Sequence record: PP763257.1
Reading direction: 5' to 3' (one strand)
Origin: Acinetobacter phage Ab5
DNA length: 64,000 bases
The notes beneath the pieces are model-generated. The model was given only the letters and a program-made list of their open reading frames with translations, was not told where the DNA came from and made no database searches. Shown here piece by piece: positions 1 through 64,000 of the stretch. Numbering within the stretch: position 1 is the first letter of the stretch; the number at the start of each line of letters is the position of its first letter. Made by a program: the position numbers and the translations under genes.

Positions 1-116
1 AAAAATAAATACAACTACTTTAGTGTAAAATAATTTAATAAAATTAAAATTAATTTAAATTATTTTTAATTAGTTACAATTACATAAAAATAAACTTAAT
101 TATTGACACCTTATTA

Positions 117-144
117 TTGACTTTACCCTACTTTAGTGTATATT
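117..144 (+). promoter_or_regulatory. sigma70-like promoter candidate TTGACT-16-TATATT
   Basis: TTGACT at 117..122 and TATATT at 139..144, overlapping the first iteron. Confidence 0.3.
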
Positions 145-200
145 AGTGTTGGTATTAGTGTTAGTACTAGTTGTAACACTAGTGTTATTGTAGTGATAGG
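128..200. repeat. Iteron-like array of TAGTGT(T) repeats spaced about 10 bp apart (ctacTTTAGTGTa, atTAGTGTt x2, cTAGTGTt, gTAGTGAt). It contains two ACTAGT palindromes, including the perfect 12-bp AACACTAGTGTT. CTACTTTAGTGTA also occurs at 16..28.
   Basis: Direct reading of sequence 128..200. Repeats are helically phased in a non-coding AT-rich leader. Confidence 0.5.
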
Positions 201-459
201 CATGATCTAAGAGCTACAATTAAGCACAAACTATGTTGTTCTTCTTTGTTATTTAGTGTATTGTGTTATAATGAACGAAGTGATATGATGTTTGGTGTTG
301 ATGTGTTGTTGTTTGCTCCTGATCAAAGATCAGCTTGATACGAGCATTAGATCATTCTTTGTTGTGTTGTAGGATATTCCTAATGTTGAAAACAAAATGC
401 CGTTGCTTTTGACCCATAGGGGTATCCTTAGTTAAATTGTTGCTTTACTGGAGTATTAT

Positions 460-669
460 ATGTTGTTATTTAAGTTATTTATTATAGGATCATTAGTTTG
501 TGTATTCTTAACCTTTTTCTTTATGGTGATTGGTGTTTGTTATGATTTTAACCAACCTAAGTGGATTGAAAAGATTATAGATTATTTATCAATCTTTACA
601 TTATTTTTGTGTTTAGTGTGGTTGTTAATCATATTTGTTGGTTTAAGTATTTCAGTATTGACAGCTTAG
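460..669 (+). CDS. hypothetical small hydrophobic (membrane) protein
   Basis: ORF track. Two predicted TM stretches. No clear RBS. Confidence 0.3.
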   Translation: MLLFKLFIIGSLVCVFLTFFFMVIGVCYDFNQPKWIEKIIDYLSIFTLFLCLVWLLIIFVGLSISVLTA

Positions 670-1118
670 TAGACTATAATTATTAAAATCTCTAAGGCTT
701 ACTCTCGCGTGAGCCTGTGAGAGAAATTTTTGGGGAATTTTGCAAAAATAATTTAGAAATATACACAATGAATTATTTTACCACTCTGAAATTAAAAATA
801 ATAATTTATCTTTTAGTATAATCACTTTACAAAAATAGTAATTATTTTCTGTTACATTCTTGACTTCTTTTTCTTGTTGTGTTATTTACACGCGTTTTTC
901 ATTTATAAATAAAGAAAAGACCTGCACGGCGCTCTAATACGTCTTTAAGCGTGTGTTTTGATATGTTTCACTACGTTCAACCGTATGTGTATGTTAGCTT
1001 TAGGGGTGTTTTGAGATAAGGATCATCTTTATTAGAATAAATATTGTAATGTTTTAATGATTAACTCATTGTTTTATAAGAATTAGATAAAAAATATAAA
1101 AATAATTTAAAATAGTTG

Positions 1119-1147
1119 TTGACACATTAGAGAGAAATTGTTTTAAT
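1119..1147 (+). promoter_or_regulatory. sigma70-like promoter candidate TTGACA-17-TTTAAT for the early + strand operon
   Basis: TTGACA at 1119..1124. It lies 67 nt upstream of the first early ORF. Confidence 0.35.
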
Positions 1148-1158
1148 AGCTTCATACC

Positions 1159-1174
1159 GAACGAGATGTCGTTC
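1159..1174 (+). promoter_or_regulatory. 5' leader hairpin GAACGA-gatg-TCGTTC
   Basis: Perfect 6-bp inverted repeat between the promoter candidate and the 1214 start. Confidence 0.3.
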
Positions 1175-1213
1175 AACCAAGCAATAACGCTTAAACATAG
1201 AAGGTAGAACATC

Positions 1214-1531
1214 ATGGAATACAAAATCTCTCAATCAGTTAAACAACATGTTAATGCTGCTAAATTGATTCAAAAGGCTGCTAAATTAGGAATGAATTTA
1301 GATGGTTATGGTTTCTTAGATTATAACTCAACTTATGGTAACACATACTTGTGGTTAGAAGACTATATGTTCACACTATATATTAGTGATTTTGATAACA
1401 CAATTAAAGCATTATACACTTGTAGTTATGATGGTGAAGAGTGGGAGCGTAATGCTGGAACATCATTAGATAAGCTTGAAGCTTGGGCATTACGTTGTTA
1501 CAAGAAATCTGAAAAGAAAGAAGGTAAATAA
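1214..1531 (+). CDS. hypothetical early protein
   Basis: ORF with RBS-like AGAAGG upstream. TAATG overlap with the next ORF. Confidence 0.5.
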   Translation: MEYKISQSVKQHVNAAKLIQKAAKLGMNLDGYGFLDYNSTYGNTYLWLEDYMFTLYISDFDNTIKALYTCSYDGEEWERNAGTSLDKLEAWALRCYKKSEKKEGK

Positions 1532-1782
1532 TGAGTATTAAGTATACTGTGTGTAAAAACAAAATGAATGATCATCAATATATTGTTTTTAAATACAAGG
1601 GTATTTATTACAAAGCGTTGCAGTTTAGCGATTTGGATTTGTGGTTGTGGGTGGATAAATCAGCTTTTTCTGGTGAATGTTATAACCTACAACTATTAAA
1701 AACCTTTAAAAATGATCAAGTGTGCACATTTGATGAAATATATAAAACTGTTTTAGAGTGGTTAACTAATGAAACAACGTAA
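1531..1782 (+). CDS. hypothetical early protein
   Basis: ORF track. Translationally coupled start. Confidence 0.5.
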   Translation: MSIKYTVCKNKMNDHQYIVFKYKGIYYKALQFSDLDLWLWVDKSAFSGECYNLQLLKTFKNDQVCTFDEIYKTVLEWLTNETT

Positions 1783-1957
1783 ATATACATACCTTAGAGT
1801 ATTACAACAAAATATCGGTTACGGGTTTGAGGATGTTGATTGTTTTGATCTTCATAACTCAACTGTACAAGAACGTAAACAACGGTTGAAAGAGTATAGA
1901 GAGAATCAACCACAAGCCAATTATCGTTGGGTAGATAGACGGGAGTTAAACAAATGA
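1769..1957 (+). CDS. hypothetical early protein
   Basis: ORF track. Overlaps neighbours in operon style. Confidence 0.45.
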   Translation: MKQRKYTYLRVLQQNIGYGFEDVDCFDLHNSTVQERKQRLKEYRENQPQANYRWVDRRELNK

Positions 1958-2268
1958 ATATCAATCAAAAGCAATTAGCAATCTCACAAGGTTATCAAGT
2001 ATTGAGTTTTGATGAGATGAAAAAGAAACTTAATGAATTAGGTTATGATATTACTAAACAATACGTAAAATCGTGGCGATGTGCTAATGTGTGGAATGGT
2101 TTAATGTATTATATAACTGGTTGTTTTTTCTTAGGTACAAGTATTTGTTTTGCTAATGTTGCAGGCAATGAAATTAGAAACTCAATCTCTAAAGAAAAGC
2201 AAGATGCCTTTAGAGAATTGAGAATTAATACGTATTTCACAATTGGTAACGATTTATATTGTATTTAA
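1954..2268 (+). CDS. hypothetical early protein
   Basis: ATGA overlap with the upstream ORF. Confidence 0.5.
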   Translation: MNINQKQLAISQGYQVLSFDEMKKKLNELGYDITKQYVKSWRCANVWNGLMYYITGCFFLGTSICFANVAGNEIRNSISKEKQDAFRELRINTYFTIGNDLYCI

Positions 2269-2283
2269 GGAGCTTAAAAAAAA

Positions 2284-2496
2284 ATGACTATCCGTGTACA
2301 TTGTTATGAAAATATACAGAATGACAGTAAGATGATGAAAATACACATTTACAAAAATGGCAACTTTGTTTCATCATCAAATAAGATGCCTTATTGTGAA
2401 CGTACAATTAAGTTATATGCTAGAGGGCATAAGGTTGTAGAGTTGATTAATGTTGCTAAGAGCAGAGATTTAAATGTTAAGGAAATTATGATATGA
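2284..2496 (+). CDS. hypothetical early protein
   Basis: RBS GGAG upstream. ATGA overlap downstream. Confidence 0.5.
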   Translation: MTIRVHCYENIQNDSKMMKIHIYKNGNFVSSSNKMPYCERTIKLYARGHKVVELINVAKSRDLNVKEIMI

Positions 2497-2798
2497 AGAT
2501 AACAAAAGATCATGCTTTATTCTATGCAAGTAAGAAAAGTAAAGTCTTTTCTTGTGATGTATCAATTCATAGTTTGATTAATTCGCAAATAGAGTTATCT
2601 AAAAACTTTATTGATAAACATAATGACTTAACAATCATTAGATCATTATATCAACGTTGTATTCGTAATGATCTTAACTTATATGCAGAATTCAGAAGGT
2701 TACTTGAGTCGAGCACTACAATACGACCAAATAGGGCTAGAATGTGTAAAAACATTCTAAAGGGGTTAAGAAAGAATAAATATTTAAAAAGAATGTGA
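2493..2798 (+). CDS. hypothetical early protein
   Basis: ATGA-coupled ORF. Confidence 0.5.
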   Translation: MKITKDHALFYASKKSKVFSCDVSIHSLINSQIELSKNFIDKHNDLTIIRSLYQRCIRNDLNLYAEFRRLLESSTTIRPNRARMCKNILKGLRKNKYLKRM

Positions 2799-2823
2799 GT
2801 GTAAAGCTTGCATTCTTTTTTGT
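2790..2823 (+). terminator. hairpin AGAATG...CATTCT followed by TTTTTTG
   Basis: 6-bp stem with a 15-nt loop then T-run, overlapping the stop of 2493..2798. Confidence 0.35.
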
Positions 2824-2847
2824 TGTCTGTATAATGAAAAATATAAA

Positions 2848-3063
2848 ATGATAGATAGGAATAATATCATGCATTTCCGTGAAGTTAACAACAAGCTTAA
2901 ACAACTAAAGTCAGAAGTTATGTGGTGCAGTAAAGCTTTATCTTTCGCTAATGTGTCTAATGAAGTTTATCAAGCTAAAGTTCGAGCATTCTTTCAAGCT
3001 CAAAAAGAGTTAGAGCTATTTCGTAATACAACATTAAAGGAGCTATCATCATGTACAGTTTAG
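2848..3063 (+). CDS. hypothetical early protein
   Basis: ORF track. Ends in TAG. Confidence 0.45.
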   Translation: MIDRNNIMHFREVNNKLKQLKSEVMWCSKALSFANVSNEVYQAKVRAFFQAQKELELFRNTTLKELSSCTV

Positions 3064-3186
3064 TTATTATGTTCTTTTTAAATAATGGTATGAAATATGA
3101 CACTACAATCGTTAAGTCTAACATGTCTAAAAAATCTTGTTTGCTGCTATCATCACAGTTAATGGAAAACTTACAAGGATCTAATT

Positions 3187-3399
3187 ATGAGCTTAAATGT
3201 GTACCTACAAAGGATGAGTAATATGTTATATTCTTTAATTCTTGTTTTAACCTTATCTGGAAATTCTAATGAAGTAGTTTTGAAGGAACAATTAACACAA
3301 GATGAATGCGTTGCTATAATGCAAGAATCAAGCTACAAATACAAAACAGATAAAACTGAAATAATTTGCCGTAACGATGAATTTACATTAGTTATTTAA
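3187..3399 (+). CDS. hypothetical early protein
   Basis: ORF track. RBS AGGATGAG-like. Confidence 0.45.
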   Translation: MSLNVYLQRMSNMLYSLILVLTLSGNSNEVVLKEQLTQDECVAIMQESSYKYKTDKTEIICRNDEFTLVI

Positions 3400-3415
3400 A
3401 ATTTCAACAACACAT

Positions 3416-3439
3416 AGCCCCTTGATTGGGGCTTTTTTA
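3416..3439 (+). terminator. rho-independent terminator AGCCCC-ttgatt-GGGGCT + TTTTTT
   Basis: GC-rich stem directly after the stop of 3187..3399, followed by a T6 run. Confidence 0.6.
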
Positions 3440-3889
3440 CATCTATATAAAACATATCTTAGAATACTTCTAATATCATTCATTATAACGCCGTATAGCA
3501 GCTTTATAGCAACGTTATAGAGTTTTAAGCTAGGGTAGTACCTTAACGTATTAAAGTGTCTGTAATAAGCTTAGAATGAGTAATAAAGACATGTTTAAAA
3601 TTCTCTTTATAGAATTTAATTTGTATTGTTTCTTTAATCTTATCTCAAAATTAAATATCAAATCTTTTTAGCTTAAGGGTATCTGTTAAGGAGCTTGTTT
3701 GTATGTTTGTAAATAAAGATATAAGAAATAATTTAAATCAAGTGTGGTGAATCTTTAAAGCTTTGTGGGGATATACCAGTGATCATAAAAAGAAAAGTAT
3801 TAATCTTTGAAGTGATATTACTCGATATTTTATAGGAAAAACCGATCGAAAAGACCTAGCCCTCGCTTGGTATTAAATGATAGAACATA

Positions 3890-4165
3890 TAAATAGTCAA
3901 ATTTCCAAACCCACTTCTACAATACCCCAATACATAAATAACAGAATTTTTAACACAGTATCATAGCAATCACACCTTCATTACTTTCAAAACAACTCTA
4001 CACCACACTATCAATCCTCCTTCAGAGATACCCTCCAAGATACTATCTTCAGAGATACTTTACCTCTAACACCTACCCCACCACAATTCCAAAAACACAC
4101 TTCCAAAAATTTTTCGGAAATTATTTTATGGAAAATTATCCACCTTTGAATTTATTTAAATGTGA
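3890..4165. other. G-depleted C+A-rich low-complexity non-coding tract between the convergent + early operon and the - operon. It contains a CAGAGATAC x2 repeat.
   Basis: Fewer than about 15 G in roughly 270 nt on the + strand. No ORF. Confidence 0.4.
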
Positions 4166-4522
4166 TCATATCTCTATCCTGTGGTTAGTTAGACTTGCAC
4201 CTTTTGAGATAACATCCTCTGAATTTTTACGATGATCTTCATATTGGTTGCCACCCTCAAGCACTTCCGTTCTTTCACGAGCTAGATATAGATCAACTTC
4301 CTCAAGCAACGCCTCATAGCGTCTTTTTGCCTCATCACCTAAAACAGAAGCTTCTTTCTGGATTTCCCAAGCTTTGTTATAATCATTTTTGCTATGAACA
4401 GGCTCATCTGGATCATCTACAAAGCAATTGCGGAAATCTTCAAATCGTTTGATAGACTCTCTGTGAACTTGAATCCAATGAACAAACATCATCCCAATCT
4501 TGGTTATCTTTTGATCATTCAT
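4166..4522 (-). CDS. hypothetical protein (last gene of leftward operon)
   Basis: ORF track. 8-nt overlap with the upstream gene. Confidence 0.5.
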   Translation of the reverse strand: MNDQKITKIGMMFVHWIQVHRESIKRFEDFRNCFVDDPDEPVHSKNDYNKAWEIQKEASVLGDEAKRRYEALLEEVDLYLARERTEVLEGGNQYEDHRKNSEDVISKGASLTNHRIEI

Positions 4523-4904
4523 TTGTATCCACCTTGAGCGCTTGCTCTAAATCCACAGTTAATATCTTGTGAATATCACTATTTGTTTCTCCAAGATAAA
4601 AATCACCAAAATCATCACCTGTGTAGTCTATTACCTCATTAATCTTTTCTTGCATAATTTCTATTTTCTTTTGCAGCTTCAGTATATTTATGCATTGTTG
4701 CATGTATAGGGTTTGTAGCTCCTCCACTTTCGCTTGCCGTGACTGTCGACCTTCTTGGAAGTAATATTCATAATCTGCTTTATTTTTCTCTATATCCCAT
4801 GTGACTAAATCTGCCTTTCTATTTTCACCAAGCGTAATCAATTCTTTAACCAAGATATCTTTGTGTTGTTGCAATGCTTCTTCAAATTCATCTATCTCAT
4901 TCAT
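4515..4904 (-). CDS. hypothetical protein. Shares a QAKVEELQ motif with 5099..5392.
   Basis: ORF track. Coupled overlaps. Confidence 0.5.
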   Translation of the reverse strand: MNEIDEFEEALQQHKDILVKELITLGENRKADLVTWDIEKNKADYEYYFQEGRQSRQAKVEELQTLYMQQCINILKLQKKIEIMQEKINEVIDYTGDDFGDFYLGETNSDIHKILTVDLEQALKVDTNE

Positions 4905-5118
4905 CTTTACTACCCTTCATCCACATTCTCTCCTCCAGTGAATCTTCCCAATTACCTTCGTATGATTTTATCCCAGTCGCACTAAAACTTGCAACCCAAG
5001 AATTACCACACGGTGTAGGTTTAGTAAACAATTTAACACTACCATCTTGACATGTTGCTATAGCGACAACCCGATCAGGAACATCAGACCAATCATATTT
5101 ACTCATTACATCCTCCAT
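4897..5118 (-). CDS. hypothetical protein
   Basis: ORF track. Coupled overlaps. Confidence 0.45.
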   Translation of the reverse strand: MEDVMSKYDWSDVPDRVVAIATCQDGSVKLFTKPTPCGNSWVASFSATGIKSYEGNWEDSLEERMWMKGSKDE

Positions 5119-5392
5119 TGAGCGTGTGCTCTATCTTCTCCCTAATAGATATAGAGTCACTCTCTTTAATCTGAAATGCGTCTAATCCATATCGTAAGAC
5201 TTCTTCTAATAACTTTTGTAACTCCTCTACTTTCGCTTGCTGCACTTTAAAAACTTCATATGCTCTACGAACAGTTCGATCTAAATACCTATTACCTTCT
5301 CTTCTAAATTGAGTTGTAATTATTTCATCATGTGTATTTTCATAACACACTTCGAATTCATCGAAATATTCCTTACTCACATTTACCTCCAA
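5099..5392 (-). CDS. hypothetical protein
   Basis: ORF track. Confidence 0.45.
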   Translation of the reverse strand: MEVNVSKEYFDEFEVCYENTHDEIITTQFRREGNRYLDRTVRRAYEVFKVQQAKVEELQKLLEEVLRYGLDAFQIKESDSISIREKIEHTLNGGCNE

Positions 5393-5744
5393 TAAATTCC
5401 TTCAACTCATCACACACCCAAGACTCAATCCAATATTGTTTTTCATGAGTAAAGTCTTTCCAATCGAAGTGTTCTTTTGTTAATAAAACACCAGCAACTT
5501 TTATATTAGTTTCACGATCAATAAAACCTTGTTCATAGTAATCATATAAAACATCACGTCTATTTTGTGTGTACATCTCATACTTACACTCAACAATCCG
5601 TTTATCATGTTTTTTAATAATCAACTCAACTATTTCATCTATCTTTTCAGAAATATAACGATATACTTTAAACATCTCTTGGTATTCGTAAAAGAATGAA
5701 GTTGGTGTTACTTTTATATCATCATCCCAAAAATAATTATTCAT
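5373..5744 (-). CDS. hypothetical protein
   Basis: ORF track. Confidence 0.45.
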   Translation of the reverse strand: MNNYFWDDDIKVTPTSFFYEYQEMFKVYRYISEKIDEIVELIIKKHDKRIVECKYEMYTQNRRDVLYDYYEQGFIDRETNIKVAGVLLTKEHFDWKDFTHEKQYWIESWVCDELKEFIGGKCE

Positions 5745-5746
5745 AG

Positions 5747-6016
5747 TTACTCCTTATTTATAACAGGTTCTTGATCTGTACATGTACTCTTTCCACACGC
5801 ATGACTTGTTTCAATTGAATTGATATTCAAATCTTTTGGACATACCCAATATCTATCTCCTTTAAATAAATATTTAGTACAACCAATTGAGTTCACTTCT
5901 AGAACATATGGTGTTGTTTTTCCTCTATCTCTTCCATTTGATGATATACCAATTAACACGGAGAATGGTATTAATATCATCATAACTCCTATCATTACCA
6001 AATGCCACAACCTCAT
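5747..6016 (-). CDS. hypothetical membrane/secreted Cys-containing protein
   Basis: N-terminal hydrophobic segment (LVMIGVMMILIPFSVLIGI) and several Cys. Confidence 0.45.
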   Translation of the reverse strand: MRLWHLVMIGVMMILIPFSVLIGISSNGRDRGKTTPYVLEVNSIGCTKYLFKGDRYWVCPKDLNINSIETSHACGKSTCTDQEPVINKE

Positions 6017-6025
6017 TTTACTCTC

Positions 6026-6235
6026 CTAAATTTCTCTCTTCCACTTATCATAAAACTCTAACAATTCTGTTGTTGTATCAAACCACCCAACAAACACTGT
6101 TCTTATCACACCTTTATCATCAATTAAGATGTGTCCAGCATGAAATACTACATTGTATTCCAACATATAATAATGTGTAAGTTCTAAAGGTTTATCATCT
6201 TCAATTCTATGTATATTATTAAATACATAACTCAT
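6026..6235 (-). CDS. hypothetical protein
   Basis: ORF track. ATGA-type coupling chain 6026 to 7015. Confidence 0.45.
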   Translation of the reverse strand: MSYVFNNIHRIEDDKPLELTHYYMLEYNVVFHAGHILIDDKGVIRTVFVGWFDTTTELLEFYDKWKREI

Positions 6236-6420
6236 AATTTACCTTCAACATACAATGGTACTTGTTGAAAATCACAACGGACCACCTTTGTCGTAGTCTC
6301 ATGAAATTTCTTTTGTTTCATACAAACTTCTCTTGTTGCATATGTTAATTGATAATTTACTGATTTCTGATATTGTGTATCATACACTGTTAATACCCAT
6401 ACCGTCAACCACGTAATCAC
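6232..6420 (-). CDS. hypothetical protein
   Basis: ATGA coupling. Confidence 0.45.
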   Translation of the reverse strand: MITWLTVWVLTVYDTQYQKSVNYQLTYATREVCMKQKKFHETTTKVVRCDFQQVPLYVEGKL

Positions 6421-6626
6421 AATTCAATTACTCCTAGTTCTACATAATAATCAAAATAAGCTCTAACCTCACATTCGTAGAAACCATTGTCGATAATTAA
6501 ATCTTCAACCATTTCTTTTGTTGGTGTTACACCCTTCTTAAACTTCCCACAATAAGACTTATGATAATATACAGATACCTGTTGTGTCTTTTGCACTGTC
6601 GTTAAATCTTCGAATTTAATTATCAC
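6417..6626 (-). CDS. hypothetical protein
   Basis: ATGA coupling. Confidence 0.45.
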   Translation of the reverse strand: MIIKFEDLTTVQKTQQVSVYYHKSYCGKFKKGVTPTKEMVEDLIIDNGFYECEVRAYFDYYVELGVIEL

Positions 6627-7015
6627 AACCCTTCAACCTCCCAACTACCGTCATAATCATATGCTAAATGCATTTTTGAATATTGATCCGTATCCCGAAC
6701 TCTTGACCTATACCAAAATACCTCTTCCATACTCATTTTGCCAATACAATTTCCAACAAGAATTATACCATACAAACATCTACCAACAAAATACCTACCG
6801 AGTTCTTCGCTGAATGTATGACATGCAACCTTAACACCAAGTTTCATAAACTGATCATGGCGTGTTCTCTCATAACCATGTAACTCCAAATATTCTTGAA
6901 AACTATTAATTTGTTGATTATTATTAAATAATAAAACAAGTTCTAAACACTTACCATCTCTTGAAACATTTGTAAATTCTTCAAATTCAGACAACAAGTC
7001 ACTTAATGATTTCAT
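6623..7015 (-). CDS. hypothetical protein
   Basis: ATGA coupling. Confidence 0.45.
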   Translation of the reverse strand: MKSLSDLLSEFEEFTNVSRDGKCLELVLLFNNNQQINSFQEYLELHGYERTRHDQFMKLGVKVACHTFSEELGRYFVGRCLYGIILVGNCIGKMSMEEVFWYRSRVRDTDQYSKMHLAYDYDGSWEVEGL

Positions 7016-7251
7016 TACCTCATCTCCAATTTACCATTGTCATAAACAAAATCTGTCTTAACATTATACTTAATTGAAGAAATAATTGGAAGAGATAATT
7101 CTAACAATTTTGTATTCTTCTCAGCCCACAAACTTCGTGTATGATAATCACCTTTAATTGATGCAATTTCATTGTTAATACAACGAATATTTTCAATCAA
7201 TTCTTCAAGCAATAAACCTAAAGCTTGATCCTTTGTTAACACTTCACTCAT
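7015..7251 (-). CDS. hypothetical protein
   Basis: ORF track. Confidence 0.45.
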   Translation of the reverse strand: MSEVLTKDQALGLLLEELIENIRCINNEIASIKGDYHTRSLWAEKNTKLLELSLPIISSIKYNVKTDFVYDNGKLEMR

Positions 7252-7568
7252 TCCATTTTTCCATAAATATATTGTAAAGACTTTATCATCTCACCAAGTT
7301 CTTCTTTTGTCAAGATACCAACAAGATAATTACTCTCTTCATCAAGAGGGTTTCTACTAGTGAAATTAAATACGATGTCATCTTTATACTCACCAATTAG
7401 ATCATGCTCAATTAGATAATGCGGTTTAAAATCATCGGTCTCGTCCACAACCAACCTAATACTACAGTCAATCTCTCCATACTCATCAATATTAACATAA
7501 GCAAAAGCACCTTTCTCTTGACCAAGACCCTTCTGATCATCAGTTACTATTTTCATCATCTTCCTCAT
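7248..7568 (-). CDS. hypothetical protein
   Basis: ATGA coupling. Confidence 0.45.
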   Translation of the reverse strand: MRKMMKIVTDDQKGLGQEKGAFAYVNIDEYGEIDCSIRLVVDETDDFKPHYLIEHDLIGEYKDDIVFNFTSRNPLDEESNYLVGILTKEELGEMIKSLQYIYGKME

Positions 7569-7923
7569 TAGTAATTAGGAATATAAAATTATCATCAAGT
7601 ATTTTCGAAAACTCAGGATAAAGCTCCTCAAATGTCCCTATTTTAAAATCCTTCACACTACTTGGATAATTATTAACCTCCATCTTACCAAACACACCAC
7701 CATAAGTTTCAAGCTCTACTATCTCATCGCACTTAATACACTTCTTATATTTCCCACAATGACTGTGACACCAAAAATGTGAACAATCTTTTTTCTTAAC
7801 TAAGCATTCGACAGCTTCAGGACTTAAACCTTCAATTTCTTCATCATTGATGACACAAATAACTTCACTTGGTTTATATGTTTTAATCATTAGAACCAAC
7901 CCTTGATATCTCTCATATTCCAA
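7540..7923 (-). CDS. hypothetical Cys-rich zinc-finger-like protein (CSHFWCHSHCGKYKKCIKC)
   Basis: Cys/His cluster in the translation. Confidence 0.45.
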   Translation of the reverse strand: MEYERYQGLVLMIKTYKPSEVICVINDEEIEGLSPEAVECLVKKKDCSHFWCHSHCGKYKKCIKCDEIVELETYGGVFGKMEVNNYPSSVKDFKIGTFEELYPEFSKILDDNFIFLITNEEDDENSN

Positions 7924-8266
7924 AATTCCACCAATTCTTGACTTGTCTCAATTTCGGAGGTTCTGGAGGTGGAGGAATCTCGTTATCTACTTGGATAAAA
8001 TCAATTACCCCAACATCAATACAAACAACTCCATTGTTGGTGTATGGACAACTAACTGTTGCAATAACTCCACGAATAGATAGAGACGGAGCGAATAACC
8101 CCGTACCTGAAATATTCACATTATCTATTGTGAATTTATAAGGTAGCACTAAACCGCTATCAATATTAGCTTTACAAACTTCTATAATCTCTTCACAAAT
8201 AGCTTTGTGGTCTTTCCTATTTATACCAACTTTTGATTGATATAAATCATATAACGATTCCGACAT
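7913..8266 (-). CDS. hypothetical protein
   Basis: ORF track. Confidence 0.45.
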   Translation of the reverse strand: MSESLYDLYQSKVGINRKDHKAICEEIIEVCKANIDSGLVLPYKFTIDNVNISGTGLFAPSLSIRGVIATVSCPYTNNGVVCIDVGVIDFIQVDNEIPPPPEPPKLRQVKNWWNFGI

Positions 8267-8883
8267 TATTTTCTCTCCTTATACTTGTAAACACCTTTAG
8301 ATTTTAAGAATGCACCTATATCATTATACACACTTTTCTTGTCTTGACAACCAAGATTAAATACAGGAATGTCATATTTCATTGCTAACTTAATAGCTGT
8401 TGCTGTACCACCTTGAATATTACCGTTTGGTGTCCAACAAATTACAGCATCAACAGGTGATTCTAAATCCAAACCTAGAATTTGATGACAATTACGACTG
8501 TGCATTCCTCTAGACCACTCGTCACAATTATTCCAATGTGAATCACCCATTACACTTCTAGCTAACTCTTCAGACTTCTCTATTAAATCCTTGTTTCTAA
8601 CTTTAGCTAAGTGTTTATTTGGTAGTGGACTACGATCAATGTTCTTTTGCTCAGCAACATATACTTCAAAATAACTCTCATCAATCCACCCCAAATCTAA
8701 AGCTTTAGAATAAGCTTTTTGAGATACTCCATCCATACCAAGTTCACACAAACCTGAAGTGAATTGTACTTTTAACTGAGCAAGACGAAGGCAAACATTG
8801 TAACAAATTTTAATGTCACCTTCGTACTTTTTGTTTTTCTCAAGTTCACGACTACCAATTAAAGCAATACGCAATCTACTCAT
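8266..8883 (-). CDS. DprA/Smf-like Rossmann-fold (SLOG superfamily) protein
   Basis: IALIGSR...TSGLCELGMDGVSQKAY...ICWTPNGNIQGGTATAIKLAMKYDIPVF resembles the DprA core (VAIVGSR / SGlAxGID / VVEA..SGsLiTA). Judged from memory of the family. Confidence 0.4.
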   Translation of the reverse strand: MSRLRIALIGSRELEKNKKYEGDIKICYNVCLRLAQLKVQFTSGLCELGMDGVSQKAYSKALDLGWIDESYFEVYVAEQKNIDRSPLPNKHLAKVRNKDLIEKSEELARSVMGDSHWNNCDEWSRGMHSRNCHQILGLDLESPVDAVICWTPNGNIQGGTATAIKLAMKYDIPVFNLGCQDKKSVYNDIGAFLKSKGVYKYKERK

Positions 8884-8889
8884 ATAACA

Positions 8890-9168
8890 TCAATCTCCTT
8901 CAAAATAAACAGTACAATCTCTCATAGGTGCTAATCTATTGTATAATCGAAATACTTGATAACATAACTCTTTATCATAATCCCTACTTACAACACGTAA
9001 AGGAAAAATTTTACCAATGTTAAAATGACCAGTTGACTTTTCTAGCTCAAAATCTGTTAGATTGCATTCCGACAAAAGATCATTTAGGTTTTCAAATACT
9101 TTATCTCCGATAGTTTGATCTTTTATCAGTAAATAAAAATCTCTTTTTCTGTCAAGAAGATCAATCAT
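8890..9168 (-). CDS. hypothetical protein
   Basis: ORF track. Confidence 0.45.
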   Translation of the reverse strand: MIDLLDRKRDFYLLIKDQTIGDKVFENLNDLLSECNLTDFELEKSTGHFNIGKIFPLRVVSRDYDKELCYQVFRLYNRLAPMRDCTVYFEGD

Positions 9169-9491
9169 ACATCATACCAAAGAATAGGTTTACATTTAAT
9201 ATCAGGATTCTTTGTTTCATGCAAGTACACTTCGTAATATGTGAAAGAACCTTTCATGTATGGATATGCTTCTTCAGCGCACAACTTTCGAGTTCTATGA
9301 ACTTCATCTGAAGTTAAATCCATTACTTCAAGAGCATCCAAGAACTCCTCATCTGTCTCATCAACAATTTCCATTGGCGTCCCATAATATTTCTTCCAAT
9401 AATCCAAAACATCTTGTTTAGACTTTGCAATATAAATTGCATCGTCGTTCACATTGATAAGAAGGAAATCATTTACCATAAATTGTTTCAT
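9165..9491 (-). CDS. hypothetical protein
   Basis: ATGA coupling. Confidence 0.45.
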   Translation of the reverse strand: MKQFMVNDFLLINVNDDAIYIAKSKQDVLDYWKKYYGTPMEIVDETDEEFLDALEVMDLTSDEVHRTRKLCAEEAYPYMKGSFTYYEVYLHETKNPDIKCKPILWYDV

Positions 9492-9493
9492 TA

Positions 9494-9961
9494 TTACTCT
9501 CCTTTAATAAATTCTTCAAATGTACGACTATCAACTAATGTATCATCATTAACATAAAACTTACAAGTTCTAAACACTGATGGTCGATTTTCTTGATCTA
9601 GGATTACTAATTCACCATTCAACCAACTAGCTGCATGGACAAATTGTCGGTATGGTAGAATAAAATCACTTCGTACAAACTCACAACCAAGAAGTTTATT
9701 TGTAAACTCTTCACGCTCAATGTCACGATGCAAACAGTGATTTACTTTTACATAAATATATCGAGTGTCATAATGATGAAGATCGTCATAATCTAATTCA
9801 TCCTCAATTGAGAATTTATCCCCTAGTTTATATTCATGTAACATATCACCTTTTTTTAAATCAAAGCAGATATACAGTGTTTTATCATCAATATCTCGAT
9901 CTATAATATCTTTACCTATAGCTGATTCAGCCTCATGAATACTATCAAATACACGTTTCAT
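9494..9961 (-). CDS. hypothetical protein
   Basis: ORF track. Confidence 0.45.
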   Translation of the reverse strand: MKRVFDSIHEAESAIGKDIIDRDIDDKTLYICFDLKKGDMLHEYKLGDKFSIEDELDYDDLHHYDTRYIYVKVNHCLHRDIEREEFTNKLLGCEFVRSDFILPYRQFVHAASWLNGELVILDQENRPSVFRTCKFYVNDDTLVDSRTFEEFIKGE

Positions 9962-9985
9962 AATTTCTCCTTAATTTAGTTAATT

Positions 9986-10195
9986 TTACATTAACACTTC
10001 GTTTAGAATTTCTTTTAACTTTTGAGCTTGATCAATATGTAAATCTAACGATATGCCAAAATATTGATCTGTAATCCTAATACTATCATCATGTCTGCGA
10101 CAATTAACCAGAAGACTATTCCAAGTTGCCGAACCACAATTATATTGTTCAACCACCTCATCAATAACTTCGTAATGATTAAACTTAACACTCAT
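9986..10195 (-). CDS. hypothetical protein. Start refined to the ATG at 10195, behind a GGAGAAGAAA RBS, rather than the track start at 10285.
   Basis: Internal Met with a strong RBS removes the 100-nt overlap. Confidence 0.4.
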   Translation of the reverse strand: MSVKFNHYEVIDEVVEQYNCGSATWNSLLVNCRRHDDSIRITDQYFGISLDLHIDQAQKLKEILNEVLM

Positions 10196-10397
10196 TTTCT
10201 TCTCCAAAAATATCCAGCGTTTTGTCACATCTCTTACTTCGTGACATTGTTTTAGATTTCTTACAATATGTTTTAAAATCTTCAAAACCTGTCATATGTG
10301 CAATCACATCGTTCCAAGTAAATCCATTAACCTTGTATTTATCTTCAATATAATCACATAAATCTCCATCAATTACAATCATTCTTTTTCGTGACAT
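10185..10397 (-). CDS. hypothetical protein. Start refined to the ATG at 10397 (GGAG RBS).
   Basis: Internal Met with RBS. Track start is 10418. Confidence 0.4.
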   Translation of the reverse strand: MSRKRMIVIDGDLCDYIEDKYKVNGFTWNDVIAHMTGFEDFKTYCKKSKTMSRSKRCDKTLDIFGEENEC

Positions 10398-10638
10398 AAT
10401 AATTACTCCAAAAATCATTTACTGCATTATCAAAAATACCGTCTTCGTCTTCAAACATCACTGTGTTAAACCATCCAAGACCAACTAAGTGATATTCACT
10501 TGACCATGAACCAACATTAACACCATCACACTCATATTCCTCACCAACACTAAGGATAGAATTTGCGTGTTTATTCTCACCATCATACCCACCTTTACCA
10601 GTGAACTTTACTTTACCTAAAATCATATCAATCTCCAA
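10369..10638 (-). CDS. hypothetical protein
   Basis: ORF track. Confidence 0.45.
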   Translation of the reverse strand: MEIDMILGKVKFTGKGGYDGENKHANSILSVGEEYECDGVNVGSWSSEYHLVGLGWFNTVMFEDEDGIFDNAVNDFWSNYYVTKKNDCN

Positions 10639-10789
10639 TCAATTCAATAAATTTATTTAAACAAACACTTTCAGGCAAACTATCACAAACCATTTTACCA
10701 TCAACAATTAAATCCCATTCATTACGAAGTTCTTTGTATGGTCGAAGTTCATAAACAACACCTTTCACAACAACGATAAATCCTTTCAA
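10628..10789 (-). CDS. hypothetical small protein. Likely TTG start at 10789 after TGGAGA. Track start is 10840.
   Basis: No internal ATG. The TTG overlaps the upstream stop (TTGA). Confidence 0.3.
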   Translation of the reverse strand: MKGFIVVVKGVVYELRPYKELRNEWDLIVDGKMVCDSLPESVCLNKFIELIGD

Positions 10790-10968
10790 GATAGAGTCTC
10801 CAAATAAATTAAATAAGTAAAAAGTAAAGCTAATATACAATCAATAATCTTACGAATCCAGAAAGTCACTTTTTCTGTGTAACTTGTATAGGTAATTACA
10901 GATAAGTATAAAAATGCAATTGTAAAAGCTAACAATATAAACATAACAACCTCAAAGTGTAGATGCAC
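10786..10968 (-). CDS. hypothetical small membrane protein
   Basis: Two hydrophobic segments. Confidence 0.4.
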   Translation of the reverse strand: MHLHFEVVMFILLAFTIAFLYLSVITYTSYTEKVTFWIRKIIDCILALLFTYLIYLETLS

Positions 10969-11293
10969 TAACTAAGTATTTACCTTTCTCACCGAACATG
11001 TCATCAACTACAGCTTGTGCAAAACGATAATCTTTAGCTTTAATAAATACACGATTACCAAAAGCATTTTTAATATGATATTTATACTTTGGAAACTTAT
11101 TGTTTCTAGGTGCATGACAACTAATAAAAACAACTTTCTTTTTACCTTCATACTCAAATGTATATTGTGACACTCCACCATTCATAAGAATACTTTCATC
11201 AAAAACAACAACACTCTCCTTCTCTTTCTTCTTAACCACCTTCAAGTCTTGTTTCTTAGATGCTTTCAATAAGGCTTGTAACATTGCAGTCAT
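10952..11293 (-). CDS. hypothetical protein
   Basis: ORF track. Confidence 0.45.
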   Translation of the reverse strand: MTAMLQALLKASKKQDLKVVKKKEKESVVVFDESILMNGGVSQYTFEYEGKKKVVFISCHAPRNNKFPKYKYHIKNAFGNRVFIKAKDYRFAQAVVDDMFGEKGKYLVSASTL

Positions 11294-11397
11294 TTAAATC
11301 TCCAGATAATACTATGTGTTTTACATTAACCATTTCTACAGACAATAATAAAGCGACACTCAACTAATGTCAAGTGTCGCTTATGATAAATTTGTAA

Positions 11398-11943
11398 TTA
11401 TTCTGTATTGTATTTTTCTTCTAATTGCTTCCATGCGTCTTGCAAAGTAGACACTGACTGTCTGAGCTTATCCCCATCCTCTGCCATGTCGAGATATCGT
11501 TCTGTGCAGCTTCCAAACGACTCTTGTAACCATTGTAAGTCTCTCCTTGATACACTGACGGAGCTTTCGGAATTACTACTTTGATTGGCACTACTCCCAC
11601 TTCCGACTTTATTGATTTGTTCACGCAACCGCTTAACATCAGCGTTGATACTATTCCTAGAAACAATAATTTTATCGATTTCACTTTGATGTTTCTCCTG
11701 TAAAATTGTATACTCTTTGTTTAATTCATTAACCTTTCTTATTGAATTATTTTGTTCTTCAATCAGTTTGGAAGTCATATCATTTTTAAGAGAAACATAA
11801 GCTACATCTTTATCAACTAGCTTTTTCTCATATTTATTTTTAAGACTTTCATTCTGCATTAACAAACCAAGTAATCCAATAAACAAAATAACGATTAAGA
11901 ATTCTTTCCAAAATCTAATCATATAAGAAATAGCTAGTGTCAT
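11398..11943 (-). CDS. i-spanin (Rz-like): N-terminal TM helix plus periplasmic coiled-coil
   Basis: TM segment FLIVILFIGLLGLLM followed by coiled-coil-like Gln/Glu/Lys-rich sequence. Contains an embedded +1-frame lipoprotein ORF. Confidence 0.55.
   Translation of the reverse strand: MTLAISYMIRFWKEFLIVILFIGLLGLLMQNESLKNKYEKKLVDKDVAYVSLKNDMTSKLIEEQNNSIRKVNELNKEYTILQEKHQSEIDKIIVSRNSINADVKRLREQINKVGSGSSANQSSNSESSVSVSRRDLQWLQESFGSCTERYLDMAEDGDKLRQSVSTLQDAWKQLEEKYNTE
11421..11684 (-). CDS. o-spanin (Rz1-like) outer-membrane lipoprotein embedded in the i-spanin gene
   Basis: Signal peptide MKSIKLLFLGIVSTLMLSGC with lipobox L-S-G-C. Entirely embedded in an alternate frame of 11398..11943, as in lambda Rz/Rz1. 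Confidence 0.6.
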   Translation of the reverse strand: MKSIKLLFLGIVSTLMLSGCVNKSIKSEVGVVPIKVVIPKAPSVYQGETYNGYKSRLEAAQNDISTWQRMGISSDSQCLLCKTHGSN

Positions 11944-11944
11944 A

Positions 11945-12652
11945 TTACTTCTTCCGTTTCTTCAGCTCATTTTGAATCATCTTCACATCCTCTTTATATA
12001 AAGATAATTCAGCTTCAAGCTCTTCATCTGTATATTGCGACATGTCAAGAGGTTTATCTAAGCTTTGTTGGATAGCTTCTGCTCGTAATTGCTCTCGCTT
12101 CTGTAGCCTTTCACGAATTTCGAAATCCTCAAAATAGAAATCTTCACCACGTAAACAATTTTCAATCTCCTCTTCTGTCAAGAACCCTAAATACGCTTCA
12201 CGAATAAATCTCTCATTTCCAGCTTGATAGTGACTGTGCTGTTTCTTGGTTTCACTAGCCTTACCTCCAACCCAAAATGACTGTTCATGAATCATTAGTG
12301 TCGTGTTGTTTCCAACCACAAAGTTATGACAAGCAAGTAGTAGCACTGAAGCACAACTGCAACCTTGCCCAAGTAAGAAACCAGTGACCTCAGCACGAGT
12401 CATAGACATTGCATTAAGAATCGCATTAAGTGCATCAACTCGTCCTCCAAAGTTGTTAATCATGAAATTAATACGATCACCCTCTTCAGCCTGTAGTAGC
12501 AATGTGACAACCTCGTCATAATAAGATGGGTGCTCAAACTCTTGAGAGAAGTGAATTGTATATTCATTTGAAACTAGTTGCTTAATATATATGGAAGGAT
12601 AGTTTGATGGGTTTTCCATACCTAAGTAGTTAGTTGATGTGTTTTTAATCAT
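11945..12652 (-). CDS. ClpP-like (S14 family) serine peptidase with an N-terminal extension
   Basis: GQGCSCASV matches the ClpP active-site Ser motif GQAASMGA. LMIHEQ matches the His motif MIHQP. Crotonase-like spacing. Confidence 0.6.
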   Translation of the reverse strand: MIKNTSTNYLGMENPSNYPSIYIKQLVSNEYTIHFSQEFEHPSYYDEVVTLLLQAEEGDRINFMINNFGGRVDALNAILNAMSMTRAEVTGFLLGQGCSCASVLLLACHNFVVGNNTTLMIHEQSFWVGGKASETKKQHSHYQAGNERFIREAYLGFLTEEEIENCLRGEDFYFEDFEIRERLQKREQLRAEAIQQSLDKPLDMSQYTDEELEAELSLYKEDVKMIQNELKKRKK

Positions 12653-14025
12653 GTTAGCTCCTTTTCTATAGCAAGAATTGTTTCAAAAATTTTATCTTTG
12701 ACATTTAAATTAAAGCATTCAGTTTCACCTTTGAAACTTAACTTGGGCGAGTACCTATCTTTTCTAAAAGCTCGCTTTAATTTGTTTTCAGCATCGTATA
12801 CATTATCACAATAGCCTTTTAAAACGTGTAATACTTCAATATCGTAAGGTACTCTACTCTTAAACCTTTCGGAAACATCCTCATGAACAGTGATTCCTAC
12901 TTTTAGAAAGTTCTCATGATCGTTGTAACACCTAACCAGATACAAATTAGAGTTGTAATCGTACTTTTTACAAACTTCTCTGTACTCCGATCTTGAGTAA
13001 CCTCTTGTGCTATAGCAAACAGGGCATCCTGAACCTCTTAAGTGACTGTTTGGAACTTGTGAAAAAGTCTCAAAACAAGAGTTACATTTTATGTTAACTT
13101 TTACACTACTCAACTTATACAGCACATCAGTGTAATCGTAAGCATCTTCACCATGTACTTTTCTAGCTTTTAATACAAAGTCTTCAGTTGACAACCTATT
13201 TCTTTCAGAAATATTTCGTCTGTAGCAAGTCGTACAACCGTGACCAGATAAATGATTAGCTGGTTTTTGTTTAAAAACCAGTTCACAAGATTTGCAAAAT
13301 ATATCGACTGGTGTTACGGAGTTTTTATAAACAACATCCTTATAATCGAACAGGTCTCCGTGTACTTTAGTAGCTTTTTTAATGAAAGTACTGTTTAGGT
13401 AAGATTGATCATCTGATGTAAAAACATTCCTACACTCAGGACATCCTAAACCTTTCAGATGTTTAAAAGGTTGTGATTTAAAACTTCCGTGTACCTTGCA
13501 TGTTATAATAACCTTCTCAGTCGATCTATGATACTAAGTATCGTCATAGGAATACTTATTTCCGTGTATGTCTTTTGCTTTTTCAACAAACCATTCAGTG
13601 GTTTTAGTTTTAGAAGAAGCAATTTTCTTACCTCTACAAAGAGGGCAACCCTTACCGAGTAAATGACAAGAAGGTAGTTGCTCAAAAACACCATGTTCTC
13701 TGCAACGTATTTTTACCTTAATTAGTTTACCAGAGTACACTGTTTCCGAGTAGTCGTAAATACCTTTGTGAACTTTTTCAGAATCTTCAATAAATGTTGT
13801 ATATTGAGACCTTCTTGTTTCACCTCTCTGCACCTTAGAACACTCTGGACAGTTCCTACCTTTTAAGTGTACATACGCGGACTGATAAAAGCTCCCATGC
13901 AGTTTACAAATTATCTCTAACTTATCTTTAGATGTCTTGTATACACTTTTAGAATAATCATAGCGATCTCCGTGTCTTTCCTTAGCTTCTCTGATAAAAA
14001 TATCAGTTGTAACCTTTCTCCCCAC
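12649..14025 (-). pseudogene. Homing-endonuclease-like gene with five tandem zinc-ribbon repeats and a C-terminal T5orf172/GIY-YIG-like domain, interrupted by one in-frame TAG at 13534..13536. The ORF track splits it into 13534..14025 and 12649..13194.
   Basis: My minus-strand translation of 13195..13533 continues in frame with no stop. It carries repeat 3 of the motif HGxxYDYSxxxY...CxxHGxFxQ...HLxGxGCPxC and repeat 4 as a degenerate variant (HGDLFDYK...CKSCELVFKQ...HLSGHGCTTC). C-terminus KVGIT...EVLHVL...ECF. The downstream part has no ATG or GTG before the TTG at 13194. Confidence 0.55.
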
Positions 14026-14099
14026 CTGAACAGCAACTCCTATTTAAAACTCTCTTAACACTTCTTCAAAATATTCACTAAATGTCATAAATACATCTC

Positions 14100-14285
14100 C
14101 TATAATTTTCGCGGTGGTAATTTTATTTCTAAACCAATATCAGGACGCATGTGTCGAATCTTGAAGCCCATCTTCTGAACCTTTCGTAAAGCATCATCCT
14201 CTGTTTTTGCTGAAACACGAAGTTCACCTTCGATGTCATCAGTATACACTGTGAAGATTGTTCGCTTATTTGGTGTATGTCCCAT
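14100..14285 (-). CDS. hypothetical small protein
   Basis: ORF track. Confidence 0.4.
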   Translation of the reverse strand: MGHTPNKRTIFTVYTDDIEGELRVSAKTEDDALRKVQKMGFKIRHMRPDIGLEIKLPPRKL

Positions 14286-14563
14286 TACCCCTCCAAATCT
14301 TCTTCTAAAATTACATAATAAGTTTCACCTTCAAGTCGATCATACCTGTCAAAAAGATCGTAAATATCTTGTTGGTATTCATAAACAACATCTTCATCTT
14401 GATGTTCAAAAGGTGTAGATAAAATATATCCATTTAATCTTTTCTCAAGACTATTAAGTTCTTTGAAAAATTCCAATGACTCTTGATAAGGAATCAAATA
14501 TGTGTGACCATCATCGTCTTCATATGTTGCATAAATTTTATTTGGGTTGATATTCATTTTCAA
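14285..14563 (-). CDS. hypothetical acidic protein
   Basis: ORF track. D/E-rich. Confidence 0.45.
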   Translation of the reverse strand: MKMNINPNKIYATYEDDDGHTYLIPYQESLEFFKELNSLEKRLNGYILSTPFEHQDEDVVYEYQQDIYDLFDRYDRLEGETYYVILEEDLEG

Positions 14564-14768
14564 AACTCTCCTTTAATTTTGGATGATTAATGAATTGATT
14601 AAACACCTCAACTGGAACTTCAAACCAATTATAACCATCTTCATAAACCACAGTTCCGTATTCTGTATAATAAAGTTTAGGATGAGGAGGAGGTTTATTT
14701 TCCTCCATCTCAATTATCTTGTCTCGAAGAATTTTAAGCTCTTTGATCAAATCTTCTTGACTAACCAT
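14538..14768 (-). CDS. hypothetical protein. Start possibly the ATG at 14768, overlapping the PhoH stop. Track start is 14819.
   Basis: Internal ATG, start-stop overlap ATGGTTAG. Confidence 0.35.
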   Translation of the reverse strand: MVSQEDLIKELKILRDKIIEMEENKPPPHPKLYYTEYGTVVYEDGYNWFEVPVEVFNQFINHPKLKESFENEYQPK

Positions 14769-15516
14769 TAGAATAAATCTCAGTAACCCGCTTACTAATC
14801 GCACCACGCTGATTCTCATTGGTGGTTAGTTCAACATATTTAAATAATGGTTCAATCGAATATCTGCCCATTTCATCATCAATTGTTACACGCTCAATAA
14901 AGTCTGTAAAACCATCTTTTCGCTTCTTAACTGAGTATTGTTGAGATTTATCACCAAGAAGAATTAACTTACATGAATCATCAACACGTTCCATTAATAA
15001 TTTCAATGTTAAAGGAGAATATGTTTGACACTCATCAAGAATAACAATCGAATTACTCAATGTAGCACCAAGAAGGAAGTTTGGAATCTTGAACTCAATA
15101 TTCTTATTCTTTTCTTCACTTTCCAGTTTTCCTTTAGACATGAAGTCTAAGAATATACCACGCATTGAATCAAAATGCGGTTCAAGTTTAGAACTTTCGT
15201 TTCCGGTCAAAAATCCGATTTGGTCATCTCCTGCTTCCGTAGGGTTTTTAACAAACACAATTTTTCGATATCCACTACCTAACAAAGATAACGCCTTCCA
15301 AACAACACAAGTGCTTTTACCGCATCCACTTGGTGCTTGAACACCAACCCAATCATATTGATCGATAGCGTCAACAATATCTTTCTGTCTTCCTTTTGGA
15401 ACAAACCACGACAAATCATATTTTTCAGATTTAATGAATTGGTGTTCTGCTTCTTGAGTAACACCTCTCACTTCTCGATTGTAATGCTTATCTTTACGCA
15501 ATTCTCTACGACCCAA
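14761..15516 (-). CDS. phoH: PhoH-like ATPase
   Basis: Walker A VQAPSGCGKST, Walker B-like IVILDECQ, LILLGDKSQ. PhoH-family architecture. Confidence 0.8.
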   Translation of the reverse strand: MGRRELRKDKHYNREVRGVTQEAEHQFIKSEKYDLSWFVPKGRQKDIVDAIDQYDWVGVQAPSGCGKSTCVVWKALSLLGSGYRKIVFVKNPTEAGDDQIGFLTGNESSKLEPHFDSMRGIFLDFMSKGKLESEEKNKNIEFKIPNFLLGATLSNSIVILDECQTYSPLTLKLLMERVDDSCKLILLGDKSQQYSVKKRKDGFTDFIERVTIDDEMGRYSIEPLFKYVELTTNENQRGAISKRVTEIYSNG

Positions 15517-15540
15517 ATCATCTCTCCTTAATGTTAGGAA

Positions 15541-15723
15541 TTATTTTTTAAGAACTTCACGAGGAATCACAAAATTCGTTCTGAAACCCTGTCCAAATTC
15601 TACACTATTAACAAATTTAATAAACAAACTCTGTTCTTTTTTAGAAAGTTTCCTTAAAGTCTCAATCTTCGATTCATTTGTACTTTTAAGGTTATTTGCA
15701 TTCGCTAAATTAATTTCTGACAT
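15541..15723 (-). CDS. hypothetical small protein
   Basis: ORF track. RBS GGAG upstream. Confidence 0.4.
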   Translation of the reverse strand: MSEINLANANNLKSTNESKIETLRKLSKKEQSLFIKFVNSVEFGQGFRTNFVIPREVLKK

Positions 15724-15876
15724 AATTTTCTCCTAAACAATATAAAACATCCATGTTAATAATTCCTATTTAATTTGGACTATAGGTCCCACGCTTCTTT
15801 TGTTAAAGTTGTGGGTTTACCAAGTCCATATCCATCAATGATAAATCCTAATCCGTAACCTTCCATAACAAGCTCC

Positions 15877-16188
15877 TTACTTCTTAGTTGTAGTTTTTGC
15901 TGTTTGTGTTTTAACAGAAGTTTTAACTGGTGTCTTAGCAGGATTAGCCGACTCAGTGGTTTCAGCAGCTTCTTCTTTAGCAACCTCTTTAGAAGCCTCC
16001 TTCACTACTTCTTGTTTAGCTTCAGATTGTTTAGCTGAACGCTGGAAGTTAGCTGTGAATTGAACACCACCAATAGTTGCACTACCGTTTGCTACAAAAG
16101 ACCAACCATTTTGAATCAACTCTTGAACTTCAAGTAAGAATTGTACATAATTAGTGTGACGAATACGTTTTGTTTCTACATTTGACAT
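15877..16188 (-). CDS. putative DNA-binding protein with a Lys/Ala/Thr-rich histone-H1-like C-terminal tail. Start refined to the ATG at 16188 with an AAAGGAAAC RBS.
   Basis: MSNVETKR... ending AKTPVKTSVKTQTAKTTTKK. The track ORF extends to 16260 with no RBS. Confidence 0.4.
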   Translation of the reverse strand: MSNVETKRIRHTNYVQFLLEVQELIQNGWSFVANGSATIGGVQFTANFQRSAKQSEAKQEVVKEASKEVAKEEAAETTESANPAKTPVKTSVKTQTAKTTTKK

Positions 16189-16219
16189 TTTTGTTTCCTT
16201 TATATATAAATGAGTAATA

Positions 16220-16248
16220 TTTATAGCATTGTTATATTTACATGTCAA
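16220..16248 (-). promoter_or_regulatory. sigma70-like promoter TTGACA-17-TATAAA driving the leftward operon
   Basis: On the minus strand: TTGACA (comp. of 16243..16248), 17-nt spacer, TATAAA (comp. of 16220..16225). About 25 nt upstream of the 16188 start. Confidence 0.45.
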
Positions 16249-16306
16249 GTAAAATAACAATATTTAACAATGATAGCAAGTATATTGTTATTTTTTGTTA
16301 AAACTA

Positions 16307-16335
16307 TTGACATTCACTCTTGACAAGGTTATAGT
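16307..16335 (+). promoter_or_regulatory. sigma70-like promoter TTGACA-17-TATAGT driving the rightward late/structural transcript
   Basis: Consensus -35 and near-consensus -10 with 17-nt spacer. Divergent from the 16220..16248 promoter. Confidence 0.5.
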
Positions 16336-16348
16336 GCAAGGACAGGGT

Positions 16349-16420
16349 TGGGTTGGATATGTTATTATGAGTGAAACGAAATAATAATACATTAATGTCA
16401 ATCTTTAGATTGCTACAATA
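16349..16420 (+). repeat. Conserved 72-nt leader element, copy A (GGGTTGGATATGTTATTATGAGTGAAACGAAATAATAATACATTAATGTCAATCTTTAGATTGCTACA). A partial second copy ATGAGTGAAACGAA lies at 16427..16440.
   Basis: Perfect reverse-complement match to 49114..49185. Contains a TTATTAT/ATAATAA hairpin and the palindrome CAATCTttAGATTG. Confidence 0.7.
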
Positions 16421-16551
16421 TATTGAATGAGTGAAACGAATGAAATATATTGGGATATAAGAATAGTATTATAAATATAACATTTACAATATGCTATATG
16501 TGTTCTATGCGTAGCATAATATATTATATAATAATATTGTAAAATAATACT

Positions 16552-17235
16552 TTGGAGAATTACAAGAATATGTCAACATTAGAAGATTATCTATCTTTAA
16601 GAATACAAGACTGTTACTACGATAGTAATACATACTTTAACAGAGATAAGAATTTATATCATGTTTATTTGTTTTATTATGATAATGTATTAGTTTATGT
16701 TCATTATGGACAGAAGGGAACAGAAGAAATACATTACACCTCAGAATCACCATGTCCAAAGTTTAGAAAGATTTATAAAGAGAATAAGACACACCTGATC
16801 TCACACCATCACCTTACCAAGTTTAGTGTTTTACATGATTGTTTGTTTTATGTTGATTTCTTGATTAATAAATTCAAACCTAAATACAATAAGAAGATTG
16901 AAGTGTTAGATGAAACTGTGTACAATAAACAGATCAGATTTACACATACTCCAGATGAAATACCTCATGACAATGAACTAACTTTGTTGTATTTGTTTTG
17001 TTTACTTGGTTATCCACTTCAATTGATATCTGATTACACTGGTGTTGATCTTAAAGAATTAAGTAAGATTAAAAACAGAGAAGGAAGATATTCTTATCCT
17101 GTGTTTTGTTTTGAATATGTAAACAAACAAGGATTTGCTGTTGTGGATAAAGCTTTGCTTAATCATTATTGTAATGTTGTGTTTAAGACAGATATTGATC
17201 GTATTGAAGAGCTTTATGGTGTTGCTTATTTTTAG
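16552..17235 (+). CDS. hypothetical protein
   Basis: ORF track. RBS TTTGGAGAA. TAG stop. Confidence 0.5.
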   Translation: MENYKNMSTLEDYLSLRIQDCYYDSNTYFNRDKNLYHVYLFYYDNVLVYVHYGQKGTEEIHYTSESPCPKFRKIYKENKTHLISHHHLTKFSVLHDCLFYVDFLINKFKPKYNKKIEVLDETVYNKQIRFTHTPDEIPHDNELTLLYLFCLLGYPLQLISDYTGVDLKELSKIKNREGRYSYPVFCFEYVNKQGFAVVDKALLNHYCNVVFKTDIDRIEELYGVAYF

Positions 17236-17355
17236 CACATATACCAATTAAAAATCATAGTCAATAATAATTTTGTAAAGTTATGTAAAAAAGCTTGACT
17301 AATCTTTAAAAGGTTGTTATTCTTATCAACATAAAGAAAACAATAAATAATAATT

Positions 17356-17383
17356 TCTGAATGGACTCCTTAATTCAGAAAGG
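17356..17383 (+). other. hairpin TTCTGAAT-(10)-ATTCAGAA
   Basis: Perfect 8-bp inverted repeat in non-coding region 17236..17667. Confidence 0.4.
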
Positions 17384-17399
17384 ATTCACTTTCCTCCAA

Positions 17400-17457
17400 C
17401 ATCACTCTCTTATTCTACAAACAATAATAATAAAGACTCTCCTGTAAGAGAGTGATG
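17400..17457 (+). other. long hairpin CATCACTCTCTTA-(32 nt)-TAAGAGAGTGATG followed by a U-rich tract
   Basis: Perfect 13-bp inverted repeat. Possible terminator or structured RNA. Confidence 0.45.
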
Positions 17458-17470
17458 TATTTTCTAATAT

Positions 17471-17555
17471 GCGGAAATCAGTAAGATGTAGTGAAGTAAG
17501 TGACTAGTTAAACTTATGAATCGAGAGTTGGTTAGAATCCAACAATTCCGCTCCA
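17471..17555 (+). other. tRNA-like fragment with a near-canonical T-arm GTTGG-TTAGAAT-CCAAC and an acceptor-like pairing GCGGAAA/ATTCCGC-T-CCA. D-arm and anticodon arm are non-canonical.
   Basis: T-arm GGTTAGAATCC differs by one base from the consensus GGTTCGAATCC. 6 of 7 acceptor pairs. The only anticodon-like stem (TAAGT/ACTTA) has a 10-nt loop GACTAGTTAA. Confidence 0.2.
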
Positions 17556-17667
17556 GATTTTAAATTTCACCCATGATCAGATTACGGTGGGTATGAAACG
17601 TGTAGTGGTGTCGCTACCATGTAAGCGAATGTGGCACATTATTTATTAGCAACAAATAGGTAAAATA

Positions 17668-18030
17668 TTGAACGAAGCTATTCTATGTTTAGCAATTGCA
17701 ATATTCAACGAAAGTCGTGGTGAACCAACTAAAGGTCAATATGCTGTAGCTGAAGTTATTCATAACCGAAGTAGGCATGATGATTTTCCTAAAGGGTATT
17801 GTGATGTCGTTAAACAACGAGGTCAGTTTTCTTGGTATAAAAGCTCAAAAGATTTGAAACCACCTAAGCACGATACGGATGCTTGGAATGATAGCGTGAA
17901 AGTCGCTAACTCCTTTTACACCAATAAAACAAATTATACGAAAGGCGCATTATACTTTAATTCTAGTAGATTAGGTGTTCGCTTTAATAAACAATTAAAA
18001 TGTAAAATTGGAAAGCATGTTTTCTTTTGA
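17668..18030 (+). CDS. SleB-like cell-wall hydrolase (Hydrolase_2 family), TTG start
   Basis: LCLAIAIFNESRGEPTKGQYAVAEVIHNRSRHDDFP...QRGQFSWY matches the SleB domain pattern (YAEARGE..GQ.AVA.VilNR...FP....QF). Confidence 0.6.
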   Translation: MNEAILCLAIAIFNESRGEPTKGQYAVAEVIHNRSRHDDFPKGYCDVVKQRGQFSWYKSSKDLKPPKHDTDAWNDSVKVANSFYTNKTNYTKGALYFNSSRLGVRFNKQLKCKIGKHVFF

Positions 18031-18049
18031 TTACATGCTTTTTTATTTT
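18013..18049 (+). terminator. rho-independent terminator AAGCATGT-(12)-ACATGCTT + TTTTATTTT
   Basis: Perfect 8-bp stem overlapping the stop of 17668..18030, then a T-run. Confidence 0.6.
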
Positions 18050-18059
18050 CGAGGTATTT

Positions 18060-18413
18060 ATGGCAGCAAGAAATTTCGATAAGGTTTATGACGCTAAAGT
18101 AATTAAAGCTAAGATGAACGCTGATGTTGAATTAGCAATTAAAATCTTACGTGATGGATTAGTGTCAACTACCCTAAATGAAAAAGATAAAATTAAATTA
18201 GCTTCAGATTATCTTGGTTGGTTTATCCGTTTAGACAACAAGATTATTCAAGATGAATTCAACAAAGAAGCTTTAAAACAATCAAAATTAAAAACTCTCT
18301 CAATTCAAAACGATTTACATGAAAAAGAGAATGAAGAATTTTTAGAAGAAACAAAACCTTTAAATCAACATAAATTTAATCCATATATGAGTGATGACGA
18401 TAACTATAGTTAG
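18060..18413 (+). CDS. putative terminase small subunit (by position). ATG at 18060 after GAGG, inside track ORF 18027..18413.
   Basis: Roughly 117-aa ORF immediately upstream of TerL. No motif evidence. Confidence 0.35.
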   Translation: MAARNFDKVYDAKVIKAKMNADVELAIKILRDGLVSTTLNEKDKIKLASDYLGWFIRLDNKIIQDEFNKEALKQSKLKTLSIQNDLHEKENEEFLEETKPLNQHKFNPYMSDDDNYS

Positions 18414-18423
18414 GAGGTAGAAT

Positions 18424-20226
18424 TTGAGCGCACAATTCAGACCAACCTCAAAACGACAAGAGTTATTCCTTGCATCAAACAGTTTTCTAACTATATTTGG
18501 TGGTGCAGCATCAGGTGGTAAATCGTATACAGGATTAATGAGATTCTTAAACTACGTTCATGACCCTAACTTTGTTGGTTATGTGTTCCGACAAATTGGT
18601 GCAGATATTAAGAAAGAAGGTGGTCTTTTCTGGACTGCTGTTAAGATGTTTCAGCAATATGATCCTGATGTAACTTATACCACTCAACCGATGGTTATTA
18701 AGTTTCCGCATCCAGACCCAGTTAAAAGAAAAAGAAAAGTTAAAGGTGCAACAATATCATTTACTGGTCTAGATGATCAGGATGGTATGAATGCAATTCA
18801 AGGTATTAACATTTCTGCTGCAATGATTGATGAGGCCACACAAGTTGGTGAAGAAGAATTCTGGTGGTTAATCACTCGTCTTCGTACAGAAGCCAATATG
18901 ACCCCTAATTTATGGTTAACGTGTAACCCTGATGATCAATCATTTGTATTAAGACAATTCGTTCACTGGTGGTTATATCCACGCGGTACTATTGCTGATA
19001 TCGTCTCAACTAATATCTATGAAAAAGACCTAAAACACATTCAAGTTAATGATCGTGTTTTTATTGAATTATATGAAGATGGTGAGTTAATTAAGACTTA
19101 TGAAACTGGTGGGCACATTACACTTTCCGACAACATCCAATTTTTTAGTGTTGCTGGAAGTTTATCTGTCCATCGTGGATATGTTGAGAATGGTGTTAGA
19201 TTGTTTACATCAATTCCAAGATTAACAGAAAATCAAGTAGCTTTTTTAGTATTAAAAAGAAAAGGGAATGAAGTCTTTAAATCTGAGATGGTTGTTGATG
19301 GTCAAGAAGATGTTGGTGGAAGACCAGACATTGAGAAGAATGGTAAACAACTTTATTATTTAAACGTTGAGAATAAAGTTCACCTTGCAACATCACTTGA
19401 TGAGTTGTACAAAGAACTTCCAGAATACAGAGGTCATCCAACAATTATTCCTGATACAGTAAGTTTCATCGGAGCAACGTGTAAAGATAACCCTACATAT
19501 CTTCTCAAAAACCCTGCATATGAATCTAAACTCCAAAACCAACCAAGATTAAAAAGAGAACAACTCTATTATGGTAACTGGTATGCGAAGGAAGAAGGTG
19601 CTGGTTATTTCCGAAGAGAGTGGTTATTTGAACCACTAAAACAACCTTTTCCAGAAGATCAAATTCAATCTCGTGTTCGTTGTTTTGACTTAGCATCTAC
19701 CGAACCAACAGAAGCAAATCCAAATCCCGACTGGACAGTTGGAGTTTTGATTGCTAAAACAAAATCAGGTCTCTATGTAATTGAAGATATGGTTCGATTT
19801 AGAAAACGTGCTGGTGAAGTTGAACAACTAATAATCGATATTGTTGAAAAAGATGTTGACTTATATGGCAGTGATAAATACAAAGGATATCTTCCGATAG
19901 ACCCTGGGTCTGCTGGAAAAACATCTAAGATTTATTATGCAAAGTTATTTGCTGAACGTAAAGTTCCAATTAGATTCATTAAAGTTGGTACAAAGAATTC
20001 TAAGATGAAACGATTTGAACCATTTTCTGCATCTTCAGAAAACGAATTGGTTCGTATTGTTAAAGGTGATTGGAATGATGAATTCTTTTATGAGCTAGAA
20101 GCATTCGGTGGGAACAATAAGAATGTCCACGATGATATCGTGGACTCGGTGAGTGACGGATTTAATGTTCTAGCAACTAAGAAAGAACTACCAAAAATTA
20201 ATGCAAAATTATTAAAAATGTCGTAA
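18424..20226 (+). CDS. terL: terminase large subunit (TTG start, RBS AGGAGG)
   Basis: Walker A GGAASGGKSYTG, Walker B AAMIDEATQ. 600 aa. First gene of the morphogenesis block. Confidence 0.85.
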   Translation: MSAQFRPTSKRQELFLASNSFLTIFGGAASGGKSYTGLMRFLNYVHDPNFVGYVFRQIGADIKKEGGLFWTAVKMFQQYDPDVTYTTQPMVIKFPHPDPVKRKRKVKGATISFTGLDDQDGMNAIQGINISAAMIDEATQVGEEEFWWLITRLRTEANMTPNLWLTCNPDDQSFVLRQFVHWWLYPRGTIADIVSTNIYEKDLKHIQVNDRVFIELYEDGELIKTYETGGHITLSDNIQFFSVAGSLSVHRGYVENGVRLFTSIPRLTENQVAFLVLKRKGNEVFKSEMVVDGQEDVGGRPDIEKNGKQLYYLNVENKVHLATSLDELYKELPEYRGHPTIIPDTVSFIGATCKDNPTYLLKNPAYESKLQNQPRLKREQLYYGNWYAKEEGAGYFRREWLFEPLKQPFPEDQIQSRVRCFDLASTEPTEANPNPDWTVGVLIAKTKSGLYVIEDMVRFRKRAGEVEQLIIDIVEKDVDLYGSDKYKGYLPIDPGSAGKTSKIYYAKLFAERKVPIRFIKVGTKNSKMKRFEPFSASSENELVRIVKGDWNDEFFYELEAFGGNNKNVHDDIVDSVSDGFNVLATKKELPKINAKLLKMS

Positions 20227-20235
20227 GAGGGAGAC

Positions 20236-21717
20236 ATGGCAACAACAAGAAAGAAAAAAGAACCTGTCTTACCTAAAGAGATCGGAACAACAGATAGTGG
20301 TCGTTTTGATCCTATGCGATTAGATAGACGTGGCGGTTTACCAAGAGAACTTGTGTTTCCTCATAGTATTTATACTTATGATGAGATGGCAAAAAACCCT
20401 ACAATTGCAGCAGCATTAAATGCTATCTCATTAATTGCTTTACGTGTACCACGTTACATTGAACCATATGATAGCTCAGTTACTCATAAAAAGAGAGCAG
20501 AATTCCTTGATGAGTGTTTAGGTGTTACTACTCCTTCAAATGATATGACTCATACATTTGATGATTTCATTCGTGAAACTCTATCAATGAATAAATATGG
20601 CTTCTGTATCACAGAGAAAGTGTTCCGTGTTAGACGTTTGAAGAATGGTAGTAAATATGATGATGGTAAAGTTGGCATTAAAAGATTACCAATTCGACCT
20701 CAATATTCTATTGAAGATTTTGTATACGATGAAGAAGGTCGTGACTTACTAGCAATCAAACAAGCTGTCAATACAAAGAACTTTAAGAAATCTGCTTTAT
20801 CTTCATTGATTGATGGAAATCTAAAATTAATTCCTAGAGAAAGCTTCATGTTGTTTAATGCAGAAGCAACTAATGGAAGTGCTATTAGTATTTCACCTTT
20901 AGCTCATGTTTATGAAGTTTGGTCAGAATTAATTAAATATAAAGACCTTGAGAACATCGCATCATCTAAAAACTTAAATGGTTTACCTGTTCTGTGGATG
21001 CCTGCTGAAAACATGGTTGATGATCCAGAAGACCCAGCAAGTGAAGTGTTTAAAGTATTACGAGATGGTATTAGTAAGATTTCAGTTGGTCAACAAACAT
21101 CATTAATGCTTCCTAGTGATCGTGAACAAGACTCTGGTGCTGGTGGTAAGCTTTATGACTTCCAGTTAATGTCTGCTTCATCTTCAAATATTACAGCTAT
21201 TCAACAAACAATTAAACGTCTTACTGATGAGATTCTTCAATGTCTTTCTGCTGACTGGTTGAAAGATGGTAATGAGATTGATACTGCTAAAACATCTTTG
21301 ATGATTATGTTAGTTGAGGGAAGAATTAGAGAAATCTTTACTCGTTTAAATACTGATCTTATTCCTCATTTATGGAGATGGAATGGTTGGGACGATACAA
21401 AGCTTCCTCAAATTAAATATGGAACATTGAAAGAAGTTAGTATGGCAGATTTTGCTAAAGCTATGCAACAACTTAAAGCTACTAAATTGGTTGCTGTCAC
21501 TCCTAAGAACATTAACTACATTGCTGAGAAGACAGGCTTACCTGAACGTCTAGACGAGAATTTAACACAAGATGAATTAAATAAGATTCTTGGTGTGGAA
21601 GATAAAGATGATTCAAAATCAGCGTCAGGATACGAAAGTGATACTGGTGGTTTAAATGGTCAAGGAAATTCAGTTAGTGAAACAGACAACTCAGCGTCAA
21701 ACCTGAATAATAAATAA
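20236..21717 (+). CDS. portal protein
   Basis: 493 aa, directly after TerL, RBS GGAG. Acidic Gly/Ser-rich C-terminus. Confidence 0.65.
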   Translation: MATTRKKKEPVLPKEIGTTDSGRFDPMRLDRRGGLPRELVFPHSIYTYDEMAKNPTIAAALNAISLIALRVPRYIEPYDSSVTHKKRAEFLDECLGVTTPSNDMTHTFDDFIRETLSMNKYGFCITEKVFRVRRLKNGSKYDDGKVGIKRLPIRPQYSIEDFVYDEEGRDLLAIKQAVNTKNFKKSALSSLIDGNLKLIPRESFMLFNAEATNGSAISISPLAHVYEVWSELIKYKDLENIASSKNLNGLPVLWMPAENMVDDPEDPASEVFKVLRDGISKISVGQQTSLMLPSDREQDSGAGGKLYDFQLMSASSSNITAIQQTIKRLTDEILQCLSADWLKDGNEIDTAKTSLMIMLVEGRIREIFTRLNTDLIPHLWRWNGWDDTKLPQIKYGTLKEVSMADFAKAMQQLKATKLVAVTPKNINYIAEKTGLPERLDENLTQDELNKILGVEDKDDSKSASGYESDTGGLNGQGNSVSETDNSASNLNNK

Positions 21718-21726
21718 GGAGACTTA

Positions 21727-23172
21727 ATGGCTAAGTACAAAAGAGGGAGTTTGGCGTTAGCTAGACAAGTCTTTAACACCCCTCAATTAATTGTAGAATC
21801 TGATCTACAACGAATCTCTCAATACCTAGTAGATCGTGCAAACGGTGTTGAAGTCAACGTTATTAATACAAATGATGTTGAGCAAAAAACAGAAAAACAA
21901 GAATTACAGTCTCTTCTTGAATTAGCATCTTACGAGACAGAAGAAGAAAAACAACGTTATCATCGTAGATTAAATATTACTAATGATGGTAAACGAGGTA
22001 ATCTTTTCATTGAAGGTGCTTTAGTTGCGAAAGCTGGTGAGATCGATGCTGATTGCATGGAGTTAACTTCCTATGAAAAGCTTCTATCAACTTTCCAGAT
22101 GCAAGTCAAGGAAGGTGTTGAAGAATTAGTTCTACATGTAGACTCAGGCGGTGGCGCTGCTGCAACGTGTTTTGAGATGGCTAACGAAGTCAAGACTCTA
22201 GCTAATGAGAATAATATCAAGATTTATGCTTACATTGACGGAATGGCAGCTAGTGCAGCTTACGCTTGGACATCTATTGCAGATGAGATTATATCTCGAC
22301 CAGATAGTGAAGCAGGCTCTATTGGTGTAGTTGTGCAACTTATCAATAATTCAAAAATGCTTTCTGATATTGGTATTACAAGAAAATTTATTACTTACGG
22401 TGATAGTAAAGTTCCTTTCGATGATCAAGGAGAGTTTACAGATAAATTCTTAGAATCGATTCAGAAGAAGGTTAATAAAACAGGTTTAGAATTTAGCAAT
22501 TTTGTTGCTAAAAACCGAAACATGAATGTTGAAGATGTAATTGCGCTACAAGCAGAAATCTTTACTTCAGAAGATGCTTTGTCTTTAGGTTTGGTTGATA
22601 AGATCATGACTCGCTCAGAGTTTTTTGATAAGTATCTTCCATCAGCCAAAGCTAGTTCAAATAATCAATATTATTTACAACAAGAGGACATTATGTCAAA
22701 AGAAAAAGATGTAACTGTTGACACACAATTGAGTGTTGAGCAATTACAAGAACAATTAACAAACTTAAATGTAGAAAAAGAACAACTAACAACTCAAGTT
22801 GAAACATTAACTCAACAATTAGTCGACTTTCAATCTACAAAAGAACAGTTACAAACACTACAGGCAAATTATGATGCTTTGTTAGGTGAAAAAGAAGCTT
22901 CAGATAAAGCTGCTAAATTAGCAACTCGTAAAGCAGCAATTGAAGATGCTATTGGTAAAGATAATGAACAAGTAGCTTCACTATTGTCTTCTACTGAACA
23001 ATTAGAAGATGCAGCTTTTGATGTAGTTGTTCAAAGCTTATCTACACAACAAGAGTTAAAGCAAGAAAAATTAAAAGAGAAAGGTAACGAAGGGACTCAA
23101 AGTCCATCACAACTTAGTATTGAAGAACAACTTGCTGCAACAGCAAAAAAAATGACAAAGCAGTCTGCTTAA
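21727..23172 (+). CDS. prohead protease (S49/SppA-like, ClpP fold) fused to a coiled-coil scaffold-like C-terminal half
   Basis: HVDSGGGAA and GMAASAAY (S49 motifs). C-terminal 150 aa are Gln/Glu/Leu-rich heptad-like. Confidence 0.7.
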   Translation: MAKYKRGSLALARQVFNTPQLIVESDLQRISQYLVDRANGVEVNVINTNDVEQKTEKQELQSLLELASYETEEEKQRYHRRLNITNDGKRGNLFIEGALVAKAGEIDADCMELTSYEKLLSTFQMQVKEGVEELVLHVDSGGGAAATCFEMANEVKTLANENNIKIYAYIDGMAASAAYAWTSIADEIISRPDSEAGSIGVVVQLINNSKMLSDIGITRKFITYGDSKVPFDDQGEFTDKFLESIQKKVNKTGLEFSNFVAKNRNMNVEDVIALQAEIFTSEDALSLGLVDKIMTRSEFFDKYLPSAKASSNNQYYLQQEDIMSKEKDVTVDTQLSVEQLQEQLTNLNVEKEQLTTQVETLTQQLVDFQSTKEQLQTLQANYDALLGEKEASDKAAKLATRKAAIEDAIGKDNEQVASLLSSTEQLEDAAFDVVVQSLSTQQELKQEKLKEKGNEGTQSPSQLSIEEQLAATAKKMTKQSA

Positions 23173-23190
23173 TAAAAGGAATATAAACAA

Positions 23191-23670
23191 ATGGCAGTTA
23201 TTACAAATTTATTCAATTCACCTGTAGTTCCTTCTGACGTATTTGGTTACGAAGTTAACACAGATGTTGGCTATGGTCGTGAAACATTCAACATCACTAT
23301 TACAAGCGGTACAGTGCGTGTTGGCACTATCTTAGTTGTTGATTATGCAGCAGGTACAGCTACTCCATTAGCTGCTCCAGCAGACGCAGCAGCAGTTGAA
23401 GCTCTTGGTGATTTAGCAGTTTGGGTTGGTCGTGATCTTCCTACAAACCCTGCAACAGCACAAGATTTTGATCGCCTCACTCAAACCACAACTGGTTTAG
23501 GTGTTGCAATTGTTAAAGGTGATGGTCGTGGTATCTTGAAAAAAGGTTACTTGGACGTTGCTGGTACTCAATACTACGCTCTTCCAGCAGATGTTCAAGC
23601 AGCATTAGACGAAAAATTCACTAAAGAAAACCGCTTCAAAATGGTTGAACAACAATATACACCAGCTTAA
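23191..23670 (+). CDS. putative capsid decoration/accessory protein
   Basis: Ala/Gly-rich 159-aa protein between the protease and the major capsid gene. Position only. Confidence 0.3.
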   Translation: MAVITNLFNSPVVPSDVFGYEVNTDVGYGRETFNITITSGTVRVGTILVVDYAAGTATPLAAPADAAAVEALGDLAVWVGRDLPTNPATAQDFDRLTQTTTGLGVAIVKGDGRGILKKGYLDVAGTQYYALPADVQAALDEKFTKENRFKMVEQQYTPA

Positions 23671-23691
23671 TAAAAAAGGAATTAAAATAAC

Positions 23692-24768
23692 ATGGCATTA
23701 GCTCGTAACCCTATTAACCCTAATACTACGATTGATCTTGGTTCAGTATTAGAGGTCATTAATCCGCAGTATGGTCGTATTGATCAATCAGGTTTATTTG
23801 AAGAACAAGGTATCCTTGCAACAACTCATATGTACAAAGTTGTTGATCAAGGTGTAACAAAAATGACTAAGCTCACTTCTCGTACAGAACGTGATGCAAT
23901 GGCAGTTGAAAAACCAGCAGAAAAATACGTTACTATGGGTAGCGTAACTATTAAAGAAACTGGTGGTGTTCACGTTGAAGATTTAATTGGTGTTGTTTCA
24001 GATGTAATTAATTTTGAATCTGAATCATTCCAAGAAGCTTTAGTTAAAGAAGCTACTCGCTTAGCAAACGTTGGTGCAGCTAACATGGAATATGTTAAGC
24101 TTACTGCTACTCAAGGTCGTGTACTTGACCCATACAACGGTAACGTAGCAATCGACCAATACGCTAACACTGGTACGACTCGTACAGCAGTTACTATTAA
24201 TGCTGCAACAACTGAAGACTTAATCAGTCAATTAACAGCGTTGCGTAACCAATTAGCTGTATTAAATGGTTATAATGGTAACATCTCTGAAGTTGAAATC
24301 ATTCTTGGTGAAACAGCGTTTAACGCCATCGTTAACCATCCTGATTTCGCTACACTTTACCAATTAGCATTTAGTGGTTTGGGTAATCTTGCATTACAAC
24401 AACCAGTTCTTAACGGTGGACTTGGTTTACAACAAAAAGGTCAATTCGGATTCTCTCGTGAATTCCGTTGGGAAAACCTTGTATTCCGCACTTACCCACA
24501 AAAGTTCTATCGTTGGAATGGTGAAGCAGTCGATGCTATCGCAACTAACAAAGGTTGGACAATTGTTCACGGTGTATCTGGTCTTTACCAAGTTAAGTAC
24601 GTACCAGCTCCTTACGTTTCTCGTTACAACCAAGTTGGTCAAAAATGGGTAGCTCGTTCTACTGGTATTATCGATGATACTCATGCAGATATGACTATCG
24701 AATCACACTTGATTCCATTTATGCAACGTCCTGAAATGTCTCTTGACATCACAGTTACAACTGCATAA
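23692..24768 (+). CDS. major capsid protein
   Basis: 358 aa, strong RBS. Position after protease and decoration gene. High-expression-like codon usage. Followed by a hairpin. Confidence 0.65.
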   Translation: MALARNPINPNTTIDLGSVLEVINPQYGRIDQSGLFEEQGILATTHMYKVVDQGVTKMTKLTSRTERDAMAVEKPAEKYVTMGSVTIKETGGVHVEDLIGVVSDVINFESESFQEALVKEATRLANVGAANMEYVKLTATQGRVLDPYNGNVAIDQYANTGTTRTAVTINAATTEDLISQLTALRNQLAVLNGYNGNISEVEIILGETAFNAIVNHPDFATLYQLAFSGLGNLALQQPVLNGGLGLQQKGQFGFSREFRWENLVFRTYPQKFYRWNGEAVDAIATNKGWTIVHGVSGLYQVKYVPAPYVSRYNQVGQKWVARSTGIIDDTHADMTIESHLIPFMQRPEMSLDITVTTA

Positions 24769-24869
24769 TAAAGAATATGAGAGTTACTTTATGTAGCTCT
24801 CTACATTCTCTAGCAACTTCAATGAGGTTGTTAAACAATGTAGAGACGCATTAATAATAAGGAAAATAA

Positions 24870-25355
24870 ATGGCAGACTTAGACCCTATAAATAATCCAA
24901 TTGATGCTTTGCGTCTTGAATTTGGTGATACAGATGAATATGACTATGTATTATCGGATCAAAGTTATCAATACTTCATTAACACTTACGGCAACTCACC
25001 AACACTTCTTCGTAAACGTTTAGGAATGGCTATTTTAGCACAATTCGCTAAAGAAGGATTTAGACAACGTGTTGGACAAGAAGAAGCATATCTTGGTGAG
25101 CGTTATAAGAATTATCGTGAATGGTTAAAAGATAAAGTAACAAACCCTATGCTTTCTGGAAATATTCCTAAAGTATATGTTGGTGGTGTAGTTAGAGAAA
25201 CTGTTGCTGAATATGAAAATCGTTTAGATTTAATTGATAGTTATTTCTATCGTGGTCAAGGTTTTAAAATGCCTGATTGGAAGTATAAACGAGATTTCTT
25301 TTTCAATACTGTAGTTGAACCAGAAGAACAAGCTTGTCGTTATCTTTACGAATAA
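24870..25355 (+). CDS. putative head-tail connector/adaptor
   Basis: Position in the structural module. Confidence 0.3.
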   Translation: MADLDPINNPIDALRLEFGDTDEYDYVLSDQSYQYFINTYGNSPTLLRKRLGMAILAQFAKEGFRQRVGQEEAYLGERYKNYREWLKDKVTNPMLSGNIPKVYVGGVVRETVAEYENRLDLIDSYFYRGQGFKMPDWKYKRDFFFNTVVEPEEQACRYLYE

Positions 25356-25364
25356 GGTGATGAT

Positions 25365-25964
25365 ATGGCTAAAATGAGTAAAGCTAGGATTCGACAATTA
25401 GCTCAAGGTGTTGATGTTGACTTAAATGTTATTGAAGATTTATCTGGTTTTGAAAAGTTAATAAAAGCCTGTAAAAAAGCATATAACAGGCAAATTAGAT
25501 TTGGTTGGTTAGAAAAGAAAAAGTACCCAGCAGGTAAGAATAAACCTTCATTATACGTTGCTCAAGTCGCTTTCTGGCAAGAGTTTGGTACAGAACGATT
25601 CGTAGCAAGACCTTACTTTAGACAACTCATAAATCAAGTTAAATACCGTTTTAATGGTGATATAAAAGAGTTTATGACAGGGGTTGCTAACGGTGTTGTT
25701 AATGAGCAAAAGTTACTAAACTTAGCAAACGAAATCGAATATACGTATCACTCAACAGTAAGTAGACAACAATATAAAAAACTATCTCCTATCACTATTA
25801 GAATTAAAGGGCATGACTTCCAGTTAGATAACACAGGGGTCATGCTTAATTCGTTTAAAGCAAAAGTATTTTATCAAAACATCGAGAATGTTAAACAACA
25901 TGATGTAAAAATTGATGATTATAAAAGCTATTGGCAAGCAGTTAAATCAAGGAGAACATCATGA
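25365..25964 (+). CDS. putative head completion protein
   Basis: Position. Confidence 0.3.
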   Translation: MAKMSKARIRQLAQGVDVDLNVIEDLSGFEKLIKACKKAYNRQIRFGWLEKKKYPAGKNKPSLYVAQVAFWQEFGTERFVARPYFRQLINQVKYRFNGDIKEFMTGVANGVVNEQKLLNLANEIEYTYHSTVSRQQYKKLSPITIRIKGHDFQLDNTGVMLNSFKAKVFYQNIENVKQHDVKIDDYKSYWQAVKSRRTS

Positions 25965-26365
25965 GTAGTATTACAAAATTAGGTAAACGTATTCACACTC
26001 TATTAAGAGATGATCCAAACAATCAAGGTGAATATGTTGGTGGTGAGTGGATTCCACCTACAAAGACAGTGATTAGTTTTTTTGCTAATATTCAACCAGC
26101 ATGGAGCTTTACTCAAACACAACTTCTACCAGAAGGTGAAAGAGATAAGCGATCTATTTGGATTAGTAGTAATGATTGGTTGTATGAAGCTAGACACGGA
26201 ACAGTTCCTTTAGAAGCTGACATTATTCAATACAATGGTGCTTTGTGGGAAGTTAAAGCTGTTATGCCTTATGGTAACTTTGGTCAACATTGTGAAGCTA
26301 TAGCAACTAAGATGGATGATAGTCAAAGACCTAGAATTGATGGTGAAGTTGGAGTGATAGATTAA
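25961..26365 (+). CDS. putative neck/head-tail joining protein
   Basis: ATGA coupling. Position. Confidence 0.3.
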   Translation: MSSITKLGKRIHTLLRDDPNNQGEYVGGEWIPPTKTVISFFANIQPAWSFTQTQLLPEGERDKRSIWISSNDWLYEARHGTVPLEADIIQYNGALWEVKAVMPYGNFGQHCEAIATKMDDSQRPRIDGEVGVID

Positions 26366-26892
26366 TGAAATTTGAATCAGCTATCATCAAATCTCTCCAA
26401 ACATGCTTACCAACATTTAAATTTATTCTCGCAGATAGAAATGGTGTAGAACCTGCTGCTCCGTATTGTTTAGTAACTATTATTGATGTTATTAATCATG
26501 GTAGACCTTACCTAACAACAGCTAACAAAGATGGTGTTGAAGTAGAACAAATTTCACAAAACAAGATTGTAAATTTCTCTTTAACACTTCATGCTTTGGC
26601 AACTGACCAAAAACAGGATGATTTTGAAAGATTCCACATGGGAATTGGAAGTACATTTGTTACCTCAACATTTGCTAATAATGGTTTAGGAATTCTAGAA
26701 TATACAGACATTATTTATCAATCAACACCTGTTAATGAAATTTCATACAAGAGAGCTATTATTGATATTAGTATTTTCTGTGAAAGAACAGAGGAATATT
26801 ATTCTCCATTTATTAAAGTTGTTGAAACACATGGCGATCTTATCGACTCAGATAAAGATTTTGATTTAACAACTGATTTTAATATTAATTAG
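26365..26892 (+). CDS. putative neck/tail terminator protein
   Basis: Position. Confidence 0.3.
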   Translation: MKFESAIIKSLQTCLPTFKFILADRNGVEPAAPYCLVTIIDVINHGRPYLTTANKDGVEVEQISQNKIVNFSLTLHALATDQKQDDFERFHMGIGSTFVTSTFANNGLGILEYTDIIYQSTPVNEISYKRAIIDISIFCERTEEYYSPFIKVVETHGDLIDSDKDFDLTTDFNIN

Positions 26893-26899
26893 GTGAAAT

Positions 26900-28258
26900 A
26901 TGGCAGAACAAAAAATAAACGAATTACCAATTACACCACCTTCCAATTTCACAGATAATGATAGCTTTGTAATTATTGATGATAATAAAGCAAGGTTACT
27001 TCCTAGACCAACATTACTTTCTTGGATTCAAGATAATGTTCAAGGTGAGAAAGGTGATCAAGGTATTGCTGGTATCAATGGTGCTAACGGTAAGGATGGT
27101 AAAGACGGTAAAGATGGGCAAGATGGATTATCTGCATATCAAATCGCAGTCAATAACGGTTTCGTTGGAACTGAAGCACAATGGTTAGCTTCTCTGAAAG
27201 GACCTAAAGGTGATCAAGGAATTAATGGTACAAATGGTTGGAGTCCTATTCTTGCTGTAGTAACAACTGGAGAAAAACGTGTTCTACAAATCACAGGTTG
27301 GACAGGTGGAACAGGAACTCCACCGTCTACAGGTTACATAGGTCCTACTGGTATTGTTACTAATATTGCCAATGCTGTTGATATTCGTGGTTCTCAAGGA
27401 TTACAAGGTATTCAAGGTGCTAATGGTGCAAACGGATGGAATCCTGTTTTAGCAATTGCTAACAATTCTAGTTCACAACAAGTTATTCGTGTATTAGATT
27501 GGACTGGTGGTACTGGTACAAAACCAGCAACAGGGTACGTATCTTCAACAGGAATTGTAGCTACAGCAGATGAAGCAACAGCATTGACAGTAACAGTTAG
27601 TCAAAATGATGTTAGATCAACTACTTTAACAGGTCTTAGCTTATCAACAAAAACAGATGTTGTTGCAGAAGATACAATATTAGCTGCAATGGGAAAACTA
27701 CAAGCACAATTAGACAATTTATCAAACCAAGCTGGTCAAGTTAAAGTAGTTTATTCTGGATTAACGTTAACCAATTTTACTGCTAACACATATAAGACTT
27801 TTGATTTTGCAGCAGCAACACCTACTGTTGTTTCTCCACCGACCACAACATATCCAAAATCAACACCCAACAGCTACTTAGGTGTATTTGATGCAAATAG
27901 AGGAACATCTCCGACAGGTAGATTAATTGAGAATCCTATTAGTGGTCAAATTCACGGTTGGAGAATTCAAGGTCAATTTAGTGGTAAGTCTACGAGTGGA
28001 ACATCAACAGAAGTTTTAACTTTACGCATTAGAAATCCTGTAAGTGGTTTTACATACGTCAAGGCAATAACATTACCAAACAATCTTTCTTCTGGTACTT
28101 TTGCAGATGAGTTAATTACAATCGCTGACAATGATAGTATTCCTTCTCCAAACGGCTACATTCTTGAAGCAGCAATGTCTCAAACGGATGCTGGGTTATC
28201 AATTCAAATTAATGCGTTAACCAGATTCTCTTATGCTAAAGAAGTCTATGTTTCTTAA
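26900..28258 (+). CDS. collagen-like repeat fibre protein (neck, whisker or tail fibre)
   Basis: Gly-X-Y runs (GEKGDQGIAGINGANGKDGKDGKDGQDG). Two copies of a module GxNGxNGWxPxLA...VLxxxxWTGGTGTxPxTGYxxxTGIV. Confidence 0.65.
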   Translation: MAEQKINELPITPPSNFTDNDSFVIIDDNKARLLPRPTLLSWIQDNVQGEKGDQGIAGINGANGKDGKDGKDGQDGLSAYQIAVNNGFVGTEAQWLASLKGPKGDQGINGTNGWSPILAVVTTGEKRVLQITGWTGGTGTPPSTGYIGPTGIVTNIANAVDIRGSQGLQGIQGANGANGWNPVLAIANNSSSQQVIRVLDWTGGTGTKPATGYVSSTGIVATADEATALTVTVSQNDVRSTTLTGLSLSTKTDVVAEDTILAAMGKLQAQLDNLSNQAGQVKVVYSGLTLTNFTANTYKTFDFAAATPTVVSPPTTTYPKSTPNSYLGVFDANRGTSPTGRLIENPISGQIHGWRIQGQFSGKSTSGTSTEVLTLRIRNPVSGFTYVKAITLPNNLSSGTFADELITIADNDSIPSPNGYILEAAMSQTDAGLSIQINALTRFSYAKEVYVS

Positions 28259-28269
28259 TAGGAGTAATT

Positions 28270-29415
28270 ATGTTTGATATAAACACTTCTCCTGTTAAAG
28301 TAGATATTAACATTGAAAAAGATGTATTAACTACAGATGGGTTCTACCAAGTAGGTTTTATTACAGAGAATGATGTTGCACCAAGAACTTTAATTGTAGA
28401 AAGATTGAAAGACCTTCTAGATAACGGCTATGACAGAGCTTCTAAGGCTTATAACTTTTGTTTAGGTGTATTTGCACAGAATCAAATGAAACGTGTTGTA
28501 GTGCGAGCTAAGCGATCTTCTGAGACGTATTTTGAAGCATATTCAGCAGATGATAACTCAGAGTATTATTATGTTGTTATAGAATCAAAAGATTTTAATG
28601 ATATTGTAACATTCAACACAGCAATTCAAGATGAGTTAAAGTTACAGTATTTTTCATCTTCAGAGAATGTGTCAGATCAAGTTTACGGTAGAAAATTAGT
28701 TTATTACTATCAACCATATTTCGGCAATGGTTGGTTGCTATATGATTCTTCAAACATAGTTGAGACAGATAAAGGTAAATGGTTTTATATTGGTGAACTT
28801 GGTAACTATTCAGACGGCAAAGGTAGTTGGTCTTTCGATGACAACTCTATTACCAATTGGGACACTTCGGATAATGTTCTTTTAGAATACCAAGATTTAA
28901 CAGAAGAAGAAGCACAAAGTAAATCTTTAGAATATCCTGAAGGTGCTTGGATTGGGTATTGTGGTTGGTTTTTCCCAAGTCAAGTTCAGTGGTTATATAA
29001 AAACTTAACACGAGTTGACTACTTCGATTTAAAGCAAATACCCAATTATTCAAATACTACAATTATGCTGTACTTTGACAGCAAGTCTACTGTCGGTACA
29101 GGTAAAACTTGTCAAGAGGTAGAAATTAATGAGCATATTTCTCTTGACTGGTTGAAGTATGCTTTACAAAGAAAATTGTGGAAATCTCTTTATACAAGTA
29201 AGAAGATAAACGCAACAGTCTATGGACTACAATCTTTAGAAAATCAAATAAAAGAAATATTAGATGTTTCTGTAGAGCAAGGTATTTTCTCAAGCTATAT
29301 CATAACAGACAGAAAACTTGATCGAATAAATAATAAAGCATCTTTTAAATTTTCAGCAACTTTAACTCATTCTATCTTAGGGGTAGATAAAGTTGAAGGG
29401 ACTATTTATCAATAA
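28270..29415 (+). CDS. hypothetical structural protein
   Basis: Position. Confidence 0.3.
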   Translation: MFDINTSPVKVDINIEKDVLTTDGFYQVGFITENDVAPRTLIVERLKDLLDNGYDRASKAYNFCLGVFAQNQMKRVVVRAKRSSETYFEAYSADDNSEYYYVVIESKDFNDIVTFNTAIQDELKLQYFSSSENVSDQVYGRKLVYYYQPYFGNGWLLYDSSNIVETDKGKWFYIGELGNYSDGKGSWSFDDNSITNWDTSDNVLLEYQDLTEEEAQSKSLEYPEGAWIGYCGWFFPSQVQWLYKNLTRVDYFDLKQIPNYSNTTIMLYFDSKSTVGTGKTCQEVEINEHISLDWLKYALQRKLWKSLYTSKKINATVYGLQSLENQIKEILDVSVEQGIFSSYIITDRKLDRINNKASFKFSATLTHSILGVDKVEGTIYQ

Positions 29416-29427
29416 AAAGGAAAAATA

Positions 29428-30471
29428 ATGTTAACAATTGATCAAATTGTTCGTGTTGTAATTCGCAGAGAAACATCAACAAAAACTGTTCGTGATCTTC
29501 AAAAGATTGCTATTCTCTCAGAACACACACGTTTTGCAGAAACTTTCAGACGCTATCAATCTACAACTGCTATGTTAGCTGATGGATTTTTAACGTCTGA
29601 CTTTGCATATATTGCAGCAAATCGAATCTTCTCTCAAGACCCTCAAGTAAAAGAAATCATTGTCGGTAAGGTAGTTGATGGTGGTACAGGTGTTGACTAT
29701 GTATCAGAGATTACTAAGTTACAATCTGAAGCTGCTGACTGGTTCTTCTTGATTACAGATGCTACTGATGATGCAGATAAACTAGCTATTGCTAACTACA
29801 TTGAAACACAAACTGCTATCTACGTATTCAGTGATCATAATACAGCAACTATCACTAACGCTACAACTGACATCTTCTCAACAATGAAAGAGCAATCTTT
29901 AATGCGCTCTATTGGTATCCACGTTAAAGATGCGGCAGTAGTTGCAGCAGAAGCAGCGCTTGTTGGCAAGTTTGCAGTTGATGTAATTGGTAGTAATTTA
30001 TGGCTACATAAAACTCTTACAACTCTAAGTGCTGAAAACTTTAGTGCTACCGAAGTTGGCTATTTAAATAGCAAGAATGCTCTTTACTACACTAAAGTTG
30101 GTGCTGATTCAGTTGTTGAAGGTATGGCTAATGTAGTTGGTGGTGAGAAGATTCATGTCATCTTAGGAGCTATCTGGTTAGAAGTTCGTATTGGTGAGGC
30201 ATTCTGGAACTTACTATACACCAAGAATCGAATTCTTTATACAAACGGTGGTATTGATCAGTTCAAAGCTGTTCTTGTTACTATCTTAAATCAAGCTGTT
30301 GATAATAACATTTTAACAGACGATACGCCTTTCCAAATCACTGTACCAGATGCTAATAAACTTACTTCTGCTGAACGTGCAAGCGGTGTTCTTTCTAAGA
30401 TCACATTCCGTGCTCGTCTTGCTGGAGCTATTATCTTTGTTGATGCTGTTGAAGGCACGGTTTACGCTTAA
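29428..30471 (+). CDS. putative short tail sheath protein (347 aa)
   Basis: Position before the tube-size gene in a contractile-tail module. Beta-rich C-terminus. Confidence 0.4.
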   Translation: MLTIDQIVRVVIRRETSTKTVRDLQKIAILSEHTRFAETFRRYQSTTAMLADGFLTSDFAYIAANRIFSQDPQVKEIIVGKVVDGGTGVDYVSEITKLQSEAADWFFLITDATDDADKLAIANYIETQTAIYVFSDHNTATITNATTDIFSTMKEQSLMRSIGIHVKDAAVVAAEAALVGKFAVDVIGSNLWLHKTLTTLSAENFSATEVGYLNSKNALYYTKVGADSVVEGMANVVGGEKIHVILGAIWLEVRIGEAFWNLLYTKNRILYTNGGIDQFKAVLVTILNQAVDNNILTDDTPFQITVPDANKLTSAERASGVLSKITFRARLAGAIIFVDAVEGTVYA

Positions 30472-30489
30472 TAAAAGGAAAATAAAAAC

Positions 30490-31026
30490 ATGGCAAATAC
30501 AATCACTTCATATATTCCATCAGCGTTAACAATTGTGATCAACCATCCAGCAACTAACACCACACATGTTATTGGTGGTTATTCGCAAGATTCAGTTGTT
30601 TCAATTGAGTTTCCTGATGAGACGTGGACAGAAACAGAAAGTATTGACGGTATTACAACTCGTACACATCGTAAAACAACTACATATCGTGCAACTATTA
30701 GCTTAGACCAAACATCTCGTAGCAATGATGTTCTTTCAGCAATTGCACGATATGATGAACAAGATTTGACAGGTATTCAAGGAATTTTCACCTGCACTAT
30801 TACTGATAAATCAGGTCGCTCATATATTTATTCAAGTCAATCATTTGTTAAGAAACCACAAACACAAGAATTTGGTAGTTCAACTTCTACTCGTGAGTGG
30901 ATGATTGTCTTAGCAGCTAGTGATGCTTGGGTTGGTGGCTCTGGATTAATTGACCAAGAAACACAAGATGTTTTATCTGCATTTGGTGTTGTTGTTGATG
31001 ATCAATGGAAAGCAATGACAGCTTAA
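30490..31026 (+). CDS. putative tail tube protein
   Basis: 178 aa directly after the sheath candidate. Confidence 0.4.
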   Translation: MANTITSYIPSALTIVINHPATNTTHVIGGYSQDSVVSIEFPDETWTETESIDGITTRTHRKTTTYRATISLDQTSRSNDVLSAIARYDEQDLTGIQGIFTCTITDKSGRSYIYSSQSFVKKPQTQEFGSSTSTREWMIVLAASDAWVGGSGLIDQETQDVLSAFGVVVDDQWKAMTA

Positions 31027-31034
31027 GGTGATAT

Positions 31035-31610
31035 ATGTCTTTATTACATAGTTATGTTCCTAGCGCAACTAGAGTTAAACTTTTTGGAATTAATGTTGAG
31101 GGATTTGGTACAACAAACTTATTTGAGATTGAACGTGATGCTCCAGCAACAACATTCCGAAAAGCAATGGATGGTAGTCACACAGCATTCGTTGATAAAT
31201 ATGGAAGCTATAGAATTAATGTCTATGTAATGCAATCAAGTGAAGCTAACACATGGCTTCATTTGATTTTTAAAGCTTATCAGAAGTTTGGTGCTGACTT
31301 AAAGATTCCTCTAGAGATTGAAGATAAGAGTGGTAAATTACACTTCATTTCAATGGATTGTTTCTTTGAGACTGAACCAACAGTTACTAGAGGTTCAGAA
31401 TTAGGTGAAGTTGTTTGGACATTTGTTTGTCACAATGGAGCTTATAATATTGCTGGTAACGGTAGTGTTGATGATCTTTATGATAAGTTAGCTTCAATCA
31501 TTCGACTAATTGAAATAGGTGGATTAATTGGAATTGACTTTAGTGATTTCACTGACAAGATTATGGAGTCTGCTGATACAGCAATGACAAGATTAAGAAC
31601 TTTAGTTTAA
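31035..31610 (+). CDS. hypothetical tail protein
   Basis: Position. Confidence 0.3.
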   Translation: MSLLHSYVPSATRVKLFGINVEGFGTTNLFEIERDAPATTFRKAMDGSHTAFVDKYGSYRINVYVMQSSEANTWLHLIFKAYQKFGADLKIPLEIEDKSGKLHFISMDCFFETEPTVTRGSELGEVVWTFVCHNGAYNIAGNGSVDDLYDKLASIIRLIEIGGLIGIDFSDFTDKIMESADTAMTRLRTLV

Positions 31611-31624
31611 TAGGAGCTTTACAA

Positions 31625-32164
31625 ATGGGTATTCTAAATGAGATTTCTTCTAAGGCTAAAGATTTAATTCAAGGAAATAATTTACTTAATCGAAGAACAC
31701 GTTCTTATGATGCAAGTAAGAATAGAATTGTTGTTGCTGGTTTTGAGTTAGATGGTGTTGTTGAAGCGACACTTTCCGCTAAAACAGTAGCTAAGTCAGA
31801 TCAAGGTGTCAGTAAGTATTACTACACTTATTATGAAGTACATGAACCATTAACTTTAAACATAACAGTATTACCAACAGCTAAGTGTAATGAGATTCTA
31901 CAATTACTAGCATATACTCAGAATAAGAAAAAAGGATGGTTTACAACATACATTGTTGAGAATGGAGTTCCTGTTGATGTTTATAAATCAGTATTCTTAA
32001 ACTTATCTGAAATTGGTATGCAAGCTGAAGGGCAAAATAGAACATACATTTTAGGCATCTGTGATGCAAACAACAATACTGTAGAACAAACAGAAAGTGT
32101 TATTGGAGAAGAGACTCCTTTAGAAACTTCTTTAGACACTCCTGTGGCAATTGTTCCAGAATAA
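31625..32164 (+). CDS. hypothetical tail protein
   Basis: Position. Confidence 0.3.
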   Translation: MGILNEISSKAKDLIQGNNLLNRRTRSYDASKNRIVVAGFELDGVVEATLSAKTVAKSDQGVSKYYYTYYEVHEPLTLNITVLPTAKCNEILQLLAYTQNKKKGWFTTYIVENGVPVDVYKSVFLNLSEIGMQAEGQNRTYILGICDANNNTVEQTESVIGEETPLETSLDTPVAIVPE

Positions 32165-32187
32165 GAATAAATTTTAGGAGAAATTAA

Positions 32188-32583
32188 ATGTCTACTAAGA
32201 CAAAACAAGTTATTAAAACAATTAATGATCGAGCATATGTAATTAACGCCTTTCGTGGAGAGAAGGGTTGGGAATTTCTTCCTCGTGTAGCCAAATACAT
32301 TTTCCCATTCATCGGATTACTTGGTGGTGGAGAAGAAATGACAGAAGAAGAAGCTGGTAAGAATCTTATGCTTTTATTGGAAGGTGAAAATGCTAAAGAT
32401 TTATCAGCTTTAATTAAAGAATTGGTTGCTGACATTGAGGTGGGTGGTATGCGTATTAACTTCAATGAAGAGTTTGAAGAAAACTATGATGCATTATTAA
32501 TTCTAACAATTGAAGTTATTAAATTAAATTACGCTAAATCTTTTCAAAGACTCGTTACGAATTTACAAAGCGTTCTAGCGTAA
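32188..32583 (+). CDS. putative tape-measure chaperone
   Basis: Position immediately upstream of the TMP. Confidence 0.3.
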   Translation: MSTKTKQVIKTINDRAYVINAFRGEKGWEFLPRVAKYIFPFIGLLGGGEEMTEEEAGKNLMLLLEGENAKDLSALIKELVADIEVGGMRINFNEEFEENYDALLILTIEVIKLNYAKSFQRLVTNLQSVLA

Positions 32584-32642
32584 GTGAATCGTCAACGAGG
32601 GTAAATAAAGCAGAAATAGAGAAGATTGAAAAGACCTTCTCT

Positions 32643-32828
32643 ATGCCTTTAGCTTGGATTTCCATTCTTGATAATGCAGAAACAGATTATGTATCTACAT
32701 TACAAAAGCTCAAGTATGAATTAACCGTTGATGATGTTTACGATCTTTTAGAATATCTTGAGTACAAGAAGTGGAAAAATCACGAAGAAATGTTAGCACA
32801 GCAAGAACAACATAATAATAAAAGGTAG
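32643..32828 (+). CDS. hypothetical small protein
   Basis: ORF track. Confidence 0.3.
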   Translation: MPLAWISILDNAETDYVSTLQKLKYELTVDDVYDLLEYLEYKKWKNHEEMLAQQEQHNNKR

Positions 32829-32833
32829 ATAGA

Positions 32834-34888
32834 ATGCAGATAGCAAGTTTATTCGCATCATTAGGGTTTAAAGTAGACACTAAGGGGTTAGATGCATTCC
32901 AATCTAAGCTTCGTGAAGTTCGTGGTGATACAGCACTATTTGCGCGTAATGCTAGAGTTTTAGCTACTAACCTACGTAGTATGTCATCTGGTTTAGACGG
33001 TGTTACTACTCGACTTGATAAACTTTCACTAAAAAGAGCAAATGCTAACATTTCTGAAAGTTATACTGAAGTTGCAAAATCTGTTGCTCGTGTACACAAT
33101 GCTTTAAATGGAATTTCAAATAATCAAAAACGAATTACCTTAAGTTTAGGGAAGATTCATTCATCAGTTAAAGCTGGTGAACCGATTTGGGACAAATACA
33201 AACAATCTGTTCTAGAAACTAAAGCTGCATTACTTCAAGTTAATGGTCAGATGCAACAACTGAGAAAGAATTCAAACATCGGTGTAAGAACTGGTAGCTC
33301 TGGATTCTCTTCTTCTCGAACATCAGCCCCAAGACAACAAAGACCTTTTGGTGGAATGAATCTTGGTGGTAGTGAAGGTTTATTAGCTGGCGGTGGCTTC
33401 TTTAGGGCTATGTTACCTGCTGTAGCAACTGCTGGTGGCTTACCAACATTAGGTTATGCGGTATCTAAGATTGTTGAGCAAGGACGAGAAGTTCAGAAGA
33501 TGGACATCGTTCTTAAAATGGCATCATCTAGCGCTGAAGAGTTCGGTAGAAACTTAGAGTTTGTTAGAAAGACAGCACAAGAAGTTGGTGTTGATGTAAC
33601 AGAGTTTGGTCAAGCATACGCTAAGATGCTTCAAGCAACCAAAGATGTTAAAGGTCTTGGTCTTGAAGATAAAGAGAAAATGTTTAGAGACTTATCAATT
33701 TACATGCGTACAATTGGTAGTTCTGCTGATGATCAGCAAGGTATCTTCCGTGCATTAACACAAATGTTCACTAAAGGTAAAGTTCAAGCTGAAGAACTTT
33801 TACAGATGGCAGAACGTGGTGTACCTGCTGCTATTGAGATTAAGAAAGCTGCTATTGAAGGTCTGAAAATGACTGAGAAGCAGTTTGAATTAGCTCAGAA
33901 GAAAGGCGAACTTGATCCAGCTAAGCTTCTTCCTATTATGTCTGCTAACTTAGCTAAATTAGCTCAAGATAGTGGAGCATACGAGAAAGCATTACAAACA
34001 TCTGCAACAGCACAACAGCGTTTTAAGAATGAGTTAAAACTTCTGTCTGATGAAATATTACAAGGTGGATTAGATCAAGGTCTTAAAAACTTATTTGAAA
34101 ACTTAACTGATTTAATAAAAGTCACCAAAGAAGGTATTCAATGGTTAAAAGGGTTTAAGAAAGGTTTAGATGAAGTTAGTGGTGGTAATTCAGGACTAAT
34201 TCTTAGTATTGCTACACTTTCATTAGTAATATTAAGATTCAGAAAACCCATCATGATTCTCTGGCAATCTTTTAAACTTGTTAGAGCAATGGGTGGTGGA
34301 TTATCAACATTCTTTAGTGGAACATTTGTTAAGAGTATTCTTAGACTTGGTGGTAAGTTATTCTGGTTAGTTACAGCATTTGAAGCTGTTATAGCCATTG
34401 GTAACGCTTTAAATAAAGAAGCCGAAGGAACTCCAACATGGATTAGTTGGTGGATTCTCAACTTAGAGACACTTTATGTAAACGTTGTTTATTATATTGC
34501 TAAGATGCGATATGAGTGGGCTAAGTTCACTAATGATATGAGCAATAACGCCAAGTTATCTTTCTTTGGTGGTGAATTGGAATCTGATAGGATTTTAAAT
34601 AAAGCTTATCAGAAAGGCAGTCAAGGAACTGCTGATCAAAGCAATGCGCCATCATTCAAGGACAGATTAGGTGCAGCTAATGAACTATACGGAATATGGT
34701 ACAAGAAACTCTTAGACGAAATAATTAGCGGACGTTTAGGTAGAATTAGTTATGAACCTTCTCAAATGAATGGTCAAGGAAGATTAGGTTACATTGAGAT
34801 CATGCAAGACGGTAAGAGTGTTGGAAGATTGGATTTAGATTCTGCTGGTAATAACCATGCCAAGATTACATCGGGGACATACTTTTGA
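32834..34888 (+). CDS. tape measure protein
   Basis: 684 aa. Ala/Gly/Leu-rich helical sequence with C-terminal hydrophobic segments. Position. Confidence 0.7.
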   Translation: MQIASLFASLGFKVDTKGLDAFQSKLREVRGDTALFARNARVLATNLRSMSSGLDGVTTRLDKLSLKRANANISESYTEVAKSVARVHNALNGISNNQKRITLSLGKIHSSVKAGEPIWDKYKQSVLETKAALLQVNGQMQQLRKNSNIGVRTGSSGFSSSRTSAPRQQRPFGGMNLGGSEGLLAGGGFFRAMLPAVATAGGLPTLGYAVSKIVEQGREVQKMDIVLKMASSSAEEFGRNLEFVRKTAQEVGVDVTEFGQAYAKMLQATKDVKGLGLEDKEKMFRDLSIYMRTIGSSADDQQGIFRALTQMFTKGKVQAEELLQMAERGVPAAIEIKKAAIEGLKMTEKQFELAQKKGELDPAKLLPIMSANLAKLAQDSGAYEKALQTSATAQQRFKNELKLLSDEILQGGLDQGLKNLFENLTDLIKVTKEGIQWLKGFKKGLDEVSGGNSGLILSIATLSLVILRFRKPIMILWQSFKLVRAMGGGLSTFFSGTFVKSILRLGGKLFWLVTAFEAVIAIGNALNKEAEGTPTWISWWILNLETLYVNVVYYIAKMRYEWAKFTNDMSNNAKLSFFGGELESDRILNKAYQKGSQGTADQSNAPSFKDRLGAANELYGIWYKKLLDEIISGRLGRISYEPSQMNGQGRLGYIEIMQDGKSVGRLDLDSAGNNHAKITSGTYF

Positions 34889-35739
34889 TATACACATTAA
34901 TCATTAAAAACTCAGATGGACAAACCTCTTCGGTTATTTCATTTAGCTCTGTTCGATCTTTCTCTGAATCATTAGGTGCTACAACCACCGATAATGTTGT
35001 TGAATACGGATTCCCTGTTTCTGATCACATGTTAGTTAGTAATATTACATTTGACTTGGATGTGATTGTTACAGGTTTTTCAGTGTTTGATGAAAATCTA
35101 GAATTATTTTGGAATGGTTCTGATTTTACAACAAATTCACCAGATCAATTGACTACACAAAATGCACACTTATTAATGAGAAAACAATTAAAGGATTTGA
35201 TTCTTAATCGCATTGTTTTCTCATTACTTATCACAGAAGATAATTCTTTTGTTCAAGATATTAATACCAAAGAAGCACAATTACGTAAGAGTATTGTTGA
35301 TGAGTATGTAAACTGTGTTTGTACAAGTTTAACACTTTCTGAATCTGAAGCAACAAGTGGTGCAATCTTTGCTAAACTAAACATCAAACAGATTCGATCA
35401 GCATTAGTTAAAACAAGAGAACTAGAACAAGGTGAAAGAGTAAGACAAATTGATCGTATTGCTCCAACACCAACAGTATCTTCACAGAATTCTTCTGATG
35501 CGAGTAAAGGTGTTGATTCAGATGGTAATGCTGACTTGTCTAAAGGAACTAAAGACATCTTAGATGGTCAAAATCAAGGTAAATTACCTAAGTCTGGTGA
35601 AACAGGTTTGACACAAGCAGAGATTAACCGAAGACAAGTCGAGTCGAATACTATTGCAACAGAGCATGTAAAAAATCAACAAAGGATGGCTGAAGCAAAA
35701 GCGTTAGACGCTAAGAGAGAACGTGGAGATTTTAGATGA
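34885..35739 (+). CDS. hypothetical tail/baseplate protein
   Basis: ATGA coupling after the TMP. Confidence 0.3.
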   Translation: MIYTLIIKNSDGQTSSVISFSSVRSFSESLGATTTDNVVEYGFPVSDHMLVSNITFDLDVIVTGFSVFDENLELFWNGSDFTTNSPDQLTTQNAHLLMRKQLKDLILNRIVFSLLITEDNSFVQDINTKEAQLRKSIVDEYVNCVCTSLTLSESEATSGAIFAKLNIKQIRSALVKTRELEQGERVRQIDRIAPTPTVSSQNSSDASKGVDSDGNADLSKGTKDILDGQNQGKLPKSGETGLTQAEINRRQVESNTIATEHVKNQQRMAEAKALDAKRERGDFR

Positions 35740-36128
35740 TTACAGATACTACAGACATTTGGTACATCATTAAACTCTCCTTATTTAATAACACTAATTA
35801 CTATAATGATATCATAATTGATGGTATCTCTTGTCGATTTACTTTTGAATACAACGAAAGATTAGGGACGAGATATCTTTCTATTGTTACTGCTTCTGGA
35901 ACTGTACTTTTAAGTAAAACACCTTTATTTGAAGATAACGAAATCTATTTAGATAACAATGCTGATCTTATTGGTATTCACGATTGTTTCCTTAAATTAG
36001 TTAAACTTGATCAAACGATTGAGGATGACTTATTAAATTGGCAAGACAATTACATTATTTTTATTAAAGGTGTTTATGATGACATCTACAATGACTATAT
36101 GAATTTTACTAAATCATTAGTCGTTTAA
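35736..36128 (+). CDS. hypothetical tail/baseplate protein
   Basis: ATGA coupling. Confidence 0.3.
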   Translation: MITDTTDIWYIIKLSLFNNTNYYNDIIIDGISCRFTFEYNERLGTRYLSIVTASGTVLLSKTPLFEDNEIYLDNNADLIGIHDCFLKLVKLDQTIEDDLLNWQDNYIIFIKGVYDDIYNDYMNFTKSLVV

Positions 36129-36137
36129 GGAGGGAAT

Positions 36138-37451
36138 GTGGCAGACATTAAGGGCTTTCAAATCGGAAGATTACTTGAAGTCAATATTTATAATTATAAT
36201 AGTAATGAGGTTGTCACATTCTCAGGTTTCGATATTGAGTGTGAATTCTATAAAACAGATGATGCTGTAAATGAAGCTTCGATTGGTAAAGTTGCAATTT
36301 ATAACATGACAGATGAAACATTCAATAAAATTAACATCACAGGATGTGAGTTAGAAGTTAAATTCGGTTATGAAGCTACAGAAGCTAAAGCTCAAAGATT
36401 ATTCTTAGCTTTTGTAACTGCTGTTGATAGACACATTGATGGTAGTAATGTTATCACCGTATTTCAAGTATCTCTTAATTTTAAAGAGTATAACTTCACA
36501 CCAATTACAGTTTCAAAAAAAGAAAAAACTATAGGCTCAATTATCACACAAGTTGGTGAATTCTACGATGCTGTTTTTAAGATTGATTTAGGAAATATTC
36601 CCAAAGACCAACAAAGCAAGGTTACAGAATATATTACAACTGGTTTAATTCCAAAGTTCACATTCAATGGAACACTAGACGAATTCTTAAAAAGAATTAA
36701 TAATGATTTTGGTTTAACAAATCATAATATAAGTGAAGATATTAAAGGAAGTAAAAACAAATTAGTTAAAGAATTAATTTTTACATTCAGAGATAATTAC
36801 GTTCCTATTATTATCAATAAAGTTAACAAACCTTTTGCAAAGATAAAAGAACAACAAGAATTAGATATCTTGTTCCAAAGAGATACTTCGGATGTTGTTA
36901 CAATATTGAATCACGATACAGGGTTATTAGGAACACCACAAGTTGAATATAAAATTCAGCGTGTTTCTGAATATTGGAATTTTGCTGAAACTGATCAACA
37001 GACATTTGAATCTCAGGTAAGACAACAAGACAGGAATATTCGAGAAGCACAAGCTTCATTGAAACGTGCTGAACGAGAAGCTAAAGCGAAAGAAAAAGGC
37101 AAAACATTAAAGCCTAGAAAACCTAGAAAAGCTGGAACAATTTCTGTAAGAAGAAAATACTTAAAAGCTAGGGCTTTACCAAATCCAGCAGTAAGACCTT
37201 TAAGTATCATTGAAATACAATCTAAAATTAAAGAAAATAGTGGATTGTATCGTGTACGAGGTGTTCATTTTAGTATTAACAACTTTAAGCAAGAAGTTTA
37301 TATGGAAATGACATTAGAGAGCGTTGATACAGAAGATAAAGTTGTCTATGTTGATCCAACAACAGAAGGTGATTTCGAAATGAATGGTAGTTTAGGTTAT
37401 GACATCTCTGTTGGTAGTGAAAGTGATATCGAAACAGGAGGTATCGAATAA
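36138..37451 (+). CDS. putative baseplate hub protein (P2 gpD / Mu gp44-like position)
   Basis: Position upstream of V/W/J/I-like genes. Lys-rich internal segment. Confidence 0.35.
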   Translation: MADIKGFQIGRLLEVNIYNYNSNEVVTFSGFDIECEFYKTDDAVNEASIGKVAIYNMTDETFNKINITGCELEVKFGYEATEAKAQRLFLAFVTAVDRHIDGSNVITVFQVSLNFKEYNFTPITVSKKEKTIGSIITQVGEFYDAVFKIDLGNIPKDQQSKVTEYITTGLIPKFTFNGTLDEFLKRINNDFGLTNHNISEDIKGSKNKLVKELIFTFRDNYVPIIINKVNKPFAKIKEQQELDILFQRDTSDVVTILNHDTGLLGTPQVEYKIQRVSEYWNFAETDQQTFESQVRQQDRNIREAQASLKRAEREAKAKEKGKTLKPRKPRKAGTISVRRKYLKARALPNPAVRPLSIIEIQSKIKENSGLYRVRGVHFSINNFKQEVYMEMTLESVDTEDKVVYVDPTTEGDFEMNGSLGYDISVGSESDIETGGIE

Positions 37452-38173
37452 TGAGAGATTTAGCTCCTATTATTAAAAACATTTCAATGAATGAAATGAA
37501 GTCTCTTAATTTTTGTATGCCTGCCGTAGTGATTGGAATTGAGAGATTAAAAGATGGGTTGATTGATGTAGCTCCTGTAATTGACAAGTTTACATCAACA
37601 CTGGGATATACTGAGTATGAACCAATACATGATGTCCCAATCATCACTCCTAATACGTCTACAACGTCCATACAGGTCCCTATCAATCAAGGTGATGGTG
37701 TACTACTACTTTTCACTCAAAGTGACCATAGTGAGTTTATACAGGGCTTAAAAGATGCACATGAACCTAACACAAACTCATTTCTTTCTTTAGACAATGC
37801 AGTTGCTTTAGTTGGATTTAATCCATACCAAGAATCTGTTTACAACAACAACAATTATAAAAACGAATTAGACAACACAGCTTTAAATATTGTTCACAAT
37901 AAAAATACAGAAAATGAAGTTATGATGTCATTCAAATCTGATGGAACAATGAGTCTCGTTTGCAATAAAGTTAATGTGTCGTGTAAGCAAGCTGATGTAA
38001 AAGCAGAGACAGTGAGTGTTGATTCAAGTCTTATTGATGCAAAAAACTCATTAATTAAAACTGATAATGATGTATCTATTAAAGGTAAATCTGTTTACAC
38101 ATTTATGACAACACATACACACGGTGGTGTTATGAGTGGTGGAAGTAATACAGCACCTCCAAATCCACTATAA
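37451..38173 (+). CDS. putative baseplate spike (gpV-like)
   Basis: Position. Beta-rich. TAATG coupling. Confidence 0.4.
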   Translation: MRDLAPIIKNISMNEMKSLNFCMPAVVIGIERLKDGLIDVAPVIDKFTSTLGYTEYEPIHDVPIITPNTSTTSIQVPINQGDGVLLLFTQSDHSEFIQGLKDAHEPNTNSFLSLDNAVALVGFNPYQESVYNNNNYKNELDNTALNIVHNKNTENEVMMSFKSDGTMSLVCNKVNVSCKQADVKAETVSVDSSLIDAKNSLIKTDNDVSIKGKSVYTFMTTHTHGGVMSGGSNTAPPNPL

Positions 38174-38185
38174 CAAGGAAATAAT

Positions 38186-38602
38186 ATGGACTTCTTCTTA
38201 GATCAAAACACAAAAGACCTTGTTTTAGTAGATGGTGATTTTAAGATTATTACAACACAACAAGAACAACTAATGCAACGATTATTTATTAGATTAAAAA
38301 CGTTTGCGAGAGATTTATTCTGGAACCCTTCTTACGGTATTGATTACTTAAACAAGGTTTATGGCTTAAATAGAAATAAAAATACAGTTGATGCTTTACT
38401 GTTAAGTGAAATTCAAAAAGAAGAAATGGTTGAGTCGGTGACTTATTTTGAATCTGAAATACAGAATTATAAATACGGATGTAAGTTTTCAGTTAGATTA
38501 CTCTCTGTTGATATTCCAATAATTTTCTACACTTTGGTTACTGAAAACGGATTAACACTCACAGATGAGAACGGAAATATTCTCACTGCTCAATTAGCTT
38601 AG
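38186..38602 (+). CDS. baseplate wedge protein gpW/gp25-like
   Basis: 138 aa. RLFIRLKTFARDLFWNPSYGIDY resembles the GPW/gp25 core. Position before the J-like gene. Confidence 0.5.
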   Translation: MDFFLDQNTKDLVLVDGDFKIITTQQEQLMQRLFIRLKTFARDLFWNPSYGIDYLNKVYGLNRNKNTVDALLLSEIQKEEMVESVTYFESEIQNYKYGCKFSVRLLSVDIPIIFYTLVTENGLTLTDENGNILTAQLA

Positions 38603-38610
38603 GAGAAATA

Positions 38611-40065
38611 ATGACTATATCGTTTAGTGAGACAGGGATTGTTGTCGACACACAAGAACAAATTAGAGACCAAATGGCAGCTAATGCTAAGGTTAACTTA
38701 GCTCCATTCTTAGGACAAACAGAATTAAAAACAGATGATTCTAGCGTTATTGGCAGGCACTTAGCAACTGTAGCAAGACCAGCAGCACAGAACGCTGAAT
38801 TACTGCAACCAATCTTAGATCAATTTGATCTTAATAAAGCACAAGGTGTGCAATTAGATAACATTCTCTGGAGAATTCACCGCATAAAACGAAAAGGATT
38901 GTCCCAAGCCGAAGGATTGCTCATGTTGTTTGGTGATGTCGGCACAGTTGTTTCAGAAGGTAGTGAGGTATCTAATAGTAAAACAGGTGATGTTTATTCT
39001 ATAAACAATGATGTCACTTTTAATGAAAACGACTGTAATGGTATTGAGATTGTTATATCTTCTGTAGGTGGAACATATACAATAAATTATTCTGTTAATG
39101 GTTTCTTATCAGAATCACCAAGTGTTGTCGTAACTACAGGTGTTAATGATACTACAATCCAACATATTGCAGATCGTATTGTAGATGCTGTTAATTCACA
39201 AACTTCATATTTAACAGCTTCTAGAAATAATGATAACAGTGTAAAAATTATTATTACAGATCAAAACAATACTGGTGATTTTTCAGTAACAGGAAGTATC
39301 TCAATCGTAAGAGCTTACAAACCTGTTTATGCAACATCACAAACATATCAAGCTGCTGAAAGTAACGCTGGTGACGTTTCTGTTGTACGAACTACTGTAT
39401 TAGGTTGGAGAGGTGTTACCAATCCTTTTGTTATTGCAGCATCACAAGGTGTTGAGGAAGACCCTGATTATCGTTACAGAGGTAATCTAATTAAAGGTAA
39501 TACCAACACATCTTCTCGTAATTCTCTACTTGCAAGAATTGAAGCTGTTCGTGGGGTAAGTTTTTTAAGTATTCAAGCTAACAACACTCCAAATCCAACA
39601 GGGTCAGGAATTATAAATAATGGATTAGCAATCACTGTTCAAGGTGGTAATGAAGACGATATTGCAATTGCAATTGCTGATGCTATCGCAGATGGTATTG
39701 AAACATCTGGAACGATTACAAAAATCACTAAAGATAAAAACGGTGGTGATAAGATTGTTAGATTCTCAAGACCACAGACTGTTCCGTTGAAGATTTCAAT
39801 GTCTATTACTATTGCTCCAAACTTCCCTACAAATGGTAAGAATTTAATTAAACAAGCTATTGTGGATTGGTTCAATGAATTGAATGTTGGTGATGATATT
39901 TACTATTCTCGTCTATATGAACCAATTAACTCAATTTCTGGATTTAGTGTTCGTAATTTAAAGATTGGTAAATTAGACGGTAGTTATGTGACAGATGATA
40001 TTGTTCTTGGACACAATGAAGTAGCAACAATTAGTGCTGAAAATATATTCATTGGTGGTAGTTAA
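38611..40065 (+). CDS. baseplate J-like protein
   Basis: 484 aa after the gpW-like gene. Gene order as in Mu and P2. Confidence 0.5.
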   Translation: MTISFSETGIVVDTQEQIRDQMAANAKVNLAPFLGQTELKTDDSSVIGRHLATVARPAAQNAELLQPILDQFDLNKAQGVQLDNILWRIHRIKRKGLSQAEGLLMLFGDVGTVVSEGSEVSNSKTGDVYSINNDVTFNENDCNGIEIVISSVGGTYTINYSVNGFLSESPSVVVTTGVNDTTIQHIADRIVDAVNSQTSYLTASRNNDNSVKIIITDQNNTGDFSVTGSISIVRAYKPVYATSQTYQAAESNAGDVSVVRTTVLGWRGVTNPFVIAASQGVEEDPDYRYRGNLIKGNTNTSSRNSLLARIEAVRGVSFLSIQANNTPNPTGSGIINNGLAITVQGGNEDDIAIAIADAIADGIETSGTITKITKDKNGGDKIVRFSRPQTVPLKISMSITIAPNFPTNGKNLIKQAIVDWFNELNVGDDIYYSRLYEPINSISGFSVRNLKIGKLDGSYVTDDIVLGHNEVATISAENIFIGGS

Positions 40066-40075
40066 GGATTAGATC

Positions 40076-40699
40076 ATGACTATATTAAACAAAGATTATG
40101 TTAGTGAAGCAAGAGAAGGTAGCTCTTCTCTTCTTAATCAGAGTCCGATATATCAAGCATTCTTATCTGCAATTATTGAATATTATGATGAACAGGAAAA
40201 GGATTTAATTTGGTTGTCTGAGAATCTTTTAAATGAAGATGTTGCAGAAAAATGGCATTTAGATTTTATTGGAATGATTGTTGGACAGCCAAGATTACTA
40301 GTTTCATTTAATACAGAACCTTACTTCGGATTCGAAGGAAGCTATCAATCAGAGACTTTCTCAACAGCATCTAATCCTGAGCTTGGTGGTTATTGGAATG
40401 GTATGGATAACTTTAACACATCATCTGCTAGAAGATTGAATGATGAAGAATATAGAAGAGTAATTAAAGCAAGAGTTATTTTCAATAATAGTTTTTGTAC
40501 AAGAAATGACTTGTTAAATGTAATTAATTTATTAACAGGTAATACATCTGCATCAATTACACAACCTAGTCATGGTTTATTAAAGATCAGAGCTATAGAC
40601 ACACAAGGATTGTTATCTTATTTCATGTCAAGAATAGATTTAGATGACAATATCCTACCTATTGCTCTAGGCGTTAGAGCAGAACAAGTGGAGGTATAA
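40076..40699 (+). CDS. baseplate/tail protein gpI-like
   Basis: 207 aa after J. Order. Confidence 0.4.
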   Translation: MTILNKDYVSEAREGSSSLLNQSPIYQAFLSAIIEYYDEQEKDLIWLSENLLNEDVAEKWHLDFIGMIVGQPRLLVSFNTEPYFGFEGSYQSETFSTASNPELGGYWNGMDNFNTSSARRLNDEEYRRVIKARVIFNNSFCTRNDLLNVINLLTGNTSASITQPSHGLLKIRAIDTQGLLSYFMSRIDLDDNILPIALGVRAEQVEV

Positions 40700-40700
40700 A

Positions 40701-41747
40701 ATGTCTGTAGTTAGCAGACCAGATTATTCAGTTGGTGTATGGGCATCAAATGGTGATATTGCAGCACCAACATCTGAAAAAATTGAGATTGGACACATTG
40801 TAGAAAAACCTCTCAAAGAGGTGATGAATTGGATTCAAAACAGACAAGATCGCGGTATTGTCTATTTAATGCAACAAGGTATCTCAGAATGGGTTTCGAC
40901 AGAAACTTATCCTTTGAATGCGTATGTTAAAAGAAGTGGCGTTATCTATAAAGCCTCTACGCAAAACGAAGATCGTGACCCTTTATCAAATCCTGATATT
41001 TGGAAATTAGCATTTGATACATATGGTAGTGCAGCAGCAGTTCAGCTTGAAGTAGATAAGATTAAAAGTGAAGAAGGATATCTTGATTTATATGTAAGTA
41101 AAAACAATCCTGTTTTAAACTCAAGAGCAGAAGGCGTTTCTTATGTTGCAGCAGAAGGTCTTCCAACTCTTACAAGTGATGAATATGGATATACTTTTAA
41201 AAATCATCTATTAAGTGGGCTATTTATCGCTGGTAATGATCCTGTTATATTAAAAGATGGTGCAGAAGTTGCTAGGTTCTCTACCCCAACAGACCCTAAT
41301 GAATCTTCTAAGAAAGTTGTCACTATGGACGTTTTGTTAGAATTTATCCAAACATATAAAGTTGGTGATATTTATATTACCACTCAGAATGAAAATCCAT
41401 CTATCAGACTTGGTTACGGTGTTTGGGAAAGGTATGCTGAAGGAAAAGCTTTAGTTGGTTTCAGTTCATCCACTTCAAATCAAATTCCTGAATGGGTTAA
41501 AACAGGAGGTGGTGAATATGGTGAATACTCAACAGTACTAGAACCAAATCATTTACCTAAAAAAACAAACTATACTTATCAAAGATTCACCAACCAAACT
41601 TCTGGTGACATTGTAGTTGGTGGTATAGACCCAAATGGTAATGCGAAATACAATAATATCGAACCTATTTTTGGAACAGTCGGTGATCAACCTCACAACA
41701 ATGTTCAACCATCAATTACCGTTTATGTTTGGCGAAGAATTAGTTAA
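40701..41747 (+). CDS. tail fibre protein
   Basis: 348 aa after the gpI-like gene. Beta-rich. Confidence 0.45.
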   Translation: MSVVSRPDYSVGVWASNGDIAAPTSEKIEIGHIVEKPLKEVMNWIQNRQDRGIVYLMQQGISEWVSTETYPLNAYVKRSGVIYKASTQNEDRDPLSNPDIWKLAFDTYGSAAAVQLEVDKIKSEEGYLDLYVSKNNPVLNSRAEGVSYVAAEGLPTLTSDEYGYTFKNHLLSGLFIAGNDPVILKDGAEVARFSTPTDPNESSKKVVTMDVLLEFIQTYKVGDIYITTQNENPSIRLGYGVWERYAEGKALVGFSSSTSNQIPEWVKTGGGEYGEYSTVLEPNHLPKKTNYTYQRFTNQTSGDIVVGGIDPNGNAKYNNIEPIFGTVGDQPHNNVQPSITVYVWRRIS

Positions 41748-41769
41748 TAGTTAATCAAGGGGAAGATAA

Positions 41770-42168
41770 GTGGAAGGCACAAGCACCACATCTATTATAG
41801 GTCTACTAAAGTTTTTATACCCTTCCTTAATTGGAAGTGCTTTAGCAGTATGGTATAAAAGAAATGATGTAAAATGGAAGGATAAAACTTTAGGTGAGAA
41901 ATTATTTTATAGCTTAGTAGGTATTGGTGCAATTGTTGTTGGTGTTTCCATTGGTCTAGCATTAGGTAATGCACTTATTATTTACTTTGGACTTGTTGAA
42001 TATTGGTATTGTTTTGGTGTTTACATGTTCTCAAGTCTATCATCACTAAAACTATTAGATGCTGTTGTAAAAAATAGTGATGAAATATTATCAACTGTTT
42101 TTTCTGGTGTCAAGGACGTTGTAAAAACATTCTTTGATACCTTGACATCTAGGTGGAAAAATAAATGA
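41770..42168 (+). CDS. holin-like membrane protein (possible antiholin or second holin)
   Basis: Two or three TM segments. GTG start. Confidence 0.4.
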   Translation: MEGTSTTSIIGLLKFLYPSLIGSALAVWYKRNDVKWKDKTLGEKLFYSLVGIGAIVVGVSIGLALGNALIIYFGLVEYWYCFGVYMFSSLSSLKLLDAVVKNSDEILSTVFSGVKDVVKTFFDTLTSRWKNK

Positions 42169-42476
42169 TTATTTATATCGCTCTAATACAACTACTCCTT
42201 TTAATTAATACAATTATTATTTTCATATGTGAACATAGCCCACTTTGGGCTAACACATGGAAAAGTGTACTCATTCGATTCATTGTAGCAATTATCCTTT
42301 TAGTAATTGGTAACTATGTTCCATTACTTGCCTTGTTACCTTATTGGATTACATTTGCTGCTTTCTTCTTATCAATTGTGACCACTGCAATGCTTATCAA
42401 ATATGTAATGGTTGAATACTTTGAACGTGTAAGAAGAGTTTCAAGATTAAGGAGAAGAAAAAGAAATGAAGATTAA
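42165..42476 (+). CDS. holin
   Basis: Three TM segments plus a highly basic C-terminus RVRRVSRLRRRKRNED. Immediately upstream of the endolysin. Confidence 0.55.
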   Translation: MIIYIALIQLLLLINTIIIFICEHSPLWANTWKSVLIRFIVAIILLVIGNYVPLLALLPYWITFAAFFLSIVTTAMLIKYVMVEYFERVRRVSRLRRRKRNED

Positions 42477-43062
42477 TTTTGACAAAATTAGAAATTCACT
42501 ATTTGGTGGAAAATTAAAACAAACACAAGTTGATGGTATTAACTCTATCCTAGAATCAATCAATAAACATGGTATTTCTAAAGAACAGGTTGCATATGTT
42601 TTTGCTACTGTTTATCACGAAACAGCTAGAACCATGCAACCAATTGAAGAGTATGGTAAAGGAAAAGGTAGACCATACGGAACTTGGTATAAGAATTCTA
42701 AAGGTGAGTTATTCTCTTGGAAGAATGGTAATAAGAACACAGCTTATTTATACAAAGATTATCCACACCTATATTATGGTAGATCATTTCCACAATTAAC
42801 GTGGTTTGATAATTACGAAAAAGCGGGGAAGATTCTTAATGTTGATTTTTTAAGAAATCCTTCATTAGTTATGGACTTAAAATACGCATCTGAAATCCTA
42901 GTTGTAGGGATGATGGATGGTTGGTTTACACACAAGAAATTATCAGATTATATTAATCATTCTAAAAAAGATTATTACAACGCAAGAAAAATCATAAACG
43001 GAACAGATAAAGCAGCATTAATTGCTGAATATGCTTCTGAGTTTGAAGACGCATTATTTTAA
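42466..43062 (+). CDS. endolysin, glycoside hydrolase family 19 (chitinase-like lysozyme)
   Basis: VAYVFATVYHETARTMQPIEEYG and YYGRSFPQLTWFDNYEKAG match the GH19 catalytic-Glu and YYGRGPIQLTWNYNYG signatures. Confidence 0.8.
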   Translation: MKINFDKIRNSLFGGKLKQTQVDGINSILESINKHGISKEQVAYVFATVYHETARTMQPIEEYGKGKGRPYGTWYKNSKGELFSWKNGNKNTAYLYKDYPHLYYGRSFPQLTWFDNYEKAGKILNVDFLRNPSLVMDLKYASEILVVGMMDGWFTHKKLSDYINHSKKDYYNARKIINGTDKAALIAEYASEFEDALF

Positions 43063-43071
43063 GAGGGAAAA

Positions 43072-45345
43072 ATGGCTAGTACAAAAATACAAAATCTTCC
43101 ACTAAAAGCTCCCATTGGAGCAATGAAGATTCCTACTGGTGGCTTTGGTGACTACAGTATTACAGTTAGTAGTATTGGAGATTTTATTATTGATGCATTT
43201 AATCTAGCCACTAAAGATTATGTAGACAACATTCTTATTGAGAAAGAAGATCGAATAGACACAACAGGTGGTTATCTTACCCCTACATCTCAAAATGCAA
43301 GTATCCCCGATACGACTAATGATGTCATTGATGAAGTCGCTCAAGCACTTCTTGATCGAATTGAATATGTTAAGGATAATTTCAGTTCTGCACCTTCCCA
43401 TAATGAGTTAGTAGGTAGAAGTGCTACAGGAGCGCACCCATCAACTTCTATTTCACATAAATCTGGAACTGTTTATACATACTTACAACAAAATGAATCT
43501 GACCTAAATAATTTAAATAATGTTGTTGTTCCTGAAATTAATAATTCGTTAGCAACAAAACAAGAATTAATTGAAACAGGTGAAGCACTAACCCCTGTTT
43601 CTACTCAGTCACCAGTTCCTTCTGTATCACATACAGGTCTAAATAGTGCAATTCAAGCATTACTTAATCGTACAGAGTGGTTGAAAAATAATAACTCCGT
43701 TAAATCAGTAAATAATAAAACTGGTGATGTTGTATTAACTCCAAGCGATATTGCAACTACTGGAACAAATAAATTAAATCCGACACCATCGCTGGTTGAT
43801 GTTCCAGAGCTTCTAGATAAGAATGGTGTGAGAGATACAAACGCAAACGCTCAAGCTCAGGCATTATTAAACTTATCATACTATGCTATAGATTCATTAA
43901 AAGGTGTACCTCTGACTGTTGATAATTTTGGGGCGAAGGGAGATGGTGTAACCGATGATTCGGCAGCTTTTCAGGCATACGTAGATAGTCCACTAACAGG
44001 AATGAATGTTCATCTAGGTGCAAGAGGTCGTTATAAAATATCAAAACAAGTTGATCTAAAAGGGAAAAATCTCATTGGTTCTGGAATGGGTAGAATTAGT
44101 GAATTTTACTACAACCTTTCTTGCATCGATGTTGATGGTTCTAGTGCTGATTTACTGAATAAAACGACATTTTTAAATTGTGGCCCAATGATCCATAACT
44201 TAACAGTACGGTGTTCTAACGGTGCTGGCAAGCAAGTATCTTTTATCGAAATTGATGGATATCTTGCAAATATTCAAAATGTTTCAATGGTTAATTTTTA
44301 CAATCAAATTACAGTTAAGAATGCTCTAGTTGGTTTCTATTGCAAAAACATTTGGTCTTATTACTCTCAAAATTCAGGTATATACTGTGACGACCCAGAT
44401 AATCGAGTCAGCACAACTGGCGTATTTGATAGCATATATTTTCAGCTTGGTGACGGTTATGCGATGAAATTTAACAGAGATATACATGGTTGTCAGTTTG
44501 ATAATATTATCTATGAGTCAATGAACGGTGGAATCCGCGCAAGAACAGTAGCAACTTGTGATTTTGGTCAATTTTGGTGTGAAAACTTAAAGACAGAGAC
44601 GTCAAAACCCTGGCTTGAAGTTGTTGGAACATCCAATAGTTGCTACGGAAACACATTTAAAGGTTATATTAAGTTGCTTGGTGGTTGGACTGACCCATCA
44701 TCCGCTATAGCTCCATCATCTTCATCTAATAATTATGGCGGAGTGAGTGTTAGTAGTAATGGTGTAGCTATTGGTAGCGCTAGCAATAACGCAAAAATGA
44801 CAATGGTATCTACTGGTTTTAGAACTGGAAATGGAGTAATACAAGAAACTCGATTAGATCAAACATCCACCACTCCGATATCTAAATCAAGATTGATTGG
44901 CGCGGATGGGGCGGGCGCTCCATATTTAGCTGCTGATACTTACACCAAGCTGTCTAGAAAGTGGGCGACATACAATCACGGATCAAACAATACTGGGGCA
45001 TTTTACGCACCTATGATGTTGACTTACGACCAATCATTTTCAACACCACAAATTAACAATGGTTGGCAAATCGTTAAAGAATCTACTGGCGTTTATCGGG
45101 TTGAACGTGTTTCTGGGAATACTTCGGTAATCACAAATGGGCATATTGTTGTTGGCTCACCACTAATGGGAAGTCGAAAAGGTAGTGGCGCAGCAGCAAT
45201 GCACGGATTGCAAATGATAGATACGTATACAGATTCATGGGCGTTATACGCAGAAGCCGCTGGGTTCAAGGTTTTTTGGAAGGATTACGCCAATAATCCG
45301 GTAGACCCTTACAGATTTTCTGTTGCATTTACAGCAACGAGCTAA
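43072..45345 (+). CDS. tailspike/tail fibre with a pectate-lyase-like beta-helix domain (putative depolymerase)
   Basis: FGAKGDGVTDDSAAFQAY, typical of right-handed beta-helix tailspikes. N-terminus homologous to 45456..46331. Confidence 0.6.
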   Translation: MASTKIQNLPLKAPIGAMKIPTGGFGDYSITVSSIGDFIIDAFNLATKDYVDNILIEKEDRIDTTGGYLTPTSQNASIPDTTNDVIDEVAQALLDRIEYVKDNFSSAPSHNELVGRSATGAHPSTSISHKSGTVYTYLQQNESDLNNLNNVVVPEINNSLATKQELIETGEALTPVSTQSPVPSVSHTGLNSAIQALLNRTEWLKNNNSVKSVNNKTGDVVLTPSDIATTGTNKLNPTPSLVDVPELLDKNGVRDTNANAQAQALLNLSYYAIDSLKGVPLTVDNFGAKGDGVTDDSAAFQAYVDSPLTGMNVHLGARGRYKISKQVDLKGKNLIGSGMGRISEFYYNLSCIDVDGSSADLLNKTTFLNCGPMIHNLTVRCSNGAGKQVSFIEIDGYLANIQNVSMVNFYNQITVKNALVGFYCKNIWSYYSQNSGIYCDDPDNRVSTTGVFDSIYFQLGDGYAMKFNRDIHGCQFDNIIYESMNGGIRARTVATCDFGQFWCENLKTETSKPWLEVVGTSNSCYGNTFKGYIKLLGGWTDPSSAIAPSSSSNNYGGVSVSSNGVAIGSASNNAKMTMVSTGFRTGNGVIQETRLDQTSTTPISKSRLIGADGAGAPYLAADTYTKLSRKWATYNHGSNNTGAFYAPMMLTYDQSFSTPQINNGWQIVKESTGVYRVERVSGNTSVITNGHIVVGSPLMGSRKGSGAAAMHGLQMIDTYTDSWALYAEAAGFKVFWKDYANNPVDPYRFSVAFTATS

Positions 45346-45380
45346 CACAAGAGTAAACCAATTAAAAACCTTGTTATAAT

Positions 45381-45408
45381 AACCCCCATACGTGGGGGTT
45401 ATTTTTAT
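45381..45408 (+). terminator. rho-independent terminator AACCCCCA-tacg-TGGGGGTT + ATTTTTAT
   Basis: Perfect 8-bp GC-rich stem after the tailspike stop. Confidence 0.65.
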
Positions 45409-45455
45409 GACATTAACTAGAAGGGCATAACTTGAAATAATAAAGAGGAAAATAA

Positions 45456-46331
45456 GTGGCAGATTTAAGAATTGCTGATGCTCCAGAAATAGCATTAGAA
45501 AATATAACAGGAAACGAAAAAGTTCCTACTGGTGGCTACGGTAATTCAGCAGTCACTATTAACAACTTAGGGCAGTTTGCAAAAACTGCTTTATCTTTAG
45601 CAACAGAATCACATGTTTCAAATGCTGTTGGTCAAAAAGAAGATAAGATAACTTTAACAGGTGTTGATTTAACACCTAGCTCAACATATTCTGATATTCC
45701 TCAAACAAATAACAATGTTTTGAACACCGTTCATCAAGACTTATTAAATCGTATGGAGTGGATTAAGGATAACGTTGTAGTTGTTACTGACCACCAAGCT
45801 TTACAGAACAGGAATGCTAGTAATACACATCCAAGTACCTCAATTTCACACAACGGAGCATCCAATGTTTCTATTGAAATTGAGGAATTAAAGAATGATG
45901 TACTGACAATTAATACAGAGACTATTCCTGAACTAAGCAATACCCTTATTGGTAAGCAAGATGTAATTGTTAATGATACTAACTTAACACCGACTTCCGT
46001 TTTAAGTCCTGTACCTTCAACCAATAACCCATCTTTAAATTCATCTCTACAAGCTCTGATGAATAGGATTGAATATTATAGAGTTGGAGTTAGGTTTACA
46101 GGAAATTATGATTTTCCATCTGTAGCAGCAGGTCAACAAGTATCAACAACAATCACCACAACAGGTTTGGTTGTTGGAGATCATGTTTCTGTCACACTTA
46201 GTGCTCCTCTACAAGGTTGTTCAATTAGGGGTGAAGTTACCAGTTCTAATACAACAACAGTTTACTTATTTAATCCAACAGGAGCTAGTGTTGACATAGG
46301 TTCAGCAACCATTTCAGTTCTTAAATTATAA
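45456..46331 (+). CDS. tail fibre protein 2 (GTG start) sharing its N-terminal anchor with the tailspike
   Basis: N-terminal similarity (..PTGGxG.., QKEDxIxxTG). Repeated HPSTSISH and LLNRxEWxKxN motifs in both proteins. Confidence 0.55.
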   Translation: MADLRIADAPEIALENITGNEKVPTGGYGNSAVTINNLGQFAKTALSLATESHVSNAVGQKEDKITLTGVDLTPSSTYSDIPQTNNNVLNTVHQDLLNRMEWIKDNVVVVTDHQALQNRNASNTHPSTSISHNGASNVSIEIEELKNDVLTINTETIPELSNTLIGKQDVIVNDTNLTPTSVLSPVPSTNNPSLNSSLQALMNRIEYYRVGVRFTGNYDFPSVAAGQQVSTTITTTGLVVGDHVSVTLSAPLQGCSIRGEVTSSNTTTVYLFNPTGASVDIGSATISVLKL

Positions 46332-46336
46332 AATAA

Positions 46337-46371
46337 AAGACAACTATCATTTTTGATAGTTGTCTTTTTTA
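46337..46371 (+). terminator. rho-independent terminator AAGACAACTATCA-tttt-TGATAGTTGTCTT + TTTTT
   Basis: Perfect 13-bp stem, then a T-run, at the end of the structural module. Confidence 0.7.
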
Positions 46372-46565
46372 CGTCTATTGTTTTATCAAAATGATAAAAT
46401 CGAATTTATCAAATAGATTTACTATAGTTCATTTTGAATTACTGTAGTTCACATTGATAATTTGTTTAATAAGACAAATAGGTTTTAAATATGTTCTAAA
46501 TAAGAGATTTGACAAAAGAAAAAGAAGTGACTATCATTCGATTTGTTTTGTTGTAGGAGGTTTTT
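46371..46565. promoter_or_regulatory. intergenic control region with direct repeats TTATCAAA x2 and TAGTTCAyNTTGA x2
   Basis: Repeats read directly upstream of the DNA-binding protein gene. Confidence 0.3.
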
Positions 46566-47444
46566 GTGTTTAAAGGTTTAATTTCAGAAGTAGCAAAAGA
46601 TGCTGGTCGTAGTGCAGCATTAATCATTAATCAATTATTTCAATGGTATAAAGGAAGTAATTCAAAAAAGATTTACCGTACAAATCAAGAGTTACATGAT
46701 GATTTGTGTGGAATCATGTCTACAGCAACAATTCAACGTTGTAAAAAAAGATTGATTGAGAAAGGTTATATTGAAGTTTCTTTTGATAAAGGTTTGAATC
46801 GTGTAACTCACTATTCACTTACAAAGAAAGCTTTAGAATTATTGGATAGCTCTAAAACATCTTCAGAAGCCCGTAGTGAGAAAAAAGAAGGAAAAGGTAG
46901 TGGTGTACCACACACTCCTAAAACATCACCACAACGTGCTAAAACAGGTATTAAAAAGGGTGCTATTGTACACTCATACGGAAATGTCAAATCAATGAAG
47001 GAATGTTTTGAAGAAGGAAGTGATAACAAGAATGCAGATCGTTCTTTAACTCTATCTGAACGACTAGCTCTGATGAAAGGAGAAAAGATTGATTTAAACA
47101 AGCATAATGACGCTTTAGAGCAATGTTTAGATGAAAGTGGTACAAACGTACCAGACAACATTAAAAATGTCTCTATGGAGCTTATAGACAGCTTAAATGA
47201 GGTGTGTAGTGTTAATGAAGAAGATGAACATTTAAATGCTCTATCACAACATGATTACGATGAATGTGATCTTGCTATGTTGAATTCTTTGAATAAGCAA
47301 CAAGAACATTTGACAGATGATAAGTTGACTGTTGGTCAATTATTAGGTAATATTGGTTCTGTATATAAATCAGGTGTGTCAGAAGCTAGAGAAAGAATCT
47401 ATCAGATGTCACAATTACAAAATGGTTACTTGGAGGATTATTGA
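46566..47444 (+). CDS. putative DNA-binding protein (winged-helix-like N-terminus), GTG start after AGGAGG
   Basis: N-terminal region ...IMSTATIQRCKKRLIEKGYIEV resembles wHTH replication/regulator proteins. First gene of the replication module. Confidence 0.35.
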   Translation: MFKGLISEVAKDAGRSAALIINQLFQWYKGSNSKKIYRTNQELHDDLCGIMSTATIQRCKKRLIEKGYIEVSFDKGLNRVTHYSLTKKALELLDSSKTSSEARSEKKEGKGSGVPHTPKTSPQRAKTGIKKGAIVHSYGNVKSMKECFEEGSDNKNADRSLTLSERLALMKGEKIDLNKHNDALEQCLDESGTNVPDNIKNVSMELIDSLNEVCSVNEEDEHLNALSQHDYDECDLAMLNSLNKQQEHLTDDKLTVGQLLGNIGSVYKSGVSEARERIYQMSQLQNGYLEDY

Positions 47445-47566
47445 TGAAGAAGCTTTGTTATAGATGTTTGAATTATGACTACCCGTCAACAAGGAATAAA
47501 TCTGGTTATGGGCAAACGTTATTTCAGTGTTGTTCTAAATGTAAATGTTTTGTTTTCTTTAGTTGA
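47444..47566 (+). CDS. small Cys-rich zinc-ribbon protein (40 aa), not in the ORF track
   Basis: MKKLCYRCLNYDYPSTRNKSGYGQTLFQCCSKCKCFVFFS. GGAGG RBS. ATG overlaps the upstream TGA. Confidence 0.35.
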   Translation: MKKLCYRCLNYDYPSTRNKSGYGQTLFQCCSKCKCFVFFS

Positions 47567-47575
47567 GGAGTATTT

Positions 47576-47833
47576 ATGAGACATGATCATAATGAAGTAT
47601 ATGCAACACTTAGAAAGATGAATGAAAATATTGAAACCTATGAAGAGAAGATTGATAAGCGTTGTAAGAGAACAAAAGATATTATTTCTGAAAATATTGA
47701 AAAGCTTTATGATGTTGGATTTGATTTAGATTATTTTCAAGATTATACTGGTGATGAAAATCTTAAAGAAGCTTCTGAATTAATTAATAAATCATTGGAA
47801 TTAATGAAGAAGTTTGTGAGTAGTGTAAAATGA
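47576..47833 (+). CDS. hypothetical protein
   Basis: ORF track. RBS GAGGAG. Confidence 0.45.
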   Translation: MRHDHNEVYATLRKMNENIETYEEKIDKRCKRTKDIISENIEKLYDVGFDLDYFQDYTGDENLKEASELINKSLELMKKFVSSVK

Positions 47834-48105
47834 CTTACATATTTGATGTAAACAGCGAGATTCGGTGGTTGTATGATCATAGATTCGTTTGGGATTATTA
47901 TGGAGTTGATATACCAGATGGAAAACCTTATATCTTTGCAAGAACTAAAAGATGGAGTATAGGTTGCACAAGAATTAAAGGTGAGTTGTTCTTTGAGTGT
48001 TACTACAGAGATTCTGAAACATACGATTATAGTAGTATTTATATAGAAGATGTTTTAGAATATATAAATAGTATACATGGTGATGAAGAGTTAGTTTTTT
48101 ATTGA
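47830..48105 (+). CDS. hypothetical protein
   Basis: ATGA coupling. Confidence 0.45.
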   Translation: MTYIFDVNSEIRWLYDHRFVWDYYGVDIPDGKPYIFARTKRWSIGCTRIKGELFFECYYRDSETYDYSSIYIEDVLEYINSIHGDEELVFY

Positions 48106-48112
48106 TTAGGAG

Positions 48113-48301
48113 ATGCTGGTGAAAGAATATACAGAAGTTTCAATTGGTACAGGATTGTATTATAGAGAAATGGTTGTACCAAAAGATGAAGTTCGTAAAT
48201 TTATTAAACAAGGTTGGAGGATTACACGATTTGCTAAAGTAGAACCAAACAAAATTTACGATAAATGGAAAAATGCAATTGATGCTATGGAGTCTGAATA
48301 A
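48113..48301 (+). CDS. hypothetical protein
   Basis: ORF track. RBS GGAG. Confidence 0.4.
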   Translation: MLVKEYTEVSIGTGLYYREMVVPKDEVRKFIKQGWRITRFAKVEPNKIYDKWKNAIDAMESE

Positions 48302-48492
48302 TGAATAACATTCTACATGAAAACACAAGATATATTGTTACACACGAAACCTTGTGGGATGATAAAGAATGGTTTTACATTCAGATGAAGTTTGATACAA
48401 TGTCACCACTAACTGTTGATGTTAGAGAAACATTGGAAGAAGCTGTTTATTATGCTGATATTATGGAGAGGTTTTATAATGAGCAATATTAA
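48301..48492 (+). CDS. hypothetical protein
   Basis: TAATG coupling. Confidence 0.4.
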   Translation: MNNILHENTRYIVTHETLWDDKEWFYIQMKFDTMSPLTVDVRETLEEAVYYADIMERFYNEQY

Positions 48493-49066
48493 AAATATTG
48501 ATATTTGTGAAGTTAAGAAAGATGTAGCTGATAAGCTATTAGATGTTGTAGATATTGTTGATACAGCAGAGGAAAAGAGACAACGGAATTTGTATGATGA
48601 TTTAGTTGCTAATTACGATAGTATTGAAGCTGTATTATTTACACTAAATCGTTGTGTTGACACATCATCATTAGGTTTCTACTTTGGTAATAAACGCTTG
48701 ATTCGTACTAGACATTTGTTAGATGATGTTAATAAATACAATGAGTTAAAAGGTTTTGATTTACCTATGTTACATAATGAACATGTTAAGCATGAAGACT
48801 TTCTATATATAATTAATATCATTACATCTGATATCTTCGGTGAGGATTATGTTTATGAATTTCATTGGGATGATTGGGATACGTGTTTGTTATGGAAAGA
48901 TGATACGATTGGTGAGTATTTGAAGTATGAATATTATCCTAATCTAAAGTTCTTTGCTTTACCAGCTATTATGTTATTTCCTTTCACTATATTATTCTTT
49001 ATCATAATGATTATTTGTTTAATGTTTGAAAAGAAGATTAGTTTAAAGACAAGGAACTTAATATGA
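48479..49066 (+). CDS. hypothetical C-terminally membrane-anchored protein. Start refined to the ATG at 48479 (GGAGAGG RBS). Track start is 48416.
   Basis: C-terminal TM FALPAIMLFPFTILFFIIMIICLMF. Confidence 0.4.
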   Translation: MSNIKNIDICEVKKDVADKLLDVVDIVDTAEEKRQRNLYDDLVANYDSIEAVLFTLNRCVDTSSLGFYFGNKRLIRTRHLLDDVNKYNELKGFDLPMLHNEHVKHEDFLYIINIITSDIFGEDYVYEFHWDDWDTCLLWKDDTIGEYLKYEYYPNLKFFALPAIMLFPFTILFFIIMIICLMFEKKISLKTRNLI

Positions 49067-49113
49067 TGTTTAATATAATATTATTATATCCAATAACATT
49101 CATTACATTCATG

Positions 49114-49185
49114 TTATGTAGCAATCTAAAGATTGACATTAATGTATTATTATTTCGTTTCACTCATAATAACATATCCAACCCT
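49114..49185 (-). ncRNA. Conserved 72-nt leader element, copy B, oriented on the minus strand. Candidate small or antisense RNA transcribed leftward from the 49200..49227 promoter.
   Basis: Exact reverse complement of 16349..16420. Same 14-nt spacing from a -10 box as copy A. Flanked only by + strand genes. Confidence 0.35.
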
Positions 49186-49199
49186 TGACCCCTTGAAAC

Positions 49200-49227
49200 A
49201 TAATATCATGTCAAGACTAGGAGTCAA
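49200..49227 (-). promoter_or_regulatory. sigma70-like promoter TTGACT-16-TATTAT on the minus strand
   Basis: Minus-strand reading CTTGACTcctagtcttgacatgaTATTAT. Architecture with two TTGAC motifs parallels 16307..16335. Confidence 0.45.
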
Positions 49228-49337
49228 GCTTTTTTACAAATAATAACAAATATATTTAATTATTGTTTGTTAATTGTAAAATATGTAGACTATAAATTAT
49301 ACTTGGTTTATAGTCTTATTAAGTTTAAGGAGGTTTT

Positions 49338-49640
49338 ATGTTAGTATCGATTACTATCCTAATGGATAGCAATGTTCAGGCATGTTATGTTCGTGAAGTG
49401 CGTGATTTTGATTTCAAAGACTTAGATCAAGTTTTTGATTACTTCGAGTTATTCTTTGATATTGATGGTGTTAAGGATAAGTGTGGTGAAATTAAATATT
49501 CACCATTTGGTCGATGGTGCATTTTTGATTATGATCCAGATGGTGTTTCTCAAGAAGTTTTGATTACATGGGAGAATATTGAGTTATGGCACAAGAAATT
49601 GAAAGACAAGCTATCAAATCTTTTACAGAAGCTCTATTAG
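49338..49640 (+). CDS. hypothetical protein
   Basis: RBS AAGGAGG. Confidence 0.45.
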   Translation: MLVSITILMDSNVQACYVREVRDFDFKDLDQVFDYFELFFDIDGVKDKCGEIKYSPFGRWCIFDYDPDGVSQEVLITWENIELWHKKLKDKLSNLLQKLY

Positions 49641-49837
49641 CTATTAACGGTGCTTTGTTGAAGTCAGGTAGTAGTAAAGATGAAGCTGTTATAATGCTTC
49701 CTAGAGAGGACTTTAATTGGTGGTTTACTGTCTTACAATATCCAAATTCACCAGCAAGTAAGTTTTTTAAATATGATCCAGATAACAAGACTGAGTTTAC
49801 TCTAGCTGGAATTAAAGTTAGGAGTTTTGGTAAATGA
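49586..49837 (+). CDS. hypothetical protein (55-nt overlap with the previous ORF, so the start is uncertain)
   Basis: ORF track. Confidence 0.3.
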   Translation: MAQEIERQAIKSFTEALLAINGALLKSGSSKDEAVIMLPREDFNWWFTVLQYPNSPASKFFKYDPDNKTEFTLAGIKVRSFGK

Positions 49838-50070
49838 GTGATTGGATTATGGTTGCAGATGGTGATGGTTTATTTATTTTTGATAGCTTGTGTGATGACT
49901 GTTTTGAAATACATCATGGTGGTGTATACATAAATAAAACATGTGAAAAATTCAAAGAGGATCATGAACACAAAAATTATCATGAAATTAAAGAATGGAC
50001 TGAAAAGACATTTCGTTCTTTAAGTGATAAATCAACATGGTTAATGTGTTATTTTGGAGAATGTAAATGA
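49834..50070 (+). CDS. hypothetical Cys/His-rich protein
   Basis: ATGA coupling. Confidence 0.4.
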   Translation: MSDWIMVADGDGLFIFDSLCDDCFEIHHGGVYINKTCEKFKEDHEHKNYHEIKEWTEKTFRSLSDKSTWLMCYFGECK

Positions 50071-50357
50071 TTAAACGAATACCAAGTGAAGAAATACAGA
50101 AGTTAAAAAGAGCTAATTTCTGGTTGTGTCGAGACCGTGCACTTGCAAAAAAGATTATGCGAGAAAAGTTAGATGCTATTGTTGAAATAAATAAACAAAC
50201 GAGTTCAATGGCTTATTCAAAATTAAAGGAGTATACAAAGAAAAGAAATAAGTTACTTGATGAACATGACTTACTCATAGACCTGTACATTAGAATAAAT
50301 CAAGACATTTATCAAAATGGTAAAGAGATTATGAAACTTAGAGGATGTAAACGATGA
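50067..50357 (+). CDS. hypothetical protein
   Basis: ATGA coupling. Confidence 0.4.
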   Translation: MIKRIPSEEIQKLKRANFWLCRDRALAKKIMREKLDAIVEINKQTSSMAYSKLKEYTKKRNKLLDEHDLLIDLYIRINQDIYQNGKEIMKLRGCKR

Positions 50358-50548
50358 ATTTAGGTTTGTATGAAATAATGGATCGTGTTTCTGTTATACA
50401 ATCTTCTCTTGAGGATAATGTTAGACATCACCAAGAAGCTGATTCAAGAGTAGTTGAATTAGTTGATGAAGCGCAAGAAGTATTAAACATGCTTTATCAA
50501 TATGCTGCTAGTGAGTTTTATGACAGTTATGGAGATTGTGATGAGTAA
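50354..50548 (+). CDS. hypothetical acidic protein
   Basis: ATGA coupling. Confidence 0.4.
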   Translation: MNLGLYEIMDRVSVIQSSLEDNVRHHQEADSRVVELVDEAQEVLNMLYQYAASEFYDSYGDCDE

Positions 50549-50948
50549 ATTATTTACACAGTTTTTTAGTAAAGCAAAAGATGGCGGTAAAGAATCTCCT
50601 GTAGATGGTTACTTCTTATTTGAAATTAAAGGTTTATGTTCTATTGCTTTGTTGAAGTTTAATAAAGGCACACGGGAAAAATTCCATACTCATGCTTTCA
50701 ATGCATTAACTTGGTTTATCTCAGGTAATCTTGTTGAAGAGAAAGTTAATGGTGATTTGTATAGATACAAACGATCAATCTTCCCTAAGATTACTTTGAA
50801 GTCAAATAATCATCGTGTAATTGCATTAAAAGACAGTTGGTGCTTGACAATTCGTGGAAGTTGGGATAATATGTGGACTGAATATGATAAGAAGACTGGA
50901 AAGACTACTTATCTAACACATGGTCGTAAGGAGGTTAAGTTTGTATAA
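50541..50948 (+). CDS. hypothetical protein. Start refined to the ATG at 50541 (GGAGATTGTG ATG). Track start is 50502.
   Basis: ATGAGTAA start-stop overlap. Confidence 0.4.
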   Translation: MSKLFTQFFSKAKDGGKESPVDGYFLFEIKGLCSIALLKFNKGTREKFHTHAFNALTWFISGNLVEEKVNGDLYRYKRSIFPKITLKSNNHRVIALKDSWCLTIRGSWDNMWTEYDKKTGKTTYLTHGRKEVKFV

Positions 50949-51270
50949 TATTGTTAAATTAACTGTAAAGAATAGATCAACAATTGAATCTGGAAGTGTT
51001 GTTGAGATTGAAGTTAACGAAGAAGTGAAAATCCAACCTTCGCAATTAACTTATGATTCTTATGGAGAACTTGATGGGATAAAAACACCTTACGGTAAGT
51101 TGTACATTCGAAAGTCTATTGCAAAGAAAGGTGTTGTTCAAATGGTACATACACCTTTTCCATCGGGATATAAAGGTGTTCCGCTTGTGGTTTTAAAGAA
51201 TGAGGATGTTTCACCGATTGAACTCTTGGCTGGAGAAGAGATTGGAGAATTGTGGATTTTTGATTTATAG
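50920..51270 (+). CDS. hypothetical protein
   Basis: ORF track. Confidence 0.35.
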   Translation: MVVRRLSLYNIVKLTVKNRSTIESGSVVEIEVNEEVKIQPSQLTYDSYGELDGIKTPYGKLYIRKSIAKKGVVQMVHTPFPSGYKGVPLVVLKNEDVSPIELLAGEEIGELWIFDL

Positions 51271-51278
51271 AGGTGATT

Positions 51279-51449
51279 ATGAATTTTACAGAATATTTAA
51301 ATTTGGTTAAAGAGATTTTAAATGATAATGGTGTTGTATTATCGACAATGGAAGAGCATCATCAGGAAGAGTTGATTAAGAAATTTAAGAAGTGTTTTAA
51401 AGATGGTGAAGATGTTGATGAGGCAATAGACAGAGTTATGGGGTGGTGA
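51279..51449 (+). CDS. hypothetical small protein (56 aa), not in the track
   Basis: MNFTEYLNLVKEIL... RBS GAGGTGATT. Confidence 0.3.
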   Translation: MNFTEYLNLVKEILNDNGVVLSTMEEHHQEELIKKFKKCFKDGEDVDEAIDRVMGW

Positions 51450-51585
51450 ATGAATTCACTATTGTAGTTTAATTAAATAAATTATTATTTAGGAGAATAC
51501 GTTTGTATTTCTCCTTTTTCTATTGGAGTTAAAATTGGCTTATTTCAAAAAGAACATTTCTAAAACAGGAGATTATGAAAATACC

Positions 51586-53253
51586 ATGAAAGAACGTGAA
51601 AGTGTAGAGGATATTCAAAATTATCCTTTTATTGCAAACCTAGAAAGAAAAATTTCATTAGAAACATGTAAAAGATTTGGTGTTCGTGCATCCCTAAGTG
51701 AAGTAGATGGAAAGACCGTTACAGCTTACTATTTTCCATCTAAAAATAGTAATGGTGAGATTACTGGATACATGAAGCAAGATGTAACTAAAAAGAAAGA
51801 AGAGGATGGTCATTGGTCTGCTGTTGGTAAGGTTTCAATATCTAATAAATTGTTTGGACAAGATGTTGCTGAATCAATTAATCGAAAGCATAATAGTATT
51901 ACAGTTACGGAAGGGCAGTGGGATTGCTTATCTGTTTATCAATCGCAGGTTAACAGCTTGAAAGATACGAAATACGAAGGTCATGAGCCTTTTGTTGTTT
52001 CTATCCCATTAGGAACTAAGAACGCTGTTGAATCTTTACTGCACAACAAAGATTTAATTAAATCTTTCGATTCAATGCTGGTTTTCTTCGACAATGATGA
52101 GGCAACCCCAGCAGAAAAGAAAAAAGGTGTGGTTAAAGGTAAGGAAGCTACGGAGAATGTTGCATCTGCATTTTTGTCTGATTTAAAGTTGTACTCTGTT
52201 TCTTTATCGCATGGTTATAAGGATGCTAGTGATTACCTTCAGGATAAGAAAGGTGTTTTCAAGAGTCTTAATGAAGCTGAAAAAGCATTAGCAAAGTTAG
52301 TTCAGTTTGAGAGAACTCCACTTGTTGCTGAGAAGATTGCTCATGTCGACTCTATCTCACTTGACGAGTTGTGTGAACCTATTCCACTTGGTATTGAGAT
52401 TAAAAGCTTCCCCAAGTTATCTGAAATGTTGTATGGTTGGAGAACAGGTGAATTGACTGTTGTTACCGCTAGGAGTGGTGCAGGTAAGACAACAGGGATG
52501 ACTAAAATCGCTGAAGATGCGATTGATGCTGGAGAAAAACTTGGTTTAATTTACTTAGAGGAAAAAAACAAGCAAACACTACAACGCTTTGTTTCTTCTC
52601 AGTTAAAGGTAAGCTATAAGAAATTCAAGAGAAACCCATTATCTGTTGCAACTAAGGAAGCTATCGAAAGTGTTTACAATAGATTGAAGGATAACAAACA
52701 GATTGTTATGCTTGATCATTTTGGCAGTATGCCGATTAAGGAATTAATGAACAAGATTAAGCATATGTATTTTGTTGAGGGTTGCAGATACATTTTAATT
52801 GATCACTTATCGATGGTAATTTCTGGAAGTGAGTTAACTGATGAGCGAAAAGAGATTGATATTGTTATGACAGAAATCGCTGCTTTTTGTGCAGCTAATG
52901 ATGTTGCTGTCATGTTGGTTGTTCACTTGAACAGACAAGGTAGTGCTGCAATACAACCACCTAAAGGAAAAGAGGATGAACCTTTCTGGGTTCAGGTTAC
53001 AAAGGAAACAATGCGTGGTTCAGGTTCGCTTGAACAGATTGCATGGAATGTACTCGGTCTTGAACAAGAAATTTTACCCAACCGAAAACGAGGTCGTGTC
53101 CGTTGGGTTGTTTTAAAGAATCGTGAAGGTGGTGATCTTGGTGTTGCAGATACATTTAAACTAAACGAAGAAGATTGGTCTGTTATACACTATGAAGACG
53201 AGGATGAGGGAAATTGCGTTAATCCAGACGAAAATAAACCTCTCCCTTTCTAG
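51586..53253 (+). CDS. TOPRIM-DnaB-type primase-helicase without a zinc-ribbon domain. ATG at 51586 after GGAG. The track offers an in-frame TTG at 51523.
   Basis: TOPRIM-like TVTEGQWD and FFDNDEA. Helicase Walker A TARSGAGKTTGMT, Walker B ILIDHLS. No CxxC pairs in the N-terminus. Confidence 0.75.
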   Translation: MKERESVEDIQNYPFIANLERKISLETCKRFGVRASLSEVDGKTVTAYYFPSKNSNGEITGYMKQDVTKKKEEDGHWSAVGKVSISNKLFGQDVAESINRKHNSITVTEGQWDCLSVYQSQVNSLKDTKYEGHEPFVVSIPLGTKNAVESLLHNKDLIKSFDSMLVFFDNDEATPAEKKKGVVKGKEATENVASAFLSDLKLYSVSLSHGYKDASDYLQDKKGVFKSLNEAEKALAKLVQFERTPLVAEKIAHVDSISLDELCEPIPLGIEIKSFPKLSEMLYGWRTGELTVVTARSGAGKTTGMTKIAEDAIDAGEKLGLIYLEEKNKQTLQRFVSSQLKVSYKKFKRNPLSVATKEAIESVYNRLKDNKQIVMLDHFGSMPIKELMNKIKHMYFVEGCRYILIDHLSMVISGSELTDERKEIDIVMTEIAAFCAANDVAVMLVVHLNRQGSAAIQPPKGKEDEPFWVQVTKETMRGSGSLEQIAWNVLGLEQEILPNRKRGRVRWVVLKNREGGDLGVADTFKLNEEDWSVIHYEDEDEGNCVNPDENKPLPF

Positions 53254-53256
53254 TTT

Positions 53257-53278
53257 GAGGGCTTGCGCCCTCTTTTTG
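53257..53278 (+). terminator. hairpin GAGGGC-ttgc-GCCCTC + TTTTTG
   Basis: Perfect 6-bp GC stem right after the helicase stop. Confidence 0.5.
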
Positions 53279-53310
53279 AATTTGTTATAATTTATTTTTA
53301 AGGATGGATT

Positions 53311-55686
53311 ATGCTTTTAAAAAGACGTTTAGTTGTTGATATTGAAACAAATAACATCCTATCAGAGATGTTAGATTTTTCTATTTTACCTTACAAGTTA
53401 AAAAACAATAGTAATCTTTGGTGTGTAGTATTTCGAGATATTGATACAGACGAGGTTTTTCACCAATCGTTATCTGGAATTACAAAAGATTGGGTTGAGT
53501 CTGTAGTTAAAGGTAGTACCGAAATTATTGCACACAACGGAATAAAATTTGACTTTGTTGTTTTAAAATTATTTGGTGTGTTTGACTACGAAATAGGTTA
53601 TTTAGAAAAGCCCGATCTATTATTTGGAAAAGAGGTAAAGTTTACAGATACTTTAGTTAGATCACGATTATTTAATCCTGATCGCTACGGTGGACACAGC
53701 TTGCAAGCTTGGGGTGAGAGACTAGGAGACTATAAAGATGATTTCAGACAAAAAAGTATTGAAGCTGGAATAATTAAATCAGACTCTCCTAAAGGTTCTG
53801 AGTTTCAGCAATACTCTGAAATCATGTTAGACTACTGTATTCAGGATACGAAAGTTACGGCAGAGGTTTACAAAAGTTTAGAAGAAGAGTGGAATTCGTA
53901 TTCTGGTTGGGTTAAACCAGAAAAGCTTGAAAATAAACTAGCAGACTTAGCTATTCGTAGAGAGTGTTATGGATTTTGGTTTGATAAAGATTTAGCTATT
54001 AAGTGCTTAGACGACTTAACGGAAAAGATGGATAAATTACGCAGTAACGTAAACCCTCTTCTTCCACCAAAACCTTTAACAAAGACAAGATTAAAAGAGT
54101 TTACGCCACCTACTAAACAATTCAAACAGGATGGAACATATAATGCTCACTTAATTAATTTTGCAAAGAAGCATAATGCAATTTTAAAAGACAGAGTGTT
54201 TATCTATAAAGGGAGAGAGTACGATCTACCATTAACCGAGCCTTTAGAGATTGTGGAAGAAGCAGATATCTCTGACCTAGACCATGTTAAAATGCATTTG
54301 ATAAATCTTGGTTGGAACCCTACAGAGTTTAAGGTTAGGGATTTAACAAAGAACCATAAAAAACAGTCTATACCTTATGAGAAGAGACATAAAGCTTTAT
54401 TGACGTGGCTGGAGCAAACTTTCGAGGAGGGTAAATACAAGGAACATCGGCTTAAAGAATTGGGAATGTATGATAAAGTTGAGATTTATAAAAAACTATC
54501 TCAACAGATTAAATCTGATAAGCCTGTCAGAGTTCCTACATCTCCTTGCGTTAGGGTCGGTATTGAAAAGGAGCTTTGCCCAAACTTAGTAAAATTAGGA
54601 GATAAGGTTGCTTTCGCAAAAGACTTTACATTGTATTTAACTTATAAGCATCGTAAAAGTAGTATTGCAGGTGGTGATATTGAGGATTTGGACTTTGATG
54701 AAGAATATCCTAACACAGGTTTTTTATCAATGTATCGAGAAGAAGACCAGCGAGTATCAACTCCTTCTATAGAGATTGGTGCATCAACAAATCGTTACAG
54801 ACATATCGGCATATGTAATATTGCGCGTGCATCGTCAATTTACGGAAAAGAGATGCGTTCGCTGTTTGGTTGTGGGGAGGGAAAAAGACAACTAGGTTTT
54901 GACTTTTCAAGCCTAGAAGCTCGAATTCAAGGGCATTACATTTTGCCTTTTAATGGTGAAGAGTTGGCTCAACAATTACTTGCTTCAAAACCTAATGACA
55001 TTCACTCTATTAATGCTAGAAAATTTGACATGCCACGAGATTTAGCAAAATCTTTAGGGTATATGTTGATGTATGGCGGTTCAGCAGCAAGAGCAAAAAG
55101 TATGCTTGGGTGTTCTATGGTAGAAGCTAAGAGAATTGTTGATGGGTTTTGGGACGAAATGAAACCGTTGAAAGACCTTAAAGATGCTGTAACTAAAGCT
55201 TGGGAGAAGCGTGGAAAGAAATACGTTATTGGTGTTGACGGTCGAAAATTAGTTACAAGATCGGCACATTCTTTACTAAACGTTTTGTTTCAGTCTGGAG
55301 GTGTTATTTGTGCTAAATATACAACAGTATTTATGTATGAAGAGTTGGAGAGCAAGGGGTACAAGTGCAATCCGTTTGAGTCTGATGTTGACTTTATCTC
55401 AATGATAGAATACCATGACGAATGCCAAACTGCGATTAACAAAGATGATGTTGAACTTAAAGTTTTTAAAGATGAAGAATCTATGAACGAGTTTGTGGAA
55501 TCTTGGAGTGGTGATCAACTCGGTAGCCCTGTTGAGTTGGAAAACGGAATGTATGTTGTGGCTCTTCCAAATGATGTATCAAGATCAATTCAGCATAGTA
55601 TTGATCGTGCTGTAGAAGAGGTAGGTTTGAAAGTTCCACTTGCAATGGAATGGGTTGTTGCGAATAACTGGTATTTATGCCATTAA
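53311..55686 (+). CDS. DNA polymerase, family A, with an N-terminal 3'-5' exonuclease domain
   Basis: Exo I VVDIETNN. Motif A DFSSLEARI. Motif B RDLAKSLGYMLMYGGS (RxxxKxxxYG). 791 aa. Confidence 0.85.
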   Translation: MLLKRRLVVDIETNNILSEMLDFSILPYKLKNNSNLWCVVFRDIDTDEVFHQSLSGITKDWVESVVKGSTEIIAHNGIKFDFVVLKLFGVFDYEIGYLEKPDLLFGKEVKFTDTLVRSRLFNPDRYGGHSLQAWGERLGDYKDDFRQKSIEAGIIKSDSPKGSEFQQYSEIMLDYCIQDTKVTAEVYKSLEEEWNSYSGWVKPEKLENKLADLAIRRECYGFWFDKDLAIKCLDDLTEKMDKLRSNVNPLLPPKPLTKTRLKEFTPPTKQFKQDGTYNAHLINFAKKHNAILKDRVFIYKGREYDLPLTEPLEIVEEADISDLDHVKMHLINLGWNPTEFKVRDLTKNHKKQSIPYEKRHKALLTWLEQTFEEGKYKEHRLKELGMYDKVEIYKKLSQQIKSDKPVRVPTSPCVRVGIEKELCPNLVKLGDKVAFAKDFTLYLTYKHRKSSIAGGDIEDLDFDEEYPNTGFLSMYREEDQRVSTPSIEIGASTNRYRHIGICNIARASSIYGKEMRSLFGCGEGKRQLGFDFSSLEARIQGHYILPFNGEELAQQLLASKPNDIHSINARKFDMPRDLAKSLGYMLMYGGSAARAKSMLGCSMVEAKRIVDGFWDEMKPLKDLKDAVTKAWEKRGKKYVIGVDGRKLVTRSAHSLLNVLFQSGGVICAKYTTVFMYEELESKGYKCNPFESDVDFISMIEYHDECQTAINKDDVELKVFKDEESMNEFVESWSGDQLGSPVELENGMYVVALPNDVSRSIQHSIDRAVEEVGLKVPLAMEWVVANNWYLCH

Positions 55687-55704
55687 TTTAATTAGGAGAT
55701 GTAA

Positions 55705-57018
55705 ATGTTGAAGTTTAAAAAAGGTGATGAGGTTATTGTTACTGGTTTTATTAATTCTCGTGCTGAAGAGCTTGGTACTTTAGGTGAGGTTGGTATTGTT
55801 GAGGTTGCGGATGATTCAGAGATTCCATATTTTGTAAAACTAAAATCTGTTACAGGAGGTTCTGGTGGATTATGGTTTAAGGAGGAGAATTTAAAATCAG
55901 CTAAAGGAAGCACTTTTTACAAAGGTGTTGTATATTCTGTTGGAGATGTTATTGAGCGTTTGGATGATTGTCCTTATCCACTAGGATCAAAACATACGAT
56001 TATTGCGATTGGAAACGGAGGAGTTTATGCTAAGGATACTGAAGGTAGTGTTGGTTTTCATTGTTTGGGTTTTGTTAAGAAAGTAATTGAAGATAAAGAG
56101 GAAGATATGAATAATTTTGAAAAACACAACCCTGAACTTAAAATCGGTGATGAGGTTTTAATTCTAGAACATCCTGTATTGAAACATGACGAAGGAATTA
56201 AGTACCCTGAATCAATGCAAAAAGAAATTGGATCAAAACAAATTATTACTGAAGTTCACGAATTTGGATATCGACTGTCGAATCATTGGAGTTATGAAGC
56301 CAAATATTTGCAGAAAGTTACTAATGATATTGATAAATCACAACTTCTTAAACAAGAAATTGAAGTTGGAGATTTGGCGGTATTAATTTCTCTTGATAAT
56401 ACAGTAAGAGAGTATGGTGCTAATGAGTCAATGAAAAAAGTTGGAGAAGCGTTTATTGTAAAACTTGTTTATAATGATGAAGAAGATGATTTAATTGAGA
56501 TTTTTGATGAATGTAGTTGGTCATATGATCATCGTGATTTAGTAATTTTGCAGAAAGCTTCAGATATGAAAGAGCGTAAATTAGCTCCTGTTGATTTGAA
56601 ATTACACACTCACACTTCTTTCGATGCATCTACTACTGGTGAAGCTGATGATTTTGGAGATTTTGACATTTCACCAGATGATTTAAAAGGTATGGTTGAT
56701 GACATGATTAGTCACCCTATCCAACCTATTGAGTCAAATGGTGGAAGTAGTGATTATTATTTTACTGAATTACCGAAATGGTTGATTGATCAAATTGTAG
56801 AAACTGGTGGTATTGAAGTTAAAGATATTGTTCAATTTGTATTTGATAATGATGCTCATGCAAAAGATATCATCAAGGCACAGAAACGTATTATTGAGCA
56901 GCGTAAAGGTGGTGGTAAAGCTGGATTAAAACCACTGTACGATTACAACAAGATTGTATTCTTCGCTGAAGATCAGTTGAGGGTTGCTAAGAACAATCTT
57001 GATGAGAAATCTGAATAG
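55705..57018 (+). CDS. hypothetical protein with four tandem KxGDEVxV SH3/KOW-like repeats and an acidic C-terminal region
   Basis: FKKGDEVIVTG, YSVGDVIERL, LKIGDEVLILE, IEVGDLAVLIS, spaced 60 to 80 aa apart. Confidence 0.5.
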   Translation: MLKFKKGDEVIVTGFINSRAEELGTLGEVGIVEVADDSEIPYFVKLKSVTGGSGGLWFKEENLKSAKGSTFYKGVVYSVGDVIERLDDCPYPLGSKHTIIAIGNGGVYAKDTEGSVGFHCLGFVKKVIEDKEEDMNNFEKHNPELKIGDEVLILEHPVLKHDEGIKYPESMQKEIGSKQIITEVHEFGYRLSNHWSYEAKYLQKVTNDIDKSQLLKQEIEVGDLAVLISLDNTVREYGANESMKKVGEAFIVKLVYNDEEDDLIEIFDECSWSYDHRDLVILQKASDMKERKLAPVDLKLHTHTSFDASTTGEADDFGDFDISPDDLKGMVDDMISHPIQPIESNGGSSDYYFTELPKWLIDQIVETGGIEVKDIVQFVFDNDAHAKDIIKAQKRIIEQRKGGGKAGLKPLYDYNKIVFFAEDQLRVAKNNLDEKSE

Positions 57019-57260
57019 CTTTACATTTAATTACAGTATTGTTGTTGACATTGAATTATAAGTTTGCAATAATACTCACCTACTCTGATGAATATTCGTA
57101 TATTACTTCGGAGCTATAAAAGCGTTAAAAAGCTCAAAACATTTTAGATTTCTTTTAATAGAATTTCTAATTATGTTTTGAGTTGTTTGTATTTAAAAAT
57201 TTAATTAAGTATGTGTCAATCGGCACATTATATAATAAGCATATACGATAGGAGATACAA

Positions 57261-57899
57261 ATGTCAATTAAGACTAATATTAATTTTGAATCAGGAATTA
57301 TTGAAAACGCAGTATTGTTTTACACTAAGTTAAAGAATCCACCATTAAAATACGGTTCTCAAACTGAACGTGAATACACTGTGGATGTTGTTGTTGATAA
57401 ATCTTCAGCAAAAGCTTGGAATAAGCAATTCGGAAAACAGAAGGCTAAGGAAATTGACAATGCAGATTTCACAGAGCAATTTAAGACTGATCCAGTGTTT
57501 CCAGATCAAGATGAACAGTTTGTGATTAAACTAAAAAAACCAGCTCAGTACACGGACAAGGCAACAGGTGAATTAGTACCTTTGAATGAAAAATATATTC
57601 CTCGTGTGTTCATTAAAAACGATGAGGGTACTTTGGAGGATATTACATTCACAACTAACATTGGTAATGGTAGTGTTGGTGTTGTTCAGTTTGATGTGAA
57701 TGAAAACTCTTTCGGTACGTTTGCTAAACTTGGTGCAATTCGTGTTGATAACCTTGTTGCTGTAGAACACAAAGGTGGTGCAAACTACGATGTTCTTGGT
57801 ACTGTTAAAACTCTAGCTGAAATTCCAACAGCAGCTAAGAAAGAACCAGAATCAACACAGCCTCAACATGTAGATGAAGACGATTCATTACCTTTCTGA
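57261..57899 (+). CDS. single-stranded DNA-binding protein (T7 gp2.5-like)
   Basis: Size and position in the T7-like replication module. Acidic C-terminus ending ...VDEDDSLPF, like the gp2.5 C-terminal Phe tail. Confidence 0.55.
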   Translation: MSIKTNINFESGIIENAVLFYTKLKNPPLKYGSQTEREYTVDVVVDKSSAKAWNKQFGKQKAKEIDNADFTEQFKTDPVFPDQDEQFVIKLKKPAQYTDKATGELVPLNEKYIPRVFIKNDEGTLEDITFTTNIGNGSVGVVQFDVNENSFGTFAKLGAIRVDNLVAVEHKGGANYDVLGTVKTLAEIPTAAKKEPESTQPQHVDEDDSLPF

Positions 57900-57911
57900 T
57901 CTTTAACACTT

Positions 57912-57940
57912 GGAAGGACTTAATGTCCTTCCCTTATAAT
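57912..57940 (+). terminator. hairpin GGAAGGAC-ttaat-GTCCTTCC followed by a T-rich tract
   Basis: Perfect 8-bp stem directly after the SSB stop. Confidence 0.5.
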
Positions 57941-57960
57941 TTATATTTAGGAGAAAATAA

Positions 57961-58116
57961 ATGACAAAGAAAATTAAAATTGGTGTTCTAGAATTAGATA
58001 TGGGTAATCTTTCAGATATGATTTATGTTAATACAAAGAACCAACAACAATTAGCCACAGCGCTTCAGTTTGCAGCATACCAAGCAACATTTGAAAAGAA
58101 ACGAGGTGTTAAATGA
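57961..58116 (+). CDS. hypothetical small protein (51 aa), not in the track
   Basis: RBS TAGGAGAAAATAA ATG. MTKKIKIGVLELDMGNLSDM... Confidence 0.35.
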   Translation: MTKKIKIGVLELDMGNLSDMIYVNTKNQQQLATALQFAAYQATFEKKRGVK

Positions 58117-58289
58117 TTGATCAGCAAAAAATAGATAAATCAGGCGTTCTTGATCGATTTCATAAGAACATCGTTTCACGCTTAGTTAGTATAACTAGTA
58201 CAGGTCTGAGTGACAGTAATGAAGAGGACCTTCTAAAACTTGAGAAATTAATTCTAAAGAAATATAAAGAGATTGTTTCTGAATTATAA
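58113..58289 (+). CDS. hypothetical small protein (58 aa), not in the track
   Basis: ATGA coupling to the previous small ORF. Confidence 0.3.
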   Translation: MIDQQKIDKSGVLDRFHKNIVSRLVSITSTGLSDSNEEDLLKLEKLILKKYKEIVSEL

Positions 58290-58303
58290 TTTGGAGAGCA
58301 TTA

Positions 58304-58708
58304 ATGAGTGTTAATTATTCAAGTGTTATTTTAATTGGTGCTGATTACGATCCATTAACTTGGAATACATTAACTGACGAAGCTAAATCAATTATTCGAG
58401 AAGAGGTTTTACAAGATTCACCTATTAGTTATGAATGGGATGATGAGAATAGTGAAATTACTAATCAAGATGAGATTGAGGAAGCTTGGGAAGAGCAATG
58501 TATTTATGCATGGGAAGATCGTAAAGGTGAATGGATTAATGATTACTTTGGTTTTTCTGGAACAATTGGTAATTACTTCACTGGTGTAATTGATTATGTT
58601 GGTGTTGAAGTTCACAATTTAAATGCGGATCATCAAGAAGCTGTAGATGAGTGGTTAAAAGTCTTTACTGTTAAACCAGAATTACATCATGGTGTTTTAG
58701 TTTGGTGA
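58304..58708 (+). CDS. hypothetical highly acidic protein
   Basis: RBS GGAGAG. D/E/W-rich. Confidence 0.45.
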   Translation: MSVNYSSVILIGADYDPLTWNTLTDEAKSIIREEVLQDSPISYEWDDENSEITNQDEIEEAWEEQCIYAWEDRKGEWINDYFGFSGTIGNYFTGVIDYVGVEVHNLNADHQEAVDEWLKVFTVKPELHHGVLVW

Positions 58709-58729
58709 TTAATTATGAGGTAGTTCATA

Positions 58730-59083
58730 GTGAGTTATGATATTGATGAAGCTCAAATTGATTACGATGAAGAAGATTATGACGATCTGAACGAACAGGA
58801 AAAATCGGCATACCAATTAGCTAAAGAACGTAAAGACTTTATTAAATATAGGAGATTTTCTCTAACGCTTCATCCTAAACAAATCTATCGATCTTTTCGT
58901 AAAACAATTAAGAAAGATTTGGATGTATTTACAGATGAAGAGTTAATGACAATTTATCGCGTTCTTTGTGATGCTATGAATATGAAGAATGAAGATTTGA
59001 ATCTGCAAATGTATAAATATATTCGAGCAAGAGTTGAGAGAGCTTATAATCGTAATAGACAAAAATTAGGAAGGAACAAATGA
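58730..59083 (+). CDS. hypothetical protein (GTG start)
   Basis: ORF track. GAGG RBS. Confidence 0.4.
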   Translation: MSYDIDEAQIDYDEEDYDDLNEQEKSAYQLAKERKDFIKYRRFSLTLHPKQIYRSFRKTIKKDLDVFTDEELMTIYRVLCDAMNMKNEDLNLQMYKYIRARVERAYNRNRQKLGRNK

Positions 59084-59283
59084 CAACAAAAACAGAAGTT
59101 AAACACTACGGGATTGGTTTATTACCATTTTTAGGAATTGTATTTATCATTTTAAAACTGACAAATGTCATTGCTTGGTCATGGTGGTTAGTATTGTTAC
59201 CATTTATTATCCAAGCTGGACTTCTAATATTAGCTTTAGCTATTCTTGGAATTGCGGTTTATATTAAATATAAAAAATCATGA
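59080..59283 (+). CDS. hypothetical small membrane protein (2 TM)
   Basis: ATGA coupling. Hydrophobic. Confidence 0.45.
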   Translation: MTTKTEVKHYGIGLLPFLGIVFIILKLTNVIAWSWWLVLLPFIIQAGLLILALAILGIAVYIKYKKS

Positions 59284-59363
59284 TAATATTTGTAGTTCCA
59301 ATATTATTTCTATTTTTATATTTTGTGTACATTGATTTGTTTTGTTAATCAAGAGGGAGGATA

Positions 59364-60299
59364 ATGAATAAGATAGAGGATTATGACTTTAGTAAATTTG
59401 ACTACAATAAGAAATACCACTTACACATTGATTTCGACACTCCAATCTTCGCTAATGCTGCTGTGGTTAGTAAAGATATGTGTCAAGTTGAGCATAAAAC
59501 TTCAGGAAGAAAGAAAACTTACAAGAACTTTGATGAGTTTAGTAACTGGTTGAATCTTCCTGAAAATTTTATGTATAAGTTATCTGATTTTAACGTACCT
59601 GTTATTGGTTTTGCTATATATGGTTTAAACAAACAACTTAAAGAGATGGTGTCTCATGGTTGGGTTGGTGATTACACTTTGTACGTTGGTGGTGATACAA
59701 ACTTCAGAAAAGACTTATATCCAGAATACAAAGGAAATAGGTCTAAGTCACCAGCAATGAGGAAGGTGTTATTTAATTATGTTGTTTCCAAGTATAAAGA
59801 CAAAGTGGTTGTGAGCGATGGTGAGGAAGCAGAGGATACTTGTTTGTCAAAAGTTTTAGAAGATATTGACAGTAATGTTTGCGGATATTGTGATAAAGAC
59901 TTAACAACTCAGTCAGCATACTTCTTTAATTACAAGAAACAGGAGAAGGGTGTATTTTTTATTGATGAAAAAAAAGCTTTTTTCAATCTTTGTTGTCAGT
60001 TGTTGCATGGTGACTCTACCGACAACATATTTGGAATTAATTTTATTACTGACGAATTGAGACAAGCTTTTAAAATTAAAACAAAATCTATAGGTGCTGC
60101 AACAGCAGAAAAACTCCTTGATGATGTTAAACACGATGTTTCCTTAATGAAGGAAAGAATTGTAAATATATATCAACTATCATATGGAGATTCTTGGAAG
60201 GAGAATTTACAATTTACAGGAAGTTTGGTTTTTATTAGTAAACGACAAAGAGAGTATTTTGACGTGGAAATTTTCTTAAAAGGAGTTGAGTATGAATAG
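59364..60299 (+). CDS. 5'-3' exonuclease / flap endonuclease (FEN, T7 gp6 / T5 D15-like)
   Basis: YKGNRSKSP (Y-K-x-x-R motif) and LHGDSTDNIFGI (GDxSDNIPG motif). RBS GAGGGAGG. Confidence 0.7.
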   Translation: MNKIEDYDFSKFDYNKKYHLHIDFDTPIFANAAVVSKDMCQVEHKTSGRKKTYKNFDEFSNWLNLPENFMYKLSDFNVPVIGFAIYGLNKQLKEMVSHGWVGDYTLYVGGDTNFRKDLYPEYKGNRSKSPAMRKVLFNYVVSKYKDKVVVSDGEEAEDTCLSKVLEDIDSNVCGYCDKDLTTQSAYFFNYKKQEKGVFFIDEKKAFFNLCCQLLHGDSTDNIFGINFITDELRQAFKIKTKSIGAATAEKLLDDVKHDVSLMKERIVNIYQLSYGDSWKENLQFTGSLVFISKRQREYFDVEIFLKGVEYE

Positions 60300-60454
60300 T
60301 TATAGTTTTGAGATTAAGTGTCGATTAACTTTTGATGATATGCAAGCTACAAGTTACAAGAAAGCTTTAAGTGCTATTGAAAAGTATTTGAACCATTGTC
60401 AATTCGATTATGAAATTATTGATATTGATTGTCAGGAAAGATTGGAAAACGAAG

Positions 60455-61030
60455 ATGAGTCCTGATGAAAAGATCAAAAAAATCCTTTCCGAAAATAAAG
60501 ATATATGGAAAACAGAATCATCTTATTTCTCTTATCTTCGCGGATGTATTCGTCTTGCTTGGAATAAGAATCCTGTTAAACTAAAACTTTTAAAGAAGAT
60601 TAAAAAGCAAATTCCAAACCCTAATTACGGTAAACCTCGGAATACTAAACCTACAGTTTTTGGAGGAACTTGTGAAATTTGTAAAAATGATTTTCCAATG
60701 AAATTTTTAGAGGTTGATCATAAAGACGGTGGGGTTTATTCGTTGAAGAAGGTTGAGGATATTCAGGATTTCTTTGTTAATATTTGTATTGTTTGTGAAG
60801 ATGATCTTAGGGTTGTCTGCAAGGATTGTCATTCGTGTTTATCTTATAGTGCAAAACATAATTGTTCTTTTGAAGAAGCAAGAACTCAAAAAGAATTCAT
60901 TGAGATAAAAAAACAAAAGAAAGTGGTTGACAAACTTATTAGCTTGGGTGTAAACTCAATACCTAAGTTAAAGAAAGATCAAGAATCTTTATTGTTATCG
61001 TTGATGCTAGGAGAGGTTAATGAAAATTAG
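60455..61030 (+). CDS. HNH endonuclease (homing-endonuclease-like). ATG at 60455. The track offers 60410.
   Basis: CEICKN...LEVDHKDGG...N...CIVCE...CKDCHSC. HNH with a Cys4 zinc site. Confidence 0.6.
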   Translation: MSPDEKIKKILSENKDIWKTESSYFSYLRGCIRLAWNKNPVKLKLLKKIKKQIPNPNYGKPRNTKPTVFGGTCEICKNDFPMKFLEVDHKDGGVYSLKKVEDIQDFFVNICIVCEDDLRVVCKDCHSCLSYSAKHNCSFEEARTQKEFIEIKKQKKVVDKLISLGVNSIPKLKKDQESLLLSLMLGEVNEN

Positions 61031-61259
61031 CAAAGAAATTTATGATTTAATTGTTGATAGACATGAAATAATTAGTCAAATTGCAAGTGAATACCAAGAT
61101 AACCAAAGCATGAATGTGATTTACGGATGCGATTGTGGTTGTGGTGGTGATTCTTCGATGGATTATTTAGATTCATTAGAACAAAATTTAATTGATGTTG
61201 AGGATGAACTTCGTAATTTAGGTGTTGTTTTAGATTTTGAGGATGAAGTTGATGAGTGA
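61020..61259 (+). CDS. hypothetical protein (CDCGCGGD motif)
   Basis: ORF track. Confidence 0.4.
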   Translation: MKISKEIYDLIVDRHEIISQIASEYQDNQSMNVIYGCDCGCGGDSSMDYLDSLEQNLIDVEDELRNLGVVLDFEDEVDE

Positions 61260-61560
61260 ATTATTTGTAAATCTTGAAGAGTTTGAAGAAGTGTCTGAGG
61301 CAGCAAGTGTGCCACGTGAAGGTGATACTTGGAAAATGATTGAAGAAGGTGATTGGATTTCTGAAGGAAAATGGGAATATCAAGAGTGCGTTGTTCAGAA
61401 TATTGAAACAGGTAAGTATTATGCTTATGGTTTGAGTCGTTCTGGAAGTTATTACTCTGATTGGTATTACCCACATCGTGAAGATGATAAGGGTGTAACA
61501 TTACAGGAAGTAAAACCTGTTGAGAAAATAATCACAGTAACACACTGGGAAGCAGTTTAA
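61252..61560 (+). CDS. hypothetical protein. Start refined to the ATG at 61252 (ATGAGTGA overlap).
   Basis: Start-stop overlap. Confidence 0.4.
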   Translation: MSELFVNLEEFEEVSEAASVPREGDTWKMIEEGDWISEGKWEYQECVVQNIETGKYYAYGLSRSGSYYSDWYYPHREDDKGVTLQEVKPVEKIITVTHWEAV

Positions 61561-61585
61561 TTAGTTAAATATTTAGGAGAGAAAA

Positions 61586-61900
61586 ATGATTGGCGTTAAA
61601 TTTTTAGAGCAAAACGCAGAAAAGACTTTTGATGAGATTATTGCTAAACCAGATAATCGTAAAGTGTTTGTTGATCAGATTGGTAAATTGGCATCACAGA
61701 AAGCCACTATCGCTCGACAGCAAGAGGTTTTAAAGGATGATGTATCAATTGTAGCAGATGCTTTTAAACTTAGTAAGACAGAAGTTAATAAGCTTGTGGA
61801 AGCTCAATTAAAGGATGATATTGAAGGAAGTGTTGAGAAGCTGGAATCGTTGATTGATAAGTATCAAATTCTGTTAGGTGAAGTTGAAAACGATGAATAA
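61586..61900 (+). CDS. hypothetical protein
   Basis: RBS AGGAGAG. Confidence 0.45.
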   Translation: MIGVKFLEQNAEKTFDEIIAKPDNRKVFVDQIGKLASQKATIARQQEVLKDDVSIVADAFKLSKTEVNKLVEAQLKDDIEGSVEKLESLIDKYQILLGEVENDE

Positions 61901-62162
61901 TATTTTGAATGTTACTCTTTCTGACTTCTTACCAACAACAGAAGAGCTTGATAAGTTTTATGTCGTGTATAAGAATCAGGAAGACATTCTAAGTGTTGAT
62001 ATCAAGGAGGGAGACGAAAGTCTCCTTTCTGAATATGATGCTTGGTTTGAAAATAAAGATTTAGATGCAGAGTTGTTATTCAATGCTTTATTTATGTCTA
62101 AAGTTTTTTATGAAGCAATCAATAATGTAGAGATTGTTGAGCAAGGAGAGAGTGATGACTAA
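61893..62162 (+). CDS. hypothetical protein. Start refined to the ATG at 61893 (ATGAATAA overlap).
   Basis: Start-stop overlap. Confidence 0.4.
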   Translation: MNNILNVTLSDFLPTTEELDKFYVVYKNQEDILSVDIKEGDESLLSEYDAWFENKDLDAELLFNALFMSKVFYEAINNVEIVEQGESDD

Positions 62163-62370
62163 GAAGATTTATAATTTTAGTGTACCTATTTGTGGTGAAG
62201 AGTATTTTAGTGTAATAGCTAGTTCTTATGAAGAAGCTGTAGAAAAGATTAATAGAGAAGAATATTATGTAGAACCAACACTTGATGACATTGATTGGGA
62301 TTTTGGTTTCAGATCAGTTGGTGAAGAGCTTCCCAAATGCTACACTGTAGAAGATTATGATGGAGAGTAA
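62155..62370 (+). CDS. hypothetical protein. Start refined to the ATG at 62155 (ATGACTAA overlap).
   Basis: Start-stop overlap. GGAGAG RBS. Confidence 0.4.
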   Translation: MTKKIYNFSVPICGEEYFSVIASSYEEAVEKINREEYYVEPTLDDIDWDFGFRSVGEELPKCYTVEDYDGE

Positions 62371-62374
62371 TTGA

Positions 62375-62547
62375 TGAAAGTTTATGTACATGCAAGTTAC
62401 CTAGTAACTGAAACATTTCCGATTGAAGTGGATGAAGAAAGTGAGATTAGAGATAAGGCTTGGTCACTTGCTTATGACTTAACACATAAGTACGATGTTG
62501 AAGATATTTATGATGTTGATTGGGAAATCATTGAGGAGGATGAATGA
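62375..62547 (+). CDS. hypothetical small acidic protein (57 aa), not in the track
   Basis: RBS GGAGAGTAATTG ATG. ATGA overlap with the next gene. Confidence 0.35.
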
Positions 62548-63293
62548 AGGGTGGTGATCTAATAAACACTATTCTTCCATCAAATAACTGTGGTGATTTT
62601 ATGATTTTAGAATATGAAAATTCTAGGAGAGTTAAAGTTAGATTTTTAAAAACAGGTTATGAGTGTGTCTCATCTTTACGAAATTTGAAATTAGGTCAAG
62701 TGAAAGATAGAATGTTACCTTCTGTTTTTGGGGTTGGATTTCTTGGTGATGCGCCAACTAAGATTGATTCTTTGATATTGAGGGAATATTCTATATGGGT
62801 TCAGATGCTTCGTAGATGTTATTCTTTGGTTGATAGATCAAAATACCCCTCTTATGAAAATTGTAGTGTATCTGATTATTTTTTGAATTATTCTAATTTT
62901 AGTAGCTGGTGTAATAAACAGATTGGTTTTGGTAATCAAGGTTGGCACTTAGATAAAGACTTGTTAGTAAAAGGTAATAAAGTTTATAGTGAAGAAACGT
63001 GTATTTTCTTACCCCAAGAGTTAAACTCTTTAGTGATAAGAAACAACTCTTGTCGTGGGAAGTATCCAATTGGTGTTAGTTTCAACAAAGACTCTTCAAA
63101 ATTTATGTCGCAGTTAAGTATGTCTTTTGAAACAAAATATATTGGTTATTACAACACACCTGAAGAAGCTTTCTATGCTTATAAAGAAGCTAAAGAAGCC
63201 TTTATTAAAGAACAGGCTAAGAAGTGGAAAGATAAGATTGACCCTAGAGCTTGCGAAGCTTTGATGAATTATGAGGTAGATATTAATGATTAG
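62544..63293 (+). CDS. HNH_3-type homing endonuclease with a C-terminal AP2 DNA-binding domain
   Basis: WHLDKDLLVKGNKVYSEETCIFLPQELN (HNH_3-like H..D..N...N). PIGVSFNKDSSKFMSQLSMSFETKYIGYYNTPEEAFYAYKEA is AP2-like (GVS..K...W.A.I...GK...G.F.T.EEAA.AY). Confidence 0.55.
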   Translation: MKGGDLINTILPSNNCGDFMILEYENSRRVKVRFLKTGYECVSSLRNLKLGQVKDRMLPSVFGVGFLGDAPTKIDSLILREYSIWVQMLRRCYSLVDRSKYPSYENCSVSDYFLNYSNFSSWCNKQIGFGNQGWHLDKDLLVKGNKVYSEETCIFLPQELNSLVIRNNSCRGKYPIGVSFNKDSSKFMSQLSMSFETKYIGYYNTPEEAFYAYKEAKEAFIKEQAKKWKDKIDPRACEALMNYEVDIND

Positions 63294-63307
63294 TGAGGAT
63301 AAATAAC

Positions 63308-64000
63308 GTGGGAAAAATTACTAATGAAGATTGGAAACAGAAAGCTTTAGATTATCGCAAGCAGGGTTTATCCTCTCGTAAGATTTGTGATAAGTTGGGA
63401 TGGAGTCGAACTAAGAAAAGTACGATAAATTATTTCTTCGAACGTCATGATCGTGAACAACAAGCTGTAGATGCGTTGTTTAAATCAGCACAAGAAGAAC
63501 CAAGTGTTAAGATTCTTTATTTGGATTTGGAATACACATTCTCTTTCTCAGGACATTTTCAGAATTGGGGTGTTAATATTTCACAGGATGCCAAGATTCG
63601 TGAAAGTCATTTACTTTCTTACGCATACGCTTGGAATAACGGAGAAGTTAAGGGTGAGGTTTTAAAGGCTGAAGCTATTCAGAACGACTTACTACGATCT
63701 ATTGTTCAGAATGATGTTAAAACAGATATTGATTTTGATATGACATTAAAGCTTTGGCATTTGTTAGATCAATGTGATATTGCTATCGCACATAATTCAA
63801 GAGGTTATGACATTAAGCAAATGAATTCATTGTTTTTAAAATACAACTTACCACTACCTTCTCCGTATAAGGTTGTTGACACTTTAGCAATTGCTAAGAA
63901 GATGTTTAAACTTCCATTTAAGAGTTTGAAATACTTAGCTCAATATTTGAATGTTACACAGAAGATTGACAATGGTGGTAACGAGTTTTGGCGTTTGGCT
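63308..64000 (+). CDS. DnaQ-like (DEDD family) 3'-5' exonuclease, GTG start, truncated at the window end
   Basis: Open frame from GTG 63308 to the window end, not in the track. ILYLDLEYTF (Exo I D-x-E) and IAHNSRGYDIKQMN (Exo II). RBS GAGGA. Confidence 0.55.
   Translation, partial: MGKITNEDWKQKALDYRKQGLSSRKICDKLGWSRTKKSTINYFFERHDREQQAVDALFKSAQEEPSVKILYLDLEYTFSFSGHFQNWGVNISQDAKIRESHLLSYAYAWNNGEVKGEVLKAEAIQNDLLRSIVQNDVKTDIDFDMTLKLWHLLDQCDIAIAHNSRGYDIKQMNSLFLKYNLPLPSPYKVVDTLAIAKKMFKLPFKSLKYLAQYLNVTQKIDNGGNEFWRLA

Follow-up and report, generated by a model that had tools for sequence, protein, structure and literature searches.

Two inverted copies of a promoter-leader cassette

The window, i.e., the whole stretch of 64,000 nucleotides of Acinetobacter phage Ab5 DNA analyzed here (PP763257.1), contains one outstanding inverted repeat, detected by a repeat scan and by reading of both loci. 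Its two arms, hereafter copy A and copy B, are exact and 100% complementary over 68 nt, which cannot be chance. The preliminary description had presented them as an exact pair of 72 bp; the repeat stands but is shorter, positions 16349, 16418 and 16419 being unpaired with the partner copy.

16350–16417, plus strand: 68-nt block of copy A, reverse complement of 49117–49184
49117–49184, minus strand: 68-nt block of copy B, reverse complement of 16350–16417; contains hairpins 1 and 2

This block is the core of a longer A/B homology of about 210 bp, with indels, whose limits in local alignment are about −75 and about +135, counted from the predicted start. It takes in upstream A/T-rich sequence, a second TTGACA located in the promoter spacer and, from a divergent partner promoter, the −35 box. 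The duplicated unit is an entire back-to-back sigma70-type promoter region together with about 130 transcribed bases. The 14-bp palindrome noticed earlier in the element, CAATCTTTAGATTG, is present in both copies and nowhere else in the window. The motif ATGAGTGAAACGAA is found exactly three times in the window, at 16367, at 16427 and at 49167–49154 (minus strand), so that its announced third occurrence at 16427–16440 holds.

16282–16335, plus strand: promoter P_A; A/T-rich upstream, −35 box TTGACA at 16307–16312, second TTGACA in the spacer at 16320–16325, −10 box TATAGT at 16330–16335
49200–49250, minus strand: promoter P_B; A/T-rich upstream, −35 box TTGACT at 49227–49222, second TTGACA at 49214–49209, −10 box TATTAT at 49205–49200
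16220–16248, minus strand: divergent partner promoter of region A; TTGACA at 16248–16243, 17-nt spacer, TATAAA at 16225–16220
49274–49303, plus strand: candidate divergent partner promoter of region B; TTGTAA-18-TATACT, putative, weak consensus match

P_A (TTGACA-17-TATAGT) matches the consensus at 11 of 12 positions and P_B (TTGACT-16-TATTAT, 49227–49200) at 10 of 12, and the sigma70-like promoters proposed at 16307–16335 (plus) and 49200–49227 (minus) are thus both found in place. The distance of 14 nt initially given between promoter and element is right for copy A, counted from the −10 box, and is 15 nt for copy B. The layout TTGACW-N7-TTGACA-N4-TATAGT is kept in the relatives BS46, Phab24, L018 and L379, the second TTGACA being missing in L380. 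P_A diverges from the leftward promoter of a minus-strand block (4166–16260) that includes a PhoH-like gene; this partner promoter points to the leftward early gene block, and the stretch is conserved in all aligned relatives. The candidate partner of region B is directed at the replication genes that follow, with its −35 box inside the part of the homology that contains the −35 box of the region A partner. The start sites used below, about 16342 (plus) and about 49193 (minus), are predictions, 16342 being derived from the position of the −10 box.

The P_B region was also considered as a plus-strand intrinsic terminator (CUUGAC...GUCAAG followed by U6; −11.9 kcal/mol), a candidate that was dropped for want of conservation in BS46. 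Between the candidate rightward promoter of region B and the Shine-Dalgarno sequence of gene 49338, an inverted repeat AGACTATAAA...TTTATAGTCT (49287–49316) is kept in most phages of the window group, not in B9.

Genes around copy A

16342–16475, plus strand: leader RNA of copy A, from the predicted start to the end of the A/B homology
16570–17235, plus strand: gene of a 221-aa ORFan protein, first gene after copy A, no family match

The copy A leader is the 5′ UTR (228 nt) of the ORFan gene, which accompanies the A copy in all three lineages, those of the BS46 group and L018 included. Profile searches with the 221-aa protein against Pfam, PHROGs and PDB were empty, only two homologous clusters were found among 5.8 billion proteins, and its AlphaFold model is unusable (pLDDT 42). 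In this low-confidence model, residues ~136–168 (16975–17075) are drawn as three short consecutive helices, and LGYPLQLISDYTGVDLKELSKIKN of the protein might be taken as helix-turn-helix-like, a reading that no profile search backs.

The ORFan gene is followed by a 430-nt non-coding gap with a promoter-like site (17295–17323) and a terminator-like hairpin (17436–17453), beyond which lie cell-wall hydrolase, terminase and structural genes. Copy A had been described as the leader of the rightward late transcript. This is not supported in so simple a form, since it is the 5′ UTR of the ORFan gene, and a promoter, the terminator and the gap intervene. As the terminator at 17436–17453 stands between the ORFan and the late genes, calling copy A a late leader would be justified only by read-through.

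The same gap (17236–17667; also L001:2540–2965 and L018:10665–11770) contains two non-coding blocks that are 100% identical across three lineages, the neighbouring proteins being just 46–47% identical. Block 1 (~17378–17474), located behind the promoter-like site and ending in the hairpin at 17436–17453, could be an sRNA of ~125 nt; its exposed CCUCC resembles an anti-Shine-Dalgarno sequence. Block 2 (~17563–17645) is GC-richer and looks structured; neither block has a match in Rfam. A ~70-nt stretch private to the window (17470–17545) contains a tRNA T-arm-like GGTTAGAATCCAAC, and ARAGORN finds no tRNA there. At the same place, L018 carries an insert of ~640 nt (about 11160–11740) flanked by repeated AATAGGTAAAATATT, and the gap of Ab3-TPeters measures ~1.6 kb.

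Genes around copy B

46335–46368, both strands: bidirectional terminator-like site, 15-bp perfect hairpin between an A run and a T run
46509–47444, plus strand: replication-initiator unit, with promoter TTGACA-17-TATCAT at 46509–46537 and gene at 46566–47444
49070–49193, minus strand: leader RNA of copy B, predicted start ~49193; no coding sequence behind on this strand

The structural operon ends at 46331 and is followed by the hairpin at 46335–46368, terminator-like on both strands. Next comes the initiator gene, whose product matches O-like and DnaD-like replication-initiator families and whose BS46 orthologue, gp49, is annotated as a replication initiation protein; it is followed by small ORFs, a 195-aa protein with a C-terminal hydrophobic segment, and region B. 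To the right of region B are small ORFs, dCMP deaminase, primase/helicase and DNA polymerase genes. P_B is thus located inside the replication module and aimed against the initiator unit, in an arrangement that is identical in BS46. The two copies had been supposed to bracket the structural module; in fact the structural operon terminates at 46335–46368, and copy B lies 2.8 kb further on, among the replication genes.

No minus-strand ORF of at least 60 aa is found behind copy B from 49066 to 48329. The earlier statement that copy B would be transcribed antisense to gene 48479–49066, with no sizable ORF behind it, is therefore correct, no such ORF occurring before 48328. The first strong terminator ahead of the leftward P_B transcript is the one at 46335–46368, ~2.8 kb away; between P_B and 46368, no minus-strand terminator of comparable strength is found, the one weak candidate having a 6-bp stem (47153–47138).

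This location, with copy B in the replication module and 1.7–2.7 kb from the initiator gene, raises the possibility that the transcripts prime or activate DNA replication, either at a promoter-plus-R-loop origin, as in T4 ori(uvsY)/ori(34) or the ColE1 type, or by transcriptional activation of an origin near the initiator gene. The RNA of the window group does have a G-rich 5′ end, followed by very A/T-rich DNA. However, BS46-type leaders are U/C-rich and not G-rich, an R-loop primer needs no conserved hairpins such as those described below, and copy A is distant from the replication genes. We therefore consider a role in priming very improbable.

Two other observations were made around the initiator and region B. 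Direct repeats of TTACTRTAGTTCA (46419–46431 and 46441–46453), upstream of the 46509 promoter and the initiator gene, look like iterons or an operator. ORF 49338–49640, directly to the right of region B, encodes 100 aa in the window; its counterpart in Ab3-TPeters, like those of the metagenomic relatives P0003 and P0004, has 83 aa, which suggests a frameshift or stop-codon difference at its 3′ end.

Distribution of the cassette and gene conversion between its copies

The window groups with the A. baumannii myophages TaPaz, vB_AbaM_B9 (B9), phiAB441, MD-2021a and Ab3-TPeters, both copies being present in each of these six records; around copy B, it is 99% identical to Ab3-TPeters. The more distant BS46 and Phab24, at ~70% DNA identity to this group, also have an A copy and, in the equivalent intergenic gap and on the opposite strand, a B copy. 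Both copies are therefore kept at the same two loci and in the same relative orientation in 8 phage genomes, which answers positively the question of conservation; since these genomes were sequenced independently, an assembly artefact, envisaged in the preliminary description, is excluded. Single copies were found in three metagenomic contigs, L018 (A copy), L379 and L380 (variants of the B copy). L018, reached by a protein-guided look-up, represents a third lineage with an A copy, its neighbouring protein being 46% identical. The number of copies is exactly two in the window, as it is in the complete Ab3-TPeters genome, and matches occur at two places in each of the BS46 and Phab24 records.

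The cassette appears to be confined to this small group. A sensitive blastn search of 50,697 phage records gave matches only in Acinetobacter phages of one small clade. Two strict patterns searched in IMG/VR, JGI metagenomes and GTDB genomes returned one chance match inside a large ORF, or none, and a looser 17-base pattern, searched in the same three collections, showed the promoter context in none of at least 360 loci among the matches listed. Relatives of the flanking proteins were not found in IMG/VR; in the set of 5.8 billion proteins they form 2+2 clusters, which were the source of L018, L379 and L380.

Over 67 compared positions, no difference separates copies A and B of the window or those of Ab3-TPeters; the number of differences is 2 for MD-2021a, 3 for TaPaz, 3 for B9 and 4 for phiAB441. 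The exactness of the repeat, previously taken as a functional signal over 72 nt, was thus over-read, as the copies of the relatives differ at 2–4 positions. In the window and in Ab3-TPeters, the B copy has an A-type 5′ end (GGTTGGAT, not GGGTTGAT or GGGTGAAT). Furthermore, Ab3-TPeters has a private A-to-T change in both its copies, which is absent from both copies of the 99%-identical window. Together, the private change and the A-type 5′ end of copy B point to recent gene conversion between the inverted copies. BS46 is likewise concerted, its A and B copies having a common U-rich 5′ segment that is unrelated to the G-rich one of the window group. Judging from these alignments, the perfect 68-nt identity is an accident of lineage, and the functional signals are cross-phage conservation and covariation.

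Recombination or inversion between the copies had been suggested as an alternative role. Gene conversion supports the former; inversion is not supported, as orientation is constant in the 8 genomes, among which no inversion isomer was seen, and as the Ab3-TPeters annotation contains no recombinase or invertase. The cassette differs in this respect from the invertible segments of Gin/Hin type. A related view is that a useful bidirectional promoter region was passively duplicated in inverted orientation and homogenized by gene conversion, its transcribed part being functionless and the repeats being at most substrates for recombination or inversion. The extension of the homology over the partner promoter and the evident gene conversion agree with this view; the constant orientation and the lack of an annotated invertase speak against it, as do properties of the transcribed part described below, and it is very improbable.

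A conserved and covarying RNA structure

The transcribed part of the cassette, 125–135 nt long, folds into three hairpins according to RNAalifold, which was run on an ordinary MAFFT alignment of ten copies of the window group.

16356–16393 (copy B 49178–49141), plus/minus strand: hairpin 1; A/U stem with one G-U pair, apical U-GA-GU-GAA-AC-GA-A
16399–16412 (copy B 49135–49122), plus/minus strand: hairpin 2; CAAUC-UUUA-GAUUG
16416–16452, plus strand: hairpin 3, A type; 9-bp stem, then GA/GA, AU/AU, GA/GA, GU/AC and GAA loop
49092–49118, minus strand: hairpin 3, B type; stem CAUAACAU / AUGUUAUU, then GA/GA, AU/AU and GUA loop

Hairpin 1 contains ATGAGTGAAACGAA at 16367–16380, and in its B9 variants the outer helix is preserved by changes on both strands. 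Hairpin 2 reads UAAUC...GAUUA in BS46 A and has a 7-bp stem (CAAUCAU...AUGAUUG) in BS46 and Phab24 B, versus 5 bp in some other copies. A-type hairpin 3 contains a second ATGAGTGAAACGAA (16427–16440), and three of its base pairs differ between A and B types on both sides, with pairing intact in the RNAalifold structure. At the position of hairpin 3, BS46 A, BS46 B and the B type of the window group have distinct, perfect stems of 8–10 bp, and in L018 A the closing pair is changed in a compensatory way from U-A to C-G.

Covariation was reassessed in a second, hand-made alignment of 12 distinct copies, representing 5 sequence types and anchored on invariant flanks (C...G-GG) rather than on pairing. 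Standard pairs occupy 99% of 196 cells in this alignment, and 8 pairs are changed on both sides, 7 of them in hairpin 3; these figures come from few independent lineages. None of 500 shuffles matched the observed pairing and covariation values, and sliding the 3′ partner by 1–3 columns lowers pairing to 26–43%. The covariation check called for at the outset is thus positive with both alignments. In addition, hairpin 1 in the window group and hairpin 3 in the BS46 group contain G-U pairs, which would be C-A mismatches on the opposite strand. They fit the promoter strand only, indicating that the folded strand is the one transcribed by each promoter. Maintenance of hairpin 3 pairing through seven compensatory changes, together with these strand-specific G-U pairs, indicates that selection acts on the RNA. 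The element is thus probably a functional structured RNA. Two properties qualify this picture: folding energies of single copies are unexceptional (z about −1), and the 5′ third of the RNA, hairpin 1 included, diverges strongly between lineages, more than one would expect of an RNA binding to a conserved target in the host.

The same data bear on two of the alternatives. The first would have a phage or host protein switch both promoters together by binding DNA, at the double TTGACA and at the palindromes ACATTAATGT and CAATCTTTAGATTG. It would account for the two adjacent palindromes and the repeated TTGACA being found at these two promoters only, and a similar imperfect palindrome, AATCTTTAAAAGGTT, is present in the spacer of the promoter at 17295. 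However, the spacing of the hairpin 2 half-sites is widened from 4 nt to 8 nt in the B copies of BS46 and Phab24, which fits a hairpin and not a dimeric DNA operator. Moreover, hairpin 3 stems are wholly different in sequence with pairing kept, the G-U pairs are strand-specific, L380 lacks the second TTGACA, and the substitutions in ACATTAATGT fall in one half only. A DNA operator is therefore improbable. The second alternative, passive duplication, does not explain why hairpin 3 is distinct in A and B and yet paired through compensatory changes in two lineages that are ~70% identical. It is against these two readings that covariation weighs most strongly.

No match at gathering score was obtained with Rfam across the window, and permissive scans of both loci gave only chance-level hits (E ≥ 0.25); no tRNA or tmRNA was found in the window. 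The cassette RNA, absent from RNA databases, is probably a new regulatory RNA. Three other interpretations of its sequence were rejected. A leader peptide (MSETK-stop, MSETNEIYWDIRIVL-stop) would have no Shine-Dalgarno sequence, its reading frames are not shared by A and B, and AUG is absent from BS46 B. Pairing of the G-rich 5′ end with CAAUCUUU gives the fold of lowest energy for single copies of the window, but the U-rich leaders of BS46 type have nothing equivalent, and the helix is not picked by RNAalifold. Pairing of the loop sequence GAGUGA with UCACUC of the sRNA candidate in the neighbouring gap involves just 6 bp and is at chance level.

Apical motif and differences between A and B types

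ATGAGTGAAACGAA occupies three different stems: in the window group it is carried by hairpins 1 and 3, and in BS46 A by hairpin 3. The motif becomes AUGAGUAAAACGAA in hairpin 3 of L018 A and AUGAGCUUUAGCGAA in hairpin 1 of L379 and L380, in which the variant form GAGCUUUAGCGAA is found. Its constant part, U-GA-G...C-GA-A, corresponds to two potential tandem G-A pairs around a 2-bp helix, closed by a variable loop, and presumably resembles a protein-recognition hairpin. Hairpin 3 carries this apical motif in A copies only, across three lineages, and is shorter in B copies, in both lineages. A and B are thus not interchangeable duplicates.

This difference is relevant to the hypothesis of a trans-acting small RNA encoded twice, free-standing at B and processed out of the 5′ UTR at A, which would base-pair with host or phage mRNAs or sequester Hfq, an RNase or a defence protein. 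Copy B indeed has no downstream gene, the structure and the single-stranded linker ACAUUAAUGUC are conserved, hairpin 3 is followed by A-rich AAN repeats, and two copies would double the dose. On the other hand, neither copy is followed by an intrinsic terminator or another defined 3′ end, no target complementary to the loop motif was found in the window with up to 2 mismatches, and the consistent difference in hairpin 3 between A and B, in both lineages, points to context-specific roles in cis. A trans-acting RNA is therefore unlikely.

Comparison with known phage leader RNAs

In phage HK022, put RNAs suppress terminators independently of any factor, via the zinc-binding domain of the RNA polymerase beta′ subunit. 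They are two similar multi-hairpin RNAs that follow early promoters and make the polymerase terminator-resistant, putL being located directly behind PL with a −10-like pause element near +23 to +28 (PMC9378689). Like putL and putR, the Ab5 cassette has two copies per genome, in opposite orientations, each downstream of a strong sigma70 promoter, and has a conserved multi-hairpin structure and a sequence similar between copies. Unlike them, it has three hairpins in 125–135 nt instead of two in ~70 nt, without sequence similarity to put; its promoters converge, 32.9 kb apart, whereas put promoters diverge from a single control region; there are no genes for copy B to express, and the 5′ third varies between lineages. 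A −10-like hexamer, TGTTATTAT, is present at about +19 to +27. Of 19 copies, 18 have such a hexamer somewhere between about +19 and +38, versus 23% of background windows, the copies being A/T-rich and not independent, so that its possible equivalence to the put pause element is only a hint.

The likeness to lambda nutL and nutR resides in a hairpin with a conserved apical motif in the leader of an early operon's first gene, in a second copy in another unit, and in a terminator after the first gene. However, the cassette has no sequence similarity to nut, its loop is not a GNRA-like pentaloop, and a single-stranded boxA (CGCUCUUA-like) beside a boxB hairpin is not conserved in the cassette; the nearest boxA-like string, UCUUUA, lies inside hairpin 2 and is missing in BS46 and Phab24 B. 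No arginine-rich small protein of N type is encoded after copy A, the product being of 221 aa, not Arg-rich and without family match.

Lambda oop is a 77-nt RNA with its own terminator. P_B resembles pO/oop in being non-coding and convergent with the replication-initiator transcription unit, but the first strong terminator of copy B is 2.8 kb away, and the cassette leader, unlike oop, serves a second time, in the 5′ UTR of an unrelated gene. The lambda pO promoter is convergent with pR, and its activity lowers pR transcription and tunes replication initiation (PMC3985674).

The PeSL of T4-like phages are repeated units of a near-consensus sigma70 promoter and a stem-loop that recombine with each other (PMC4122927). 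The cassette is similarly a recombining, repeated composite of a sigma70 promoter and stem-loops, but it has two copies at fixed loci, whereas PeSL are many terminator/promoter composites in hyperplastic regions, and its promoter is followed by ~130 nt that are transcribed and whose structure covaries.

Membership in the put, nut or oop families fails on sequence, boxA, N-type protein and short terminated RNA. The closest working models, by analogy, would be HK022 putL/putR and lambda nutL/nutR for the leader, and lambda pO for copy B. Promoter-proximal, structured leaders that occur twice in one phage genome are of a known kind, and it is to this kind that the cassette RNA, found in one small clade, is assigned.

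Possible role of the leader RNA

A regulator acting at the RNA level, as a shared leader or of antisense type, was among the first suggestions made for the element, and it agrees with the covariation of the hairpins and with a copy B that is non-coding and antisense to 48479–49066. The reading that we favour, on the analogies above, is that of a shared factor-binding 5′ leader on two early transcripts, copy B being antisense to the initiator operon; its probability can be put at roughly 45%. That copy B is an antisense or interference transcript is, taken separately, a tentative proposal with slightly less than even odds. RNA start sites, 3′ ends and timing are here deduced from the sequence.

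According to this favoured reading, the shared leader would act in cis as the recognition site for one common factor, which could be host RNA polymerase, proteins of Nus type or one made by the phage, perhaps the 221-aa product, and the apical U-GA-G..C-GA-A could be the site recognized. What becomes of the two transcripts would be decided by this factor, in the fashion of nut and put leaders. At A, the polymerase would pass the terminator at 17436–17453 toward the morphogenesis genes. At B, an untranslated antisense transcript would run ~2.8 kb, up to the terminator at 46368–46335, and might damp the replication-initiator unit through convergent transcription or antisense pairing, as pO acts on pR in lambda. 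That the leader is an antitermination or processivity device, an idea drawn from the comparison with put and nut, is possible but rather doubtful. A more complete version would make the cassette the RNA part of a new processive-antitermination switch in Acinetobacter phages without RNA polymerase or sigma factor genes of their own, turning the morphogenesis genes on via A and the initiator operon off via B: long antisense transcription from B would shut the initiator operon while read-through at A would activate morphogenesis. We regard this version as distinctly unlikely.

Phages of this group are under study for therapy against A. baumannii. In the literature on TaPaz, B9, BS46 and Phab24, no transcript mapping was found, nor any mention of promoters or RNAs in that on phages of this group. 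The two most consensus-like of the promoters that flank the late and replication regions carry a conserved, covarying and unannotated RNA, and the cassette thus offers a concrete and testable handle on the regulation of gene expression in these phages. Should the leader turn out to work by antitermination or as an antisense device, the few phage processivity elements known so far would be joined by a new RNA family, and a compact promoter-plus-leader part would become available for engineering Acinetobacter phages.

The annotation of Ab3-TPeters, the one fully annotated relative inspected, contains no RNA polymerase, sigma factor or known regulator. In the same annotation, an identical set of small genes is found at both ends (L015 421–3779; L017 42231–45589, equal to 92231–95589), which implies direct terminal repeats of ~3.9 kb. 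From the gene coordinates, the window begins ~109 nt inside the equivalent of the Ab3-TPeters left end. Near this left genome end, at 103–145, the window contains a promoter-like site with two TTGAC boxes 14 nt apart (TTGACAccttattaTTGACT-16-TATATT), which has no similarity to the leader cassette.

Follow-up and report, generated by a model that had tools for sequence, protein, structure and literature searches.

Several small non-coding RNAs mimic the architecture of tRNA, among them YrlA (RF02553) and the tRNA-like domain of tmRNA, which probably engage tRNA-binding proteins and some of which are encoded by phages. Pairing between RNA molecules is exemplified by the HIV-1 DIS, a 6-nt palindrome in a hairpin loop of 9-10 nt with conserved flanking bases, whose palindromes differ by lineage; classical kissing loops are GC-rich. 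At the level of transcription, intrinsic terminators combine a GC-rich stem and a short loop with a U-run directly after the stem, and the late leader of phage lambda (PR'-tR') places a promoter and an early terminator, subject to Q antitermination, ahead of a long late operon with lysis and packaging genes. A growing view holds that phage tRNA islands serve in counter-defense and also shelter enigmatic structured RNAs, GOLLD and ROOL among them. These islands house structured RNAs that multimerize via kissing loops (PMC12286853).

The window analyzed here, 64,000 nt of Acinetobacter phage Ab5 (PP763257.1), comes from an Acinetobacter baumannii myophage with 96.9% identity to phiAB441. Between positions 17236 and 17667, the ORF list contains no reading frame of 30 aa or more. 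Four elements occupy the gap: a promoter that is conserved between lineages, a long-loop hairpin (H2), a tRNA-like RNA (Y) and a pseudoknotted RNA (X) (Table 1). It is best explained as the transcribed leader of a long late (structural) operon that also serves as a cargo slot for small-RNA genes. It is very probable that Y is a functional RNA, conserved, derived from tRNA and non-decoding, and likewise that X is a real pseudoknot RNA; the whole package of leader and cargo island, H2, Y, X and the ideas of dimerization and mimicry set out below is somewhat favored. The gap is followed by a SleB-like hydrolase gene, a TerS-like gene, TerL and portal, an order taken from the ORF list and the annotations of relatives. 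The preliminary description had singled out the 430-bp gap as conspicuous, and with reason, but it is not the only one: the closest relative has about four gaps of more than 390 bp within its first 50 kb, the equivalent of this one among them, and no comparable gap in the 28-kb structural operon downstream. Y is unannotated in all GenBank records examined (13 with a match to the region), and two of these records call spurious small ORFs across the region. The literature yielded no account of either Y or X, and genome papers give ARAGORN tRNAs only; annotators currently overlook Y completely.

Table 1. Features of the gap and of the first gene downstream, in window coordinates.
Feature	Position	Strand	Basis
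Sigma-70-type promoter, conserved	17273-17323	+	Promoter scan, 9/12 matches with TG; conservation
Hairpin H1, 9-bp stem, 10-nt loop	17354-17362 with 17373-17381	+	Sequence pairing
CCTCC motif, anti-Shine-Dalgarno-like, just 5' of H2	17393-17397	+	Conservation
H2, long-loop hairpin, then AUUUUCU	17399-17466	+	100% complementary arms; folding; conservation
Y, 85-nt tRNA-like RNA	17471-17555	+	Covariance model R1, 107.6 bits; 17 homologues
Y acceptor stem, 6 bp (Y positions 1-6/76-81)	17471-17476 with 17546-17551	+	Covariance model; pairing
Y mini-hairpin, 3 bp (Y positions 7-9/15-17)	17477-17479 with 17485-17487	+	Alignment
Y conserved junction J1	17488-17495	+	Alignment
Y anticodon-like stem, 6 bp	17496-17501 with 17512-17517	+	Alignment
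Y loop GACUAGUUAA, 10 nt	17502-17511	+	Alignment
Proposed kissing-loop dimerization site, G + 6-nt palindrome (17503-17508) + UAA	17502-17511	+	Palindrome conservation
Y conserved junction J2	17518-17526	+	Alignment
Y third arm	17527-17531 with 17539-17543	+	Alignment
Y U-CCA end	17552-17555	+	Alignment
X, conserved pseudoknotted RNA	17565-17640	+	Covariation; model R2, 107.9 bits, one copy in the window
X P1, conserved loop UGAUCAGAUUACGG	17568-17573 with 17588-17593	+	Covariation
X P2	17599-17605 with 17614-17621	+	Covariation
X pseudoknot, P2 loop to tail	17608-17613 with 17632-17637	+	Covariation
SleB-like cell-wall hydrolase, late operon gene 1, TTG start	17668-18030	+	PF07486, E 3.8e-21; ORF list

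The promoter consists of a -35 element TTGACT (17295-17300), a 17-nt spacer and an extended -10 element TGtTATTCT (17315-17323), and includes the upstream block TTGTAAAGTTATGTAAAAAAG. Promoter-scan matches are no more numerous in the region than expected from shuffles; the call is based instead on conservation, since the -35, the TGnTAT of the -10 and the upstream block are kept between window/TaPaz and BS46/Phab24 amid divergent flanks. Transcription would be expected to start near position 17330, followed by the conserved ACATAAAG. Hairpin H1, reported earlier as a perfect 8-bp hairpin at 17356-17383, is present as a 9-bp stem whose coordinates lie 1-2 nt away, but other phages do not conserve it: a deletion removes it from BS46 and Phab24, and the TaPaz stem carries one mismatch. 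H1 is lineage-specific and probably plays no conserved role. The CCTCC motif that precedes H2 belongs to a block (TTCCTCCAAC) that is invariant in the window, TaPaz, BS46 and Phab24, and L138 has CTCCTCCC at the equal position.

H2 had been described as a perfect 13-bp hairpin with a 32-nt loop at 17400-17457. The hairpin is real, but its arms are 14 nt long (17399-17412 and 17445-17458; stem of 14-15 bp) and 32 nt apart. It folds with -20.5 kcal/mol in the window (z -6.4), which none of 200 shuffles equals; BS46 gives a z-score of -5.2, and L138, whose stem differs in sequence, one of -3.9. The window and BS46 differ by two compensatory changes in H2. A U-run follows in each case, in the window beginning 1 nt past the stem, and this arrangement is conserved in three lineages. 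Compared with intrinsic terminators, H2 has the strong stem and the U-run, but its stem is AU-rich and its 32-nt loop atypically large, and the terminator pattern scan matches only the nested 3' part of the hairpin. Whether H2 acts as a terminator or attenuator close to the promoter is an evenly balanced question. If it does, the conserved promoter would fire into H2, transcription would be terminated or attenuated near the promoter, and read-through transcripts would carry Y and X, followed by the hydrolase, terminase and portal genes. Such an arrangement resembles the lambda PR'-tR' leader in its promoter, its hairpin and U-run within about 135 nt and the very long late operon ahead, which opens with genes for lysis and packaging; it differs in the unusually large loop of H2 and in that neither a Q-like protein nor a qut site was identified. 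The 227-aa ORF upstream of the gap has no Pfam or PHROG match, which leaves a candidate regulator role for it unsupported.

The 85-nt stretch that had been noted as tRNA-like is exactly the unit recovered by the family covariance model R1, and it is the only copy in the window. All 17 distinct homologues are exactly 85 nt long and come from three phage groups and environmental contigs. The window copy pairs GCGGAA with TTCCGC in the acceptor stem and TAAGT with ACTTA around loop GACTAGTTAA, and ends in the third arm GTTGG-TTAGAAT-CCAAC and TCCA; the acceptor pairing, the CCA and the T-arm-like hairpin are as first described. Folding of single sequences is only modestly better than that of shuffles (z -2.1), and the argument for a more-than-chance structure therefore comes from comparison. 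Stem cells of the alignment are paired in 94.4-95.7% of cases versus 34-44% in slid controls, RNAalifold yields a consensus structure, none of 500 shuffles reaches the observed values, and ten pairs show compensatory changes on both sides. Frequent G.U pairs and the absence of A.C pairs identify the + strand as the RNA strand. Variable columns number only 3 of 25 in the junctions, loop frame and NCCA, compared with 7 of 12 for the anticodon-like stem and 14 of 17 for the third arm, and pairwise identity drops to 61%. The acceptor stem is paired in 97% of cells, with one covarying pair and mismatches in Ab3 (G1.A), AM24 (A5.C) and Bestia (U6.C); the U-CCA end is invariant.

Y resembles phage tRNAs, tRNA-Gly included (RF00005), in its slots and strand, its acceptor stem, its N-CCA and its four-arm outline, and some copies keep a T-arm-like hairpin. 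It differs in an acceptor of 6 bp, in junctions of 8 and 9 nt (1-5 nt in tRNAs) and in having no D-arm, the place of which is taken by a 3-bp mini-hairpin with a variable 5-nt loop, with U or C at position 8 and no GG. The anticodon-like loop is always 10 nt long, with no triplet fixed across the variants GACTAGTTAA, GCTATAGTAA, GCTTAAGTAA and GAATAGTTAA, so that the earlier observation of a 10-nt loop in place of a 7-nt anticodon loop, together with the missing D-arm, holds across the family. The third arm, too, lacks a conserved T-loop: its loop reads TTAGAAT, TTTGAAT, TTTGATT or AGCATAT, and the canonical TTCGATT occurs in Ab15 only. The near-canonical T-arm first seen in the window is present, but lineage-specific. 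Two further features count toward tRNA ancestry: the Ab15 copy carries GGTTCGATTCC, and the third arm in the window is 1 nt from the T-arm of a phage tRNA-Tyr. Y is also comparable to YrlA and tmRNA as a small non-coding RNA copying parts of tRNA; it differs from them in having no Ro-binding stem, no tag reading frame and no Rfam match, and in closing within 85 nt.

ARAGORN calls no tRNA or tmRNA gene in the window. Rfam searches gave no match at the gathering score in the window and none to tRNA at E<=10 on positions 17100-17800; over all Rfam 15 families, GOLLD, ROOL, YrlA and tmRNA included, the gap yields nothing better than E >8. Both tools find the real tRNAs in relatives. These silent searches, the real tRNAs that relatives hold at the Y slot, the dispensability of Y in TaPaz and L138 and the few copies with acceptor mismatches would all suit a decaying pseudogene, that is, a functionless remnant of tRNA-Gly or tRNA-Tyr. 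Decay, however, predicts the opposite of the pattern seen, in which the junctions are near-invariant while the stems drift with ten compensatory pairs, and it predicts indels, whereas the length of exactly 85 nt is shared by every copy, from the three phage groups as well as the environmental contigs. Strong purifying selection acts on Y, and compensatory changes are seen in at least three phage lineages, so it is not decaying; the degenerate tRNA suggested at first can be set aside, and a pseudogene is very unlikely. Among the three options of the preliminary description, a tRNA-derived non-coding RNA fits best, and the tRNA-shaped RNA element is real.

The cloverleaf-like fold, the encoded CCA, the Gly-type acceptor and the CTA in the loop of most copies would also be expected of a decoding tRNA of an unusual type, for example an amber or frameshift suppressor with CUA in an expanded loop. 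A CTA anticodon, as first proposed, is nevertheless contradicted by the loop variants, which share a constant length and no position-fixed triplet, by the missing D-arm and G18G19, by a third-arm loop that can be AGCATAT, by the 8-9-nt junctions and by rejection in both ARAGORN and Rfam; moreover, the genes of the window read normally under the standard code. A decoding role is highly improbable. The same stretch could in principle be translated as a 12-codon micro-ORF (ATG CGG ... GAC TAG), and the window, BS46 and the Y-c copies do contain an in-frame ATG (or TTG) to TAG. Close relatives, however, stop early, with a TGA at codon 6 in phiAB441 and in the Y-a copy of MD-2021a, and this refutes the reading, which also has no Shine-Dalgarno sequence and faces substitutions that are mostly non-synonymous and track the stems; it is barely conceivable. 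The non-decoding RNA remains the preferred interpretation of Y.

Pattern scans of viral, metagenome and genome collections were used to search for further copies. Most of the extra matches are chance matches in coding sequence (L009-L029 except L015, L018 and L028; L035-L090 except L042, L060 and L078; L121-L130; and L137), and the pattern scan of the genome collection found no bacterial copy. The complements of the Y loop, J1 and J2, considered as antisense targets, have no exact match in the 64-kb window, only scattered matches with one mismatch.

Across phages, Y is gained and lost like a tRNA cassette. BS46 has tRNA-Tyr and tRNA-Leu in the gap slot; Ab3-TPeters has tRNA-Asn exactly at the position of Y and also tRNA-Pro and tRNA-Ser; MD-2021a has two copies of Y; and in L018, Y lies 6 nt after tRNA-Arg. 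In the AM24 group, Y is located between tRNA-Tyr and tRNA-Ile in an array of at least 14 tRNA genes, which follows the tailspike and endolysin genes, away from terminase. TaPaz and L138 are devoid of Y but keep H2 and X; Y is dispensable. Its position relative to X varies among phages.

Two interpretations of Y as an element acting in place are affected by this distribution. One treats it as an attP-like tRNA fragment or another DNA site (pac/cos, operator or recombination site) beside the terminase genes, in keeping with the B9/BS46 group, L060 and L042, where TerS and TerL lie downstream of it, and with its loop being a palindrome in DNA. The AM24-group copies, however, are not next to terminase, phages without Y are viable, and G.U without A.C pairs indicates strand-specific folding of a single strand. 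A DNA-binding protein with sequence specificity would not accept three loop palindromes of different sequence. The attP-like 3'-tRNA fragment entertained earlier is at odds with Y being a complete unit with both acceptor strands, with the virulence of the phages, with phiAB441 having no annotated integrase and with the absence of any match to Y in E. coli genomes or plasmids. A DNA site is as remote a prospect as a decoding tRNA. The other interpretation holds that Y and X are cis-only leader elements of the late operon, acting in antitermination or RNA stability and never released as small RNAs. Both lie between the promoter with its terminator-like hairpin and the 28-kb operon, and X occurs in every phage of the lineage, including those lacking Y or tRNAs. 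For Y, this reading is countered by its absence from TaPaz and L138, its changing position relative to X, its occurrence in tRNA arrays elsewhere and its invariant NCCA end, like that of neighboring tRNAs. A cis-only role is quite possible for X, but for the two RNAs together it is improbable.

X, which lies between Y and the hydrolase gene, has its paired cells filled by pairs in 94.4% of cases versus 20-58% in slid controls, with seven pairs changed on both sides, three of them in the pseudoknot, and has a conserved linker UAAGCGAAUG. It is found in all phages of the lineage, with or without Y or tRNAs, and its P1 is fully compensated in L060 and L138. The palindrome before the hydrolase gene (AATGTGGCACATT), placed at 17623-17636 by the preliminary description, is present at 17628-17640; it is not conserved as a palindrome and corresponds to the 3' strand of the covarying pseudoknot. 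Known ribozymes and riboswitches, an HDV-like one among them, were considered for X and rejected: Rfam has no match and, by our own reasoning, the topology does not fit. Judged from its covariation, X is best explained as an independent pseudoknot RNA, acting in cis or in trans, and it is a constant part of this late leader. H2 and X would define a late-operon regulatory leader in this phage lineage.

The acceptor end provides the most specific link between Y and a particular tRNA. The acceptor determinants of bacterial tRNA-Gly are U73, G1-C72, C2-G71 and G3-C70 (PMC9976931 Table 1). The window copy, which has a 5'-GCGG...CCGC-U-CCA-3' end, possesses all four; C2-G71, G3-C70 and U73 are invariant in 17 of 17 copies and G1-C72 is found in 15 of 17, position 72 differing in the other two. 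In the Mithridates array, tRNA-Gly is the only one of 14 tRNAs that carries all four. The link is confined to the acceptor end: Y has no C35 or C36 and no canonical anticodon loop for equivalents, and model R1 does not match the tRNA-Gly genes of the AM24-group arrays. R1 does match other tRNA-Gly genes weakly, but a Y-derived pattern had been used to pick those loci. Descent of Y from tRNA-Gly beyond the acceptor end was considered and rejected, its global similarity to tRNA-Gly being no higher than to other tRNAs of the array. Y might be cut from the island transcript by tRNA-processing enzymes and be read by a factor that recognizes the tRNA-Gly acceptor end, either GlyRS or a host tRNA-targeting toxin; it could then act as a mimic or decoy for that reader.

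The 10-nt loop of Y offers a candidate contact between molecules. Within the same loop frame, three palindromes occur (ACTAGT, CTATAG and CTTAAG), so that three of the four distinct loop hexamers are palindromic; AATAGT in L042 and L078 breaks the palindrome. Self-complementarity extends to 8 nt when G1.U8 pairs are counted, the pseudo-pairs of the loop are paired in 98.5% of cases with three of four covarying, and the self-duplex has a predicted energy of -8.6 to -9.2 kcal/mol, versus random means of -2 to -3. This conservation suggests a kissing-loop dimer, in which two copies of Y would pair symmetrically via their loops. As in the HIV-1 DIS, a 6-nt palindrome in a hairpin loop, with conserved bases on its flanks, appears in versions that differ between lineages; the loop of Y differs in being AU-rich rather than GC-rich, in sitting on a tRNA-like scaffold and in belonging to a DNA phage. 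With 6-8 AU-rich base pairs, its duplex is much weaker than that of classical kissing loops, and the palindrome evidence consists of four distinct loop versions. The mechanism that joins dimerization with mimicry is a tentative proposal, more likely wrong than right. More doubtful still is the full scheme in which Y represents a new class of phage small RNA, a tRNA-Gly acceptor-end mimic built on a remodeled tRNA scaffold that forms symmetric, DIS-like dimers of RNA only and works in trans as a decoy or sponge, and X a second new class, of pseudoknots controlling the late operon. If it were true, the targets of the decoy might include a tRNA- or aminoacyl-tRNA-targeting defense toxin, or GlyRS. 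The invariant Gly-type end and the self-complementary loop translate into two directly testable hypotheses, tRNA-Gly mimicry and RNA-only dimerization, for an RNA that is small, easily synthesized and found in A. baumannii phages studied for therapy.

Like GOLLD and ROOL, Y is a conserved structured RNA beside phage tRNAs; it differs from them in its length of 85 nt as opposed to 600-800 nt, its tRNA shape and its CCA end, and shares no sequence or model similarity with them. One island contains both kinds of RNA: that of Ab15, which holds Y, also encodes a GOLLD RNA (219 bits), found in this phage only.

Over 16500-20300 the window shares 96.9% identity with Acinetobacter phage phiAB441; its further relatives, vB_AbaM_B9, TaPaz, MD-2021a, BS46, Phab24 and Ab3-TPeters, are virulent A. 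baumannii myophages of ~90 kb. The gap is bordered by a 227-aa ORF with no match in Pfam or PHROG and by a cell-wall hydrolase gene, followed by a TerS-like gene, TerL, portal and the remainder of a ~28-kb tightly packed structural operon. The first 50 kb of phiAB441 contain four gaps of >390 bp, the counterpart of this gap among them. All features that the preliminary description named exist in the sequence, and its 85-nt unit, Y, proposed as a degenerate or unusual tRNA or a tRNA-derived RNA, matches its description exactly. ARAGORN called zero tRNA genes across the window, and Rfam gave no family at gathering score, the gap yielding only noise (E >8), with no family match for Y or for a second RNA, X.

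In 17/17 distinct copies the length of Y, G1 to CCA, is exactly 85 nt, and the lowest pairwise identity among them is 61%. Stem cells of its four-helix consensus fold are standard-paired in 94.4% of cases, compared with 34-42% after the partners are shifted by 1-3 columns; both sides have changed in ten pairs, and 0 of 500 shuffles came up to the real alignment in pairing, covariation score or numbers of double changes. G.U pairs are common in the stems and A.C pairs are absent, so the RNA corresponds to the + strand, on which the neighbouring genes and tRNAs also lie. The columns vary in the pattern of a functional RNA, and Y is, as judged by comparison of its copies, a conserved structured RNA and not a decaying tRNA. 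The tested features contradict each of the readings of Y as pseudogene, decoding suppressor, DNA site (att or pac) and micro-ORF. A 12-codon ORF in Y was rejected as a candidate, being interrupted by TGA in phiAB441 and MD-2021a.

Features of the gap, its neighbourhood and related loci (L-numbers are loci of relatives or contigs)
Feature	Position	Details
Divergent intergenic region	16261-16551	17-27% GC
Best promoter match of neighbourhood	16307-16335	TTGACA-17-TATAGT
227-aa ORF	left neighbour of gap 17236-17667	+ (rightward)
Promoter upstream block		conserved
Promoter -35	17295-17300	TTGACT
Promoter extended -10	17315-17323	TGtTATTCT
Hairpin 1 stem	17354-17362 with 17373-17381	9 bp
Hairpin 2 arms	17399-17412 and 17445-17458	14 nt each
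Y	17471-17555 (+)	
Y acceptor stem		6 bp
Y mini-hairpin		3 bp, directly stacked on acceptor stem
Y mini-loop		variable columns 5/5
Y anticodon-like stem		6 bp, 10-nt loop; variable columns 7/12
Y loop frame		variable columns 0/4
Y third arm		4-5 bp, 7-nt loop; variable columns 14/17
Y junctions J1; J2		variable columns 1/8; 2/9
Y NCCA end		variable columns 0/4
Y hexamer ACTAGT		most copies; palindrome
Y hexamer CTATAG		phiAB441 (closest relative of window); palindrome
Y hexamer CTTAAG		L060; palindrome
Y hexamer AATAGT		L042 and L078; not palindrome
X	17565-17640	second conserved RNA of gap
X P1	17568-17573 with 17588-17593	conserved loop UGAUCAG...AUUACGG
X P2	17599-17605 with 17614-17621	invariant
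X P2 loop; 3' tail		window GUGUC; GGCAC
		MD-2021a GUGUC; GACAC
		BS46 GUAUC; GAUAC
		Ab3-TPeters and L060 CCU; AGG (3 counted pairs)
Cell-wall hydrolase	right neighbour of gap, start 17668	PF07486
TerL	18424-20226	600 aa
HNH-type ORF	L042 108-638	ends 1 nt before Y
TnpB-like ORF	L015 (reoriented) 13284-14339	~1 kb downstream of Y
HNH homing endonuclease	L135 4073-4426	inside AM24 tRNA array
GOLLD RNA	L136 (Ab15), PP763259.1, 3243-3608	RF02032, 218.9 bits, E 4e-61
Shared non-coding stretch	L002 (BS46) 3250-3560; L005 (Ab3-TPeters) 2915-3715; L007 (MD-2021a) 2640-3095; L015 about 1760-2170 (- strand)	
Long-range stem module	L002 3505-3562; L006 3120-3322; L133 2395-2483 and 2158-2240	
Other tRNA-like loci missed by ARAGORN	L015 (- strand) 2440-2575; L098/L114, L102, L116	

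The acceptor stem of Y has an encoded U-CCA end, and the island tRNAs likewise all encode CCA. It starts with G1-C72, C2-G71 and G3-C70, which with U73 form the full bacterial glycine acceptor determinant set (PMC9976931 Table 1); these determinants are essentially invariant while the other stems covary freely, and in the Mithridates array, with its 14 tRNAs, all four occur in tRNA-Gly only. Signs of tRNA ancestry are the canonical GGTTCGATTCC of the Ab15 copy and the third arm of the window Y, one base different from a phage tRNA-Tyr T-arm. Unlike a tRNA, Y lacks a D-arm, has junctions of 8 and 9 nt and a 10-nt loop, and may have AGCATAT as its third-arm loop. In a global comparison it was no more similar to tRNA-Gly than to other tRNAs, so the claim is limited accordingly: Y is taken to be a tRNA-derived RNA whose acceptor end is of the Gly type.

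Four distinct hexamers are found in the 10-nt loop, within an invariant frame of G, six nucleotides and UAA. No triplet keeps a fixed position across these variants, and the CTA previously noted as anticodon-like is therefore not a conserved anticodon. A hexamer is palindromic by chance in 1 of 64 cases, and a symmetric double change is what separates CTATAG from CTTAAG. Treated as pseudo-pairs, the hexamers are 98.5% paired and 3/4 covary; once the unvarying G and U count as G.U pairs, the self-complementary segment grows to 8 nt. For the three palindromic loops the self-duplex energy is predicted at -8.6 to -9.2 kcal/mol, for the exception, AATAGT, at +0.2, and random loops average -2 to -3 kcal/mol. 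Six nucleotides cannot pair inside one loop; the simplest reading of this small sample of four hexamer versions would be a symmetric kissing dimer, likened here to HIV-1 DIS, a known loop-loop dimer of this type. Possible dimerisation is the most unusual aspect of Y.

The gap differs in content among relatives. The syntenic gap of BS46 (~890 bp) contains tRNA-Tyr and tRNA-Leu, and that of Ab3-TPeters (~1.6 kb) tRNA-Asn, tRNA-Pro and tRNA-Ser, the tRNA-Asn occupying the exact place of the window's Y between hairpin 2 and X. Homologues of Y in the same slot were found in B9, phiAB441 and MD-2021a, and BS46, Phab24, Ab3-TPeters and MD-2021a have a second subtype immediately ahead of the hydrolase gene; MD-2021a, with Y in both slots, thus has two copies. 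Y is absent from TaPaz, and the close relatives L060 and L138 show a clean presence/absence difference. Pattern scans revealed a third subtype among contigs of uncultured viruses and metagenomes, and BLAST a fourth in AM24, Mithridates, Bestia and Ab15, a group where Y lies within a large tRNA array, flanked by tRNA-Tyr and tRNA-Ile; in L018, tRNA-Arg is followed after 6 nt by Y on the same strand. No GenBank record examined annotates Y, and the tRNAs reported in genome papers are the ARAGORN ones only. HNH-type and TnpB-like genes occur near some copies or arrays (Table), and mobile-element genes abutting Y or tRNA arrays may explain its cassette-like gain and loss.

Upstream of Y, a promoter is common to window/TaPaz and BS46/Phab24 although the adjoining sequence has diverged; the promoter scan count alone was not above shuffle expectation. 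Hairpin 1, first described as 8 bp at 17356..17383, is present with a longer true stem; it is deleted in BS46 and Phab24 and is therefore not a conserved element. Hairpin 2, described as 13 bp at 17400..17457, is indeed perfect with a 32-nt spacing, but its arms are one nucleotide longer (100% complementary). It is conserved, with two compensatory changes between window and BS46 and an equivalent in L138 built from different sequence; folding z-scores are -6.4 (window), -5.2 (BS46) and -3.9 (L138), and a CCUCC motif always lies 5' and a U-run always 3'. Promoter and hairpin 2 at the late-operon head are comparable in layout to lambda PR'-tR', and we infer that hairpin 2 would be a promoter-proximal terminator or attenuator; no antiterminator was identified for the leader.

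X occurs once in the window and in all B9/BS46-type phages, L060 and L138, regardless of Y or tRNAs, and was not found in AM24-group loci. Its P1 is wholly different yet complementary in L060 and L138, and the P2 loop and the 3' tail, both variable, pair with each other; cells are 94% paired, against 20-58% when slid. X is an H-type pseudoknot, and three of its pairs covary. The palindrome AATGTGGCACATT noted earlier does exist, ~5 nt from its reported place (at 17628-17640), but it is not kept as a palindrome in relatives and forms the 3' strand of the X pseudoknot.

On the favoured reading, the gap would combine a late-operon leader with a small-RNA cargo slot. Y would be a non-decoding tRNA mimic that has kept a Gly-type acceptor end and gained a self-complementary loop; it would be processed by tRNA enzymes, be recognised by some factor with specificity for the acceptor end of tRNA-Gly, and dimerise. 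That it acts purely in cis is unlikely; for X such a role is quite possible. Phage tRNAs counter tRNA-targeting defences (PMC10264068, PMC11464382, PMC11555353), and one known toxin reads tRNA-Gly at U73 and G71 (PMC9976931); a possible decoy role for Y is suggested by this context only. GOLLD and ROOL, large RNAs of phage tRNA islands, multimerise via kissing loops (PMC12286853), and a GOLLD RNA lies in the Ab15 tRNA island ~700 nt downstream of Y, where PP763259.1 annotates small hypothetical ORFs only. No description of Y or X was found in the literature, and Y is rated as belonging with tRNA-derived mimic RNAs.

The larger islands, unlike the window, have in common 300-800 nt of conserved non-coding DNA between tRNAs and Y, with the shared motifs CCCATGCGCG.TTA.TTT, AATCCTCT.TCGGTTGTCACGTACTGA, CCTCCATAACGTGATTGGA and GCTGACTGCTAGGAATAGACTAGCAAA; it has no match in Rfam and is a candidate for a further large structured RNA. 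Immediately 5' of every BS46-type and AM24-type Y copy is a long-range stem, TTAGAGAAGTGAAT...TTCACTTCATCTAAGTTT, enclosing a variable insert of ~30-170 nt, which in Phab24 contains a tRNA-like T-arm, GTTGGTTCGAGTCCAAC, not called by ARAGORN; a similar module follows tRNA-Tyr in Mithridates. ARAGORN also missed several tRNA-like genes beyond Y, including a unit in L015, GGAGAGT...GTAGGTTCAAATCCTAC-A-GCTCTCC-ACCA with an insert of ~110 nt, and tRNA-Gly-like genes (D-arm GTGTCGAAA.AGACAC, T-loop CGCAAGT) in L098, L114 and L116.

In the window, B9, TaPaz and phiAB441 alike, the hydrolase gene has a TTG start and a weak Shine-Dalgarno sequence, TAGGTAAA; BS46-type phages have ATG and AAGGTGA. TerL seems to carry a ~100-aa insertion in the window, as its length there and in phiAB441 is 600 aa, compared with ~491-509 aa in B9, Ab3-TPeters and Phab24 and 848 aa in TaPaz and MD-2021a, where it is annotated as intein-containing. 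The very AT-rich divergent intergenic region, which holds the best promoter match of the neighbourhood, separates leftward early-type genes from the rightward 227-aa ORF.
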